The notes beneath the pieces are model-generated. The model ran no database searches. It worked only from the letters and a program-made list of their open reading frames with translations, and was not told the DNA's origin. 44,854 nucleotides of DNA from a virus. Below, one piece after another: positions 1 to 44,854 of the stretch (positions within the stretch are counted from its first letter, which is position 1; every line of letters begins with the position of its first letter). Made by a program: the position numbers and the translations under genes. The DNA is taken from positions 1-44,854 of IMG/VR virus record IMGVR_UViG_3300049019_000014; one strand, written 5' to 3'.

Positions 1-127
1 GCGCGTGGCTTCGTACTGAGAACGTGTGGGTAAAGGACACAGTCACAGGGATAACCTGCAATGCAGCCATCATCGAGGTGCGTGGTGGCATTGTGGACAA
101 CTGTACTACCGGGCTGCGGTCGCTATT
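1..127. repeat. Terminal direct overlap, identical to 44728..44854 (assembly closure overlap, not a biological repeat)
   Basis: Base-by-base comparison of the first 127 nt with the last 127 nt shows identity. The overlap lies inside one continuous reading frame. Confidence 0.9.
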
Positions 128-944
128 CCTCTCGTATCACAGCATCGGACAACAGAACGCAAACGATCTGCTTCAAGGGCCGATTGTCAAGAACTGCGAT
201 GTAGGGTTCGCTGCGCAGGAGGGTTCTACCGGACACTCTGATTGGGTGACGTACCTCGACAACGACTTCGCCATAACGGCGCAGATCAACGCCCGAGTGC
301 ACGCAATCGGCTCAGACTTCCAGCGAAACCTCGTGTGCCTGCATGCGCGCAACGGGAACATACTTGCCAATCGCACTGGGTTTGGCCCGTGCACCTTTCA
401 CCTTGGCACTGCAGATGCTAACGAGGCTATCTTCCGTGGACAGATTTACGGCATCGACATGGAGGCATACTCTAACGCGAACACTTCGCGCATAGAGCTT
501 CGCGACATCGATGCTGTTACCACGAGCAGCACGTCCGAGGTTACCCTCAAGACGTACAACCTCGCAGCAGGCGTGTATCTGGCTGTCGCTTACTCCAACT
601 ACCTGGGCAAGAGGATGAAGATCCGATTGAGGGGTAGTCTGTCCGGAACGCTCGGAACCAAGACCATCCGCGCTAAGATAGGTGGTACGACTGTAATCGG
701 CTTCGTCACTGCGGCTGCGGCTGGGCGGTGGCAGATCGAGGGAGAGGTTGTTATCACCGACCGTGCAGTGCAGCGGAATTTCGGCACGCTGTGGGTAAAT
801 GGGCAGACCCCACAACTCTTTGCGGGGTCGGGCACAATTGACCTCGGTACTGCCTCCGACCTGTCTTTGACGGTCACGGGCTTCGTTGCAAACGCGGCGG
901 ACGCCGTGGCAGTGGATTTCTTCGAGCTGGAAACAGACGGCTAA
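1..944 (+). CDS. Tail fibre/tailspike, C-terminal part (continuation of 43665..44854 across the circular junction; 1-127 is duplicated sequence)
   Basis: The frame of ORF 24..944 is the same as the open frame running off the window end (44751 = 44727+24; both 43665 and 44751 are 0 mod 3). The joined gene is 2007 nt (668 aa). The sequence is Gly/Asn/Thr-rich and looks like beta-helix repeats. Confidence 0.85.
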   Translation, partial: AWLRTENVWVKDTVTGITCNAAIIEVRGGIVDNCTTGLRSLFLSYHSIGQQNANDLLQGPIVKNCDVGFAAQEGSTGHSDWVTYLDNDFAITAQINARVHAIGSDFQRNLVCLHARNGNILANRTGFGPCTFHLGTADANEAIFRGQIYGIDMEAYSNANTSRIELRDIDAVTTSSTSEVTLKTYNLAAGVYLAVAYSNYLGKRMKIRLRGSLSGTLGTKTIRAKIGGTTVIGFVTAAAAGRWQIEGEVVITDRAVQRNFGTLWVNGQTPQLFAGSGTIDLGTASDLSLTVTGFVANAADAVAVDFFELETDG

Positions 945-956
945 CAAGGAGCGGCT

Positions 957-1163
957 ATGGCCGAACATTTCAAGGATGCGGCCCTGGCTGCCCCGCCTGT
1001 CGGGGTTGGCACCCTCACCCTCGCCGGCATGCCGTTGAGTCAGTGGGTGCTGATCCTGACGGCAGTGTATACGATCTTCCTCATCATCGACAAGGCGCCC
1101 GCAGTGATGCGGGTGCTGCAGTCTCTCTGCAAGTGGGTGGCCCATCATGTCAAAAGCAAGTGA
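957..1163 (+). CDS. Class II holin, T7 gp17.5-like
   Basis: The ORF is 68 aa with two hydrophobic segments and an AAGGAG RBS 5 nt upstream. It sits between the tail fibre and TerS exactly as T7 gene 17.5 does. 'LAAPPVGVGT...LSQWVLILTAVYTIFLIIDK' parallels T7 gp17.5 'KAAPIVGTGV...LNEWFYVAAIAYTVVQIGAK' (from memory). Confidence 0.7.
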   Translation: MAEHFKDAALAAPPVGVGTLTLAGMPLSQWVLILTAVYTIFLIIDKAPAVMRVLQSLCKWVAHHVKSK

Positions 1164-1461
1164 AGACGCACTCGGCGAGCTGCATGCAGCAGTAGCCAAC
1201 GTGCTGACCGACACGCTGGAGAATGGCGCGGTCGTCATGGACAACGAGGGTGAGGCCCGGCGCATCACGCCGCCTGCCGCCTACATCGGGGCCGCAATCG
1301 CGTTCCTGAAGAACAACAACATCACGGCTGATCCCAGCTCGAACGAGGGACTCAAGAACCTCGAAGAGAGACTGAAGGCTCGCCGTAGCCGCCTCACGCC
1401 CGAGGCGCTGAAGCAAGCGGCCGCCGACTTCGCGGCTACCAACGGCGACTTCCTGCAGTAG
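1147..1461 (+). CDS. Terminase small subunit (DNA maturase A-like)
   Basis: A 104-aa ORF lies immediately upstream of TerL and abuts it (stop 1461, TerL ATG 1463). Size and position match T7 gp18 / phiKMV TerS. Confidence 0.65.
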   Translation: MSKASEDALGELHAAVANVLTDTLENGAVVMDNEGEARRITPPAAYIGAAIAFLKNNNITADPSSNEGLKNLEERLKARRSRLTPEALKQAAADFAATNGDFLQ

Positions 1462-1462
1462 C

Positions 1463-3241
1463 ATGGAAGGCCCCGTAGCAGCACAGAAGCGCTGGGAAGA
1501 GCTGCATGCATTGCAAGCTCACTACCGGCACTTCGACGACTTCCTCCGGGACGCGATGGACGAAATTGGGTTCGGTGTTACCGAGCTTCAAGCGGACATC
1601 GCGGACTACATGGAGCACGGGCCTGACAACATCCTCATTGAGGCCCAGCGCTCCCAAGCCAAGACCACCATCGCAGCGTGTTTCTGCGTGTGGTCCCTCA
1701 TCCACAAGCCCTCACTCCGAGTGCTCATCCTGTCCGCCGCTGGCGGGCAAGCGTCCGACATCAGCACGCTGATTGTGCGGCTCATCATGTTCATGGACGT
1801 GCTTGAGTGCATGCGCCCTGATCGCCAATCCGGCGACCGCGCGAGCACCGAGGCGTTCGACGTGCACCACAGCCTGAAGGGCGTGGACAAGTCGCCGTCA
1901 GTGAAGTGCCTGGGCATCACCGCCAACCTGCAGGGTAACCGCGCAGACTTGCTGCTGGCCGACGATATCGAGTCCGCCAAGAACGCGATGACCCCGGTGC
2001 AGCGGGCGCAGCTTGAGCACCTGACGAAGGACTTCACCAGCATCGTGCAGACCGGCCGGATCATCTGGCTCGGCACGCCGCAGACTGGTGACTCTATCTA
2101 CAACGGGCTGCCAGCTCGGGGCGTGGCCGTTCGCATCTGGCCGGGTCGGTATCCGACCGTCGAGCAGATGGAGCATTACAGCGAGTACCTCGCGCCGATG
2201 CTGCGCCGCCGTATTGAGGCAGACCCTTCGCTGCAGACTGGCGGCGGGATCACCTTCGATCAGGGCAAGCCCACGGACCCACAACTGCTGGACGAGGTAG
2301 CGCTGCAGAAGAAGGAGCGCGACCAGGGTACGCCGTACTTCCAGCTTCAGCACATGCTGAACACGGTGCTGCTGGACAAGATGCGCTTCCCGCTGAAGCC
2401 TGAGCTACTCGTCACGATTCGCGGAGTCGGGGATATCTTCCCGCTCGAAGTCGTGCGCGGCATGGAGCTGCACCACAAGCTGCCGTTCAAGACAGTTGGC
2501 TTCACGTTCCATCTGACAGCTCCGCACGAAACCAGTCGGGACACCGGCAAGCTGCACAACATGACCGCGTACGTGGACCCCGCTGCTGGCGGGGCGAACG
2601 GGGACGAGACAGCATACGCCATCGGTGGCATGCTGAACTCTAACATCGTCCTCGTGGGCGCTGGGGGGATCCCTGGCGGCTATGACAAGGTCAAGTTGGA
2701 AGAGCTGGCCGCGAGGCTGGTGAAGTGGAAGATCACCCGCTGCATCATCGAGAAGAACATGGGCTATGGCGCGTTTGCCGTGGTCTTCTCCCCGATCCTG
2801 CAGAAGGCTGCCAAGGACGCCGGCATCCCGCCCATCAACGTGGACGAGGATCTCGTCACCGGGCAGAAAGAGGTCCGCATCATCAACACCCTCGCTCCTG
2901 TCATGGGCCGTGGGTCGCTTGTCATCAATCCCGACATTGTCGAGACGGATGAACAAGACTGCATGCGGTACGAGCCGAAGCTACGGCAGAGCTACAGCCT
3001 CTTCTTCCAGCTCGCGAAGATCAGCAGCGCACGCGGCGCACTGGTCCACGATGACCGCGTTGACGCCCTCGAAGGGCTGGTCCGTGCGTTCCAGGCTTCT
3101 CTGGCAATCGACCAGACCAAAGCGGTACAGCGCGCCACCGAGAAGGCCGCAAGAGACGCCATCAACTTGGCGCTTCGATCCATTGGGGCCAAGCCCCTCA
3201 CCAAGGTGGGCACTTCCATGCTCCGCCATCGCCGTCGATAA
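1463..3241 (+). CDS. Terminase large subunit (T7 gp19-like)
   Basis: The ORF is 592 aa. It has a deviant Walker-A-like 'EAQRSQAKTT' and a Walker-B-like 'LLLADDIES'. The C-terminal region 'HDDRVDALEG' is typical of the T7-type terminase nuclease end. Confidence 0.93.
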   Translation: MEGPVAAQKRWEELHALQAHYRHFDDFLRDAMDEIGFGVTELQADIADYMEHGPDNILIEAQRSQAKTTIAACFCVWSLIHKPSLRVLILSAAGGQASDISTLIVRLIMFMDVLECMRPDRQSGDRASTEAFDVHHSLKGVDKSPSVKCLGITANLQGNRADLLLADDIESAKNAMTPVQRAQLEHLTKDFTSIVQTGRIIWLGTPQTGDSIYNGLPARGVAVRIWPGRYPTVEQMEHYSEYLAPMLRRRIEADPSLQTGGGITFDQGKPTDPQLLDEVALQKKERDQGTPYFQLQHMLNTVLLDKMRFPLKPELLVTIRGVGDIFPLEVVRGMELHHKLPFKTVGFTFHLTAPHETSRDTGKLHNMTAYVDPAAGGANGDETAYAIGGMLNSNIVLVGAGGIPGGYDKVKLEELAARLVKWKITRCIIEKNMGYGAFAVVFSPILQKAAKDAGIPPINVDEDLVTGQKEVRIINTLAPVMGRGSLVINPDIVETDEQDCMRYEPKLRQSYSLFFQLAKISSARGALVHDDRVDALEGLVRAFQASLAIDQTKAVQRATEKAARDAINLALRSIGAKPLTKVGTSMLRHRRR

Positions 3242-3255
3242 AGGAATCAACAGAC

Positions 3256-3750
3256 ATGCGAGTTACTGACCTCCCCTTCCCCGGCAAGCTGACCCACGGC
3301 GTTCACCTCCGTCGCGAAGTGACGAAGGCCCTGCAATCCGTGGACCGCATCGCCAACAGCATGACCGGCGCAGGTGCCGGCCACGTCGCCTATGACCTCG
3401 GCAACTTCCTTGTGGAAGCCGGCCGACTCGCCTACTCGGTGAAGTCCAACAGCACCGGCCCGGTCGCCAAGCGGGTGTACGTCTACAACGCCGCGAAGTC
3501 CTACGTCGTCATCGAGTTCGACCGCCAACTGGATCCGCAGTTCATCCCTGCGGCCGCCGGCCTCACCTTCTCTGGCGCGCAGACCGTCTCGACGCAGTTC
3601 GTGGACGGCCGCAAGTGGATCATGAAGGTGTCGGGCAACGTCGCCACCGGCTTCACCGTGGCCTACGCCCAGCAAGCTGACGGCGTGCGCGACCTGAACG
3701 GCAACAAGGCGGCGACCTTCACGGCCGTCACCGGTAGCATCATCAGCTAA
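3256..3750 (+). CDS. Hypothetical protein with a C-terminal Ig-like/bacterial-Ig-type repeat
   Basis: The ORF is 164 aa with an AAAGGA RBS. The C-terminal half 'VVIEFDRQLDPQFIPAAAGLTFSG...VSGNVATGFTVAYAQQADGVRDLNGNKAATFTAVTG' follows the beta-sandwich pattern common in bacterial Ig-like domains. Confidence 0.65.
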   Translation: MRVTDLPFPGKLTHGVHLRREVTKALQSVDRIANSMTGAGAGHVAYDLGNFLVEAGRLAYSVKSNSTGPVAKRVYVYNAAKSYVVIEFDRQLDPQFIPAAAGLTFSGAQTVSTQFVDGRKWIMKVSGNVATGFTVAYAQQADGVRDLNGNKAATFTAVTGSIIS

Positions 3751-4250
3751 TGCGCGAACTGCTTCGTACTGCAGTCGCCGCTGTGCGCCTGCGCTACGTG
3801 GTAGGCGCCCTCTCGCTGTCAACAGCAGGGGGTGCCGCTATCCTGATGAACGAGGGAAGCGTGGATCACGTCTACCTCGACCCCGTTGGGATTCCCACGG
3901 CTTGCGCCGGCAGCACAGAAGGGCTGACCAGGGCCGACGTTGGCACATACATGCCGCCCGAAGTCTGCGCCGCTCGCATCCGCAAGGACACCAGCACCGC
4001 AGAGCGGGCCGTCAAACGGTGCACCACTGCACCCGTGACGCAAGAGCAGTACGACGCCCTAGTCGATACCGCATTCAACATCGGGGCAGCGAACTTCTGC
4101 GGAAGCACGCTGATCCGCAAGCACAACGCCGGGGATTGCCCTGGCGCCACCAAGGAGTTCGGACGATGGGTGTACGCGAAGGGACAGAGGCTGCCGGGGC
4201 TGGAGAAGCGCCGTGCCCGTGCCGCTGCTGCGTACGCGACTGGCTGCTAG
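3750..4250 (+). CDS. SAR endolysin (T4-lysozyme/GH24-like muramidase)
   Basis: The start is coupled by TAATG. The N-terminus has a weakly hydrophobic Gly/Ala-rich segment 'VVGALSLSTAGGAAILM', followed by the E-x8-D-x5-T catalytic triad ('NEGSVDHVYLDPVGIPT'). Confidence 0.85.
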   Translation: MRELLRTAVAAVRLRYVVGALSLSTAGGAAILMNEGSVDHVYLDPVGIPTACAGSTEGLTRADVGTYMPPEVCAARIRKDTSTAERAVKRCTTAPVTQEQYDALVDTAFNIGAANFCGSTLIRKHNAGDCPGATKEFGRWVYAKGQRLPGLEKRRARAAAAYATGC

Positions 4251-4534
4251 CTCTCTGGTTCGATGCCTTCAACGAGGCACTGTTCGACAATGAACTCCCG
4301 GTCGTGCCGCTGCGCTTCGCGCGCATCCTGTGGCAGGCCGAGGGCTTCTATCACCACCGAGACCGCCTGATCGAAGTGGCTGACGAGCTGGTGCAGGAGA
4401 ACGACCAACAGGCGGCCCTACTTCATGAAATGGTGCACCTATGGCAATCCTGCAACGGGCATTCGATCAATCACGGCAAGTCCTTCAAGGACTGGCGAGC
4501 CCGAGTGCTCGCTGGCACTGGACTCTGCATCTAA
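4166..4534 (+). CDS. SprT-like zinc metalloprotease domain protein (overlaps the endolysin 3' end out of frame)
   Basis: The HExxH motif 'LLHEMVHLWQ' is followed by 'NHGKSF'. ATG 4166 is preceded by AAGGAG (4152-4157, 8-nt spacer). The N-terminal pattern 'LWFDAFNEALFDNELP' is typical of small SprT-like proteins. Confidence 0.6.
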   Translation: MGVREGTEAAGAGEAPCPCRCCVRDWLLALWFDAFNEALFDNELPVVPLRFARILWQAEGFYHHRDRLIEVADELVQENDQQAALLHEMVHLWQSCNGHSINHGKSFKDWRARVLAGTGLCI

Positions 4535-4794
4535 CGCTTGTCCTGGCGCTGTTCGGGTCGGTCATGGGCTGGCGGCACTCCGCCTTGTCGCGCGACCTTG
4601 AACACGCCAGGGCCGAGGCAGCAGGGAACCGCGCCACCGGCGCCGCCCTTGTCGTCAAGGAACGGCGAAAGGCAGTGACCGCGCAGGCCGCAGGCCGGGC
4701 CGTGGCGGGCCTTTCGACGGCCACCCTAGGCCACCCTACATGGGCCGATGAGCCCGTACCACAGGAGGTGCAAGATGCCCTTGACCAGCCGTAA
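4441..4794 (+). CDS. Candidate i-spanin (Rz-like); start uncertain
   Basis: It has a single hydrophobic segment 'LTLVLALFGSVMGW', then an Ala/Arg-rich region ending 'WADEPVPQEVQDAL'. It fills otherwise empty space in the lysis cassette. There is no good RBS at ATG 4441. Confidence 0.4.
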   Translation: MAILQRAFDQSRQVLQGLASPSARWHWTLHLTLVLALFGSVMGWRHSALSRDLEHARAEAAGNRATGAALVVKERRKAVTAQAAGRAVAGLSTATLGHPTWADEPVPQEVQDALDQP

Positions 4795-4939
4795 ATTCCT
4801 CGTCACGCTCCTGGCCCTGGCCGCCGCCGTCGTCCTGTCCTACCTGGGCAAGCTGGACGGCACGGCCGCCGGGCTGATCGGCGCGCTGGCGAGCGCGTAC
4901 ATGGCGGGCAATGTGACGCAGAAGGCGGTGACACCTTGA
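4775..4939 (+). CDS. Small two-TMD membrane protein (second holin/pinholin/antiholin candidate)
   Basis: The ORF is 54 aa from ATG 4775, with GGAGG 8 nt upstream. It has two hydrophobic segments, 'FLVTLLALAAAVVLSYL' and 'AAGLIGALASAYMAG'. It overlaps the next gene by ATGA-type coupling. Confidence 0.55.
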   Translation: MPLTSRKFLVTLLALAAAVVLSYLGKLDGTAAGLIGALASAYMAGNVTQKAVTP

Positions 4940-5157
4940 TGCGCGCCGTTGCACTGCTACTCACTCTGCTACTTGCCGCGTGCGCCCAATTCCAACTCCC
5001 GCCTGCCGAGCTTCTGGCTGACTGCCAAGAGCCTGCCGCGCGGGTCACAACGAACGGCCTACTCGCCCGCTACGCCCTCGACTTGCGGACTGCTCTGCGG
5101 TCCTGCAACGACGACAAGGCCGCGCTCCGCGAGTGGGCGAAGGAGATCCAACGATGA
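4936..5157 (+). CDS. Lipoprotein, o-spanin (Rz1-like) candidate
   Basis: The signal peptide has a lipobox 'LLLAAC'. The mature part has two further Cys residues and a 'TNGLLARYALDLRTALRSCNDDKAALREW' motif that I recall from Rz-type lysis proteins. The gene sits in the lysis cassette. Confidence 0.55.
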   Translation: MMRAVALLLTLLLAACAQFQLPPAELLADCQEPAARVTTNGLLARYALDLRTALRSCNDDKAALREWAKEIQR

Positions 5158-5399
5158 TGCGCCCCTACAAGATCGAGGCGGACAGCCCCGGCCAACGCTG
5201 GAAGAATCTGACCGCCCATGCAACCAACGTGCTCGCTGACCGGCCCCGTGCTCTCTACGTGAGTGGCGCGGGCAATGCTGTGCTCGCCGGTGATGACGGC
5301 CAGGACATCACGTTTGCCGTCACGGCCGGGCAATTCGTCGCGCTGTCCCCGGTGTACTTCCGCGCCACCAGCACGGCAACCCTCGTCGGGATCTACTGA
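5154..5399 (+). CDS. Small protein resembling the GTA head-spike base family (RCAP_Rcc01079-like)
   Basis: The ORF is 81 aa from ATG 5154, with AAGGAG 8 nt upstream. 'RALYVSGAGNAVLAGDDGQDITFAVTAGQFVALSPVYFRATSTATLVGIY' matches my recollection of the family pattern (ALYVG.aGd..v....G..vTF..v.aG..lP.rv.rV.atgTTA..lvgLY). Confidence 0.5.
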   Translation: MMRPYKIEADSPGQRWKNLTAHATNVLADRPRALYVSGAGNAVLAGDDGQDITFAVTAGQFVALSPVYFRATSTATLVGIY

Positions 5400-7261
5400 T
5401 GTTCGGCTTCGGCTTCTCTCTCACCAAGCTCGCGAGTGCTGCGCAAGCCGCTATCGCCTACGGCGCGCGGGTTGCCATCACCGGCACGAAGCTGTTCCTC
5501 ACCGGCGGCACGGAGCTGTACCCCAGGGGTGTCAACCAAGGCACCTGGGGGCAGAACTACAGCATCGACGCGCCCGCCATCGCTGGCTACGGCGCGAACC
5601 ATGTGCGCCTGCTCATCCGCTCCAACCTCGGCGGCACGCTGGACTCTTACGAGACGGGCACTGACGCCTACGTCAACAACGGCACCGACTACCTCAGCGA
5701 CACACACAAGGCGCAGTTCCTGCAGGAAATCGATTGGGCCGGCAGCTCACAGCTCTGGTCTATCGTTGCATTCGACACCGACCAGGGCCAGGGCGTCGGC
5801 CGGCAGACCCTCCCCACATCCTATTGGGACTTCTTCGATGGCTCGCCGGAAGCGGCTGCCGCGAAGGAGAAGTTCTTCAAGGGCTGGGAGTGGATCGCCA
5901 CCCAATGTCGTGGGCGCGAGTACATCCTGTGTTACGAGCTGCTCCCCGAGCCGATCCCGTACAACAGCACGGCCGACGACGCAATCGCACTGCGCGCATT
6001 CTATCGCGAGCTGATCGCCCGTGTGCGCGCCATCGATCCGAACACCCCGTTCCTGATCGGCGGCCGCAACAGCTATGGCACGAACACCGTGGCCGAGGCG
6101 TACCTGTCGGAGCGCACGGACTGCATCTACACCATCGACCTGCTGACCAACCGGGTTGAGGCCGAGGACACCATCGCTGCCACGCTGGAGGGCTTCCGCG
6201 CTTGGCTGGACAGCACGAACGTCCCGGGTCTGATCCAGCAGCTCGGCCGGAACACCGGCGAAGATGAAGGCGCAGGCACCACGACCGAGAACGCTGGCCT
6301 CACCGCCATGTGCGGCTCGATGTCTCTGTGCAATGCACTGCACATCCCTTACACATGGTGGCAGTATCACCAGAACACCGACAGTCAGACAGCCTACGGC
6401 CTCTGGTTCAAGACGGTGTACCCCGGCACAGGTCCGCTGAACTGGACTCCAAAGCCGGCCGAGATCGCCGCCTTCCAGTACCACATGACGCAGAGCCCTG
6501 CGGCCATCGAGGCGGCTGCTGTCGCGGCTGCTACGGCGGCGGGTGCAGAGCTGTACTACATCAAGCCGGACTTCTCGAATATCTGGCAGACGCAGGACAC
6601 CAGCACCCCGGTCACGGCGGTTGGTCAGGCCATTGGCCGAGTCGCACCTGTCGTGGGCACGACCAACCTGAACCAAAGCACGAGCACGCTTCGGCCGCTG
6701 CTGGCCGCAACCCGCAACGGGTACGCGATGCAGTTCGATGGCACAGATGACTGGCTCGGCCTGAGCGTCACGTACTTCGCTGCTGACGACAATGCCACCG
6801 TCATGGCCGCCTGCCGTCCGGCAAGCACCGCGACGAATAAGGTGATCTGGCATACAGGCACCTCGGGCAGCATCGTGCGCACTCCGTACCTCGCCTCTCT
6901 GGCAACGGACGAGATCCAGGCATCGTGGCGTGGCGACACCAACGAGAGCACCGGCAGTATCAACAGCACCACGCTGTGCGATGACCGAGCAATCGTGGCA
7001 ACCGCGCAGCGAGTCGGCGGGAACAAGAAGTGCTTCCTCCAAGGCGTGCAAGAAGGCGCCACCAACACCGGCACGGTAAGCAGCATCGCGAGCATCACCC
7101 GCTCACGGTTCGGCGGGTCCTCGTCGGGTACGAACTGCTTCCAAGGTCCCATTGCCCTGCTCTGCATCGGCAAGACGATCACCGACGAGCAGCGCCGCGC
7201 TATCTCCCGCTGGGGTGCGTGGCTCATCAGTGCGCCATTCCGTGGCGCTATTCCCGCATAA
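5399..7261 (+). CDS. GH5-like (TIM-barrel glycosidase-like) N-domain plus LamG/concanavalin-like C-domain protein
   Basis: The ORF is 620 aa and is TGATG-coupled to the previous gene. The GH5-type strand-4 signature is present but altered ('ILCYELLPEPIP' instead of ..NEP..). The C-terminal 200 aa follows the LamG pattern ('MQFDGTDDWLGL...FGGSSSGTNCFQGPIALLCIGKTITDEQ'). Confidence 0.65.
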   Translation: MFGFGFSLTKLASAAQAAIAYGARVAITGTKLFLTGGTELYPRGVNQGTWGQNYSIDAPAIAGYGANHVRLLIRSNLGGTLDSYETGTDAYVNNGTDYLSDTHKAQFLQEIDWAGSSQLWSIVAFDTDQGQGVGRQTLPTSYWDFFDGSPEAAAAKEKFFKGWEWIATQCRGREYILCYELLPEPIPYNSTADDAIALRAFYRELIARVRAIDPNTPFLIGGRNSYGTNTVAEAYLSERTDCIYTIDLLTNRVEAEDTIAATLEGFRAWLDSTNVPGLIQQLGRNTGEDEGAGTTTENAGLTAMCGSMSLCNALHIPYTWWQYHQNTDSQTAYGLWFKTVYPGTGPLNWTPKPAEIAAFQYHMTQSPAAIEAAAVAAATAAGAELYYIKPDFSNIWQTQDTSTPVTAVGQAIGRVAPVVGTTNLNQSTSTLRPLLAATRNGYAMQFDGTDDWLGLSVTYFAADDNATVMAACRPASTATNKVIWHTGTSGSIVRTPYLASLATDEIQASWRGDTNESTGSINSTTLCDDRAIVATAQRVGGNKKCFLQGVQEGATNTGTVSSIASITRSRFGGSSSGTNCFQGPIALLCIGKTITDEQRRAISRWGAWLISAPFRGAIPA

Positions 7262-7270
7262 GAAGGAACC

Positions 7271-8848
7271 ATGACCGCATCAACCGACTTCTACCTGGGG
7301 TCGGGGGACCGCATCTTCCGCGACGTGGCCGCAGGACCGGATACCCCGGCCCTCGTCCCGAAGTGGGTGTCAACCCTGACGCCCGCTGAAGTGCAAGTCC
7401 TCCTGGACCTCAACTCAAGCAACCCTCTCCGTCAGGCGGTGGAGAAGGTGTACTCCGACAACGACGAGCCCCTGACCAGTGCGCAGGCACAGGCCAAGCA
7501 TACCGCCAGCATCGCACAGACCTTCCCGACGAGCAAGAGCTACGGCAAGGCCGTGTACCACGAGATCCCGCAAGGTGTCAACGTGTGGTCCCCGCTGCTC
7601 ATCAGCATGTGGTCGAAGATCCGCAGCCGCTGGGGCAAGGGCGGCAGCATCGTGCAGATCAAGCATGGCACCGACAGCACCCCGCGTGCGTTGTTCAAGT
7701 ACAAGGTTGACGACTACGCCGGCCAAAGCTCGATCTCCGGTATCCCCGAGGTCGAAGGGGTCCAGCTCTACGGCGACCGCTCCAGCCTGAGCAATTCCGA
7801 CAAGGCGCTGGTTGTCGAGCACGGCATCTGGCTCCCCGAGCCGACCGCCGGGAGCAACGGCAAGACCGATGGCATACACCTGACCCGCGTGGTGGCCTCT
7901 GGCTTCAACGGCGACGGCATGCGCGTGGATCGCTTCCACAACGCGCTTCGCCTGAACGACGCCCGCTTCATCGACAACAAGGGCGCCGGGTTCCGTGGGA
8001 ACAAGATCAGCGACATGAAGTGGTTCAACTTCAGCGCTGGGCGTAACGAAGAGATCCAGGCCGAGTTCACTGACTGCGCATCACCGCAGCTCATCGGTGG
8101 CGATATATGGAATCCTGGCGGCTCTGCCTTCACCGGCCTGTACGCCTCTGCGTTCTACTCCTGTGCGAACTGGCGCATGGCCTTCCTTGAGCACAACGGG
8201 ATGCTGAACATCGAGGGCGACAACAGCGACTCCGGTTCAAGCAAGCGGTACTACGGCCAAGGCGCCCTGGTGCTGGGCATGACACTGAAGGCCAGCAAGG
8301 ACACATACCTAGGTACGCAGTACGTCGGAGGCGGCGGCGCTCTGGCGTACGACAGCCAAGTGCGTGTGAAGTCCGCTCACGGAATGAACTTCGCGTTCCT
8401 CACCACCACCCGTGGCGAGTTCGATGAGTACGACCCTCTGCTGCCGAAGTACATATTCGACATCAGCGTCAAGTCGGGCGGTGCTGCCGGTGAAGAAGGT
8501 TACGTCACCCTGACCAGTCCGTCGCTCCGTGAAGCAACCCGCAGTGCTTCTGCTGACAAGGTCGTGCTGTCCTACCGGCAGCATTGGGCCAAGCAGCCGA
8601 GCCTATGCGTGTGGCGCACCACCAAGCCGGGCCAGCTCCTGATGCTGCCGACTGCGACGGATCAGGTGAACCTCATAAAGCTCACCGGCTCAGTGCAGAC
8701 GCTGCTGAAGGTGAAGTACCCCGAGCTGTACCTGGGAATGGACGATACTCGCTCGCTGCTCACCGGCAACGACGCGACCACGTTCGACATCCCGGCCGCT
8801 GCGGGCACGCTGCCTGCAGGCTACAGCTGGTTCATCGTCGCTTGGTAA
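7271..8848 (+). CDS. Right-handed beta-helix protein (tailspike/depolymerase-like) with a degenerate tail-collar-like C-terminus
   Basis: The ORF is 525 aa with an AGAAGGA RBS. It has beta-helix rungs ('GDGMRVDRFHNALRLNDARFIDNKGAGFRGNKISDMKWFNFSAGRNE'). The C-terminus 'KYPELYLGMDD...GNDATTFDIPAAAG' echoes the phage tail-collar motif (yP.L...iG..yG.g.ttF.lPDlRG). It lacks a T7 gp17-type N-terminal adaptor. Confidence 0.65.
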   Translation: MTASTDFYLGSGDRIFRDVAAGPDTPALVPKWVSTLTPAEVQVLLDLNSSNPLRQAVEKVYSDNDEPLTSAQAQAKHTASIAQTFPTSKSYGKAVYHEIPQGVNVWSPLLISMWSKIRSRWGKGGSIVQIKHGTDSTPRALFKYKVDDYAGQSSISGIPEVEGVQLYGDRSSLSNSDKALVVEHGIWLPEPTAGSNGKTDGIHLTRVVASGFNGDGMRVDRFHNALRLNDARFIDNKGAGFRGNKISDMKWFNFSAGRNEEIQAEFTDCASPQLIGGDIWNPGGSAFTGLYASAFYSCANWRMAFLEHNGMLNIEGDNSDSGSSKRYYGQGALVLGMTLKASKDTYLGTQYVGGGGALAYDSQVRVKSAHGMNFAFLTTTRGEFDEYDPLLPKYIFDISVKSGGAAGEEGYVTLTSPSLREATRSASADKVVLSYRQHWAKQPSLCVWRTTKPGQLLMLPTATDQVNLIKLTGSVQTLLKVKYPELYLGMDDTRSLLTGNDATTFDIPAAAGTLPAGYSWFIVAW

Positions 8849-8852
8849 GAAG

Positions 8853-8878
8853 GTAGCCCGCAAGGGCTTACTCTTCTC
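8853..8878 (+). terminator. Stem-loop with a GCAA tetraloop followed by a U/C-rich tract, just after the last late gene
   Basis: The sequence is ggtagccc-GCAA-gggct(t)ac then tcttctc. The stem is 7 bp with a 1-nt bulge. It lies 5 nt after the stop at 8848. Confidence 0.4.
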
Positions 8879-8899
8879 GGGCCGAAGTACCCCATCTGC

Positions 8900-8928
8900 A
8901 GTATACCACAAAGGAATAACCTTGTCAA
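8900..8928 (-). promoter_or_regulatory. Leftward sigma70-type promoter, perfect -35 and 17-nt spacer
   Basis: The minus strand reads cgcTTGACA-aggttattcctttgtgg-TATACT-gcagATGg. The -35 is at 8928..8923 and the -10 at 8905..8900. Confidence 0.5.
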
Positions 8929-8931
8929 GCG

Positions 8932-9522
8932 TAGGGCTTTAGCCCTTTGCGCCAATCCTGGCGTAGGGGCATAGCGGTCTGCAACCCACTCCCGAACGCT
9001 TGGCAGGGTGAAACCTAAATTTGCTGCAGACAAACGAGGTGGCCCCTCCAACCTCGCACGCTCGCGTTACCCCCGTGCCGGCCCTCGGGCGCTCGCGCCT
9101 GCGGCGCACGCGGGCGCGTTCCGCGCGGATGCCCACGGAGGGGCCTAGGCGGGCGCAGGCGGGCCTGCAGGCATGCGGGTGATGCGCGGGTATGGGCGCG
9201 ACGCTCGGGCGCTCCTGGGCGCTATGCGCGAGCCTGGGCGTACGCGGGTGCGCAGGCGCGGGCGCCGGGCTGGGGTCATTCGACGGCACGCCGCCAGGGC
9301 GCTCGACAGGGCGCTAGGCCACCCTGCTATGCCCAGGCATGCGATACGCGCGCCACGGGGCTGGCAGGGGCCTTGCCGGGGCACTCCGGGCCATCGGCCC
9401 TAGGCTGGCAGTGAGCCTGCTGTACCGTGCGAGGTCGGCGGGCACGCGGGCGGGATCTGTTACGCCTTTCGGCTGCTGCGCCCTGGCAGCCGTTCGCTGT
9501 TCCCGAACCACGAATAACCCAG
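8932..9522. repeat. Very GC-rich ORF-free segment with clustered GGGCGC(T) words; candidate genome-terminus / collapsed terminal-repeat region
   Basis: There are nine exact GGGCGC words between 9077 and 9304 (starts 9077, 9102, 9141, 9184, 9197, 9207, 9250, 9287, 9299). Only short overlapping ORFs are present, on both strands, with no RBS. The segment lies between the last late gene and the early promoters, as the T7 ends do. Confidence 0.5.
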
Positions 9523-9525
9523 CGC

Positions 9526-9554
9526 TTGACAAGGGCATTGATACCCGCTACAGT
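9526..9554 (+). promoter_or_regulatory. Early host (sigma70) promoter 1
   Basis: TTGACA (9526-9531), 17-nt spacer, TACAGT (9549-9554). Confidence 0.65.
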
Positions 9555-9635
9555 TCGTTCCATGCCTAAGGGCTTGACCGGGTGCGAACAGCGGCGTGAT
9601 CGTCGGTTACCGGACCAAGGACTAGGGAATAGGGC

Positions 9636-9664
9636 TTGACAGCTAAGCGCTTCGGTGCTACAGT
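9636..9664 (+). promoter_or_regulatory. Early host (sigma70) promoter 2
   Basis: TTGACA (9636-9641), 17-nt spacer, TACAGT (9659-9664). The upstream agggc is shared with promoter 4. Confidence 0.65.
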
Positions 9665-9697
9665 CGAACCCGACACTAGAGAGCCTTAGGGCAATCT

Positions 9698-9712
9698 GGT
9701 ACGCCTAATGCA
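9698..9712 (+). promoter_or_regulatory. Phage-RNAP promoter candidate, copy 1 (left-end, T7 phiOL-like position)
   Basis: It carries the exact motif GGTACGCCTAATGCA, preceded by aatct. This is one of four copies in the genome. Confidence 0.55.
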
Positions 9713-9842
9713 AGGGGCGGGACCTACCGGTACAGTACCGGACCAGGGAAGACCCTAGTAGCAGGCAGACAGAGTTAGACAGTACACTAGGGACCAGCAG
9801 ACCTAGTACCTGATGGGAGCAGAGCTAGCAATAGCCCTACAC

Positions 9843-9871
9843 TTGACAGGGAATAGGGATAGTGGTATACT
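9843..9871 (+). promoter_or_regulatory. Early host (sigma70) promoter 3
   Basis: TTGACA (9843-9848), 17-nt spacer, TATACT (9866-9871). Confidence 0.65.
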
Positions 9872-10077
9872 AGGTACTAGAGTGCAAGGTGTATCAGGTA
9901 GCAGGCACCCAACAGCTAAGGCTAGATGGGATACAGAGGCTATCAGGTACAGTACGGCACTCAGGCTAGCGTATAGGTAGGCATGGGACGTAGTCCCTAG
10001 CGTACCGATGGGGTATGGGCAGAAGCCTATACGGCACTGTATGTGTGCGATCTGTTGAGACTCAAGTCTGCAAGGGC

Positions 10078-10106
10078 TTGACAGACTCCAGGCAGCAGAG
10101 TACAGT
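10078..10106 (+). promoter_or_regulatory. Early host (sigma70) promoter 4
   Basis: TTGACA (10078-10083), 17-nt spacer, TACAGT (10101-10106). Confidence 0.65.
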
Positions 10107-10171
10107 GCAGACATGGTAGCTGCAGAGCTACTAGGTGACAGGGAAGTCAATCCCGCGTCATTGGATGGTAT

Positions 10172-10585
10172 CGGATAGGATTGGATGGCACTCAGTGCAT
10201 AGCGGCATTGCCCGCTAGAGTCTCTGACTCAGGCACGTAAAGCGCTGGATGATCTGTTGGCCTAGTGCCTGCATTCCGCTACTTGATGATGGCTTGACCC
10301 GTGGAGAGTACATGCCACGTTAATCTAGGTGCAAAGTCTACGCTAGCAGAGTATGCCGTGACAGGCAGAAATAGTAGGTAGGTGAGATAGTACCTCACTG
10401 ACCCGAAACAGCTAGGTGCAGACCAGTAGACTAGCACTCAGCTAGTACGGTATGGCAGATGCCGCTTAATCTGCTACTTGCAAGTGACTAGCTCTAGGAT
10501 GCCAATAGGCGAGAGGGTAACCAGCCTAGAGCACGATAGTCCGCAAGGCGAAGCTTCTGCACTGAGTGCATACCCATCCTATCCG
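10172..10585. repeat. 28-nt imperfect inverted repeat arms (10172-10199 and 10558-10585) bracketing ~360 nt of the early leader
   Basis: The left arm is cggataggattggatggcactcagtgca. The reverse complement of the right arm is cggataggatgggtatgcactcagtgca. They match at 24 of 28 positions, in register. Confidence 0.6.
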
Positions 10586-10628
10586 GTTCCACGCCGACAG
10601 GCACCCGATGCGGAAGCTTCGCCTTGCG
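10542..10628 (+). promoter_or_regulatory. 20-bp stem (one G.U) with a ~47-nt loop directly upstream of the first early gene; RNase III-site-like
   Basis: 10542-10561 (cgcaaggcgaagcttctgca) pairs with 10609-10628 (tgcggaagcttcgccttgcg). The core is a perfect 15-nt complement centred on AAGCTT. The stem ends 27 nt before ATG 10655. Confidence 0.5.
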
Positions 10629-10654
10629 ATGGTGCAAGGCTCTAGGAGTATGCA

Positions 10655-11206
10655 ATGAACACGACGAATACGGCTCTGCTCACTGTCGCCGAACTCAACA
10701 AGGCGATCGATGCGTGGGGCAAGCGTGGTACGACATGGACGAAGGAGGGTCACAAGCTGGCCCTGTCGGCTCTGTTGCACCTCAGCAAGCATGGCGACAT
10801 CGGGCCCATCAACCGGCTCTATGTTGCCATGCCGAAGGGTTCCAAGTCCAGCAGCATGGCGCAATGGATCATGTCCTATGCGGCTGTGGTGCTGAACGAC
10901 GATGCCGCCGACAAGGCGAAGCCCTTCGTGTACAGCAAGGACAAGAAATGCAACCTTGAAGCCGCGACCAAAACGCCTTGGTACGAGTTCCGTCCGGAAC
11001 CGACTCCGCTGCAGATGTTCGACCTGCTGCCAGCGATCCAGGGCCTTCTGGCGAGGGCGAAGAAGGCCGCCGATGATGGCGCCGAGATCCTGCATCCCGA
11101 GCTGATCACTCAGCTTCAGGAGCTGGTCGAAGTGGAATCCGAAGTGGAAATGGCTTCGGCTTCCGGTGGCGACGACATCGAGCACGACGAAGCGTCGGCG
11201 CAGTAA
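10655..11206 (+). CDS. First early protein, unknown function, strongly acidic C-terminal tail
   Basis: The ORF is 183 aa with a TAGGAG RBS. The C-terminus is 'ELVEVESEVEMASASGGDDIEHDEASAQ'. It is the first gene downstream of the early promoters. Confidence 0.8.
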   Translation: MNTTNTALLTVAELNKAIDAWGKRGTTWTKEGHKLALSALLHLSKHGDIGPINRLYVAMPKGSKSSSMAQWIMSYAAVVLNDDAADKAKPFVYSKDKKCNLEAATKTPWYEFRPEPTPLQMFDLLPAIQGLLARAKKAADDGAEILHPELITQLQELVEVESEVEMASASGGDDIEHDEASAQ

Positions 11207-11218
11207 GCACACAGACCT

Positions 11219-11256
11219 AGGGCACCTGCGGGTGCCTTATCCTGTGCGTTTTCTTG
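11219..11256 (+). terminator. Post-gene GC-rich stem-loop A plus T-rich tract (attenuator/processing-site candidate)
   Basis: The sequence is agggcacc-tgcg-ggtgcctt (8 bp including one G.U) followed by atcctgtgcgttttcttg. It starts 13 nt after the stop at 11206. Confidence 0.45.
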
Positions 11257-11267
11257 TAGGGGTGACT

Positions 11268-11492
11268 ATGCCAAAGGTTAGCGGCAAAGCCGCGCATGAT
11301 GAGTTTGCATGGCGGGACGGCATTGAGCTTGTCCCGAAGGATGAGCCTGAGCTGGATGTGGGGAAGCTGTTCCTCAAACCGGGCAAGGGCTATCTGTCGA
11401 TGGTGAGGCGTGAGAAGCGTACGCTTTGGGCCTATGCGCTCGGTAGCGTCATGGCATTCGGGGCGCTCGCTCTGATCGCCTGCCCCTGGTGA
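11268..11492 (+). CDS. Hypothetical early protein with a C-terminal transmembrane anchor
   Basis: The ORF is 74 aa from ATG 11268, with an AGGGG RBS. The C-terminus is 'LWAYALGSVMAFGALALIACPW'. Confidence 0.6.
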   Translation: MPKVSGKAAHDEFAWRDGIELVPKDEPELDVGKLFLKPGKGYLSMVRREKRTLWAYALGSVMAFGALALIACPW

Positions 11493-11562
11493 ACAAGGTA
11501 TCCGCTACCTGCGAAAGCTAACAGCGGGCCGTGGGTCTGCAATGGTTGCACGCCCTTGGGTT

Positions 11563-11597
11563 CACGGCAGTATGGCTACCTAGGCTGTACTGCCGTG
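11563..11597 (+). other. Perfect 10-bp stem (cacggcagta / tactgccgtg) with a 15-nt loop inside a 400-nt ORF-free region
   Basis: Read directly from the sequence. Further hairpins follow (ccgtgc-atcc-gcacgg at 11592-11607, and caggca-tttag-tgcctg). Confidence 0.5.
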
Positions 11598-11899
11598 CAT
11601 CCGCACGGAAGGTGTTCATATGCGAATGTGATCCCGCAGGCATTTAGTGCCTGACGTATACCGGCCCGCACATACGTTGCATAGCGCCGATGACAACGCG
11701 GTAGGTCTAGCGTGACCTGCGACAAACCTAGCAACATATCGGTACGTCTGATTGAGCTTAGGGAATCGTCAAGAGTTGCTGAACAGCACGTCTTCAACGA
11801 CGTTAACTTGAGTGCGTGACGGCTTGAGCGTAGCCGCTCAGTACCTGCCTACGGGACGGGTGCTAGCGAGTGCGCTTGCACTGCAACCGGAGGATAAGC

Positions 11900-12001
11900 A
11901 TGTTCCTGATCGAGAATGCGCCGGCCATCCTGTGCTGGTCCGTGTCCTTCTGCGCTATCAGCTTCGGCTGTCTGGCCTGGAAGTCGTTCTTCAAGGACTG
12001 A
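11900..12001 (+). CDS. 33-aa hydrophobic micro-ORF (below the ORF-track cutoff)
   Basis: GGAGGA lies 6 nt upstream of ATG 11900. The peptide is MFLIENAPAILCWSVSFCAISFGCLAWKSFFKD. Its stop is 2 nt before the next gene's ATG. Confidence 0.4.
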   Translation: MFLIENAPAILCWSVSFCAISFGCLAWKSFFKD

Positions 12002-12003
12002 CG

Positions 12004-12282
12004 ATGGCCGTCAGATCCTATCAGCAGATCGTGGATGCTCACGAGCGGAGCAAAGCCACGGTCCACACTGTGCAGCGCGTCAGTAGCATGATGCGGGCAC
12101 AGTCGGCTGTCGAGTGCCTGATGGCGCTCGGCTTCACGTACAACCCGGTGCGTGACAAGTGGGAAAGCACTGCCACGAGCAGCGCAAACGCCTACCGACT
12201 CACGGCGGCGGCCCGCAAGTGTGCGGACCTCGGCTACCACTTCTTCGAGGGGGTTGGCTGGGTACTGCCGCACAAGCACTGA
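12004..12282 (+). CDS. Hypothetical early protein
   Basis: The ORF is 92 aa from ATG 12004, with an AAGGA RBS. The upstream extension from 11812 lacks an RBS and crosses a structured region. Confidence 0.6.
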   Translation: MAVRSYQQIVDAHERSKATVHTVQRVSSMMRAQSAVECLMALGFTYNPVRDKWESTATSSANAYRLTAAARKCADLGYHFFEGVGWVLPHKH

Positions 12283-12295
12283 TGTTCCACATACC

Positions 12296-12315
12296 TAGGG
12301 CATTGAGGTGCCCTA
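12296..12315 (+). promoter_or_regulatory. Post-gene GC-rich stem-loop B
   Basis: The sequence is tagggca-ttgagg-tgcccta (7 bp), followed by tcatgtgcaacaaccc. The flanks 'cctagggca...ggtgcc.tatc.tgtgc' are shared with stem-loop A. Confidence 0.45.
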
Positions 12316-12347
12316 TCATGTGCAACAACCCTCAAACGAGGTGACAC

Positions 12348-12671
12348 ATGGACCAACAAGGTAAGTTGATCGCAGACATGCTGGAGAAGATCGCAGACGA
12401 CCCAGGAATCTGCGGCCATGCCGGCATCTGCTACGGGCTGTCTAAGCTGATTGACGCCAGTGGCGTTGACTTCGGCTTCAGCGGGTACTCGTTCGTGTTC
12501 TCCATGAGCGGCGAGTACACGACATTCAACGTGATTGACGACATGTTCGAGGAAGACAACAAGTGGCACGGCCAGCGCGGCGAGTTCCGCAGGGCATGGT
12601 GCCGCAAGGTGGCTGGCTGGGTGCGCTACTGGTCAGACGAGCACCTGCACGAGGTAGCTGCGAAGGGCTGA
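12348..12671 (+). CDS. Hypothetical early protein
   Basis: The ORF is 107 aa with a GAGGTG RBS. Confidence 0.7.
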   Translation: MDQQGKLIADMLEKIADDPGICGHAGICYGLSKLIDASGVDFGFSGYSFVFSMSGEYTTFNVIDDMFEEDNKWHGQRGEFRRAWCRKVAGWVRYWSDEHLHEVAAKG

Positions 12672-12683
12672 ATGCACAGCCAC

Positions 12684-12701
12684 AGGGCCGCGTGCGGCCT
12701 T
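12684..12701 (+). promoter_or_regulatory. Post-gene GC-rich stem-loop C
   Basis: The sequence is agggccg-cgtg-cggcctt, followed by ctactgtgcaacaaacc. It has the same tgtgcaacaa tail as stem-loop B. Confidence 0.4.
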
Positions 12702-12738
12702 CTACTGTGCAACAAACCGCGTGGAGCGGAGGATTGAC

Positions 12739-13335
12739 ATGGAGAAGCCAGATATCGAGCAAGTAACGTTCACCGCCAGCCTGTCGGATGGGGTGAAGTG
12801 GATGGACCTTGCAAGCAAGGGACCATGGGCAGGCCAGCCGGCCGAACCCCGGAAGTACCAATACGCCATAGGCAGGAATGACAGCTACGCTAGCTGGAAG
12901 ACCAACCCGGCGTTGTTCACACAGGTCATCGACGGCCTGAAATCGCTGCTCACCGATGCGTTCAGACACGGCAAGAAGCCCGACCTGATCGTATGCCACG
13001 GGAGCAGCGGCATATTTGCGTGTGCTCCGCTGGTTCCTTTCCTGGCAGAGCATGGCGTGTCGCTGTTCCATCTGCGCAAGCCCGGCGAGAATGCGCATGG
13101 GCAAGCGTTCGAGGGGCCGCGCATGGTGCGAGATCCGGACGAGGGCCTGTACGACGCTTGGCTGATCGATGACGGAATCGCCAGTGGCGGGACCGTGCGC
13201 CGCGTCGAGGAACTGCTGAAGACGTACAACGTCAATCTGAGCACCATCCTCCTGTACGCCGATCAGTGGTGCGGTTCCGGTGGTACTGACGCGCGAATCG
13301 TGCGCCGGGATTTCGTTGGAGAGGCATACGCATGA
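12739..13335 (+). CDS. Type-I phosphoribosyltransferase (PRT)-fold protein
   Basis: It has the PRPP-binding signature 'AWLIDDGIASGGTVRRV'. Upstream, 'PDLIVCHGSSGIFACAPLV...LRKPGE' parallels adenine/hypoxanthine PRTs. GGAGGA lies 5 nt upstream of ATG 12739. Confidence 0.7.
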   Translation: MEKPDIEQVTFTASLSDGVKWMDLASKGPWAGQPAEPRKYQYAIGRNDSYASWKTNPALFTQVIDGLKSLLTDAFRHGKKPDLIVCHGSSGIFACAPLVPFLAEHGVSLFHLRKPGENAHGQAFEGPRMVRDPDEGLYDAWLIDDGIASGGTVRRVEELLKTYNVNLSTILLYADQWCGSGGTDARIVRRDFVGEAYA

Positions 13336-13680
13336 GCCCCGCTGACTACCGTTACCGGGACTACCTGCGGGCACGTCACTTCTACAACAAGCGATAGCAC
13401 AGCCGCTTGCCCTTCACGAGAGGGCTTGCGAGTGTGTTAGCGAAAGCGACTGGCGGTGAACGACGCCAGCCTGAGTAAGCGGCCCTAGGACGGCTAGCTA
13501 TCACACTGTCATGTGTCACCCGACTTCTAAGCGGGAAGGACAGCCAATGGGCAGACGCAGCCCGGCGCTCTGGCGAGAGCATGGCCCTACATCAGTTGCA
13601 CGGAAGCCGGGGAACCGGAGTCTCTTGAACGTGCTTCGGGTGTAGGGCCACGCTTTTGCGCGTGTCAACAGGAGAAGCCC

Positions 13681-14106
13681 TTGATTATCAATTGCGGTCT
13701 CGGCGCACGTCCGGGAGAACCTCGTGTCAGCGTTCAAAAGCTGGCGCTTAACCTGCTGCACGCCACGCAGTGGGCGGCCGAGATCAGCGCGACAGTGCGC
13801 CTGTTCGATGCGTACGGGGCTGATCCCACGCTCGTCATCATCGCGCCAAACCTCAACGCCAGTCTGCTGTGGCGTAACTGCGTTGAGCGGCTGGCGGCGC
13901 GTGCCGATCAGGCGGCTGTGGCATGCCTGTTCAACGGGCATCGCGAGTTCATCGGCGCTGGGCCGTTCCCTGAGTGGGACGACAAGAAGTTCCTGATGCA
14001 GGATGGGCTGTCGCACCACCAGTGGATGACGATTCCGTACGGCGCGCAGGCTGGCCGTGCCGAGATCCCGCGCCGTGACTACGGGCCGAAGGGGCTGGTG
14101 CAATGA
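13681..14106 (+). CDS. Hypothetical protein (TTG start)
   Basis: The ORF is 141 aa, with AGGAGA 7 nt upstream of TTG 13681. It is ATGA-coupled to the next gene. Confidence 0.55.
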   Translation: MIINCGLGARPGEPRVSVQKLALNLLHATQWAAEISATVRLFDAYGADPTLVIIAPNLNASLLWRNCVERLAARADQAAVACLFNGHREFIGAGPFPEWDDKKFLMQDGLSHHQWMTIPYGAQAGRAEIPRRDYGPKGLVQ

Positions 14107-14288
14107 CCTTCACCCTCTACATGACGATCCTGTGGACCACGAGCGTTAGCTCCGTCGTGATGCCGGACTTCAGTACGCTCGCCGAGTGCAGCGCGTGGGG
14201 CCGGGCGTGGGCCGCGCAAGTGCAGGCCGAGCAACGCGAGAACCCCACCAAGTTCGCCAAGTGGGAATGCAAGAAGGTGCTGTCGTGA
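14103..14288 (+). CDS. Hypothetical small protein with a hydrophobic N-terminus
   Basis: The ORF is 61 aa and overlaps its neighbours by ATGA/GTGA coupling on both sides. Confidence 0.6.
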   Translation: MTFTLYMTILWTTSVSSVVMPDFSTLAECSAWGRAWAAQVQAEQRENPTKFAKWECKKVLS

Positions 14289-14512
14289 ACCAACACATCC
14301 GCTTCTTCCATGCACTGACCGGCGCTGGCTTGAGCGTTTATCAAGCTGAGAAGGTTGTGCGTGCGGCCGGCTTCCATGTGCTGGAAGAGCTGAACAACGG
14401 GGCGTGGGAGCGTGCGCTCTACTGCTGCACTGGATGGGGCAGCTTGCCCGGCCAGTGGGACGATTACGAAGCCGCATGGAAAGCACTCGGCGGCGGCCGA
14501 TACTACCTCTGA
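14285..14512 (+). CDS. Hypothetical protein (GTG start assumed)
   Basis: The ORF is 75 aa from GTG 14285, which overlaps the previous stop (GTGA). The alternative ATG at 14186 would overlap by 100 nt. Confidence 0.5.
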   Translation: MNQHIRFFHALTGAGLSVYQAEKVVRAAGFHVLEELNNGAWERALYCCTGWGSLPGQWDDYEAAWKALGGGRYYL

Positions 14513-14534
14513 TCTCAGCCACTAGCCCTGCGTG

Positions 14535-14550
14535 CAGGGCCTGTGGGTGC
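14535..14550 (+). promoter_or_regulatory. Post-gene GC-rich stem-loop D
   Basis: The sequence is gccctg-cgtg-cagggc, preceded by cta and followed by ctgtgggtgcgttcatttgg (compare the tail of stem-loop A). Confidence 0.4.
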
Positions 14551-14594
14551 GTTCATTTGGAACTAGCACCGTACCATCAACCCGGAAGGAAACC

Positions 14595-14951
14595 ATGTCC
14601 CTGCAAAAGCTGCAAGAGAAGAAGACCAAGATCGAAGCTGCCCTGGCCGAGATCGTCAAGAAGATCGCTGAAGCACGCTCGTCGAGCATCGACCTGACCC
14701 GCGTGGTCGCCGGTGCTGTCGTCACGTTCACCTACGGCAAGGGCGAGGGCAAGAAGGTCCTCACCGGCACCGTGCTCGGTCGCAAGGCTGCCGAGAAGGG
14801 CGCCGAGCTGGTGCGCCTGACCGTTGGCGAGGGCTTCGACGCGCAGACCGTCACGACCTTCATCGCGAACGTCAACACCATCGTTTCGTCGCCGGTCCCG
14901 GCCGATGGCGAAGAGTCCGCCCAACCCGACGTGCTGACCGCCGCCGAGTAA
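14595..14951 (+). CDS. Hypothetical protein
   Basis: The ORF is 118 aa from ATG 14595, with a GGAAGGAAA RBS. It has a Lys/Glu-rich N-terminal helix and an acidic C-terminus. Confidence 0.7.
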   Translation: MSLQKLQEKKTKIEAALAEIVKKIAEARSSSIDLTRVVAGAVVTFTYGKGEGKKVLTGTVLGRKAAEKGAELVRLTVGEGFDAQTVTTFIANVNTIVSSPVPADGEESAQPDVLTAAE

Positions 14952-14984
14952 ACCCAACCGGCCGAGCCGAGACACCGAACAACC

Positions 14985-15069
14985 CCGTACCTGCTTCGGC
15001 GGGTGCGGCGTATGCGCTTGTGCCTATCACCTGGGCCGCCATGAGTACACTATGGTAGCGCATACGCCG
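14985..15069 (+). other. Structured intergenic RNA element: a cUUCGg-capped 10-bp hairpin overlapping a 13-bp long-range stem
   Basis: 14985-14994 pairs with 14999-15008 around a ttcg loop. 15006-15018 (cggcgtatgcgct) is complementary to 15057-15069 (agcgcatacgccg). Confidence 0.5.
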
Positions 15070-15099
15070 GACCCGCTGGGTCTTACCTGAAAGGACATC

Positions 15100-15324
15100 A
15101 TGAAACTGTGGCGTACACTGCGGGCGCAGAAGGCGTTCCGCACCGAGGTCAACGAAGCGCGCAAGCTCACCATGGGCGAGCGCTTCGAGGCATTCCTGGG
15201 CCGCATCGGCCGCATGCTGAAGGCGAACACCGCGACCACGAAGGTCTCGTTCCCTTCGCCCCTGCTGCAGCGCCTGATGCTGCGTGGTGGGTACTGGCAC
15301 ATGCCCGAGGGCGTTGAGCCATGA
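15100..15324 (+). CDS. Hypothetical protein
   Basis: The ORF is 74 aa with an AAAGGA RBS. Confidence 0.65.
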   Translation: MKLWRTLRAQKAFRTEVNEARKLTMGERFEAFLGRIGRMLKANTATTKVSFPSPLLQRLMLRGGYWHMPEGVEP

Positions 15325-15629
15325 CCGCGCTGCTGCGTGCGAAGGCGCGGCACTACGTGCTGATGCTGGCGGTCGCCCTCGCTGACCTGCTAGAAGAGTT
15401 GGCGACGAGCGTTCGTGATGCGGTGCTGACCGCGTACTGGTCCGCCCATGACGCCGAGTGGCAAGCAGGCATTGCCCTGGGGCAGGCCGCCACGGCGAAG
15501 GCCGATGCCGAGATCGCCGACGAGCTGGCCGCGTTTACCACGCTGCAAGACATGGCGAACAAGCAAGCGCAGCGTTGGATCACCGCGCAGCGCGGCCGAG
15601 ACGCACGCATCGAGAAGCTCATCGGCTGA
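15321..15629 (+). CDS. Hypothetical protein
   Basis: The ORF is 102 aa, ATGA-coupled upstream and TGATG-coupled downstream. Confidence 0.65.
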   Translation: MTALLRAKARHYVLMLAVALADLLEELATSVRDAVLTAYWSAHDAEWQAGIALGQAATAKADAEIADELAAFTTLQDMANKQAQRWITAQRGRDARIEKLIG

Positions 15630-16540
15630 TGCTGGACCCGAGTAGCTGGCTGTCAAAGGCCGCTGCTCTCCCGCCCGGGAGAAGGTCGCGCGTCGATCAT
15701 GTGTGCGGCCCGGGACGTACACTCCTAATTCGACATGACGAGACAGGAGAACTGCATGCATGGTGCTTCAGGTGCAACGAAGGGGGCCAGCACCGACCCC
15801 AACCAACGCTTGCTCAACTGGTTGAGCGATCCCGTACGCTTGCACTCGCTGATGAGGCTTGCCGCCGAGGTGGCGAAGGAGTCGGGTGCGAGCTACCTGT
15901 CGGGTGTACCGATGCAGTGGACGATTGGCCAACTGGTGCAAGGCTCTGGCTTTACCGAGCAGGTCTTGGCAAGCCCGAGATCGCGGCGCTGGGAGCCGTG
16001 TACCACCGACCGAGCGACCGTATCGTTTTGCCAGTCCGGGATGCTGGTGGATCAACCGTCTATTGGACGGCGCGTGCATATCAGCCGGGCCGGACGCCCA
16101 AGTACCTCGGTGCAGCCGAAAGGCCAGCCTGCGTCCTTGTCTACCCCGCGCACCGGTCTGCTGCACTGGTATCTGCACGCACAGGACACCACGCAACGGG
16201 TCATCCCATCCTCACTGAGGACGCTCTAAGCGCCTTCAAGATCAGCCTCGCAGGTTTCGAGGCATGGCCCGTGATGGGCACAAGCGTTCCCGCTTCGTAC
16301 GTAGCCGAGCTGCTACGGCGGGGCGGGTGTTCCCTTTGGCTCGACCCTGATCCTGCCGGGCAACGCGCTGCTGCGCGGTACGGCAAACAACTGCGCGCTT
16401 ACGGTGTCCCTGTGCAGAACATCGTGTCTCTGCGCGACCCTAAGCTGCACTTCATCGACGACATCAAGGAGATCATCCATGCATCCCGAAACCCCGAGCA
16501 ACACCCCGCGTCTTCGTACCTTGTTGGACCGTGTACGTGA
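15629..16540 (+). CDS. DNA primase (zinc-finger plus TOPRIM, T7 gp4 N-terminal-like)
   Basis: It has a CHC2-like zinc motif 'HVCGPG...HAWCFRC', a TOPRIM Glu in 'ILTEDALSAFK' and DxD in 'LWLDPDPAG'. The start is taken at ATG 15629, which overlaps the previous stop. Confidence 0.8.
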   Translation: MLDPSSWLSKAAALPPGRRSRVDHVCGPGRTLLIRHDETGELHAWCFRCNEGGQHRPQPTLAQLVERSRTLALADEACRRGGEGVGCELPVGCTDAVDDWPTGARLWLYRAGLGKPEIAALGAVYHRPSDRIVLPVRDAGGSTVYWTARAYQPGRTPKYLGAAERPACVLVYPAHRSAALVSARTGHHATGHPILTEDALSAFKISLAGFEAWPVMGTSVPASYVAELLRRGGCSLWLDPDPAGQRAAARYGKQLRAYGVPVQNIVSLRDPKLHFIDDIKEIIHASRNPEQHPASSYLVGPCT

Positions 16541-16733
16541 CGTGCTCGCTGGCCAGCCCGGCCAGTGGCTGACCCTCGACCTTATCACCGGCATGGTGGG
16601 CAGCACCACAACGGCCAGCGTGTCGGCCCGCATCCGCGACCTGCGCAAGGTGAAGTTCGGCGCGCACAAGATCGAGAAGCGCCGGCTGTATGAGGGCGTG
16701 TACCAGTACCGTCTGGTGCTGCCGGCTCTGTAA
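16479..16733 (+). CDS. Winged-helix DNA-binding protein candidate
   Basis: The ORF is 84 aa from ATG 16479, with AAGGAG 7 nt upstream. 'SVSARIRDLRKVKFGAHKIEKRR...YQYRLV' has the recognition-helix plus wing pattern. It overlaps the primase 3' end by 62 nt. Confidence 0.55.
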   Translation: MHPETPSNTPRLRTLLDRVRDVLAGQPGQWLTLDLITGMVGSTTTASVSARIRDLRKVKFGAHKIEKRRLYEGVYQYRLVLPAL

Positions 16734-16858
16734 TGCCAATCTGCCACAAGTGCACATTCCTGCTGGCCCGTGTCAGCATGGCAACCCCGCACAAGTGGCG
16801 GTGTATCAACGCACGCTGCTCGCTCTACGAGAAGGTAGTGCACCGAGAGAAAGGATAA
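16733..16858 (+). CDS. 41-aa zinc-ribbon-like micro-ORF
   Basis: It is TAATG-coupled. The peptide is MPICHKCTFLLARVSMATPHKWRCINARCSLYEKVVHREKG (CxxC-x16-CxxxxC). It fills the gap before the helicase. Confidence 0.4.
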   Translation: MPICHKCTFLLARVSMATPHKWRCINARCSLYEKVVHREKG

Positions 16859-16859
16859 C

Positions 16860-18173
16860 GTGAGTCTTGACCTGACCACACTGCGCCTGCTGAAGTATCG
16901 AACCCGCTATGAGAGCATGGCGCGTGCGGTTCCTCGGCGGGCGCTCGACACCCGTACGCAGGTAATCCTGTCGGACTTCGGCCGGTACTTCTCGGAGTTC
17001 CCGAACGCCACAGTGATCCATGCCGAGGCGTTCAAGGTGTTCTTCACCAGCATCCATCCGACGCTGACCGACGCCGACCTCGCGGTGTACTCCGAGCTGT
17101 TCCAGCGGGTGGAAGCGGAAGAGGTACAGCCGGCCGTTGCCGAGGGCCTGATGAAGCGGCTCACGGAAACTGCGATGGCCTTCGACGTGGCACAGAAGAT
17201 CGCTGCGTACAACGAGGGGCAGGAGATCGATCTCCGCGCTGACCTGCTGGCCTTCGTGGATCGGTACGATCAGCAGATCGATCGCAAGGTGCGCAACCCG
17301 CAGGTGCTCGACCCAATCGAGGACTTGCTGCTGGCTGAAGCGAACGACACCGGCCTGCACTGGCGGCTCAACTGCCTGAACAGGCACATCAAACCCCTGG
17401 TTGGGGGTGATTTTGTCGTTTGTGCTTCCCGGCCTGACAAGGGCAAGACCACGTTCTGGACGGACCAGCTCACGTTCATGGCGCCACAAGTGGACCAGCT
17501 CTGGCCGGGCCGCAAGCGTAGCATCCTGTGGTTCAACAACGAGGGGCCGGGCAAGCGTATCGTGACGCGCTGCTTCCAGTCCGCGCTGAACGCCACCGTA
17601 GAGGATCTGGTCAAGCTGTCCAACATCCCAGCCGATCCGGAGTACGCCCATTACAAGACGATGGTGAGGCAGAAGTACGCCCTTGCCCTTGGCGGGCGGC
17701 CCGGCGTACTGCGGATCTTCGACATCCACGATATGTGGAATCACGAGGTCGAAGAGATCATCGATATGTACGATCCGGCACTGGTGCTGTTCGACATGAT
17801 CGACAACATCAAGTTCGGCGGCGAGGTGAGCAACAACGGGCAGCGCACGGACCAGCTTCTCGAAGCGATGTACCAGTGGGGCCGGCTGCGCGGGGTCAAG
17901 CATGACTGTGCCGTGGCGGCTAACTCGCAGCTATCAGCGGACGCAGACGGCGTGCCGTTCCCGACGCTGCCGCAGCTCAAGGACAGCAAGACCGGCAAGC
18001 AAGGCGCGGCGGACTGCATCATCACCATCGGCACAGTCAATGACCCGGTGCTGGAGAACAGCAGGTACTTCGGCACGACGAAGAACAAGAAGGTTCGTAC
18101 GGGCATGAAGGCTTCACCCATGACCGAGGTGCAGTTCGACGGCAACCGTGGTCGCTACGTGGAGACGGAATGA
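16860..18173 (+). CDS. DnaB-like replicative helicase (T7 gp4 C-terminal-like)
   Basis: It has Walker A 'SRPDKGKT', Walker B 'LVLFDMID' and 'ANSQLS'. The GTG start has an AAAGGA RBS. Confidence 0.88.
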   Translation: MSLDLTTLRLLKYRTRYESMARAVPRRALDTRTQVILSDFGRYFSEFPNATVIHAEAFKVFFTSIHPTLTDADLAVYSELFQRVEAEEVQPAVAEGLMKRLTETAMAFDVAQKIAAYNEGQEIDLRADLLAFVDRYDQQIDRKVRNPQVLDPIEDLLLAEANDTGLHWRLNCLNRHIKPLVGGDFVVCASRPDKGKTTFWTDQLTFMAPQVDQLWPGRKRSILWFNNEGPGKRIVTRCFQSALNATVEDLVKLSNIPADPEYAHYKTMVRQKYALALGGRPGVLRIFDIHDMWNHEVEEIIDMYDPALVLFDMIDNIKFGGEVSNNGQRTDQLLEAMYQWGRLRGVKHDCAVAANSQLSADADGVPFPTLPQLKDSKTGKQGAADCIITIGTVNDPVLENSRYFGTTKNKKVRTGMKASPMTEVQFDGNRGRYVETE

Positions 18174-18712
18174 GCGCAACCATCAAGACGAACAAGGGCC
18201 GGCACTTCTTCTTTGACAACCCGGCCGCCCACGATTACGACCCGGAAGAGATAGCGTTCGCGCTGTCGCACATCAACCGGTTCACCGGGCACGCCGGCCC
18301 GTACTCCGTGGCGCAGCACAGCGTGCATGTGATGAGCCTGCTGCCCGACAAGCTGCAGCTCTGCGGCCTGCTGCACGATGCGGCCGAGGCGTACCTAGGT
18401 GACGTGGCATCGCCGCTGAAGCAGCTCATCCGTCCGCTCTACAAGCCCCTCGAAGACGCAGTGGAGCAGGCGATAGCCGCGCAGCACGGCCTGCCATTCC
18501 CATTCCCGCCAGAGATCAAGCGCGCCGACCTCGTGATGCTGCTGTCCGAGCACCGGGATCTGATGCGCCGCAACGCGCTGGAGGGGCAGGACACCGTGCA
18601 CTGGCCGCAAGACATCAAACCCGTGCAGTGGAAGGTAGTGCCATGGCCTGCCAGCTACGCCGAGAAGCAGTTCCTCTACCACTTTGAAAGGCTGACCCGT
18701 GACCCACGCTGA
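18170..18712 (+). CDS. HD-domain metal-dependent phosphohydrolase (YfbR/5'-nucleotidase-like)
   Basis: The motifs are 'VAQHSVHV' followed by 'LLHDAAEAYLGDV', giving the H...HD...D pattern. The ORF is 180 aa. Confidence 0.65.
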   Translation: MSATIKTNKGRHFFFDNPAAHDYDPEEIAFALSHINRFTGHAGPYSVAQHSVHVMSLLPDKLQLCGLLHDAAEAYLGDVASPLKQLIRPLYKPLEDAVEQAIAAQHGLPFPFPPEIKRADLVMLLSEHRDLMRRNALEGQDTVHWPQDIKPVQWKVVPWPASYAEKQFLYHFERLTRDPR

Positions 18713-18938
18713 CCGCGCGTACACCGCGCCCCAAGAACTGGCCGACATCCGCAAGGAGTTCAAGCCCACCCTGTTCTGTTCCGTCGATGGCGTCGAGTAC
18801 GCTGCGCACCCGGTCACCGGGAACAGCGACAACAACAACCTGTGTGAGGGCTGCGCCGGCGAGGACAACGCGCTGTGCATCCAGCTCGCTGAGTGCGTGG
18901 TGCCGGACCAGATCATCTGGATCGCCCGGGAGCAGTAA
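18699..18938 (+). CDS. Hypothetical Cys-containing small protein
   Basis: The ORF is 79 aa with a GTG start and a GAAAGG RBS. It is TAATG-coupled to the DNA polymerase. Confidence 0.55.
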   Translation: MTHADRAYTAPQELADIRKEFKPTLFCSVDGVEYAAHPVTGNSDNNNLCEGCAGEDNALCIQLAECVVPDQIIWIAREQ

Positions 18939-21346
18939 TGCTCAAGACGTGGGACATTGAAACCACCACGGGCACACGCTTCAAGCGCAAGGGCACGCCG
19001 TTCGCGGACGCCATCAATTGGGTTGTCACCCACGGCTGGAAGTCTGTCGGTGAGCCGGTGCACGAGCGGCGCTTCGGCGCGCAGCGGCCCGGCCCCGGTT
19101 GGCTGCGCGAGGTGCTCGACGGATGCACGCTGCTCGGCGGGTTCAACATCAAGTTCGACTTGCTGCATGCGCTGCAGGATGCGGACAACCTCTCCGCGTG
19201 GATGGAGTGGGTCGCCAACGGTGGAAACATTTGGGACGCCCAGCTAGCAGAGTACCTGCTCGAAGGGATGGACCAGAAGAACCACATGCTCTCGCTGGAT
19301 GAGGTGGCGCCACGCTACGGCGGGCAGACCAAGTTCGATGAGGTCAAGCTGCTGTGGGAAGCGGGCGTCAACACGCACGAGATCGAGCCCGCGCTGCTGA
19401 CCCGCTACCTGTGCGGCGATCCGTCGAAAGGAGAACTCGGGGACGTGGAGAACACGGAACTGATCGTTCGCGGCCAGCTCAAGCGTGCCCGGGACTGCGG
19501 CCAGCTCCGCTCCATCATGCTCAACATGGGCGCCCTGATCTGCTCCATTGAAATGGAACGGAACGGGATGTTCGTGGACAAGGCACGCGGCCTCGTCATG
19601 GCCGAGGAACTGAAGGGCAAGATAGCCGAGCTTGACAAGCTGCTGATCGAGTTCATCCCGAAGGACCTCCCGTTCACGTTCAATTGGGGATCACCCAAGC
19701 AGAAGTCTGCGCTGATCTTCGGTGGCACTGTGCAGTGGGATGCGTACGAGTACGATCTTGCACACGGCGGCACGATTCTGAAGCACGAGTACGACTGGCA
19801 AGAGGATAACCGCGCCGATGCCGGTAACCCTCCCGCCCTGGCCTATGCGCAGATGGATCAGGTCCAATGGGTCCTGAACGACGGCAGCACCACGTCGGTC
19901 GATCCGTTCGACGCCGAGGATCTATCCCGGTACGCCTCATACAAGGCCGGCAAGAACGCAGGCGACTACAAGACGAAGAAGGTCAAGGTAGACAACCTCG
20001 ACAAGCCGAAGGGCCGCTCCGTCAAGGCACCGTACACCTTCGCAGGCTTCACCAAGCCGGACAAGCGGTGGGCCAGCAGCGAGCCTGGGTTCTACAGCAC
20101 GAGCAGCGACGTGATCGAGGAACTCGGGTCACGGAACATCCCGTTCCTGAAGACCCTCTCGCTGTTCCAGAAGCTGACCAAGGATCTCGGCACGTACTTC
20201 ATCAGCGAGGGCACCAACGGCGAGCCGAAGGGGATGCTCACGCTGGTCGGGCTGGATGGGCTGATCCATCACAAGATCAACCACACGAGTACCGTCACCG
20301 GCCGCTTCAGCGAGTCGGACCCTAACCTGCAGAATGTGCCGAAGGGCAACAAGTCTAAGGTGAAGCTGCTGTTCATCAGCCGCTGGGGCGCAGACGGACT
20401 CATCATTCAGTCCGACTTCTCATCGCTGGAAATCTACATCCAGGCGATCCTCACGCACTGCTCGCAGCTCATCGCTGACTTGCGAGCCGGGCTGGACATG
20501 CACGTCAAGCGCCTCGCCCTCAAGGAGGGCATGACGTACGACGAAGTGTTCGTGCTGTGCAAGGGCGACAAGGCCACCGGCGCAGAGCCGGTCCCCGAGT
20601 GGGACTACAAGCGCACTGGCGCGAAGGTGTTCTCGTTCCAGCGTGCATACGGCGCCGGGGCTGCGAAGATCGCAGACGATACCGGCATGCCGATTGACGA
20701 CGTGAAGGCGCTGATCGTGGCCGAAGAGGCGGAGTACCCCGAGATCGGGGAGCACTTCACCGAGCGCACGAAGGAGATCAAGGCGAACCGCAAGTCCAGC
20801 GGGTACTCGATACCGCACCCGGAGTTCCCCGCCGTGATGTGCAACCTGGGCAAGGCATACATCCGCACGCCGGACGGCAAGCTGTACTCCTATCAGGAGT
20901 CGCCGAGCCCTGAGTACCTCGTGAAGAAGGGCATCTACTGTTCCTTCTCTCCGACCGAGATCAAGAACTACGAAGTGCAGGGCACTGGTGGCGAATGGAT
21001 GAAGGCGGCGATGTGGCTCATGGTGCGTGCTTGGTACGCAAGAAAGAACTTCGATGGCCTGTCCCTGCTCGTCAACACGGTGCACGATGCCGCTTACGCC
21101 GACTCGCATAAGAAGGTTGCGCTTGAGAGCGCGGCTCTCCTGCATGCGTGTATGGAAGCGGCGAGCGATCTCATGGAGTATTGGTTTGCTTGGACACTGC
21201 CTCTACCCGTACCCTCTGACACGTCCTGGGGACCGTCCATGATGGACGAAGAGAAGATCCCAGGGCTCAACGAATTGGTCCAACCCCTGCGCAGGCAGCT
21301 TCGTGACCAGTACATGGAAGGCTATACGCCCTCCTACCTCCACTGA
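18938..21346 (+). CDS. Family A DNA polymerase with 3'-5' exonuclease domain
   Basis: It has ExoI 'WDIETT', motif A 'DFSSLEIY', motif B 'RTGAKVFSFQRAYGAG' and motif C 'VHDAAY'. The start is taken at ATG 18938. Confidence 0.93.
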   Translation: MLKTWDIETTTGTRFKRKGTPFADAINWVVTHGWKSVGEPVHERRFGAQRPGPGWLREVLDGCTLLGGFNIKFDLLHALQDADNLSAWMEWVANGGNIWDAQLAEYLLEGMDQKNHMLSLDEVAPRYGGQTKFDEVKLLWEAGVNTHEIEPALLTRYLCGDPSKGELGDVENTELIVRGQLKRARDCGQLRSIMLNMGALICSIEMERNGMFVDKARGLVMAEELKGKIAELDKLLIEFIPKDLPFTFNWGSPKQKSALIFGGTVQWDAYEYDLAHGGTILKHEYDWQEDNRADAGNPPALAYAQMDQVQWVLNDGSTTSVDPFDAEDLSRYASYKAGKNAGDYKTKKVKVDNLDKPKGRSVKAPYTFAGFTKPDKRWASSEPGFYSTSSDVIEELGSRNIPFLKTLSLFQKLTKDLGTYFISEGTNGEPKGMLTLVGLDGLIHHKINHTSTVTGRFSESDPNLQNVPKGNKSKVKLLFISRWGADGLIIQSDFSSLEIYIQAILTHCSQLIADLRAGLDMHVKRLALKEGMTYDEVFVLCKGDKATGAEPVPEWDYKRTGAKVFSFQRAYGAGAAKIADDTGMPIDDVKALIVAEEAEYPEIGEHFTERTKEIKANRKSSGYSIPHPEFPAVMCNLGKAYIRTPDGKLYSYQESPSPEYLVKKGIYCSFSPTEIKNYEVQGTGGEWMKAAMWLMVRAWYARKNFDGLSLLVNTVHDAAYADSHKKVALESAALLHACMEAASDLMEYWFAWTLPLPVPSDTSWGPSMMDEEKIPGLNELVQPLRRQLRDQYMEGYTPSYLH

Positions 21347-21356
21347 CCGAAAGGAA

Positions 21357-22265
21357 ATGATGACGATTGACTTCAAGGCGCTCGGCGCCAAAGCTGCGGC
21401 CGAGGGTGCCGACCAGACCCAAGCACAGGTTGGCGGTGGCGGGGACTTCAAGCCCGTACCCGAAGGCCCGTGCGGCCTGCGCCTCGTGTCCTACGTGGAA
21501 CTCGGGAAGCAGAAGGACACCATCAAGGGTGTCGTGCAGATCAAGCCGAAGGTGCAGCTCGTGTTCGAGGTCAGCGGCCCGAACCACCCGCCCATGGAGA
21601 TCGACGGCGTCAAGGTTCCGCACCGCGTGTCGATCACCGAGAACTACAGCCTCAACGAGAAGGCGAACTTCTTCAAGCTGTTCGGCCGCATGAACTACGC
21701 CGGCACGGCGCAGCACATGATCCAGATGCTCGGCGATGCGTACCTCGGGCGTGTCGTGCACCGCAAGTACAAGAAGAAGTCCGACCCGGCCGACGAGTCC
21801 AAGTGGACCGGCATCGCCGTGGAGCTGAAGGACAAGGACGGGTACACCATCCGCCCGCCGCGCCGCCCGAAGATCGATGAGGCCACCGGCATGGAGACCG
21901 GCGAGTGGATTCCGGTGCAGGTTGCGCCTGCTCTCACGGCCCTCAAGGGGTTCCTGTGGGACTATGCGGACCTGAACCAGTGGGCCAGCCTGTTCATCGA
22001 AGGCCAGTGGCCCGAGCGCAAGGACAAGGACGGCAAGGTCACGGCCCCGGCCCGCTCGAAGAACGTGCTGCAGGACACCATCAAGCGCGCCGAGAACTTC
22101 AACGGCTCCCCGATCTACATCGCCCTCGCCTCGGCCGGTCAGAACCTGGACATCCCGGATGCCGACGTGCCCGGCGACGAGGAAGCCGCCGGCGAGGCCA
22201 CTCCCGGCCCCGCCACGGCCGCCGCAGCCGCGACCAAGGGTGACCCCCTGGCGGGCATCGCTTGA
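21357..22265 (+). CDS. Putative ssDNA-binding protein (gp2.5/DUF669-like) with an acidic C-terminal region
   Basis: The ORF is 302 aa with a GAAAGGAAA RBS. 'FKPVPEGPCGLRLVSYVELGK...VQLVFEV' resembles the DUF669/SSB-like N-terminus. The C-terminus 'DIPDADVPGDEEAAGE' is acidic. It sits next to the polymerase. Confidence 0.4.
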   Translation: MMTIDFKALGAKAAAEGADQTQAQVGGGGDFKPVPEGPCGLRLVSYVELGKQKDTIKGVVQIKPKVQLVFEVSGPNHPPMEIDGVKVPHRVSITENYSLNEKANFFKLFGRMNYAGTAQHMIQMLGDAYLGRVVHRKYKKKSDPADESKWTGIAVELKDKDGYTIRPPRRPKIDEATGMETGEWIPVQVAPALTALKGFLWDYADLNQWASLFIEGQWPERKDKDGKVTAPARSKNVLQDTIKRAENFNGSPIYIALASAGQNLDIPDADVPGDEEAAGEATPGPATAAAAATKGDPLAGIA

Positions 22266-23212
22266 CCGCCCCGAGCTGGCTGGAGGCCGCCGCCCAGGCG
22301 GCGGCTGCTGGCTCCCCGATGGCGATAGCGCGCACCCCCGGCCGGGTCCTCCTGGCTGATGGTGACGCGCTGGCGTACTACTGCGCCGGCTCGGAAGACA
22401 CGAGCCAAGCGCAAGCGCGCCTGAACCTGAACAGCTTCCTTCGGGCCTGCCGCGAGAGCAGCGGGTCGGAGAGCGTTCGGGTTCTCGTCACGGGACGAGG
22501 CAGCAACAAGGGCTACCGCTATGCGGTGGCACGAACGAAACCGTACCAGGGTACTCGCAGCAGCGGGCGCCGACCGTACAACTGGGAGTTCCTGCGCGAG
22601 GTGATCGAAGGCGGGTTCAATCCTGACTTCCCCGTGGAGATAACGAACGGCGCCGAGGCCGACGACCTGTTCGGCAAGTACGCCGTGATCCTCGGCTGGA
22701 TGAACGTCGTGCATCTGACGCAGGACAAGGACATGCGCATGCTGCCCGGCCTGCACATGGACTGGAAGGAGCGCACCTTCTGCACCGTCGAGCCGGACAC
22801 ATGGGAGCTGATCCACAACGGCAAGACCTACGGCCGCAAGTGGTTCTGGTTGCAGATGCTGCACGGCGACACGGCGGACAACATCCCCGGCCTGCCGAAG
22901 TACATCACGCCTGCCGGCAAGCCCGCCCTCTGCGGCGAGGTCACGGCCGGGAAGCTGCTCGACGGCACGACCTGCGAAGCGGACGCCCGCTCCCGGGTGT
23001 TCGGCCTGTACGCTGCATGGTATGGCGAGGACTGGAGGATTCATCTGCTGGAACAGGCCGTGCTGCTGTGGATGCGCCGTGACGCTGAGAGCAAGGTGCT
23101 GAACTGCATGCGAGAAGGCGGCCCACTCTACGTGCCAGACCTCATCAATGCCCCCGAGTGGCTCGCCGCTGTGGGTGAGATCCGGAACCGCATCGCGGAG
23201 ACGGCGACGTGA
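22262..23212 (+). CDS. 5'-3' exonuclease / flap endonuclease (T7 gp6-like); start uncertain (TTG 22262 or ATG 22319)
   Basis: The motifs seen are 'VLLADGDALAYY', 'GAEADDLFG' and 'HGDTADNIPGLP'. Confidence 0.8.
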   Translation: MTAPSWLEAAAQAAAAGSPMAIARTPGRVLLADGDALAYYCAGSEDTSQAQARLNLNSFLRACRESSGSESVRVLVTGRGSNKGYRYAVARTKPYQGTRSSGRRPYNWEFLREVIEGGFNPDFPVEITNGAEADDLFGKYAVILGWMNVVHLTQDKDMRMLPGLHMDWKERTFCTVEPDTWELIHNGKTYGRKWFWLQMLHGDTADNIPGLPKYITPAGKPALCGEVTAGKLLDGTTCEADARSRVFGLYAAWYGEDWRIHLLEQAVLLWMRRDAESKVLNCMREGGPLYVPDLINAPEWLAAVGEIRNRIAETAT

Positions 23213-23583
23213 GGCGGCTCAAGACCACTGAGGTCGGCCCCGAACGGGCGCGGCTGTTGGCAGCACAAGGCGGCAGATGCGCAGTGTGCCGGCTGCCGTG
23301 CGCCGAGGGATCGGCTGTGCTCGACCATGACCACGGCACCGGCGCTATCCGCGCCGCGCTGCACCGGGGCTGCAATGCCCTGCTGGGCAAGGTCGAGAAC
23401 AACCACAAGCGCTACGGCGTCATCAGTGTGGCGGCCTTCTGCTCCGGCGTGGCCGGCTATCTGGCGCAGCACATGACGAACCAGACAGGGCTGGTGCACC
23501 CTACGCACAAGACCGATGACGAGAAGCGCATCGCCCGCAACACCAAGGCCCGCAAGAAGCGAGCGTCAACGAAGGCCACATGA
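23209..23583 (+). CDS. Recombination endonuclease VII family Holliday-junction resolvase
   Basis: 'GGRCAVCRLP...LDHDHGTGAIRAALHRGCNALLGKVEN' matches the Endonuclease_7 pattern. Confidence 0.8.
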   Translation: MRRLKTTEVGPERARLLAAQGGRCAVCRLPCAEGSAVLDHDHGTGAIRAALHRGCNALLGKVENNHKRYGVISVAAFCSGVAGYLAQHMTNQTGLVHPTHKTDDEKRIARNTKARKKRASTKAT

Positions 23584-24365
23584 CTGGACCACGTATCGCA
23601 ACTGCCGACATCGAGACGGCCCCCATTAGCGCAAGCGTGTGGGGACTGTTCGACCAGAACGTCGGCCTCAACCAGATCGCCACCGAGTGGTCGATCCTAT
23701 CCTTCGCGGTGAAACCGCTGGGCGCAAAGAAGAAGGACATCCTGTACCTCGACACGAGCGCCCGTGCCGATCCGCGTGACGACAGCGAGCTGCTGGGCAA
23801 GCTGTGGGAGGTGCTGCACGAGTACGACTTCATCGTCGCACAGAACGGCAAGCGCTTTGACCTCCGCAAGATCAAAGCGCGGCTCATCATGGCCGGCTTC
23901 CCGCCGCCGTCCCCGGTCAAGGTGCTCGACACCATGCTGATGGCGCGGCAGGTTGCGGCCTTCACCAGCAACAAGCTGGAGTGGCTGGCACAGTACCTTA
24001 GCCGGGTGCCGAAGAACAAGCACAAGGACTTCCCCGGCTTTGAGCTGTGGTCCGAGTGCCTCGCCGGCAACCCGAAGGCGTGGGCCGCCATGAAGAAGTA
24101 CAACATCCCGGACATCGAGAGCTGTGAGCAAGTCTACATGCGCTTGCGTCCGTGGGTGTCGGGGCATCCGAACGTGGCGATCTTCAGCGACGAAGAGGGG
24201 CTGGCCTGCCCGGTCTGCGGCAGCCACAAGGTCGAGCAGGACGGCTACTCCTACACCAATGTCGGGCAATACAACCGATACCACTGCGGCGGCTGCGGCG
24301 CATGGAGTCGGGATCGCTACACCATCAACAGCAAGGAGAAGCGGCGCGGGCTGCTGACGAACTGA
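23580..24365 (+). CDS. DEDD/RNase H-fold 3'-5' exonuclease with a C-terminal zinc ribbon
   Basis: The exonuclease motifs are 'ATADIETAP', 'AQNGKRFDL' and 'NIPDIES'. The C-terminus has 'CPVCGS...HCGGCG'. Confidence 0.6.
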   Translation: MTGPRIATADIETAPISASVWGLFDQNVGLNQIATEWSILSFAVKPLGAKKKDILYLDTSARADPRDDSELLGKLWEVLHEYDFIVAQNGKRFDLRKIKARLIMAGFPPPSPVKVLDTMLMARQVAAFTSNKLEWLAQYLSRVPKNKHKDFPGFELWSECLAGNPKAWAAMKKYNIPDIESCEQVYMRLRPWVSGHPNVAIFSDEEGLACPVCGSHKVEQDGYSYTNVGQYNRYHCGGCGAWSRDRYTINSKEKRRGLLTN

Positions 24366-24685
24366 TGAACGAAGGACGCAAAGACGACACCGGCAAGCTG
24401 GAGTGGAGCCTGCTGATGCGGGGCTGCTATGCCGGCTTGCGCGGCGTCGTGCAAGTGCTGATGTTCGGTGCGCGTAAGTACGCCTCGGACTCCTGGCAAA
24501 TGGTGCCCAATGCTCGACAGCGCTACAAGGACGCCCTATACAGGCACTTGTCGAGCATCGAGGAACGTGGCTTCTACGCCATCGATCCCGAGACGGGCTT
24601 GTTGGAGTGGTGGCACGTCGCGTGCAACGCGCTGTTCCTCGCCACTTTCGCGGCGCTACCCGACCTGGGGGTCAAGGATGAATGA
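24365..24685 (+). CDS. DUF5664-type (dATP/dGTP diphosphohydrolase N-terminal domain-like) protein
   Basis: 'KDDTGKLEWSLL...FGARKY..DSW......YKDALYRHL....DPETGLLEWWHVACNALFL' matches my recollection of that family. The start is TGATG-coupled. Confidence 0.55.
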   Translation: MNEGRKDDTGKLEWSLLMRGCYAGLRGVVQVLMFGARKYASDSWQMVPNARQRYKDALYRHLSSIEERGFYAIDPETGLLEWWHVACNALFLATFAALPDLGVKDE

Positions 24686-24941
24686 GCCGCATACCCGGCA
24701 CCCGCACGCTCTGACGCTAGCCCTGCTGATCGCCAGCTTCCAACGCTTCGGCGATCTGGAAGAGAAGACGCACGACGTGATCGCCCACGCCACCGATCTG
24801 GCGGACTACTCCGACGAGCGCAAGGCGGACCTGTACGCCCGCATTGTCGAGAAGGTCACGGCAGCCATGCGCGTCATCGATCTGGAGCAGGCGATCAACT
24901 CCTGCCTGTGGGCAAACGAACGGAGGTTCTATGGCGGATGA
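24678..24941 (+). CDS. Hypothetical protein
   Basis: The ORF is 87 aa from ATG 24678 and overlaps both neighbours by a few nt. Confidence 0.55.
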   Translation: MNEPHTRHPHALTLALLIASFQRFGDLEEKTHDVIAHATDLADYSDERKADLYARIVEKVTAAMRVIDLEQAINSCLWANERRFYGG

Positions 24942-25770
24942 CTACGCCCTGCCGAAGGCAGTGGACTTCAGCAACCTCAGCGCGAAGGCGCAGAAGGCTG
25001 TCGTCTACGCCGGCCGCATCCTGCAACCGAAGTGGGACGGCTGCGCGCTGGTCGTGCGGCACCGTGACGGAGTAACGTCCGCCATCAGTGCGAGCGGCAA
25101 GCCCGTGCTGTCGTGCGATCACCTCGTGGCGCAGATACTGCGAGCCACCGGCGATCCCCGCTCGTTCACGGCCTGCTGCGAAGTGTGGAACGTGGACATG
25201 CAGTTCCAGGAAATCAGCGGCGCATTCCGCAGGCACGCCAATCAGCCGCACCTCGTGGCCCGCTGGTTCGACTTCGCCTTCGACGACCTGCAGCACCTGC
25301 CGTACGTCGAGCGCACGGCCTGGATGGATCGCGCTGAAGAGCTGCACTTCGCTGGGCACTCGCTGACGGACAGTGCGGAACACGCATGGGAAACCTCCCG
25401 GTACTGGAAGCGCCTCGGCGGCTTCGACGGCGGCATCCTGCGTGACCCCAACGCGCCATTCGTGCTCGGCCGCAGCAAGGGCGAGATCATTAAGCTGAAG
25501 CCGCTGGTGTCGCATGACCTGTTGTGCGAGGCGACCATCGTGGACAAGGGCGGCAAGACCGGCCGGGACACGCTGGCCCTGGCCTGCCGCTGGCGCGGTG
25601 GGCTGGTGCAGAAGGTAGCGACCGGGCTGACGCACGAGCAGCAAGCGAACCCGGCGCAGTTCCTCGGGCAGATCATCGAGGTGGAAGCCATGGGTTACAC
25701 CGCCGACGGCCTGCTGCGGGAGCCGCGCTTCAAGGGCATCAGGCACGACAAGACACAACCGGACTTCTGA
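24931..25770 (+). CDS. ATP-dependent DNA ligase
   Basis: It has motif I 'QPKWDGCAL' (KxDG) and later 'GGILRDP' and 'EIIKLKP'. GGAGG lies 4 nt upstream of ATG 24931. Confidence 0.85.
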   Translation: MADDYALPKAVDFSNLSAKAQKAVVYAGRILQPKWDGCALVVRHRDGVTSAISASGKPVLSCDHLVAQILRATGDPRSFTACCEVWNVDMQFQEISGAFRRHANQPHLVARWFDFAFDDLQHLPYVERTAWMDRAEELHFAGHSLTDSAEHAWETSRYWKRLGGFDGGILRDPNAPFVLGRSKGEIIKLKPLVSHDLLCEATIVDKGGKTGRDTLALACRWRGGLVQKVATGLTHEQQANPAQFLGQIIEVEAMGYTADGLLREPRFKGIRHDKTQPDF

Positions 25771-26003
25771 TGGTCAAGTATCTCCTACTCAAGCTGGCCG
25801 AAGAGGCCGGCGAAATCGTGGTCGCTGCTGTCAAGCATCGACTGCACCGCACCGATGGGACTCGTCGCAAGCTGGAGCAGGAGATCGGCGATCTCATCGC
25901 CATCGTCACACTGCTGACGGCAGGCGAGCTGAACGGCAATCGCATTGACCGGGCCGCCGAGGCCCGTGAGACGCGCGAAGCGCGGAGGGCCAAGAAGCAC
26001 TGA
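25770..26003 (+). CDS. MazG-like nucleotide pyrophosphohydrolase (short form)
   Basis: The ORF is 77 aa. 'LKLAEEAGEIVVAAVK...LEQEIGDLIAIVTLL' shows the EExxE...E..D four-helix MazG pattern. It is TGATG-coupled on both sides. Confidence 0.55.
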   Translation: MVKYLLLKLAEEAGEIVVAAVKHRLHRTDGTRRKLEQEIGDLIAIVTLLTAGELNGNRIDRAAEARETREARRAKKH

Positions 26004-28486
26004 TGGACCTGCCAACCCAAGCGGACATCGAGCAGCGCATGTTCACCGGCGGCATCGAGCGCGCCGAAGGCATGATGCTGCGAGCGGAAGAGTCCGGCCG
26101 TGCGAACCAGAATCCGTACGGCAAGGCGATCATGCGGGACTTCATCTTCCCGCTCGCGGACAAGATCAAAGAGGACTGCGCTCCGCATGGCCGACCCGGG
26201 CCGCGCGCTGCGCATGTCACGTTGCTTCGTGCGCTGGACGCAGAAGCGGTGGCGTTCCTCGCTGTCCGCGCCACCCTGAATATGTGCATGCAGCACGCGA
26301 CGAAGGACCATACAACCAACGGAGGGAACCCCGGTGCGAACCATAGAGCGGTTGCGAATCGGATCGGCCATGCAGTTCACGCGGAGCTGGTACTGTCTCA
26401 GATTGAGCAGTTCAATCCGGACCTGTACTACACCCTAGCGAACGAGCTGGACCGCCGCAAGTCCAAGGACGAGAAGCACCGCATCGCGATGATGCGTGTG
26501 CAGGCGCGTGACGCCGGCATCCTGTGGGATGAGTGGCCGACCGGCGCACGGGATCAGGTCGGGATGTACCTCATGGGCCTGCTTGAACAGGCAGGCATGG
26601 TGTCGATCCACTGGCCGGCGCAGAGCCGGGGCCGCAAGCAACTGCCCGGCATCGTCATGATAAGCGACACGGTGTTCGACCGCATCATGCAGATCAAGGG
26701 GTTCGTTGCCATCACGCAGCCGATCTACGGGCCGTGCGTTGAGCCCCCCCGCGACTGGACCGCATGGAACAACGGCGGCTTCCACACGGGCACGATGCAG
26801 CGCGCGCTGCGCCGGCTGGTCAAGGCGCACCCCAGCGCCCGGCCGTGGGTGTTTAGTGAGCCGGCGCCCATCGTGTGGGACGCAGCGAACATGCTGCAGC
26901 GCACGGCATGGCAGGTCAATACGGACGTGTACGACGTGGTCATGCAGCTCGCTAAGGCTGGAGTGGGCACGAAGGAGATCGCCACTCAGCACGCAGTGCC
27001 CAAGCCCGAGCGCCCGGCGTGGCTTGACGAGAGCATCAGCAAAGAGCTGATGTCCCCCGAGCAGGCCGACGAGTTCAAGAAGTGGAAGCATACGGTTGCC
27101 GAGTGGCACACGCAGCGCAAGCTGGCAGGCATCCGGGATGCGCGCTTCTATGCCGCCACACGCATGGCGTACGAGTTCAAGGATCACCCGGCCCTGCACT
27201 TCGTCTACTTCGCGGACAGCCGGGGCCGCTTCTACCCACTGACCTATGGAATCAACCCTCAAGGCTCGGACCTCCAGAAGGCGCTGCTCCGATTCGCCGT
27301 TGGTAAGCCGCTCGACAGTGCGGAATCGATCCGCTGGTTCCACATACTTGGCGCCAATAAGTTTGGCTTTGACAAGGCTACGCTGTCACAAAGGTTCATG
27401 TGGGCGCACGAGCGGCGGGAGTGGATTCTGCACATCGTTTCAGATCCACTCAATCACAGAGAGTGGCTCGACGCAGGAGACCCTCTGCAGTTTCTTGCTT
27501 GGTGTTTCGAGTATGCCGACTGGGTCGCAGATCCGGACGCATTTCGATCACACCTCCCTGTCAACATGGATGGAAGTTGCAACGGACTCCAGAACCTTAG
27601 CGCCATGCTACGTGACGAAGTCGGGGGCCACGCCACGAATCTCACCGACAATGAGACGATGGAAGATATCTACCGACTCGTGGCAGAAGCTGCAGTCGTC
27701 CGGATGTCTGCCGCCGAGTGTGCTGACCCCCGGCTCGAAGCCGTTCGACGGAAGTGGCTGGCACACGGCGTAAGCCGCAGCGTGGTGAAGCGCTCGGTGA
27801 TGACGACGCCCTACGGGGTGACGAAGCGCAGCGCGACGGACTACGTCATCAGCGACTACCTCGCCAAAGAGCCGACACCATTCGCCCGTGAAGAGTGGCG
27901 AGACGCGGCCAAGGTGCTGATGGAGCATGCGTGGCCCGCCATCGGAGACATCGTGGTCAAGGGTCGGCAGGCTATGGACTGGCTCAAGAAGGGCGCACGC
28001 AAGATCGTCAAGGAGTTCCCAGCAGATGCTGATCCTGTCATCACATGGCGGACACCCTCCGGGTTCCCTGCCTCTCAGGCGTACTACGAAGTCAACGAGC
28101 ATCGGATCAACACACGATTGGCTGGCACGGAGACGATCAAGATCGTTGTGCATAGTGAAGCGGAGGACCCCGATCCAACTCGTCATAGCAGCGGTCTGGC
28201 CCCGAACTTCGTGCACAGTCTCGATGCCAGCCACCTCCACCGGGTGGCAGCTCGATGTCTACACGAGGGGGTGGCATCCCTTATGGCTGTCCATGATGAC
28301 TACGGCACACACGCTGCCGACGCACAGCAGCTATTCGACCTGATCCGTCAGGAGTTCGTCGCCATGTATACCACCCGCGATCCTGTGGGTGAACTGTTCA
28401 ACCGGTTCCCTATGCTCGGCGAGCCGCCGTCTATGGGTAGCCTAGACATTCAGGAGGTTCTACGCAGTGACTTCTTCTTCTCTTAG
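26003..28486 (+). CDS. T7-like single-subunit DNA-dependent RNA polymerase
   Basis: The ORF is 827 aa. It has 'PVNMDGSCNGLQNLSAM' (motif A), 'VMTTPYGVT' and 'VHDDYGTH' (motif C). The C-terminal 'DFFFS' is analogous to T7 'FAFA'. Confidence 0.95.
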   Translation: MDLPTQADIEQRMFTGGIERAEGMMLRAEESGRANQNPYGKAIMRDFIFPLADKIKEDCAPHGRPGPRAAHVTLLRALDAEAVAFLAVRATLNMCMQHATKDHTTNGGNPGANHRAVANRIGHAVHAELVLSQIEQFNPDLYYTLANELDRRKSKDEKHRIAMMRVQARDAGILWDEWPTGARDQVGMYLMGLLEQAGMVSIHWPAQSRGRKQLPGIVMISDTVFDRIMQIKGFVAITQPIYGPCVEPPRDWTAWNNGGFHTGTMQRALRRLVKAHPSARPWVFSEPAPIVWDAANMLQRTAWQVNTDVYDVVMQLAKAGVGTKEIATQHAVPKPERPAWLDESISKELMSPEQADEFKKWKHTVAEWHTQRKLAGIRDARFYAATRMAYEFKDHPALHFVYFADSRGRFYPLTYGINPQGSDLQKALLRFAVGKPLDSAESIRWFHILGANKFGFDKATLSQRFMWAHERREWILHIVSDPLNHREWLDAGDPLQFLAWCFEYADWVADPDAFRSHLPVNMDGSCNGLQNLSAMLRDEVGGHATNLTDNETMEDIYRLVAEAAVVRMSAAECADPRLEAVRRKWLAHGVSRSVVKRSVMTTPYGVTKRSATDYVISDYLAKEPTPFAREEWRDAAKVLMEHAWPAIGDIVVKGRQAMDWLKKGARKIVKEFPADADPVITWRTPSGFPASQAYYEVNEHRINTRLAGTETIKIVVHSEAEDPDPTRHSSGLAPNFVHSLDASHLHRVAARCLHEGVASLMAVHDDYGTHAADAQQLFDLIRQEFVAMYTTRDPVGELFNRFPMLGEPPSMGSLDIQEVLRSDFFFS

Positions 28487-28748
28487 CCGGGGCCTGAGCA
28501 CGGCCCTTGGCCGCATCCGTGGGGCATGGCTGGTCCTTACTGGCGGGGTATTGGAACCCAGTACGCCTAATGCAACTCCTGGGGAGGTGGTAGTACACCG
28601 GCTAAGCCAACAATCCATGGCACTGCTGGAGAAGAGACTACCCAAGCCCATGCTAGGCGGCACTGGCACCAACGACCCCATATACGCTGGCTACATGCTG
28701 GGCGTGCAGCGGGTACTGACAGACCTCCGTGAAGGATTCGGACGATGA
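28467..28748 (+). CDS. Hypothetical protein; start uncertain (GTG 28467 with a strong SD, or ATG 28617 downstream of the internal phage promoter)
   Basis: AGGAGG (28452-28457) lies 9 nt before GTG 28467. The ORF is ATGA-coupled to the next gene. Phage promoter motif copy 2 lies inside it. Confidence 0.5.
   Translation: MTSSSLSRGLSTALGRIRGAWLVLTGGVLEPSTPNATPGEVVVHRLSQQSMALLEKRLPKPMLGGTGTNDPIYAGYMLGVQRVLTDLREGFGR
28561..28574 (+). promoter_or_regulatory. Phage-RNAP promoter candidate, copy 2 (start of the late region)
   Basis: GTACGCCTAATGCA is present, which is 14 of the 15 motif positions. It begins 75 nt after the RNAP stop. Confidence 0.55.
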
Positions 28749-29158
28749 GGCTAGGTAACCAGCATGACGCCAGGGCCATAGTGGATGCACTGGCGGATCT
28801 GCAGACCAAGAGCCCCAACCCGCAGATGCAGTATAGCGACATCATGGCTGCAGAGCTGGGGGTACGGGACTTCATCCACAGGAACAAGTGCCTGATCCTG
28901 GGTGACTATGCTGTACTCTTCGAGGTGGGCAAGGTCTGGTACAGCAACACGGAGTTCCTATTCGAGCAGCTTCTCATCCGCTACAAGCGGGACGAGGGCA
29001 ACAGCGTGCAGGACGCTGTGCAAGGACTGGAGCTGTTTGCGAAGGAATACGGGTGCTCGGTACTGATCGTTGGTGACACGCAGATCGGGCACATGACGAA
29101 GGTGTATACGGAAGCGGGGTTCACTCCGATAGGTACGCAGCTTCTCAAACAACTCTGA
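28745..29158 (+). CDS. GNAT-fold N-acetyltransferase-like protein
   Basis: The ORF is 137 aa. The C-terminal 'LFAKEYGCSVLIVGDTQ...MTKVYTEAGFTPIG' resembles the GNAT beta4-alpha3/alpha4 region. It occupies the same position (just after RNAP) as a GNAT I recall in phiKMV-like phages. Confidence 0.45.
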   Translation: MRLGNQHDARAIVDALADLQTKSPNPQMQYSDIMAAELGVRDFIHRNKCLILGDYAVLFEVGKVWYSNTEFLFEQLLIRYKRDEGNSVQDAVQGLELFAKEYGCSVLIVGDTQIGHMTKVYTEAGFTPIGTQLLKQL

Positions 29159-29171
29159 AAGGAACTACGGC

Positions 29172-29495
29172 ATGGGATTCTTGAAGCGAATCACTGGTGT
29201 CGCAACGCAAGTGAGGGCCAATCAGCAGAATGCTGCCGCGCTCACTGCGGCGGCTAAGGCTAACTCGGAAGCTGCTACTAACGCAGCCATCGATCAGGCC
29301 CGCACTATCGCCGAGCAGCAGGCAGCGAGCACGGCAAGGGATGCTGCTATCGCCCGTGCCAAAGAATTGTCCTCCACTCCGATGGACAGTGCGGATGTGC
29401 AACTCGAAGCGACGAGCAGCGAATCTGCAGCGGCAGCGACACGCAAGAAGCGAGGACAGTTCGGCAGAGACTACATGAGTGGGGTGAGCATCTAA
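29172..29495 (+). CDS. Small Ala/Gln-rich virion-associated protein candidate
   Basis: The ORF is 107 aa with an AAAGGA RBS. It lies immediately upstream of the portal and is coupled to it. The sequence is low-complexity and helical. Confidence 0.6.
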   Translation: MGFLKRITGVATQVRANQQNAAALTAAAKANSEAATNAAIDQARTIAEQQAASTARDAAIARAKELSSTPMDSADVQLEATSSESAAAATRKKRGQFGRDYMSGVSI

Positions 29496-30991
29496 TGCGA
29501 TCCTCAACTGCTGCCGGTATCTGGAATGAGCTGCAAGCAGATCGGTCGAACGTTCTCACGAAGGCAGAGCGCTATTCGGCGCTCACCATCCCCACGTTGC
29601 TGATGCCCCAGGGCATGACGACGGATCGGGAAGAGAACACGCACGACATGCAGAGCATCGGCGCCCAGGCCGTGAACCACCTGACCAACAAGGTCATGCT
29701 CGCCATGTTCGCCCCAAGCCGCCCGGCCATGCGCCTGGAGCTGGGAGCGAAGACGAAGAAGCAGGCTGCCGCCAACAAGGTCGATCCGACCCAGGCACTC
29801 AGCACCATCGAACGCGAGGCGTCACAACAGCTCGACAAGAAGGCCCTACGGCCGGCCCTGTACCGCACTATCCGGCTGCTCATCGTCACCGGCAATGCGC
29901 TGCAGCTACGAGAGAAGGACGCCATGCGCGTCTTCAGCATCCGCAGCTACTGCGTCAAGCGGACCATCGACGGTCGTATCCACACGCTGATCGTCAAGGA
30001 AGATATCTGCGCCGACGAGCTTGAGCCGCAGATCCGCGAAGCTGCGGGCCTGTCGGCCGACCGTGAGGCTAAGGTCGCGTACTATAGGCTCATCAAGCTG
30101 ATGGCTGATGGCCGGTACGAAGAGAGCCATCACATTGACCAGCGCCCGCTCGGCGACGAATTCACGAGCATCTACACTGCGGAGAACTCCCCGTGGGATG
30201 CGCTGTGCTGGTCCCGCTCCGACGATGCCAACTACGGCGTTGGTCAGGTCGAGGAATACGCCGGCGACTTCGAGGCCCTCAGCACCTTGTGTGAGAGCAT
30301 CGTGGATGGTGGCGTGGTGGGAACTGAGGTGCGCTGGCTGGTCAACCCTGCCGGCATCACCCAGGTCGATGACCTGAAGGGCAGCAAGAGCGGCGACGTA
30401 CTCCCGGGCAGGCCCGAGGACGTGAACGCTGTCAGCCCGCAGATCGACAAGGCCATGGACATTGCGCTCAAGGTATCCCAGCATTGGGAACAGCGCGTGG
30501 CTCGCGGCTTCCTTCTGACCTCCGCCCTCACCCGCAACGCCGAGCGCGTCACGGCTGAAGAGATCCGGATGACGGCGATGGAACTGGAGACAGCCCTCGG
30601 TGGCGTGTACTCGTTCCTTGCCCATGCGCTGCAGCTCCCGCTGTTCCGCTGGCTGTGCAAGCTGGCTGGGCACGATCTGACGAAGACGGACATCGAACTC
30701 GTCGTGGTCACTGGCCTCGCTGCGCTGTCCCGCACTGGTGATCTGGAGAACCTCGCGCAGGCTTTCGATCTGCTCGGCAAGTTGGCGACTCTCCCCGAGC
30801 CGCTGCTGGCCCGGATGAAGTTCGACAAGTTGGCGACGGACGTTGGCGCAGGCTTCAACGTGGACATGACGCCGTACCTGATGAACGACCAAGAGTTCAG
30901 CACCGCACAAGCTCACGCCGCTGTGGGCCGTGCCGCTGAAGCAACCGTTACCGCTGCCGGTGAATCCGCAGCTCAACAAGGAACCCAATGA
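29495..30991 (+). CDS. Portal (head-tail connector, T7 gp8-like)
   Basis: The ORF is 498 aa. Its position before scaffold and capsid, and its size and composition, are typical of T7-type portals. Confidence 0.85.
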   Translation: MRSSTAAGIWNELQADRSNVLTKAERYSALTIPTLLMPQGMTTDREENTHDMQSIGAQAVNHLTNKVMLAMFAPSRPAMRLELGAKTKKQAAANKVDPTQALSTIEREASQQLDKKALRPALYRTIRLLIVTGNALQLREKDAMRVFSIRSYCVKRTIDGRIHTLIVKEDICADELEPQIREAAGLSADREAKVAYYRLIKLMADGRYEESHHIDQRPLGDEFTSIYTAENSPWDALCWSRSDDANYGVGQVEEYAGDFEALSTLCESIVDGGVVGTEVRWLVNPAGITQVDDLKGSKSGDVLPGRPEDVNAVSPQIDKAMDIALKVSQHWEQRVARGFLLTSALTRNAERVTAEEIRMTAMELETALGGVYSFLAHALQLPLFRWLCKLAGHDLTKTDIELVVVTGLAALSRTGDLENLAQAFDLLGKLATLPEPLLARMKFDKLATDVGAGFNVDMTPYLMNDQEFSTAQAHAAVGRAAEATVTAAGESAAQQGTQ

Positions 30992-31782
30992 CAGAAGCAG
31001 TCGCCGCCCCTGCGGCACCAGCAGCCCCCGGCACTCCCGAGATCGTCGCACCTATTGCGGCTGTCCCTGCTGTCCCCGCCGCGCCGGCCCCCGGCGCCTT
31101 GGAGATCGCTGACCCGGTAGCGGAAGCTGCAAAGGCTGCGGCCGAAGCGGCGGCCAAGCCTGCCGAGGTGTTCACGTACACCCCGAGCGGTGACCCCGGC
31201 CTGGATCTGGCCCTCGACTTCGTCGGCAACCTCGGGTTCGGCCCGGCTCATCCCGCCATCAAGGCGGCCGAGGCCGGCGACTTCAGCCAGCTCGACGCCG
31301 CGCTCAAGGCGATGGGCGACAAGGCCAAGGGATTCGAGAAGGTGCTGGCTGCTGGCAAGGCCGGATTCGAGCGGATCGACACGGCCGGCAAGGAGCGGGC
31401 AGGCAAGACCACTGCCGCGATCCACGAGATCGTGGGCGGCCCTGACCAATGGGTGAACATCCAGAAGTGGGCCGGCGAGAACGCTACCCCCGACGAGCGT
31501 GCTGCGGTGAACGCTGCCCTCAAGGCGGGTGGCATCGTGGCGAAGGCCGTGGCCCGCGAGCTGCACGGGCTCTACATGAAGAACCCCACGGCAGAGAAGG
31601 CCGGTGCTCCGGTGCGCGCCCCTGCTGCACCCACGGCCACGACCGGCTCGAATGCACTCAGCCCCCGCGAGTACACCGCCGAGGTGGCGAAGCTGTCCGC
31701 AAAGATGGGCGGCCGCATGGAGCAGTCCAACGAGTATCGCGATCTGCAAGCACGTCGGCAGGCATGGCGTGGCGGGAAATAA
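30988..31782 (+). CDS. Scaffolding protein (T7 gp9-like)
   Basis: The ORF is 264 aa, Ala/Pro/Glu-rich and low-complexity. It lies between portal and capsid and is ATGA-coupled. Confidence 0.8.
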   Translation: MTEAVAAPAAPAAPGTPEIVAPIAAVPAVPAAPAPGALEIADPVAEAAKAAAEAAAKPAEVFTYTPSGDPGLDLALDFVGNLGFGPAHPAIKAAEAGDFSQLDAALKAMGDKAKGFEKVLAAGKAGFERIDTAGKERAGKTTAAIHEIVGGPDQWVNIQKWAGENATPDERAAVNAALKAGGIVAKAVARELHGLYMKNPTAEKAGAPVRAPAAPTATTGSNALSPREYTAEVAKLSAKMGGRMEQSNEYRDLQARRQAWRGGK

Positions 31783-31785
31783 TCC

Positions 31786-31800
31786 GGTACGCCTAATGCA
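31786..31800 (+). promoter_or_regulatory. Phage-RNAP promoter candidate, copy 3 (upstream of the major capsid gene)
   Basis: It carries the exact motif GGTACGCCTAATGCA, preceded by aataatcc. It ends 48 nt before the capsid ATG. Confidence 0.65.
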
Positions 31801-31847
31801 GACCGTTGCCGCAATCGCGGCTCACAACCTTTAAGGAGTACGCCGCA

Positions 31848-32846
31848 ATGGCTCTCGACGATGTCTACAATGTAACCCACCCAGGCCAGCGCGGTGCGAC
31901 CGGCGCGGTCAACGCCCAACACATCGAAGAGTACACCGGTGTTGTGGAAGCCACCATCGAACGGCTCTCCGTTCTGGCTCCCCACATCCCGATGCGCTCG
32001 GTTCGTGGCACCTCCATCTTCTCGAACTTCGGCGTCGGCGAGTCCGCGCTGCAGAAGGTCGTGCCCGGCGCCGCGCCTGACGGCACCGTGAACAAGTTCG
32101 GCAAGAACTCCGTGACCGTGGACACGCTGGTCCTGGCCCGCTCGGCCTTCCCGCTGCTGGAAACCTTCCAGGTCAGCTACGATGCCCGCGCCGAAGTCGG
32201 CCGTGAGCACGGCAAGAAGCTCGCCAAGTTCACCGACCAAGCGCTGTTCATCGCTGCCCTCAAGGCCGCCGCTGCCACCCAATCGGCCTACGCCGGCCTC
32301 ACCTCGGGTGCTGGTCACTCGGGCGCCTCGCAGGTGGTCATGTCGAACGCCTCCGACTACCTCGACCCGGCCAAGCTGCTCTCCTACCTCGATGACCTGT
32401 TCATCAGCATGGAAGCCAAGGACGTGGACCCGGTGGCCGAGAACCTGATGATCGTGTCCAAGCCCGAGCACTGGTATCGCCTGTCGCAGAACGAGCTGCT
32501 GATCAACACGCAGTACGTCACCGCCAACGGCACCAAGCTGGACAACGTTCCGGTGCTGAAGGATCGCGGCGTCCCCGTGCTGAAGTCCAACAACTTCCCC
32601 GGCGGCGAGACGATCACCGGCCACCTGCTGTCGAACTCGGACAACTCGAACTTCTACGACGGCGACTTCACGAAGACCGTCTTCGGCGTGTTCGGTCCCC
32701 GTGCCATCCAGGCCGGCGAAACCATCCCGCTGACCACGTCGGTGTACTGGTCGCAGGAATACCTGCAGTGGCTCGTGGACGCCTACACCTCGTTCGGCGC
32801 CGGCCCGAACCGCGTCGAGTACGCTGGTCGGATCGACAAGCCCTAA
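31848..32846 (+). CDS. Major capsid protein (T7 gp10-like)
   Basis: The ORF is 332 aa from ATG 31848, with AAGGAG at 31833-31838. The TTG at 31806 in the ORF track would overlap the promoter. A strong intrinsic terminator follows. Confidence 0.88.
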   Translation: MALDDVYNVTHPGQRGATGAVNAQHIEEYTGVVEATIERLSVLAPHIPMRSVRGTSIFSNFGVGESALQKVVPGAAPDGTVNKFGKNSVTVDTLVLARSAFPLLETFQVSYDARAEVGREHGKKLAKFTDQALFIAALKAAAATQSAYAGLTSGAGHSGASQVVMSNASDYLDPAKLLSYLDDLFISMEAKDVDPVAENLMIVSKPEHWYRLSQNELLINTQYVTANGTKLDNVPVLKDRGVPVLKSNNFPGGETITGHLLSNSDNSNFYDGDFTKTVFGVFGPRAIQAGETIPLTTSVYWSQEYLQWLVDAYTSFGAGPNRVEYAGRIDKP

Positions 32847-32880
32847 TCAGTAGCCCGGCCGTGCCGTAAGTGCTACCAGT

Positions 32881-32914
32881 CCCCCGCCCTCACAGGTGGG
32901 GGATTTTTTCTTTT
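32881..32914 (+). terminator. Intrinsic terminator after the capsid gene (T7 Tphi-like position)
   Basis: The stem-loop is cccccgcc-ctcaca-ggtggggg (8 bp including one G.U), followed by a-TTTTTT-c-TTTT. Confidence 0.8.
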
Positions 32915-32929
32915 ACGCGCGGAGGCTAT

Positions 32930-33502
32930 ATGCAGACCCTCGACGTTATCAATCAGTGCTTGGCGACCATGGGCGAACGGCCCATTGCAGCGCTAAACAC
33001 CCCACATCGTTTCTTGGATGCAGCCAAGTCTGTACTGAACACCAAGCGCAGGGTACACCTTGCACTCGGCTGGTGGTTCAACACTGAAACCAACATACTA
33101 GCCCCGCAAGCCGTAACCGGTTACGTCATACTCGGCAATGACGTGATGAACGTAAAGCCGGACGTGTGCAACTCGCAGTACGTTGTTCGTGGGCTCAAGT
33201 TGTATGACAAAGACTTGGGCAGTTACGAAATAGGAAAGAGCCTCACTGTTGAGGTAATTCGGGACATCCCCTTCGAGGACATTCCCGAAAGCGTGGCACA
33301 GTATATCGCTGCTGAGGCCGTGCTGCAGTTTCAGTCAGACTTCGACGGCGACAGTGACAAGCGCCGCAAGTTGTCAGACTCCCGTGATCGTGCTTTGATC
33401 CTGGCGAACGCCGATCAGACCCGTTATTCACAAGCCAACTTCCTGACGCAGAGTGCGCGTCTTCAAGCCATTAAGGCGCGCATGCGCCGAAGGATCTACT
33501 GA
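32930..33502 (+). CDS. Tail tubular protein A (T7 gp11-like)
   Basis: The ORF is 190 aa from ATG 32930, with a GGAGG RBS. The 'INQCLATMGERPIAALN' N-terminus is typical of gp11-like proteins. It precedes the gp12-like gene. Confidence 0.8.
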   Translation: MQTLDVINQCLATMGERPIAALNTPHRFLDAAKSVLNTKRRVHLALGWWFNTETNILAPQAVTGYVILGNDVMNVKPDVCNSQYVVRGLKLYDKDLGSYEIGKSLTVEVIRDIPFEDIPESVAQYIAAEAVLQFQSDFDGDSDKRRKLSDSRDRALILANADQTRYSQANFLTQSARLQAIKARMRRRIY

Positions 33503-36219
33503 TGAAGGTCGAATCCGCATACCCGACCCTACAGCTCGGGGTCACCCAGCAGGCGCCGAGCGTGCGGCTTCCTGGCCAACACACGGCACAAGACAACATG
33601 CTCCCTGATCCTGTGCAGGGGGTAACCCGCAGGCCAGGGAGTCAACAGATTGCAGTCGCAGCGGGTGGTGTGCCCGGTCTGGATCTCAGCACGATGCGGC
33701 AGCACCCCTTCAGCTACGCTAACAAGGACTATCTTGTGTGTGCACCAGAATCAGGGTATCAGGCAATGGGTGCCCCCTTTCTGGTGTTCAACATAACGGA
33801 CAAGCGCTTCGAGAACGTGGTGTTCGATACTGCGGACACCGGAGTAACGACACTGATGCAGTCAGGTCTTAGCGCTATAGCCAGTGTCGGCAAGTACGTG
33901 TTCGCAAGTGGCAACGACAGCCGCATGCTCGCAACTAGCGTCGCAACCTGGGGAGACTCCGGGGTTGACAACTTTGGTCGGGCGGTTCTATGGGTGCGGG
34001 CCGGGGTCTACAGCCGCACTATCAAGGCGACGGCCACCCTCGCTGACGACAGCACGGTAACCTTCTCCTACACCACCCCGAGCAGCGCGTTCAGTGGCAC
34101 CCTAGACACGAGCCACGTGCCCGTGTTTGCTGCAGATCCCTCCGGGGGTACGCAGGCTGACACTGAGGCCGCGTATGTGGTTGAATATCCAGCAGGTAGC
34201 GGCACTGGGCGACACGAGTTGAACTGGTACGAATGGTCCCCTAGCGGACTGTCCGTAAACCGGGCAGGCGTGCCATTGACCAACGTGCATCCTGCAGCAC
34301 CCAGCGGGAACAACGAATACGCCTGGAACTCTGCGGACCCCCGCTATGTGTTGTTTGATTTCTTCAATCCCACCATCCCTCTAACGATCACGTATACGCA
34401 CAACAAGACCGTCCCAAATCCGAACTACAGCAAGATAGTTAGTGACATCACTAACGCATACAATTCTGCTCTGACGCAGTGGATCGTGTCTTCCGCTGAG
34501 GCTGTGCAGGCATCCGCGATAGCCGAACAGTTGCGCCTCGCTGCCGTTTCGGCCGGCTGTACTGTATCCCGCGTAGATGGGCATCTGCTGTTCGAGGGGA
34601 TGAAGGCACTAACCGTAGACGACGGCGGAGACGGTTCTCTAGTGCTGGCTGTGGCAAACAACATTCAAGACGTTGCCGACCTGACCAAGAAGCACTGGAT
34701 CGGGAAGGTTGTGCGTGTGCGCCCAGTTAGTAGCTCCGAGGCCTTCTACATGAAGGCCATCGCGTCCAACGACGGTGACACTGGCTGGGCAGACGTTAAG
34801 TGGATTGAGGGAACTGCCTTCGAGCACACGCTCAGTGGGGGCCTGATATATGGGGTTCCAAGCGGGAACAACTTCTACGTTGCCAGCAGCGCGTCCGGGC
34901 TTTCAGCATTGCTTCCTGGTGTGCACCCAACCTATACGGTAAGCACGGCAGGTGACTTGGACACAAGCCCGCTACCGTACTTTGTTAACAGAAAGATCAG
35001 CTACCTCGGGGTGTTTCAGGATAGACTCCTAATCGGCAGCGGAGCAGTAATTCGTGCGAGTAAGATTGGGGAGTATCTCACATTCTTCAGGTCCAGTGTG
35101 CTCACTGTGCCCGCCGATGACCCGCTGGAAATGCTGTCACAGGGCACTGACGACGACGTGATACGATTCGGCTGTCTCTATAACCGCAGTCTAGTGCTGT
35201 TTGGCAAGAGGCAGTACATGATTAACGGGGCCATCGCGCTAACCCCAACATCGGCGATCATGCCTGTCCTGTCAAGCCACTCTGGCGCAGACGACGTGCA
35301 GCCTGTGGCTACTGGTGGATACGTCTTCTACGTGAAGCGTAACTTGACCGGCAGCGGGGTACACCAACTGCAGCCCGGGAGGAACAGCGACGAGGCGGAA
35401 AGTTTCTCGATAAGCTCGCAGTTAGACGCCTACATACCCCCGAGTGCGCAGACGATCATCGATGTGCCGTCACCAAGCATGCTGATCGTGAGAGCAGGCG
35501 ACAGCCGAAGGGTGTGGGTCTACAAGTACCTTGACACCCCGGAAGGTCGCGTACAGGGGGCGTGGTATCGCTGGACATACGGAGAAGGGAACGGGCAACT
35601 TGTGGCGGTATGGGCTACACCCGACGGTGTGCTGCTATTGTGGCAGCGCGACCTGTCATGGGTTGCTGACATACAGCCCCTGACGACAGACGATCGCTCT
35701 AGGCCGTACCTAGACAGTATGGTTGAATACACCGCTGACTCTGCGAGAGACGCAGTCGCGTATGACCGCACAAGCGAGCATTTCCTCTACGGCGACGTGT
35801 GGAACAACGCTGCGGCCCTGATCGACACCTTCGGGAGTAATGGCCTACAGTCGGGCTTCTTGAACGATTCGTTCATCACTCTCTCTCCAGTATACGCACG
35901 AGACAATCGCGACAAGGCGCGGCTATCCGGCCGCACGGTTGTTAGTATGGTGAACGTGAAGATGAAAAGCAGTGCCGGCTTTGTCGCAGTCATAGCGGAC
36001 GCTGACCGGGAAGAGACTATAGAGCAGACGTACAACGCCGAGCTTGAGGGGATCGCAGATCCTGACGAGGTGGCACTGACGAGCGAGCGTGTGCCGGTCA
36101 GCATCGGCTGCGAGACTGAGGCGTACGAGCTGACGCTCAAGGCGCGCGACTGGTTGCCTCTGACGATATCCAGCATCGACTGGACAGGGCAGTATTTCAA
36201 CAGCACCCCGAGGATCTAA
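33502..36219 (+). CDS. Tail tubular protein B (T7 gp12-like)
   Basis: The ORF is 905 aa. The N-terminus 'LQLGVTQQAPSVRLPGQHTAQDNMLPDPVQGVTRRPG' matches the conserved gp12 start. Confidence 0.85.
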   Translation: MKVESAYPTLQLGVTQQAPSVRLPGQHTAQDNMLPDPVQGVTRRPGSQQIAVAAGGVPGLDLSTMRQHPFSYANKDYLVCAPESGYQAMGAPFLVFNITDKRFENVVFDTADTGVTTLMQSGLSAIASVGKYVFASGNDSRMLATSVATWGDSGVDNFGRAVLWVRAGVYSRTIKATATLADDSTVTFSYTTPSSAFSGTLDTSHVPVFAADPSGGTQADTEAAYVVEYPAGSGTGRHELNWYEWSPSGLSVNRAGVPLTNVHPAAPSGNNEYAWNSADPRYVLFDFFNPTIPLTITYTHNKTVPNPNYSKIVSDITNAYNSALTQWIVSSAEAVQASAIAEQLRLAAVSAGCTVSRVDGHLLFEGMKALTVDDGGDGSLVLAVANNIQDVADLTKKHWIGKVVRVRPVSSSEAFYMKAIASNDGDTGWADVKWIEGTAFEHTLSGGLIYGVPSGNNFYVASSASGLSALLPGVHPTYTVSTAGDLDTSPLPYFVNRKISYLGVFQDRLLIGSGAVIRASKIGEYLTFFRSSVLTVPADDPLEMLSQGTDDDVIRFGCLYNRSLVLFGKRQYMINGAIALTPTSAIMPVLSSHSGADDVQPVATGGYVFYVKRNLTGSGVHQLQPGRNSDEAESFSISSQLDAYIPPSAQTIIDVPSPSMLIVRAGDSRRVWVYKYLDTPEGRVQGAWYRWTYGEGNGQLVAVWATPDGVLLLWQRDLSWVADIQPLTTDDRSRPYLDSMVEYTADSARDAVAYDRTSEHFLYGDVWNNAAALIDTFGSNGLQSGFLNDSFITLSPVYARDNRDKARLSGRTVVSMVNVKMKSSAGFVAVIADADREETIEQTYNAELEGIADPDEVALTSERVPVSIGCETEAYELTLKARDWLPLTISSIDWTGQYFNSTPRI

Positions 36220-36221
36220 CT

Positions 36222-37073
36222 ATGGGACAGATGGCAATGGGGCAGGCAATCGCCGGCGCCGGTCAGGCTCAGAATCAGGGGTGGATCGACCGCTCAGAAA
36301 TTCGTGCCAACAATGCAGTAGCTAAGGCAAACGCCCGCGCTGAGAACCTGACCCGCTCGGGGCAGAACCTACTGCAGGCGGCGGCTAACTCGCTTGCCCG
36401 ATTCAACCAGTCGCGCAACAACCAGGAGCTGCTGAAGTCCGGTGGTGAGCAGGTTGCGGCGCTGCTGACCAATGCGGCCCGCGCCGATCAGGCAATGCTG
36501 CGCCAGGGCTTCGAGGGCGCCATCCAGCACTCCGAGCAGATGGGCATGCAGGCTGCCATGACGGCGGCCAGCGGCGCGGGCGGGACGGTGATCGATGACG
36601 TGAACGGCGCTTCGGCGCTGCGGTACGCCAGGGCTCGCGGCGCTGCCGAGGACTACCGTACCACGGTGATCCACGATACGGTGGTCAAGGCGACAGCGAT
36701 CATGGAGCAGACGCAGAGCAGCATCAACAACGGTGTGATCTTTGACAACGTCGATTACCGCACCAGCGTTGCGCAGACGAAGGCAGAACCTAACCTCGCG
36801 GCGAAGGTGATCCTCGGAGCAGCGGATGCCGTGTTCGGCAGCAGCGGCAAGGGGCCGGGCGGGTTCGGCAGCAGCAATGACACGCTGAAGGTGGACGAGA
36901 ACCAGACCTCTGCCGAGGTGGCGCGCCTGATGCGCTACGAAGCGGCGGCCGCGATGAACAAGCAAACCTCTGCGGAGGACACCTATGGCGAGGCCCTGAG
37001 CAGCGGCAGCACCTTCAACGTCGGCGACACCCAACAGGTGTATAGCCAATACCTTAGCATCGGAGAGACCTGA
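36222..37073 (+). CDS. Internal virion protein A (gp14-class)
   Basis: The ORF is 283 aa and Ala/Gln/Asn-rich. It is the first of three genes between tail tubular B and the tail fibre. Confidence 0.7.
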   Translation: MGQMAMGQAIAGAGQAQNQGWIDRSEIRANNAVAKANARAENLTRSGQNLLQAAANSLARFNQSRNNQELLKSGGEQVAALLTNAARADQAMLRQGFEGAIQHSEQMGMQAAMTAASGAGGTVIDDVNGASALRYARARGAAEDYRTTVIHDTVVKATAIMEQTQSSINNGVIFDNVDYRTSVAQTKAEPNLAAKVILGAADAVFGSSGKGPGGFGSSNDTLKVDENQTSAEVARLMRYEAAAAMNKQTSAEDTYGEALSSGSTFNVGDTQQVYSQYLSIGET

Positions 37074-39439
37074 TGGCACAACAAGAGAACGCGCTCGGCG
37101 CCCCGACCGAGGGCCTCGGCCAGACAGTGACCTTCGCGCTGAGGGGCGTGGAAGGGGCACCGCAGATCGACGCGCTGGGGCCGGCGCACATCCGGCAGGA
37201 CATCAGCGGCGGACAGTCGGGTGCGCTTGAGCTGCAAGGCGGCGTTGTCCGCCAGCCCAACGACCCGACGATGGCCCTGCTGCTGAAGGTCGGTGAGGGC
37301 ATCATGGCCCCGCAGATCGAGAAGCAGCGCAAGGATGCGTACCTGCTCGGAATGCAGAAGGCGCGGGCCGGTCAGGCCATGCTGGACATCGCCGAAGAGC
37401 AGCCGTGGTACTCGAAGATTTTCGGGGATTCGGATGTCGTAGCCGGTGCCCGCGCGTTCACGCAGCAGACGAAGGCGCAAGAGGCCGTGCTCGCACTGCA
37501 GGAGCAGATGCCCGAGCTGCGCAAGAAGGGCCTGGACGAGGCGCGTGCAGTGATGACCAGCATGGTGGACAAGTCGATGACCGGCGATGCCGAGACCGAC
37601 GTGTTCCTCATGAACAGCTTCTCCCGCACGATGCCCGGTCTGATGGCGACCCACGCCCGCGAGCACTACAAGTACACGCAAGAGCAGGCCGTGGAGACGC
37701 ACGGCAAGATGCTTGCGAGCGGCGCGAAGCTGCTGCAGGCGCAGGCCGGCGAGCACTTCCGCAACGGCACGGACTCGCTGGAGTACGACTCCGCAAAGGC
37801 GCAGTACCTGGGCCTGATCGCACAGCCGGCCGGCATGGAGGATGAGGCGTACGAGAAGGCGCTGTCGCAGCACATCGTTGCCACGGCAGAGAACGGGGAC
37901 TTCCACGCCATCGCGGTGATGCGGGAGTCCGGTGCTATTGATCGGCTGCCCGAGAAGACGCGGGCCACGATCCTGCGCACTATCGACGTGAACGAGCGGC
38001 AGCTCCCGAGCGGCCCGCAGGGTGACGAGTTCGCAGACCGGCTGTACCAGATCCGGCAGCTCGCGCACAACATCCGCGTGAACGACGGCCCCATCGTGGA
38101 CCCCTCCGTACTGCGCAGGCAGTACGAGCAGATGAACGCGGATTGGATGCGCGTGTCCGGCAGCACCCGGCCGATGGTGGACAAGAAGGTCCAGGCCAGC
38201 GAGGCTGTGCAGATGGCCGACGAGATCCAGCAGGCCATGGACAAGGATCACCGGGAGCGCATGGCGGCGGCACGTGAGGCAGCGCGCGAGGCGAAGCTGA
38301 ACCGGCTTCTATCGCTGCAGTCGGCCGCTGCGGGCGACCGCGAGAAGGCGGGCACCACCGCTTGGAACATGGCGAACCCGGCCTCTGTGCTGTTCGGCGC
38401 CGACAAGCTGAAAGAGGACGAGGTGAACTCCCTCATCAGCACGCAGATGGCCCCGCTACTCATGAAGCCCGGCGCGCTGACTCCCGACGAGGAACAGCAA
38501 TACTTCCGACTGGGCGCCTTCATGAGTGTAGGCGCCGGGGACAACTTGGTCAAGGCCATCCTTGCCCCGATGTACCAAGCCGCGAAGACCGCAGGCAATC
38601 CGACTACCCCGCAGTTCGCTGCAGTGTACGACAACTACCTGCGCATGCGCAAGGTGAACCCGCTGGCCCTCGGCCATATGTTCGACGGTGAGACGCTGAA
38701 GGAACTGAATATGTTCTACCAGCAGCACCCGAACCCGGTGACACGAGACGCGAGCGGAAACCCCGGCATCAGCATGGCCGCCGTCAGCGCCTTCGCCTCG
38801 GCCATAGATCCTAACACCAAGCTGCCGAAGCAGGTGCTGGACAAGAAGGAGCACTCGGCCCTAGTCGCCCAGGTGGTGAAGGACCAGAGCTTCTGGCAAC
38901 CGGAAATGATGGGCGGCTCGCCGGACATCAGCAAGGTGCAGGCCGACCGCATCGCCTTGCGTATGAACGCGCAGATCGAAGCGCTGCTACCCTCCGTGGG
39001 CGGCAACGTGGAGCTTGCGACTAAGCAGGCGTGGTCCACGTTCACTGAGCAGGGCGGCCGGATCATCGGCGGGTACGAGGTCACAGATCGCTCGCTGAAG
39101 GGCAAGCAAGACTGGCAGATATTCGCACAGGATGATCCTAACGTCGTGTTCCCGAACGAGCCCGGCATCATCGGCAAGGGCTTCAAGGACTACGTGCGCA
39201 AGCGCGTGGAGACTGTCGGCGGGGAGCACCCCGATGACGCGGTCATCCAGCCCACCGGCGACGGCAAGAGCTTCAGCATCCTGACGACAACCCGCGACGG
39301 CAAGCAAGCGTCGATCCCCGGATCGTACGCGGCGGCTGGTGCACTGTTGCACCACAAGGCCGAAATGCGCAAGCGCGGTACACCCGCTGTGCCGGAAGGC
39401 AATCAAGAACTGCAAGCATGGCGTGACAGCCTGAAGTAA
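37073..39439 (+). CDS. Internal virion protein B (gp15-class)
   Basis: The ORF is 788 aa and TGATG-coupled. The call rests on position and size. I saw no recognisable lysozyme motif. Confidence 0.7.
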   Translation: MAQQENALGAPTEGLGQTVTFALRGVEGAPQIDALGPAHIRQDISGGQSGALELQGGVVRQPNDPTMALLLKVGEGIMAPQIEKQRKDAYLLGMQKARAGQAMLDIAEEQPWYSKIFGDSDVVAGARAFTQQTKAQEAVLALQEQMPELRKKGLDEARAVMTSMVDKSMTGDAETDVFLMNSFSRTMPGLMATHAREHYKYTQEQAVETHGKMLASGAKLLQAQAGEHFRNGTDSLEYDSAKAQYLGLIAQPAGMEDEAYEKALSQHIVATAENGDFHAIAVMRESGAIDRLPEKTRATILRTIDVNERQLPSGPQGDEFADRLYQIRQLAHNIRVNDGPIVDPSVLRRQYEQMNADWMRVSGSTRPMVDKKVQASEAVQMADEIQQAMDKDHRERMAAAREAAREAKLNRLLSLQSAAAGDREKAGTTAWNMANPASVLFGADKLKEDEVNSLISTQMAPLLMKPGALTPDEEQQYFRLGAFMSVGAGDNLVKAILAPMYQAAKTAGNPTTPQFAAVYDNYLRMRKVNPLALGHMFDGETLKELNMFYQQHPNPVTRDASGNPGISMAAVSAFASAIDPNTKLPKQVLDKKEHSALVAQVVKDQSFWQPEMMGGSPDISKVQADRIALRMNAQIEALLPSVGGNVELATKQAWSTFTEQGGRIIGGYEVTDRSLKGKQDWQIFAQDDPNVVFPNEPGIIGKGFKDYVRKRVETVGGEHPDDAVIQPTGDGKSFSILTTTRDGKQASIPGSYAAAGALLHHKAEMRKRGTPAVPEGNQELQAWRDSLK

Positions 39440-39447
39440 GGAAACCA

Positions 39448-42400
39448 ATGAGCAAGAAGATCAAGGGCGCCCCGGGCTCCCTCCCTATTACCCTCGAACA
39501 GCCGGAAGCATCCGGAGTGCAAGAGGATCTCGCAGGCGCATACGCTGCGGCTGCCGAGCAAGAGAGGCAGTACCAAGCGTCAGGGCTGACTGACAAAGCT
39601 CAGGCTGCCTTCCGCACCAGCGGGTTGACTTCTCTGCTCATCGATTCCCTGAACCGGCCCGACTTCGTTGACGAGCCGGATTGGGTCACGCCATCTGCGG
39701 AACTGCAGGGCTACACCGAGAACGAGCAGGAGCAACTGCGAGAAGCGCGCAGCCGGCACGAGTTCAACTTCGAGCGCAGCATGATCGGGTACGCCCGTGC
39801 TGACCAAGAGGAACTCGGCCGAAGCGGCGCGGGTACGGCATTCGCTGCGTCCATGATCGCCGGCTTCCCTGAAGCCATCCTAACGGGCAAGGCGTTCGGC
39901 CTGCCGTTCCAGGCAGCGGCCCGGAGCAAGAACCTCGTCACGGCCGTCAAGGCGAGCGCTGCGTCGAACATCGGTGGCAACATCGCGGCTACGGCGCTGG
40001 AGGATGCGTTCAGCCACCGGGTTAGCAAAGAGGACTACGTGATGGGCGCAGCCTTCGGCGCATTCGGCACGGGCCTGGAAATGCTCGGGCACTGGCGCGG
40101 CAAGGGCGGCACGGCCATGGAGGCAGCCGTTCGCGACAGCGCGGAGCGTCGAGGCAAGGCAGAGGCGCAGGCCATCGAGAACCTCGGCCCGAACGCCGAC
40201 CCGAAGAAGGTCGCGGCTGAAGCAACACGCATCGAGACAGCCTCACTGATCGAAGACCAGCGAAGCGCTACGGCCCCTCTCGGCGACGATAGGAAGTTGC
40301 TGCCCGATCTGGAGAAACTGCGTGCTGACGAAGAGGCGGCCGAGGCTGCCGCAGCGAAGGCGCAAAGTTCCGATGGCGTGGTGGAGTTGCGAGGTTACCA
40401 GGGCGACCTGACTGACCCCCGCCTCTACACGAAGTCGGTGAACGGCAACGAGACGCGTCCGCTTGTCAAGAACACGCTGTCTGCGCGTGACCTACTCACG
40501 AAGGTAGGCGAGAACGAGAAGGCACCGGAGCTGGTGCGATCACTCGCTACCCGCCTGCTGGGCACGCTGGCAGAGCAGGACGTGGAGGTACACATTGTCG
40601 CTGCGAAGGACATGCACACGATCAATCCAGGCAGCAACCGGGCACACTACGATCCGAACAGGCACATGGTGTTCCTGGCCCCCGGCGATCTGCGTGCGGG
40701 CAGCGAGCACGTCATCACACACGAGCTTGCACATGCGGCCACGGCACACAAGCTGTCGCTGGCCTCACAGGCCCCCGAGGGCTCTGCACTTCGACAGACA
40801 GCGGCCGACATCGGCGCACTGCGCAAGCAAGTCACGGACGCCTGGGAGAAGGCAGGCAAGCCGGACGACAACAACGGCATAACCAAGTACCTGCTGAAGA
40901 ACGACCATGAGTTCGTTGCCGGGTTGTACTCGGGCAAGAGCACGTTCACCGACTTCCTGAAGAGCGTCAAGGTCGAGGGCGGCGCAACCGCGTTCAACAA
41001 GTTCGTTGAGGCTGTGCGCCGGCTGCTCGGCATCCCTGATGAGCAAGCCGACGCCTTCACTCACGCGCTGAACCTCAGCGAGAGGCTGATCGATACGAAG
41101 GCCGTAGTCAAGCTCGGCGAGCAAGGGAGTAACCTGCGCGAGGTTGTGCATGCCCCGCCGGCAAGGCCAGGAGCTACCCCGGTTGACTTGTCCTTCCTTC
41201 AAGACCCCATCGCCACGAAGTACGGACTCGACGCACTGCCAGTGGACACCGCAACCCGCCGCGCAGAGGCGCGAGCGATGATCGAGCTGTACCGCAAGGC
41301 AGATGACCCGAAGGCCATATGGAACAACGTGGACCAGAAGCGGCTGGACAACCTGCTGCAGCACACGCCCGCGCTGGGCTCTACTGGCTTGCAGATGCTG
41401 CGGAGCGAGAACCCTGTCGCTCGTATGTTTGGTTCCGAGTTGCTCGAAACAACGACCGGCGCGGGTGGCCGCAAGAGTACCGCTGCCCTGGCGAAGTACC
41501 TGATCGAGCGCAAGCTGATGGGCAACGTCATCAACGAGTACCAGTCGGCGTATCGCGAGTGGCGTAACGCCTCAGGCGGCAGCATCACGGAGGACTACTT
41601 CAAGGGCAAAATGTGGGAGCGTTTCAACCGCGCCGTTGCCGAAGAGATCGAGGCCCGCCGTGACCCGGAGCACGCGAAGCGCGAGGACCGTAACCCGGCC
41701 GTTGTCGCCGCCGCTGACCGCATCGAGGCAGGCTTTGAGCGTGCCCGTTCGGAACAGGTGAACACGAAGACGACAGGATGGGCAGCACTGCCTGAGACAT
41801 CGACCGGCTACCTGCCGCACAAGCTGTCCGCATCCAAGGTGCGCCAGCTCTCGAAGGCACAGCAGCAGGCGCTTCACAGCGCGCTGGTTGACCAGTTCGT
41901 GGACATCGAAGGCTGGGACATGAGCTTCGCGGCCAACCTCGCCAGCAAGTACATCGAGCGCATCCGCAAGCGTGCGCTTGGCGGCTACGCCAGCGACATG
42001 GGCCGGCACTCGCCCGGAGCGGCTGACGTGGTACAGGACGCGCTGGAGGCCATGGGCATGGCGCCTGATGAGGTGCGCGCGCAGATGCAGAAGTACATGC
42101 GCGGTGCACCGGGGCACACGAAGAAGCGGATCAACCTCGACTTGACGCGCGAGTACACCGACGAGGCCGGGCAGTCCTTCAAACTGCTCGACCTGTTCGA
42201 TACCGACGTGCTGGGGCTCGTGCGTGCACAGTCCCGCCGCGTGAGCGGTGAGGTTGCGCTGGCCCGGCACGGCATCATGGGCAAGTCTGGCCTGAAGCTG
42301 ATCCGGCAAGCGATGGAGTTCGGGGACAACGGCAGCAAGGCGCAGCTCTCCGAGTTCGACGCCTTCGATCAAGTGTCCGCAGAGTTCCTCGGCGAGCCGT

Positions 42401-43599
42401 TCGGTAACTACGGCGGCAAGTGGATGAACCGCGCCATGCAGCTCAACAGCCTCGTGCGCCTCGGTGGCATGGGCTTCACCCAGGCAGCGGAGACCATCAA
42501 CGCTGCGGTGCACCTCGGCATGGGCCGGGCACTGTCGGTGATCGGCGGGTTCGGCCGGCTGCGCGGCGAAGCTGTGAAGCTCGCCAAGGGCGAGAAGGTG
42601 GACAGCATCCTCAACAGCATCGAGACGATGGGCGGCGCCGAGTTCGGAACGGACAGCTACAAGCTGGTCTTCCCGTTCGAGAACCCGGACCTGCAGTACG
42701 CGGTGCACGGGGTGGACACAGCACATGCTGCCGACCGGCTGCTGAGTGGTGGCATCCATGCACAGGGCAAGCTCTCGTTCTGGCGTGCTATCCATGCAGC
42801 GCAACAGCGCGGCGTGGCAGAGCAGATCGTGCTGAAGTCCCTACGGTACATTCGCGATGGGATCGAAGACACCGCGCTCGCCGACATGGGCATCACGAAG
42901 CAGGTTGCTTCCGACATGCGCGCAGAGCTGGGCAACATCGCACAGTTCGACGGCGACGGCAGGGTCACGCACTTCGACATCACGAAGATGGAGAACCTCG
43001 AATCCGCCGATGCGTTCGTGCAGTCCGTGCATCGTGGTGTGGGGCAGATCATTCAGGGCACCTTCATCGGTGAGACCGGCAAGTGGGCGCACGAGGGTTA
43101 CCTCAAGCTGCTCACGCAGTTCCGCACCTTCAGCCTGACCAGCGTTGAGAAGCAGTGGGCGCGCAACCGCGCGAACTACGGCCTCGCGTCGTCGGTCGGC
43201 ATACTGATGGGATCGATGGCTGCGTGTGCTCCTATCTACTTGGCGCGTACTTACCTCACCAGTATAGGCCGCCCGGATCAGGACGAGTATCTCCGCAAGA
43301 AGCTGGACCCGTGGGTCATGTCACGCGCTACCTTGAACTACGTCGCTATGTCCGGCCTCGCGCCCGACTTCATCGACGCGATGGCAGGTATCGCAGGAGT
43401 ATCGACAACCGGCGGCCGGATCGGCACTGGATCGGAGTTCGTCGGCTCTGTCGTCGCCCCTGCGGCGGGACTGCTGGACGATATGTATAAGGCGATCCAG
43501 AACACCAAGGAGGGCACCGACCTACACGGTGTTGTAGAGAACCTACCGCTTGCGAAGTTGCCGATGCTGCTTCCTGTCATAAACCTGTTAGATGAGTAG
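39448..43599 (+). CDS. Internal virion protein C (gp16-class giant ejection protein) containing an HExxH motif
   Basis: The ORF is 1383 aa with an AAGGAAA RBS. 'SEHVITHELAHAATAH' carries HELAH at 40720-40734 (residues 425-429). There are hydrophobic segments near the C-terminus. Confidence 0.75.
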   Translation: MSKKIKGAPGSLPITLEQPEASGVQEDLAGAYAAAAEQERQYQASGLTDKAQAAFRTSGLTSLLIDSLNRPDFVDEPDWVTPSAELQGYTENEQEQLREARSRHEFNFERSMIGYARADQEELGRSGAGTAFAASMIAGFPEAILTGKAFGLPFQAAARSKNLVTAVKASAASNIGGNIAATALEDAFSHRVSKEDYVMGAAFGAFGTGLEMLGHWRGKGGTAMEAAVRDSAERRGKAEAQAIENLGPNADPKKVAAEATRIETASLIEDQRSATAPLGDDRKLLPDLEKLRADEEAAEAAAAKAQSSDGVVELRGYQGDLTDPRLYTKSVNGNETRPLVKNTLSARDLLTKVGENEKAPELVRSLATRLLGTLAEQDVEVHIVAAKDMHTINPGSNRAHYDPNRHMVFLAPGDLRAGSEHVITHELAHAATAHKLSLASQAPEGSALRQTAADIGALRKQVTDAWEKAGKPDDNNGITKYLLKNDHEFVAGLYSGKSTFTDFLKSVKVEGGATAFNKFVEAVRRLLGIPDEQADAFTHALNLSERLIDTKAVVKLGEQGSNLREVVHAPPARPGATPVDLSFLQDPIATKYGLDALPVDTATRRAEARAMIELYRKADDPKAIWNNVDQKRLDNLLQHTPALGSTGLQMLRSENPVARMFGSELLETTTGAGGRKSTAALAKYLIERKLMGNVINEYQSAYREWRNASGGSITEDYFKGKMWERFNRAVAEEIEARRDPEHAKREDRNPAVVAAADRIEAGFERARSEQVNTKTTGWAALPETSTGYLPHKLSASKVRQLSKAQQQALHSALVDQFVDIEGWDMSFAANLASKYIERIRKRALGGYASDMGRHSPGAADVVQDALEAMGMAPDEVRAQMQKYMRGAPGHTKKRINLDLTREYTDEAGQSFKLLDLFDTDVLGLVRAQSRRVSGEVALARHGIMGKSGLKLIRQAMEFGDNGSKAQLSEFDAFDQVSAEFLGEPFGNYGGKWMNRAMQLNSLVRLGGMGFTQAAETINAAVHLGMGRALSVIGGFGRLRGEAVKLAKGEKVDSILNSIETMGGAEFGTDSYKLVFPFENPDLQYAVHGVDTAHAADRLLSGGIHAQGKLSFWRAIHAAQQRGVAEQIVLKSLRYIRDGIEDTALADMGITKQVASDMRAELGNIAQFDGDGRVTHFDITKMENLESADAFVQSVHRGVGQIIQGTFIGETGKWAHEGYLKLLTQFRTFSLTSVEKQWARNRANYGLASSVGILMGSMAACAPIYLARTYLTSIGRPDQDEYLRKKLDPWVMSRATLNYVAMSGLAPDFIDAMAGIAGVSTTGGRIGTGSEFVGSVVAPAAGLLDDMYKAIQNTKEGTDLHGVVENLPLAKLPMLLPVINLLDE

Positions 43600-43630
43600 C
43601 GGAACCTGGGGGCTTATGCCCCGGTAATCC

Positions 43631-43645
43631 GGTACGCCTAATGCA
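43631..43645 (+). promoter_or_regulatory. Phage-RNAP promoter candidate, copy 4 (upstream of the tail-fibre gene)
   Basis: It carries the exact motif GGTACGCCTAATGCA, preceded by ggtaatcc. It ends 20 nt before ATG 43665. Confidence 0.6.
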
Positions 43646-43664
43646 AACCTGAGGGCTTAACAAC

Positions 43665-44854
43665 ATGGTACAACGAATCACGCAGGTCGAATATCCGGGG
43701 GATGGGACCACCACGCTGTGGGACTTCAACTTCGACGGCGGATATATCGACCGTGCCCACGTTAAGGCCAAGATGGTCAACGTGACAACCGAAGTAGAGA
43801 CGGACATCCCGGTGTCCTCCGCAATGTTCGTGAGCGACTACAGGCTCACCGTCGAGCCGGCGATCCCGATCGGCTACAACCTCGTCATATACCGCGCGAC
43901 TCCTACCATCCCGTTGGTATCCTGGCCGACTCGCGCCAGGATAGACCGGGAGGGTCTCGACCTCACAGCGAAGCAGGGGCTGTTCGTAGCCGCAGAGCAG
44001 AAAGAGGCCGTGCCGCTCACTGCCCTGACCTTGCAAGATGCGATCAACGCCCGTGACGCCGCCCTAGTTGCTGCGAGTGCGGCCGAGGACAGTGCAGAGG
44101 CGGTACTCGAATCTACCGTGACCAGCGTTGCTTTTGGTGCCGTTGGTGACAACGTGACTGACGATACGGCTGCCCTGAATACCGCCATCACATGGGCGCT
44201 CGCGAATGGCGCAGTGCTTGACTGGCCGGTCGGGACGTATGTGGTTACGGCTAACCTCCCCTCACTCCATTTGGTGCGTCACCGTGGTGCGGGTAAAATT
44301 CGCCGTGGAACGGATGTGTTCTATCCGGACCCCGGGTCAGCAGACTCCAATACCCTCTATGTCTCGACGACGGGCACGTCAACCAACGACGGGTTAACTC
44401 CCGACAAGGCGCGTAGGCCACAGCAAGCACTCGACGTGCTCACAAACTACGGGCCGGCGCTTAATGGCTTCTGGAACGTGGTTCTTGCTGCGGGTGTATA
44501 CACAGACACTAGCATGGACTATCCGACCGGACTGCTTTCGCGCAATCCGGTAATCATCCGTGGTCCAGTTGTTGGGCACCCTAACATGCCCACCGCTAAG
44601 TTCATCCCGGCGAGCCCGGGATCATCGGGCATTGAGTTCTCCGGATTGTGCACGGTTACCCTGCGTGACGTGTACTTCGAGAACTTCACGTCCTCAACGT
44701 CATCGTTCGCAGTGGCGGCCACACAAGGCGCGTGGCTTCGTACTGAGAACGTGTGGGTAAAGGACACAGTCACAGGGATAACCTGCAATGCAGCCATCAT
44801 CGAGGTGCGTGGTGGCATTGTGGACAACTGTACTACCGGGCTGCGGTCGCTATT
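43665..44854 (+). CDS. Tail fibre/tailspike, N-terminal part (T7 gp17-type adaptor plus pectate-lyase-like beta-helix); runs off the window and continues at 128..944
   Basis: I translated this by hand and found no stop before the window end. The N-terminus 'RITQVEYPGDGTTTLWDFNFDGGYIDRAHVKAKM...IYRATP...REGLDLTAKQGLFVAAEQKE' fits the gp17 N-terminal domain pattern. 'AFGAVGDNVTDDTAALNTAI' is the classic beta-helix depolymerase entry motif. Confidence 0.85.
   Translation, partial: MVQRITQVEYPGDGTTTLWDFNFDGGYIDRAHVKAKMVNVTTEVETDIPVSSAMFVSDYRLTVEPAIPIGYNLVIYRATPTIPLVSWPTRARIDREGLDLTAKQGLFVAAEQKEAVPLTALTLQDAINARDAALVAASAAEDSAEAVLESTVTSVAFGAVGDNVTDDTAALNTAITWALANGAVLDWPVGTYVVTANLPSLHLVRHRGAGKIRRGTDVFYPDPGSADSNTLYVSTTGTSTNDGLTPDKARRPQQALDVLTNYGPALNGFWNVVLAAGVYTDTSMDYPTGLLSRNPVIIRGPVVGHPNMPTAKFIPASPGSSGIEFSGLCTVTLRDVYFENFTSSTSSFAVAATQGAWLRTENVWVKDTVTGITCNAAIIEVRGGIVDNCTTGLRSL
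44728..44854. repeat. Second copy of the 127-bp terminal overlap (identical to 1..127)
   Basis: Direct comparison with 1..127. Confidence 0.9.

Follow-up and report, generated by a model that had tools for sequence, protein, structure and literature searches.

Capsid-mounted, non-essential adhesins such as phi29 gp8.5 and T4 Hoc are thought to bind surface glycans weakly and multivalently. To our knowledge, neither carries a glycoside-hydrolase-like domain, and their proteins and attachment modes are unrelated to those described below. A structurally elucidated counterpart is found in the Rhodobacter GTA (RcGTA), an alphaproteobacterial, sipho-like particle whose head spike consists of a base, Rcc01079 (GhsA), and a fibre, the 325-aa lectin-like Rcc01080 (GhsB; PDB 6TB9, 6TBA, 6TSU, and 6TUI). 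The base is a pentamer that holds one fibre subunit via fibre residues 2-10 (IALGLGLGL), which occupy its five pockets, while Glu12 of the base coordinates a cation with the capsid (PMC7296036). Rhodobacter phage RcapNL, whose tail module is of the siphovirus type, with a tape measure and a distal tail protein, has a comparable pair, gp29 and gp30, which closes the late operon behind genes for holin and lysozyme; gp30, the gene after the base, begins MGLGLGIGLGL and specifies a fibre of only 144 aa without an enzyme-like domain. A different solution is exemplified by the KP34-type phiKMV-like phages (Drulisvirus; e.g., KP34 gp49/gp57), which as a rule have a second receptor-binding gene downstream of maturase and endolysin, and in which an extra large, glycan-directed protein encoded away from the gp17-like fibre docks via a very short N-terminal peptide, MALxxLV, to a T4gp10-like branch of the tail fibre (PMC6872550).

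The window, by which we denote the entire 44,854-nt stretch of viral DNA analyzed here, holds a phiKMV/T7-like genome whose final genes form a three-gene module (5154-5399, 5399-7261, and 7271-8848), precisely as an earlier note on this DNA had placed them. A 127-nt overlap between the window ends points to a circular assembly. T7-type RNA polymerase, portal, tubular, and nozzle proteins are encoded, as is a 668-aa tail fibre that runs across the junction (43665 to 944) and bears the anticipated T7 gp17-type adaptor (PF03906 at residues 6-134) ahead of a pectate-lyase-like domain beginning at residue 157. Downstream of the fibre lie genes for holin, TerS, TerL, a 164-aa ORF, endolysin, and two spanins, and the established gene order ends with the module. 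The host is probably a betaproteobacterium, as indicated by the closest relative of the terminase and by a homologue in a Burkholderiales prophage. The relevant features are as follows.

5154..5399, plus strand: head-spike base homologue, 81 aa (NF048002 and PDB 6TB9 matches)
5399..7261, plus strand: candidate head-spike fibre, 620 aa, comprising anchor peptide, helix, GH5-like barrel, and LamG-like sandwich (PF00150, AF2, Foldseek)
5402..5431, plus strand: putative 'star' anchor peptide FGFGFSLTKL, residues 2-11 of the 620-aa protein, with hydrophobics at positions 2, 4, 6, and 8
5474..6493, plus strand: GH5-like (beta/alpha)8 barrel, residues ~26-365, with acid/base Glu184 kept and Gln281 at the canonical nucleophile position
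6686..7183, plus strand: LamG/ConA-like beta-sandwich, residues ~430-595 (AF2 secondary structure; homologue P0031)
7271..8848, plus strand: 525-aa protein of a rare family (same-position orthologues; relatives with weak beta-helix/tail-collar matches)
8848..8877, no strand assigned: hairpin immediately 3' of the last gene (fold dG = -21.6 kcal/mol, z = -1.66)
31806..32846, plus strand: major capsid protein, T7 gp10-like (PF21703 Gp10A-like, E = 5e-5, below cutoff)
43625..43649, plus strand: promoter-like repeat (TAATCCGGTACGCCTAATGCA), the copy nearest upstream of the module, just 5' of the tail-fibre gene

Profile and structure-database matches place the 81-aa protein, over its full length, in the RcGTA head-spike-base family. 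NCBIfam NF048002 covers its residues 8-81 (E = 2.7e-12; 46.8 bits against a cutoff of 28 bits), and its residues 5-79 align to residues 7-82 of the 'Head spike base Rcc01079' in PDB 6TB9 (E = 2.3e-8). The spike-base resemblance proposed in the earlier note, for which a significant profile match had been named as a check, is thus clearly borne out, and the homology now established extends well beyond the C-terminal 50 aa to which it had been confined. Judged from the alignment of Asp10 to Rcc01079 Glu12, the acidic cation-coordinating residue is kept. RcapNL gp29 is a further homologue (42% identity), and orthologues are present in four T7-like lineages. The ATG of the 81-aa ORF overlaps the TGA of the preceding spanin gene, with an alternative second ATG at 5157 that would give an 80-aa product. 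The protein is predicted to form a pentamer at the fivefold vertices of the capsid.

The second gene is coupled to the first through TGATG, as previously noted, a single base serving both its ATG and the stop of the 81-aa ORF. Its product begins MFGFGFSLTKL, a feature absent from the earlier note that adds to the head-spike reading: it looks like the same kind of alternating-hydrophobic peptide as the RcGTA fibre anchor, with Phe (FGFGF) where RcGTA uses Leu. Across the four T7-like lineages, residues 1-11 are 82-100% identical and constitute the best conserved part of the protein, whereas in diverged lineage pairs residues 12-40 are 31-38% and the bodies 48-54% identical; in one closer pair (P0022/L003), both regions are 85-87% identical. 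This conservation persists where the bases share only 40% identity. Among 37 alphaproteobacterial loci having an ORF adjacent to the base gene, at least three of the four alternating positions are hydrophobic in 21 and all four in 7, against backgrounds of 12% and 1.1% (binomial P = 8e-11 and 1e-7, respectively). The DNA pattern of a stop overlap followed by MFGFGF retrieved three more viral contigs, each with a base-family upstream ORF (E = 4e-20 to 1e-9) and with bodies unrelated to GH5, namely, a 782-aa protein encoded just 3' of an HK97-type capsid gene, the base gene in between, and GDSL-like esterases encoded beside an integrase. On a prophage-like Burkholderiales contig, too, a base (E = 1.9e-19) has as its partner a GH5-LamG homologue, which starts MLGLSLTQ. 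The conservation and generality of the peptide are established. Counting against the head-spike reading, the fifth alternating position in the window's phage is occupied by Lys10, which is not hydrophobic, so the star may fill only four pockets.

These observations bear on whether the large proteins are instead soluble, non-virion enzymes that are released at lysis and help progeny escape by loosening exopolysaccharide, with the base homologue as a remnant or in another role. We consider this unlikely, even though such enzymes would suit a place beside the lysis cassette, where the module immediately follows endolysin and spanin genes of a shared late operon, a position that counts against a head spike. 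Also in favor of soluble enzymes, the post-terminase slot of the nearest isolates holds other enzymes, such as a lipase in Lullwater, and that of Curvibacter phage P26059B holds a 452-aa hypothetical protein next to a small protein with an HExxH motif. For the third gene, relative P0044 has an esterase-like domain ahead of the 525-aa protein's N-terminal region, which argues against that region being a terminal anchor. However, in a free enzyme one would not expect residues 1-11 to be as extremely conserved as they are in the 620-aa protein, nor this peptide to be in fixed pairing with a base gene in unrelated genomes and on unrelated bodies. The N-terminus of the 620-aa protein is not a signal peptide, orthologues continuing with a charged stretch (LFQKVRSLGER), and the base gene is intact and conserved in all four lineages.

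The remainder of the 620-aa protein conforms to the GH5-like/LamG architecture ascribed to it earlier. PF00150 matches with E = 5e-13, the AF2 model (pLDDT 89.1, pTM 0.90) retrieves solved GH5 structures in Foldseek (E = 1e-14 to 1e-11), and PF13385 Laminin_G_3 is recorded for P0031; the fibre fold is thereby established. In the model, residues 1-7 are free or disordered and the rest forms a compact, monomer-type enzyme plus lectin, which fits a single-subunit fibre. GH5 members (PF00150; e.g., CcsZ 6UJE and Thermotoga Cel5A) share the (beta/alpha)8 barrel and the acid/base Glu in the strand-4 motif, but the window family has a near-invariant Gln for the nucleophile Glu, PEP replaces the NEP motif, and the domain is fused to a LamG domain and a putative virion-anchor peptide. 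Depolymerase activity is doubtful, as the canonical nucleophile is missing. A database search with the 620-aa protein yielded 34 proteins, the window's own included, with varying N-termini. GH5-LamG homologues in P22-like contigs lie amid neck and tail genes, 3' of small proteins without detectable base-family resemblance; the GH5-LamG body is thus not head-specific, which counts against the head-spike reading.

Set against RcGTA, the window retains a base homologous over its full length, a fibre gene directly after the base gene, a pair encoded apart from the head genes, and a fibre that combines an N-terminus of alternating hydrophobic and small residues with a sugar-binding type of body. 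It departs from RcGTA in being a T7-like podophage with a gp10-type capsid, in a fibre nearly twice as long with a GH5-like barrel and LamG domain, and in a third large gene joined to the pair; its location at the end of the late operon recalls RcapNL. Genes 1 and 2 most likely vary a known system, and we regard it as probable, on the strength of these sequence comparisons, that they specify an RcGTA-type capsid-vertex head spike on a T7-like podophage. The earlier proposal of capsid-mounted spikes is supported in part, for the first two genes, which have the profile match and the anchor peptide, and not for the third, which nothing ties to the capsid. By analogy with RcGTA, the docking partner of the base pentamer would be the major capsid protein, whose gene lies where expected, between the scaffold and tubular protein genes; that this protein is T7 gp10-like, not an RcGTA capsid protein, counts against a head spike.

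A parallel on the tail is the KP34/KP32 'anchor-branch' type of second receptor-binding set, in which the large proteins, the third especially, would sit on the gp17-like fibre or nozzle, with the small protein serving as a tail adaptor and not as a capsid base. The precedent of a second depolymerase gene likewise placed after maturase and endolysin, with a short N-terminal attachment peptide (PMC6872550), lends this some appeal and shows that such a placement, of which the earlier note knew no description, is not new. The PHROG name for the base family, 'tail fiber protein', also counts against the head and for the tail, but it is an annotation transfer, not experiment; further, some members of the 525-aa family carry tail-fibre-type N-terminal repeats, and relatives give weak Collar and Beta_helix matches. 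Nevertheless, we judge a second tail set improbable. The window fibre passes from PF03906 directly into its pectate-lyase-like domain with no branching domain detected, and it is visibly similar to the fibre of module-bearing relative L021 over only about the first 125 residues (sequences read by eye). The MALxxLV docking peptide and PF03906 are absent from all three module proteins, in agreement with the note that the 525-aa protein has no gp17-type adaptor. Instead, the peptide here is a fivefold-type repeat, and its partner is a full-length homologue of a protein whose structure was determined on capsid pentons. Fivefold symmetry occurs in a T7-like particle solely at the capsid vertices; a tail of 12-, 6-, or 3-fold symmetry does not match a fivefold star-type anchor.

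The 525-aa protein is harder to accommodate in a head spike. In the T7-like clade, its orthologues, 58-79% identical, adjoin the base-fibre pair at the same position; its family, with only 50 representatives among 1.84 billion proteins, has a common body (residues ~58-524) and swapped N-termini. Of the beta-helix and tail-collar character ascribed to it, what stands is sub-threshold Beta_helix and Collar matches in relatives; a Pfam search with the protein itself gave no match, and its AF2 model (pLDDT 38) is unusable. From its relatives, the family elsewhere appears to behave like tail fibres or tailspikes. A two-enzyme head spike, with the whole trio mounted on the capsid and the third protein carried by the GH5-LamG fibre or by another capsid site, seems to us very unlikely: the N-terminus lacks the star motif, and the RcGTA base ring is fully taken up by one fibre peptide (PMC7296036). 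Genes 2 and 3 are strictly adjacent (9-12 nt gap) and co-inherited wherever the contig extends (the window, L005, and L021-L024), which speaks for such a spike, and in two other backbones (L080 and L081) GH5-LamG homologues have large neighbors of similar size, but these neighbors have no significant similarity to the 525-aa protein.

The repeat at 43625 belongs to a family, D2, of five copies (9692, 19923, 28554, 31780, and 43625) with none from 944 to 8848, and is the likely origin of a transcript reading through into the module, its transcriptional role being putative. The hairpin at 8848..8877, uncalled by a terminator scan, may be the terminator closing the late operon.

We infer the pentamer formation, capsid docking, stoichiometry, and function of the spike as follows. 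The spikes would be produced late, by transcription reading through the fibre-terminase-lysis operon. Five copies of the 81-aa base would sit on each major capsid protein pentamer at eleven vertices, and each ring would hold one copy of the 620-aa protein via its first ~10 residues, the alternating aromatic and aliphatic side chains of FGFGFSLTKL entering hydrophobic pockets. A short helix would tether the monomeric GH5-like barrel and LamG-like lectin domain, which would bind, and possibly cut, host surface polysaccharide, while gene 3 would supply a co-inherited tailspike-like protein, probably acting on the same glycan layer. Because a base homologue precedes a sugar-enzyme-like protein bearing the anchor peptide, this phage probably displays glycan-binding proteins on both head and tail, and through the spikes the particle would first touch capsule or biofilm matrix reversibly and multivalently, ahead of tail-fibre engagement.

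The window phage is phiKMV/T7-like. Its enzymes include a single-subunit RNA polymerase, a family A DNA polymerase and a DnaB-like helicase; among its virion proteins are a T7-type portal, a tubular protein, a nozzle protein, a gp14-like protein and large internal virion proteins. The first and last 127 nt of the window (1-127 and 44728-44854) are the same sequence, which makes it a circular assembly with a true length of 44,727 bp. This overlap falls within the tail-fibre gene and is a product of assembly circularisation, not a physical terminal repeat; the physical genome ends probably lie within the non-coding stretch at about 8900 to 9600. Downstream of the tail-fibre gene, the order is holin, TerS, TerL, a 164-aa ORF, endolysin and two spanins, followed by the module of three genes examined here. 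ORF positions and the one-base overlap between genes 1 and 2 agree exactly with the coordinates and TGATG coupling reported in the earlier note.

Features of the window discussed in the text
43665 across the junction to 944: tail fibre, 668 aa, with PF03906 at residues 6-134 and a pectate-lyase-like region from residue 157
5154-5399: gene 1, 81 aa, whose ATG overlaps the spanin stop
5399-7261: gene 2, 620 aa, overlapping the gene 1 stop by one base (TGATG)
7271-8848: gene 3, 525 aa
3′ of 8848: weak hairpin, z = -1.66 versus shuffled sequence
9692-9716, 19923-19947, 28554-28578, 31780-31804 and 43625-43649: five copies of a repeat of about 25 nt, consensus TAATCCGGTACGCCTAATGCA

The five-copy repeat, which precedes the capsid and tail-fibre genes among other sites, is probably a phage RNA polymerase promoter. 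Since the window contains no copy between the tail-fibre gene and the module, transcripts probably reach the module by read-through from the fibre promoter. A terminator scan of the window made no call at the hairpin 3′ of gene 3, beyond which lie about 1.8 kb of non-coding DNA bearing several TTGACA-17-TACAGT/TATACT promoters. This promoter-bearing stretch represents the early end of the genome, and the module thus comprises the final genes of the late arm. A near-consensus sigma-70 promoter on the minus strand at 8900-8928 (TTGACA-17-TATACT, with an extended -10 TG) faces leftwards, towards the hairpin and the 3′ end of gene 3. Its product might be a short or antisense RNA; alternatively, the promoter could belong to the terminal region. 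The 164-aa ORF between TerL and endolysin (3256-3750) is kept in relatives; phrog_13588 matches its N-terminal part, its start resembles Lullwater gp46 by visual comparison, and its C-terminal part has a weak match to the Ig-like Big_5 domain. It might be another virion decoration protein.

The NCBIfam profile NF048002 ("spike base protein, RCAP_Rcc01079 family"; curated cutoff 28 bits) matches gene 1 with 46.8 bits (E = 2.7e-12), aligning residues 8-81 to positions 9-85 of its 85. The family assignment proposed earlier from a resemblance in the C-terminal 50 residues is thereby borne out, and extends over nearly the full protein. In a phmmer search of the PDB, the sole match is to a protein from the particle of the Rhodobacter gene transfer agent (RcGTA), "Head spike base Rcc01079" (6TB9 and others), with residues 5-79 aligned to 7-82 of the 84 residues of 6TB9 chain E3 (E = 2.3e-8). 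This alignment sets Asp10 of gene 1 opposite Glu12 of Rcc01079; a D/E-S-P motif is kept in close relatives. By sequence, the small protein is a genuine member of the spike-base family. The RcGTA base forms a pentamer on every capsid penton, where its N-termini grip two adjacent capsid subunits and, together with capsid Asp210, Glu12 takes part in binding a cation (PMC7296036). By analogy, the gene 1 product would adopt a jellyroll fold, form a pentamer and dock on the pentons of a gp10-type capsid.

Pfam holds no model for this family, and its PHROG label is "tail fiber protein", a designation that goes back to phage RcapNL (PMC5026251). A word-indexed search with the 81-aa protein recovered only three close relatives, and a metagenome scan with the alignment of T7-clade bases returned zero matches. 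Homologues of rcc01079 were earlier reported as patchy within Rhodobacterales and their prophages, the only group in which they had been noted (PMC5026251, PMC8601537). Head spikes of this type have been demonstrated only in the Rhodobacter gene transfer agent.

The RcGTA head spike, composed of the base Rcc01079 and the fibre Rcc01080, is the closest known system, followed by gp29/gp30 of RcapNL, whose base/fibre pair likewise lies 3′ of the lysis genes. Each RcGTA spike carries a single fibre subunit, whose residues 2-10 form a five-pointed star with (iso)leucines that occupy hydrophobic pockets in all five base subunits (PMC7296036). In RcapNL, the gene 3′ of the base homologue begins MGLGLGIGLGL. 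The window has the same arrangement, a partner gene with an alternating-hydrophobic N-terminus directly downstream of the base: gene 2 starts MFGFGFSLTKL, with hydrophobic residues at positions 2, 4, 6 and 8 and Gly or Ser between them. A signal peptide was considered at this N-terminus and rejected, as orthologues go on with charged residues and the AlphaFold2 (AF2) model leaves the peptide free, with an amphipathic helix after it. Between the two fibres, the comparable part is the anchor peptide; accounts of the RcGTA fibre give a lectin-like protein of 325 aa, whereas the gene 2 body is GH5-like plus LamG.

The pairing of base and anchor peptide, or socket and plug, recurs well beyond the window. 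A scan with RcapNL gp29 as a single protein yielded 53 genome loci with base homologues, mostly alphaproteobacterial, in 37 of which an ORF of at least 100 aa is adjacent downstream. Counting alternating positions from residue 2 or 3, at least three of four are hydrophobic in 21 of these 37 loci (background 12%, binomial P = 8e-11) and all four in seven (background 1.1%, P = 1e-7), where the background is random 9-mers from the same translated sequences. Typical starts are MIGLELSLGRV, MIGVGVRLGAG, MLGVGLRLPPL and MPGFGFGYGP. Metagenomic relatives keep the gene order of the window, namely, lysozyme, spanins, base, GH5 protein and third protein. Across four T7-like lineages, one with a base just 40% identical to that of the window, identity over residues 1-11 of the GH5 protein is 82-100%; in diverged pairs, residues 12-40 fall to 31-38% and the bodies to 48-54%, and a closer pair (P0022/L003) is 85-87% identical in both regions.

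The plug is also found on different bodies. Searching viral contigs with the DNA pattern TGATGTTYGGNTTYGGNTTY, a stop overlap followed by MFGFGF, produced 45 matches, and in three of them the TGA closes an ORF for a base-family protein (E = 4e-20, 6e-13 and 1e-9). Downstream of these three bases, the ORFs all begin MFGFGF and have bodies quite unlike the GH5 one. The first is a 782-aa protein in an RcGTA-like cluster ordered as HK97-type capsid gene, base gene and 782-aa gene; the other two, of about 530 aa, adjoin an integrase, and one has a GDSL-like esterase match. Furthermore, a prophage-like region of a Burkholderiales metagenome-assembled genome encodes a GH5-LamG homologue that is 50% identical to that of the window and has MLGLSLTQ as its start; ahead of it lies an NF048002 member of 81 aa (E = 1.9e-19). 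The locus counts, the conservation within the clade, the pattern recovery and the Burkholderiales pair together indicate that base-plus-plug pairing is conserved, general and modular.

Some loci carry one partner in a different setting. The protein at L128:6482-8338 begins with a perfect five-position motif (MFGFGFGLGF) and continues with a Pro/Ser/Thr linker, an Sde182-type nucleoside-hydrolase-like domain and Laminin_G_3; its gene lies 3′ of a spanin-like ORF and a GH26-like gene. The ORF directly upstream of it is not base-like, and a base may be encoded elsewhere on the contig. Conversely, in L001 (7956-8219) and L013-L016, which comprise Rhizobium phage RHph_Y25 and similar viral contigs, a base homologue lies just 5′ of the terminase genes with no fibre-like gene directly 3′ of it; here the base may work without a fibre, or a fibre gene may lie at some other place.

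The body of the 620-aa protein proved to be GH5-like/LamG, as had been proposed. Pfam PF00150 scores 49.5 bits against a gathering score of 23.5, and the AF2 model, built from a 32-sequence alignment, has a pLDDT of 89 and a pTM of 0.90. In this model, a disordered segment (residues 1-7) and a helix (8-21) lead into a (beta/alpha)8 barrel that extends to about residue 365, followed by a beta-sandwich at about 430-595. Foldseek matches the model to GH5 mannanases, xylosidases and endoglucanases (E = 1e-14 to 1e-11; TM at most 0.74 on the target). A compact enzyme and lectin fold of this predicted kind would be consistent with a single-subunit fibre.

We name the domain GH5-like rather than a proven GH5 enzyme because its nucleophile Glu is replaced by Gln. 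The acid/base Glu184 (5948-5950), invariant across the 32-sequence alignment, lies opposite the Glu of the 6UJE motif LNEP, with Pro in place of the preceding Asn (PEP for NEP). The strand-7 nucleophile position is taken by Gln281 (6239-6241), opposite the Glu of the 6UJE motif GEFG; nearly all of the 32 homologues have Gln here, among them P0043, a cellular form that carries a signal peptide. Nearby, Asp289 is invariant. From these residues, the domain could be a binding-only pseudo-enzyme or could employ an unusual mechanism.

The GH5-LamG body is found behind other N-termini, including an LGYxGSxNDM type and a sulfatase fusion, and in P22-like contigs it stands among neck and tail genes. 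That the same body follows so many N-termini implies that it is a shuffled cargo and that the N-terminus sets its mounting place. In some homologues (P0012 = L080:8001-9902; L083:5974-6050), Leu recurs every fourth residue four to five times (MSLTTALTSPLTSGLTTPL; MSLTKPLTKALTRPLTS), a motif that might bind another symmetric socket. In other phage backbones, at four loci (L080:7729-9902, L081:5986-8084, L148:6729-8995 and L149:6708-8854), an overlapping ORF of 90-97 aa always precedes the GH5-LamG homologue. The idea that these small ORFs are divergent bases was not supported (hhalign probability about 1%, HMM scores near zero); the two P22-like ones are 27% identical to each other, one other is a K/R-rich basic protein, and they may be alternative adaptors.

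The first two genes most probably encode a head spike like that of RcGTA, which would sit on the capsid vertices of a T7-like phage and present a large GH5-like/LamG cargo; its copy number and function in this phage we infer rather than observe. In the literature searched, no description of RcGTA-type head spikes on Autographiviridae was found. The earlier suggestion of capsid-mounted glycan-binding spikes is the best explanation of genes 1 and 2. Gene 3 lacks the star motif, and its product may sit on the tail, on the head or on neither.

For gene 3, the main competing explanation is attachment to the tail through an anchor branch, as in phages of the KP34/KP32 type. In KP34-type phiKMV-like phages, a second depolymerase gene lies 3′ of the maturases and endolysin, and a seven-residue peptide of this depolymerase binds the T4gp10-like branch of the fibre (PMC6872550). 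The module occupies a comparable position after the maturase and endolysin genes, and the earlier impression that such a placement is undescribed was therefore not quite right. Between the PF03906 and pectate-lyase-like regions of the window fibre, Pfam gives no match to a branching domain, and the docking peptide MALxxLV is absent from the N-termini of both gene 2 (MFGFGFS) and gene 3 (MTASTDF), the latter being equally devoid of the star motif and the gp17 adaptor. PF03906 is present in the 668-aa fibre and in none of the three module proteins; for gene 3, the earlier note had already observed the lack of a gp17-type adaptor.

Gene 3 has no sequence match in Pfam or the PDB, and its AF2 model from a six-sequence alignment reaches a pLDDT of only 38. 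An exhaustive profile search recovered just 50 representatives among 1.84 billion proteins. Residues from about 58 to 524 are common to this family and the N-termini vary (fibre-type repeats, a CarboxypepD_reg-like domain and others); P0044 has an esterase-like domain ahead of the window-type N-terminal region, and 40%-identical relatives in a lambda-like phage, encoded between TerL and the portal gene, have another N-terminal region of about 140 residues. Sub-threshold matches to PF07484 (Collar) and PF13229 (Beta_helix) occur in the relatives P0051, P0057 and P0049. The large neighbours in L080 and L081 were evaluated as gene 3 homologues and set aside, as they are not significantly similar. 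We conclude that gene 3 encodes a putative tailspike-like, glycan-directed protein, co-inherited with the probable head-spike pair in the T7-like clade.

Synteny is retained among the metagenomic relatives, and cultivated phages offer no counterpart: neither blastn of 5000-9000 nor tblastn with the products of genes 2 and 3 matched any GenBank phage, so that isolates provide the module with no synteny partner. The nearest isolates by TerL, Curvibacter phage P26059B and Caulobacter phage Lullwater, both lack the module. Their post-terminase slots hold, respectively, a small HExxH-motif protein with a 452-aa hypothetical protein (L018:4142-5694) and an annotated lipase (L017:7874-10283), and in this phage group the slot seems to be a variable site for accessory enzymes.

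The base and plug have been encountered in T7-like podophages, an RcGTA-like element with an HK97-type capsid, integrase-bearing prophage-like contigs and a Burkholderiales prophage-like contig, and the cargos behind the plug include GH5-like/LamG, a GDSL-like esterase and a large protein of unknown fold. It is plausible, and we put this forward tentatively, that the base and star peptide constitute a portable display, whereby unrelated phages use the same vertex pentamer socket to present interchangeable, single-chain, glycan-active cargo. The socket and plug in a T7-like phage take the system into another virion architecture and, probably, another bacterial class, with the plug on a 620-aa enzyme-like protein here and on other enzyme bodies elsewhere. 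A simple sequence rule for capsid-mounted adhesins follows, namely, a base gene and then an ORF starting M-hydrophobic-G-hydrophobic-G-hydrophobic, which targets adhesins that pipelines now annotate as "tail fiber" or "hypothetical". The plug of about 10 residues also suggests a compact handle to display cargo on phage capsids. If the portable display is real, the window would be its first T7-like example and the nucleophile-less GH5 a binding-only "dead enzyme" adhesin, and the phage head, besides the tail, would evolve for host range and biofilm penetration.
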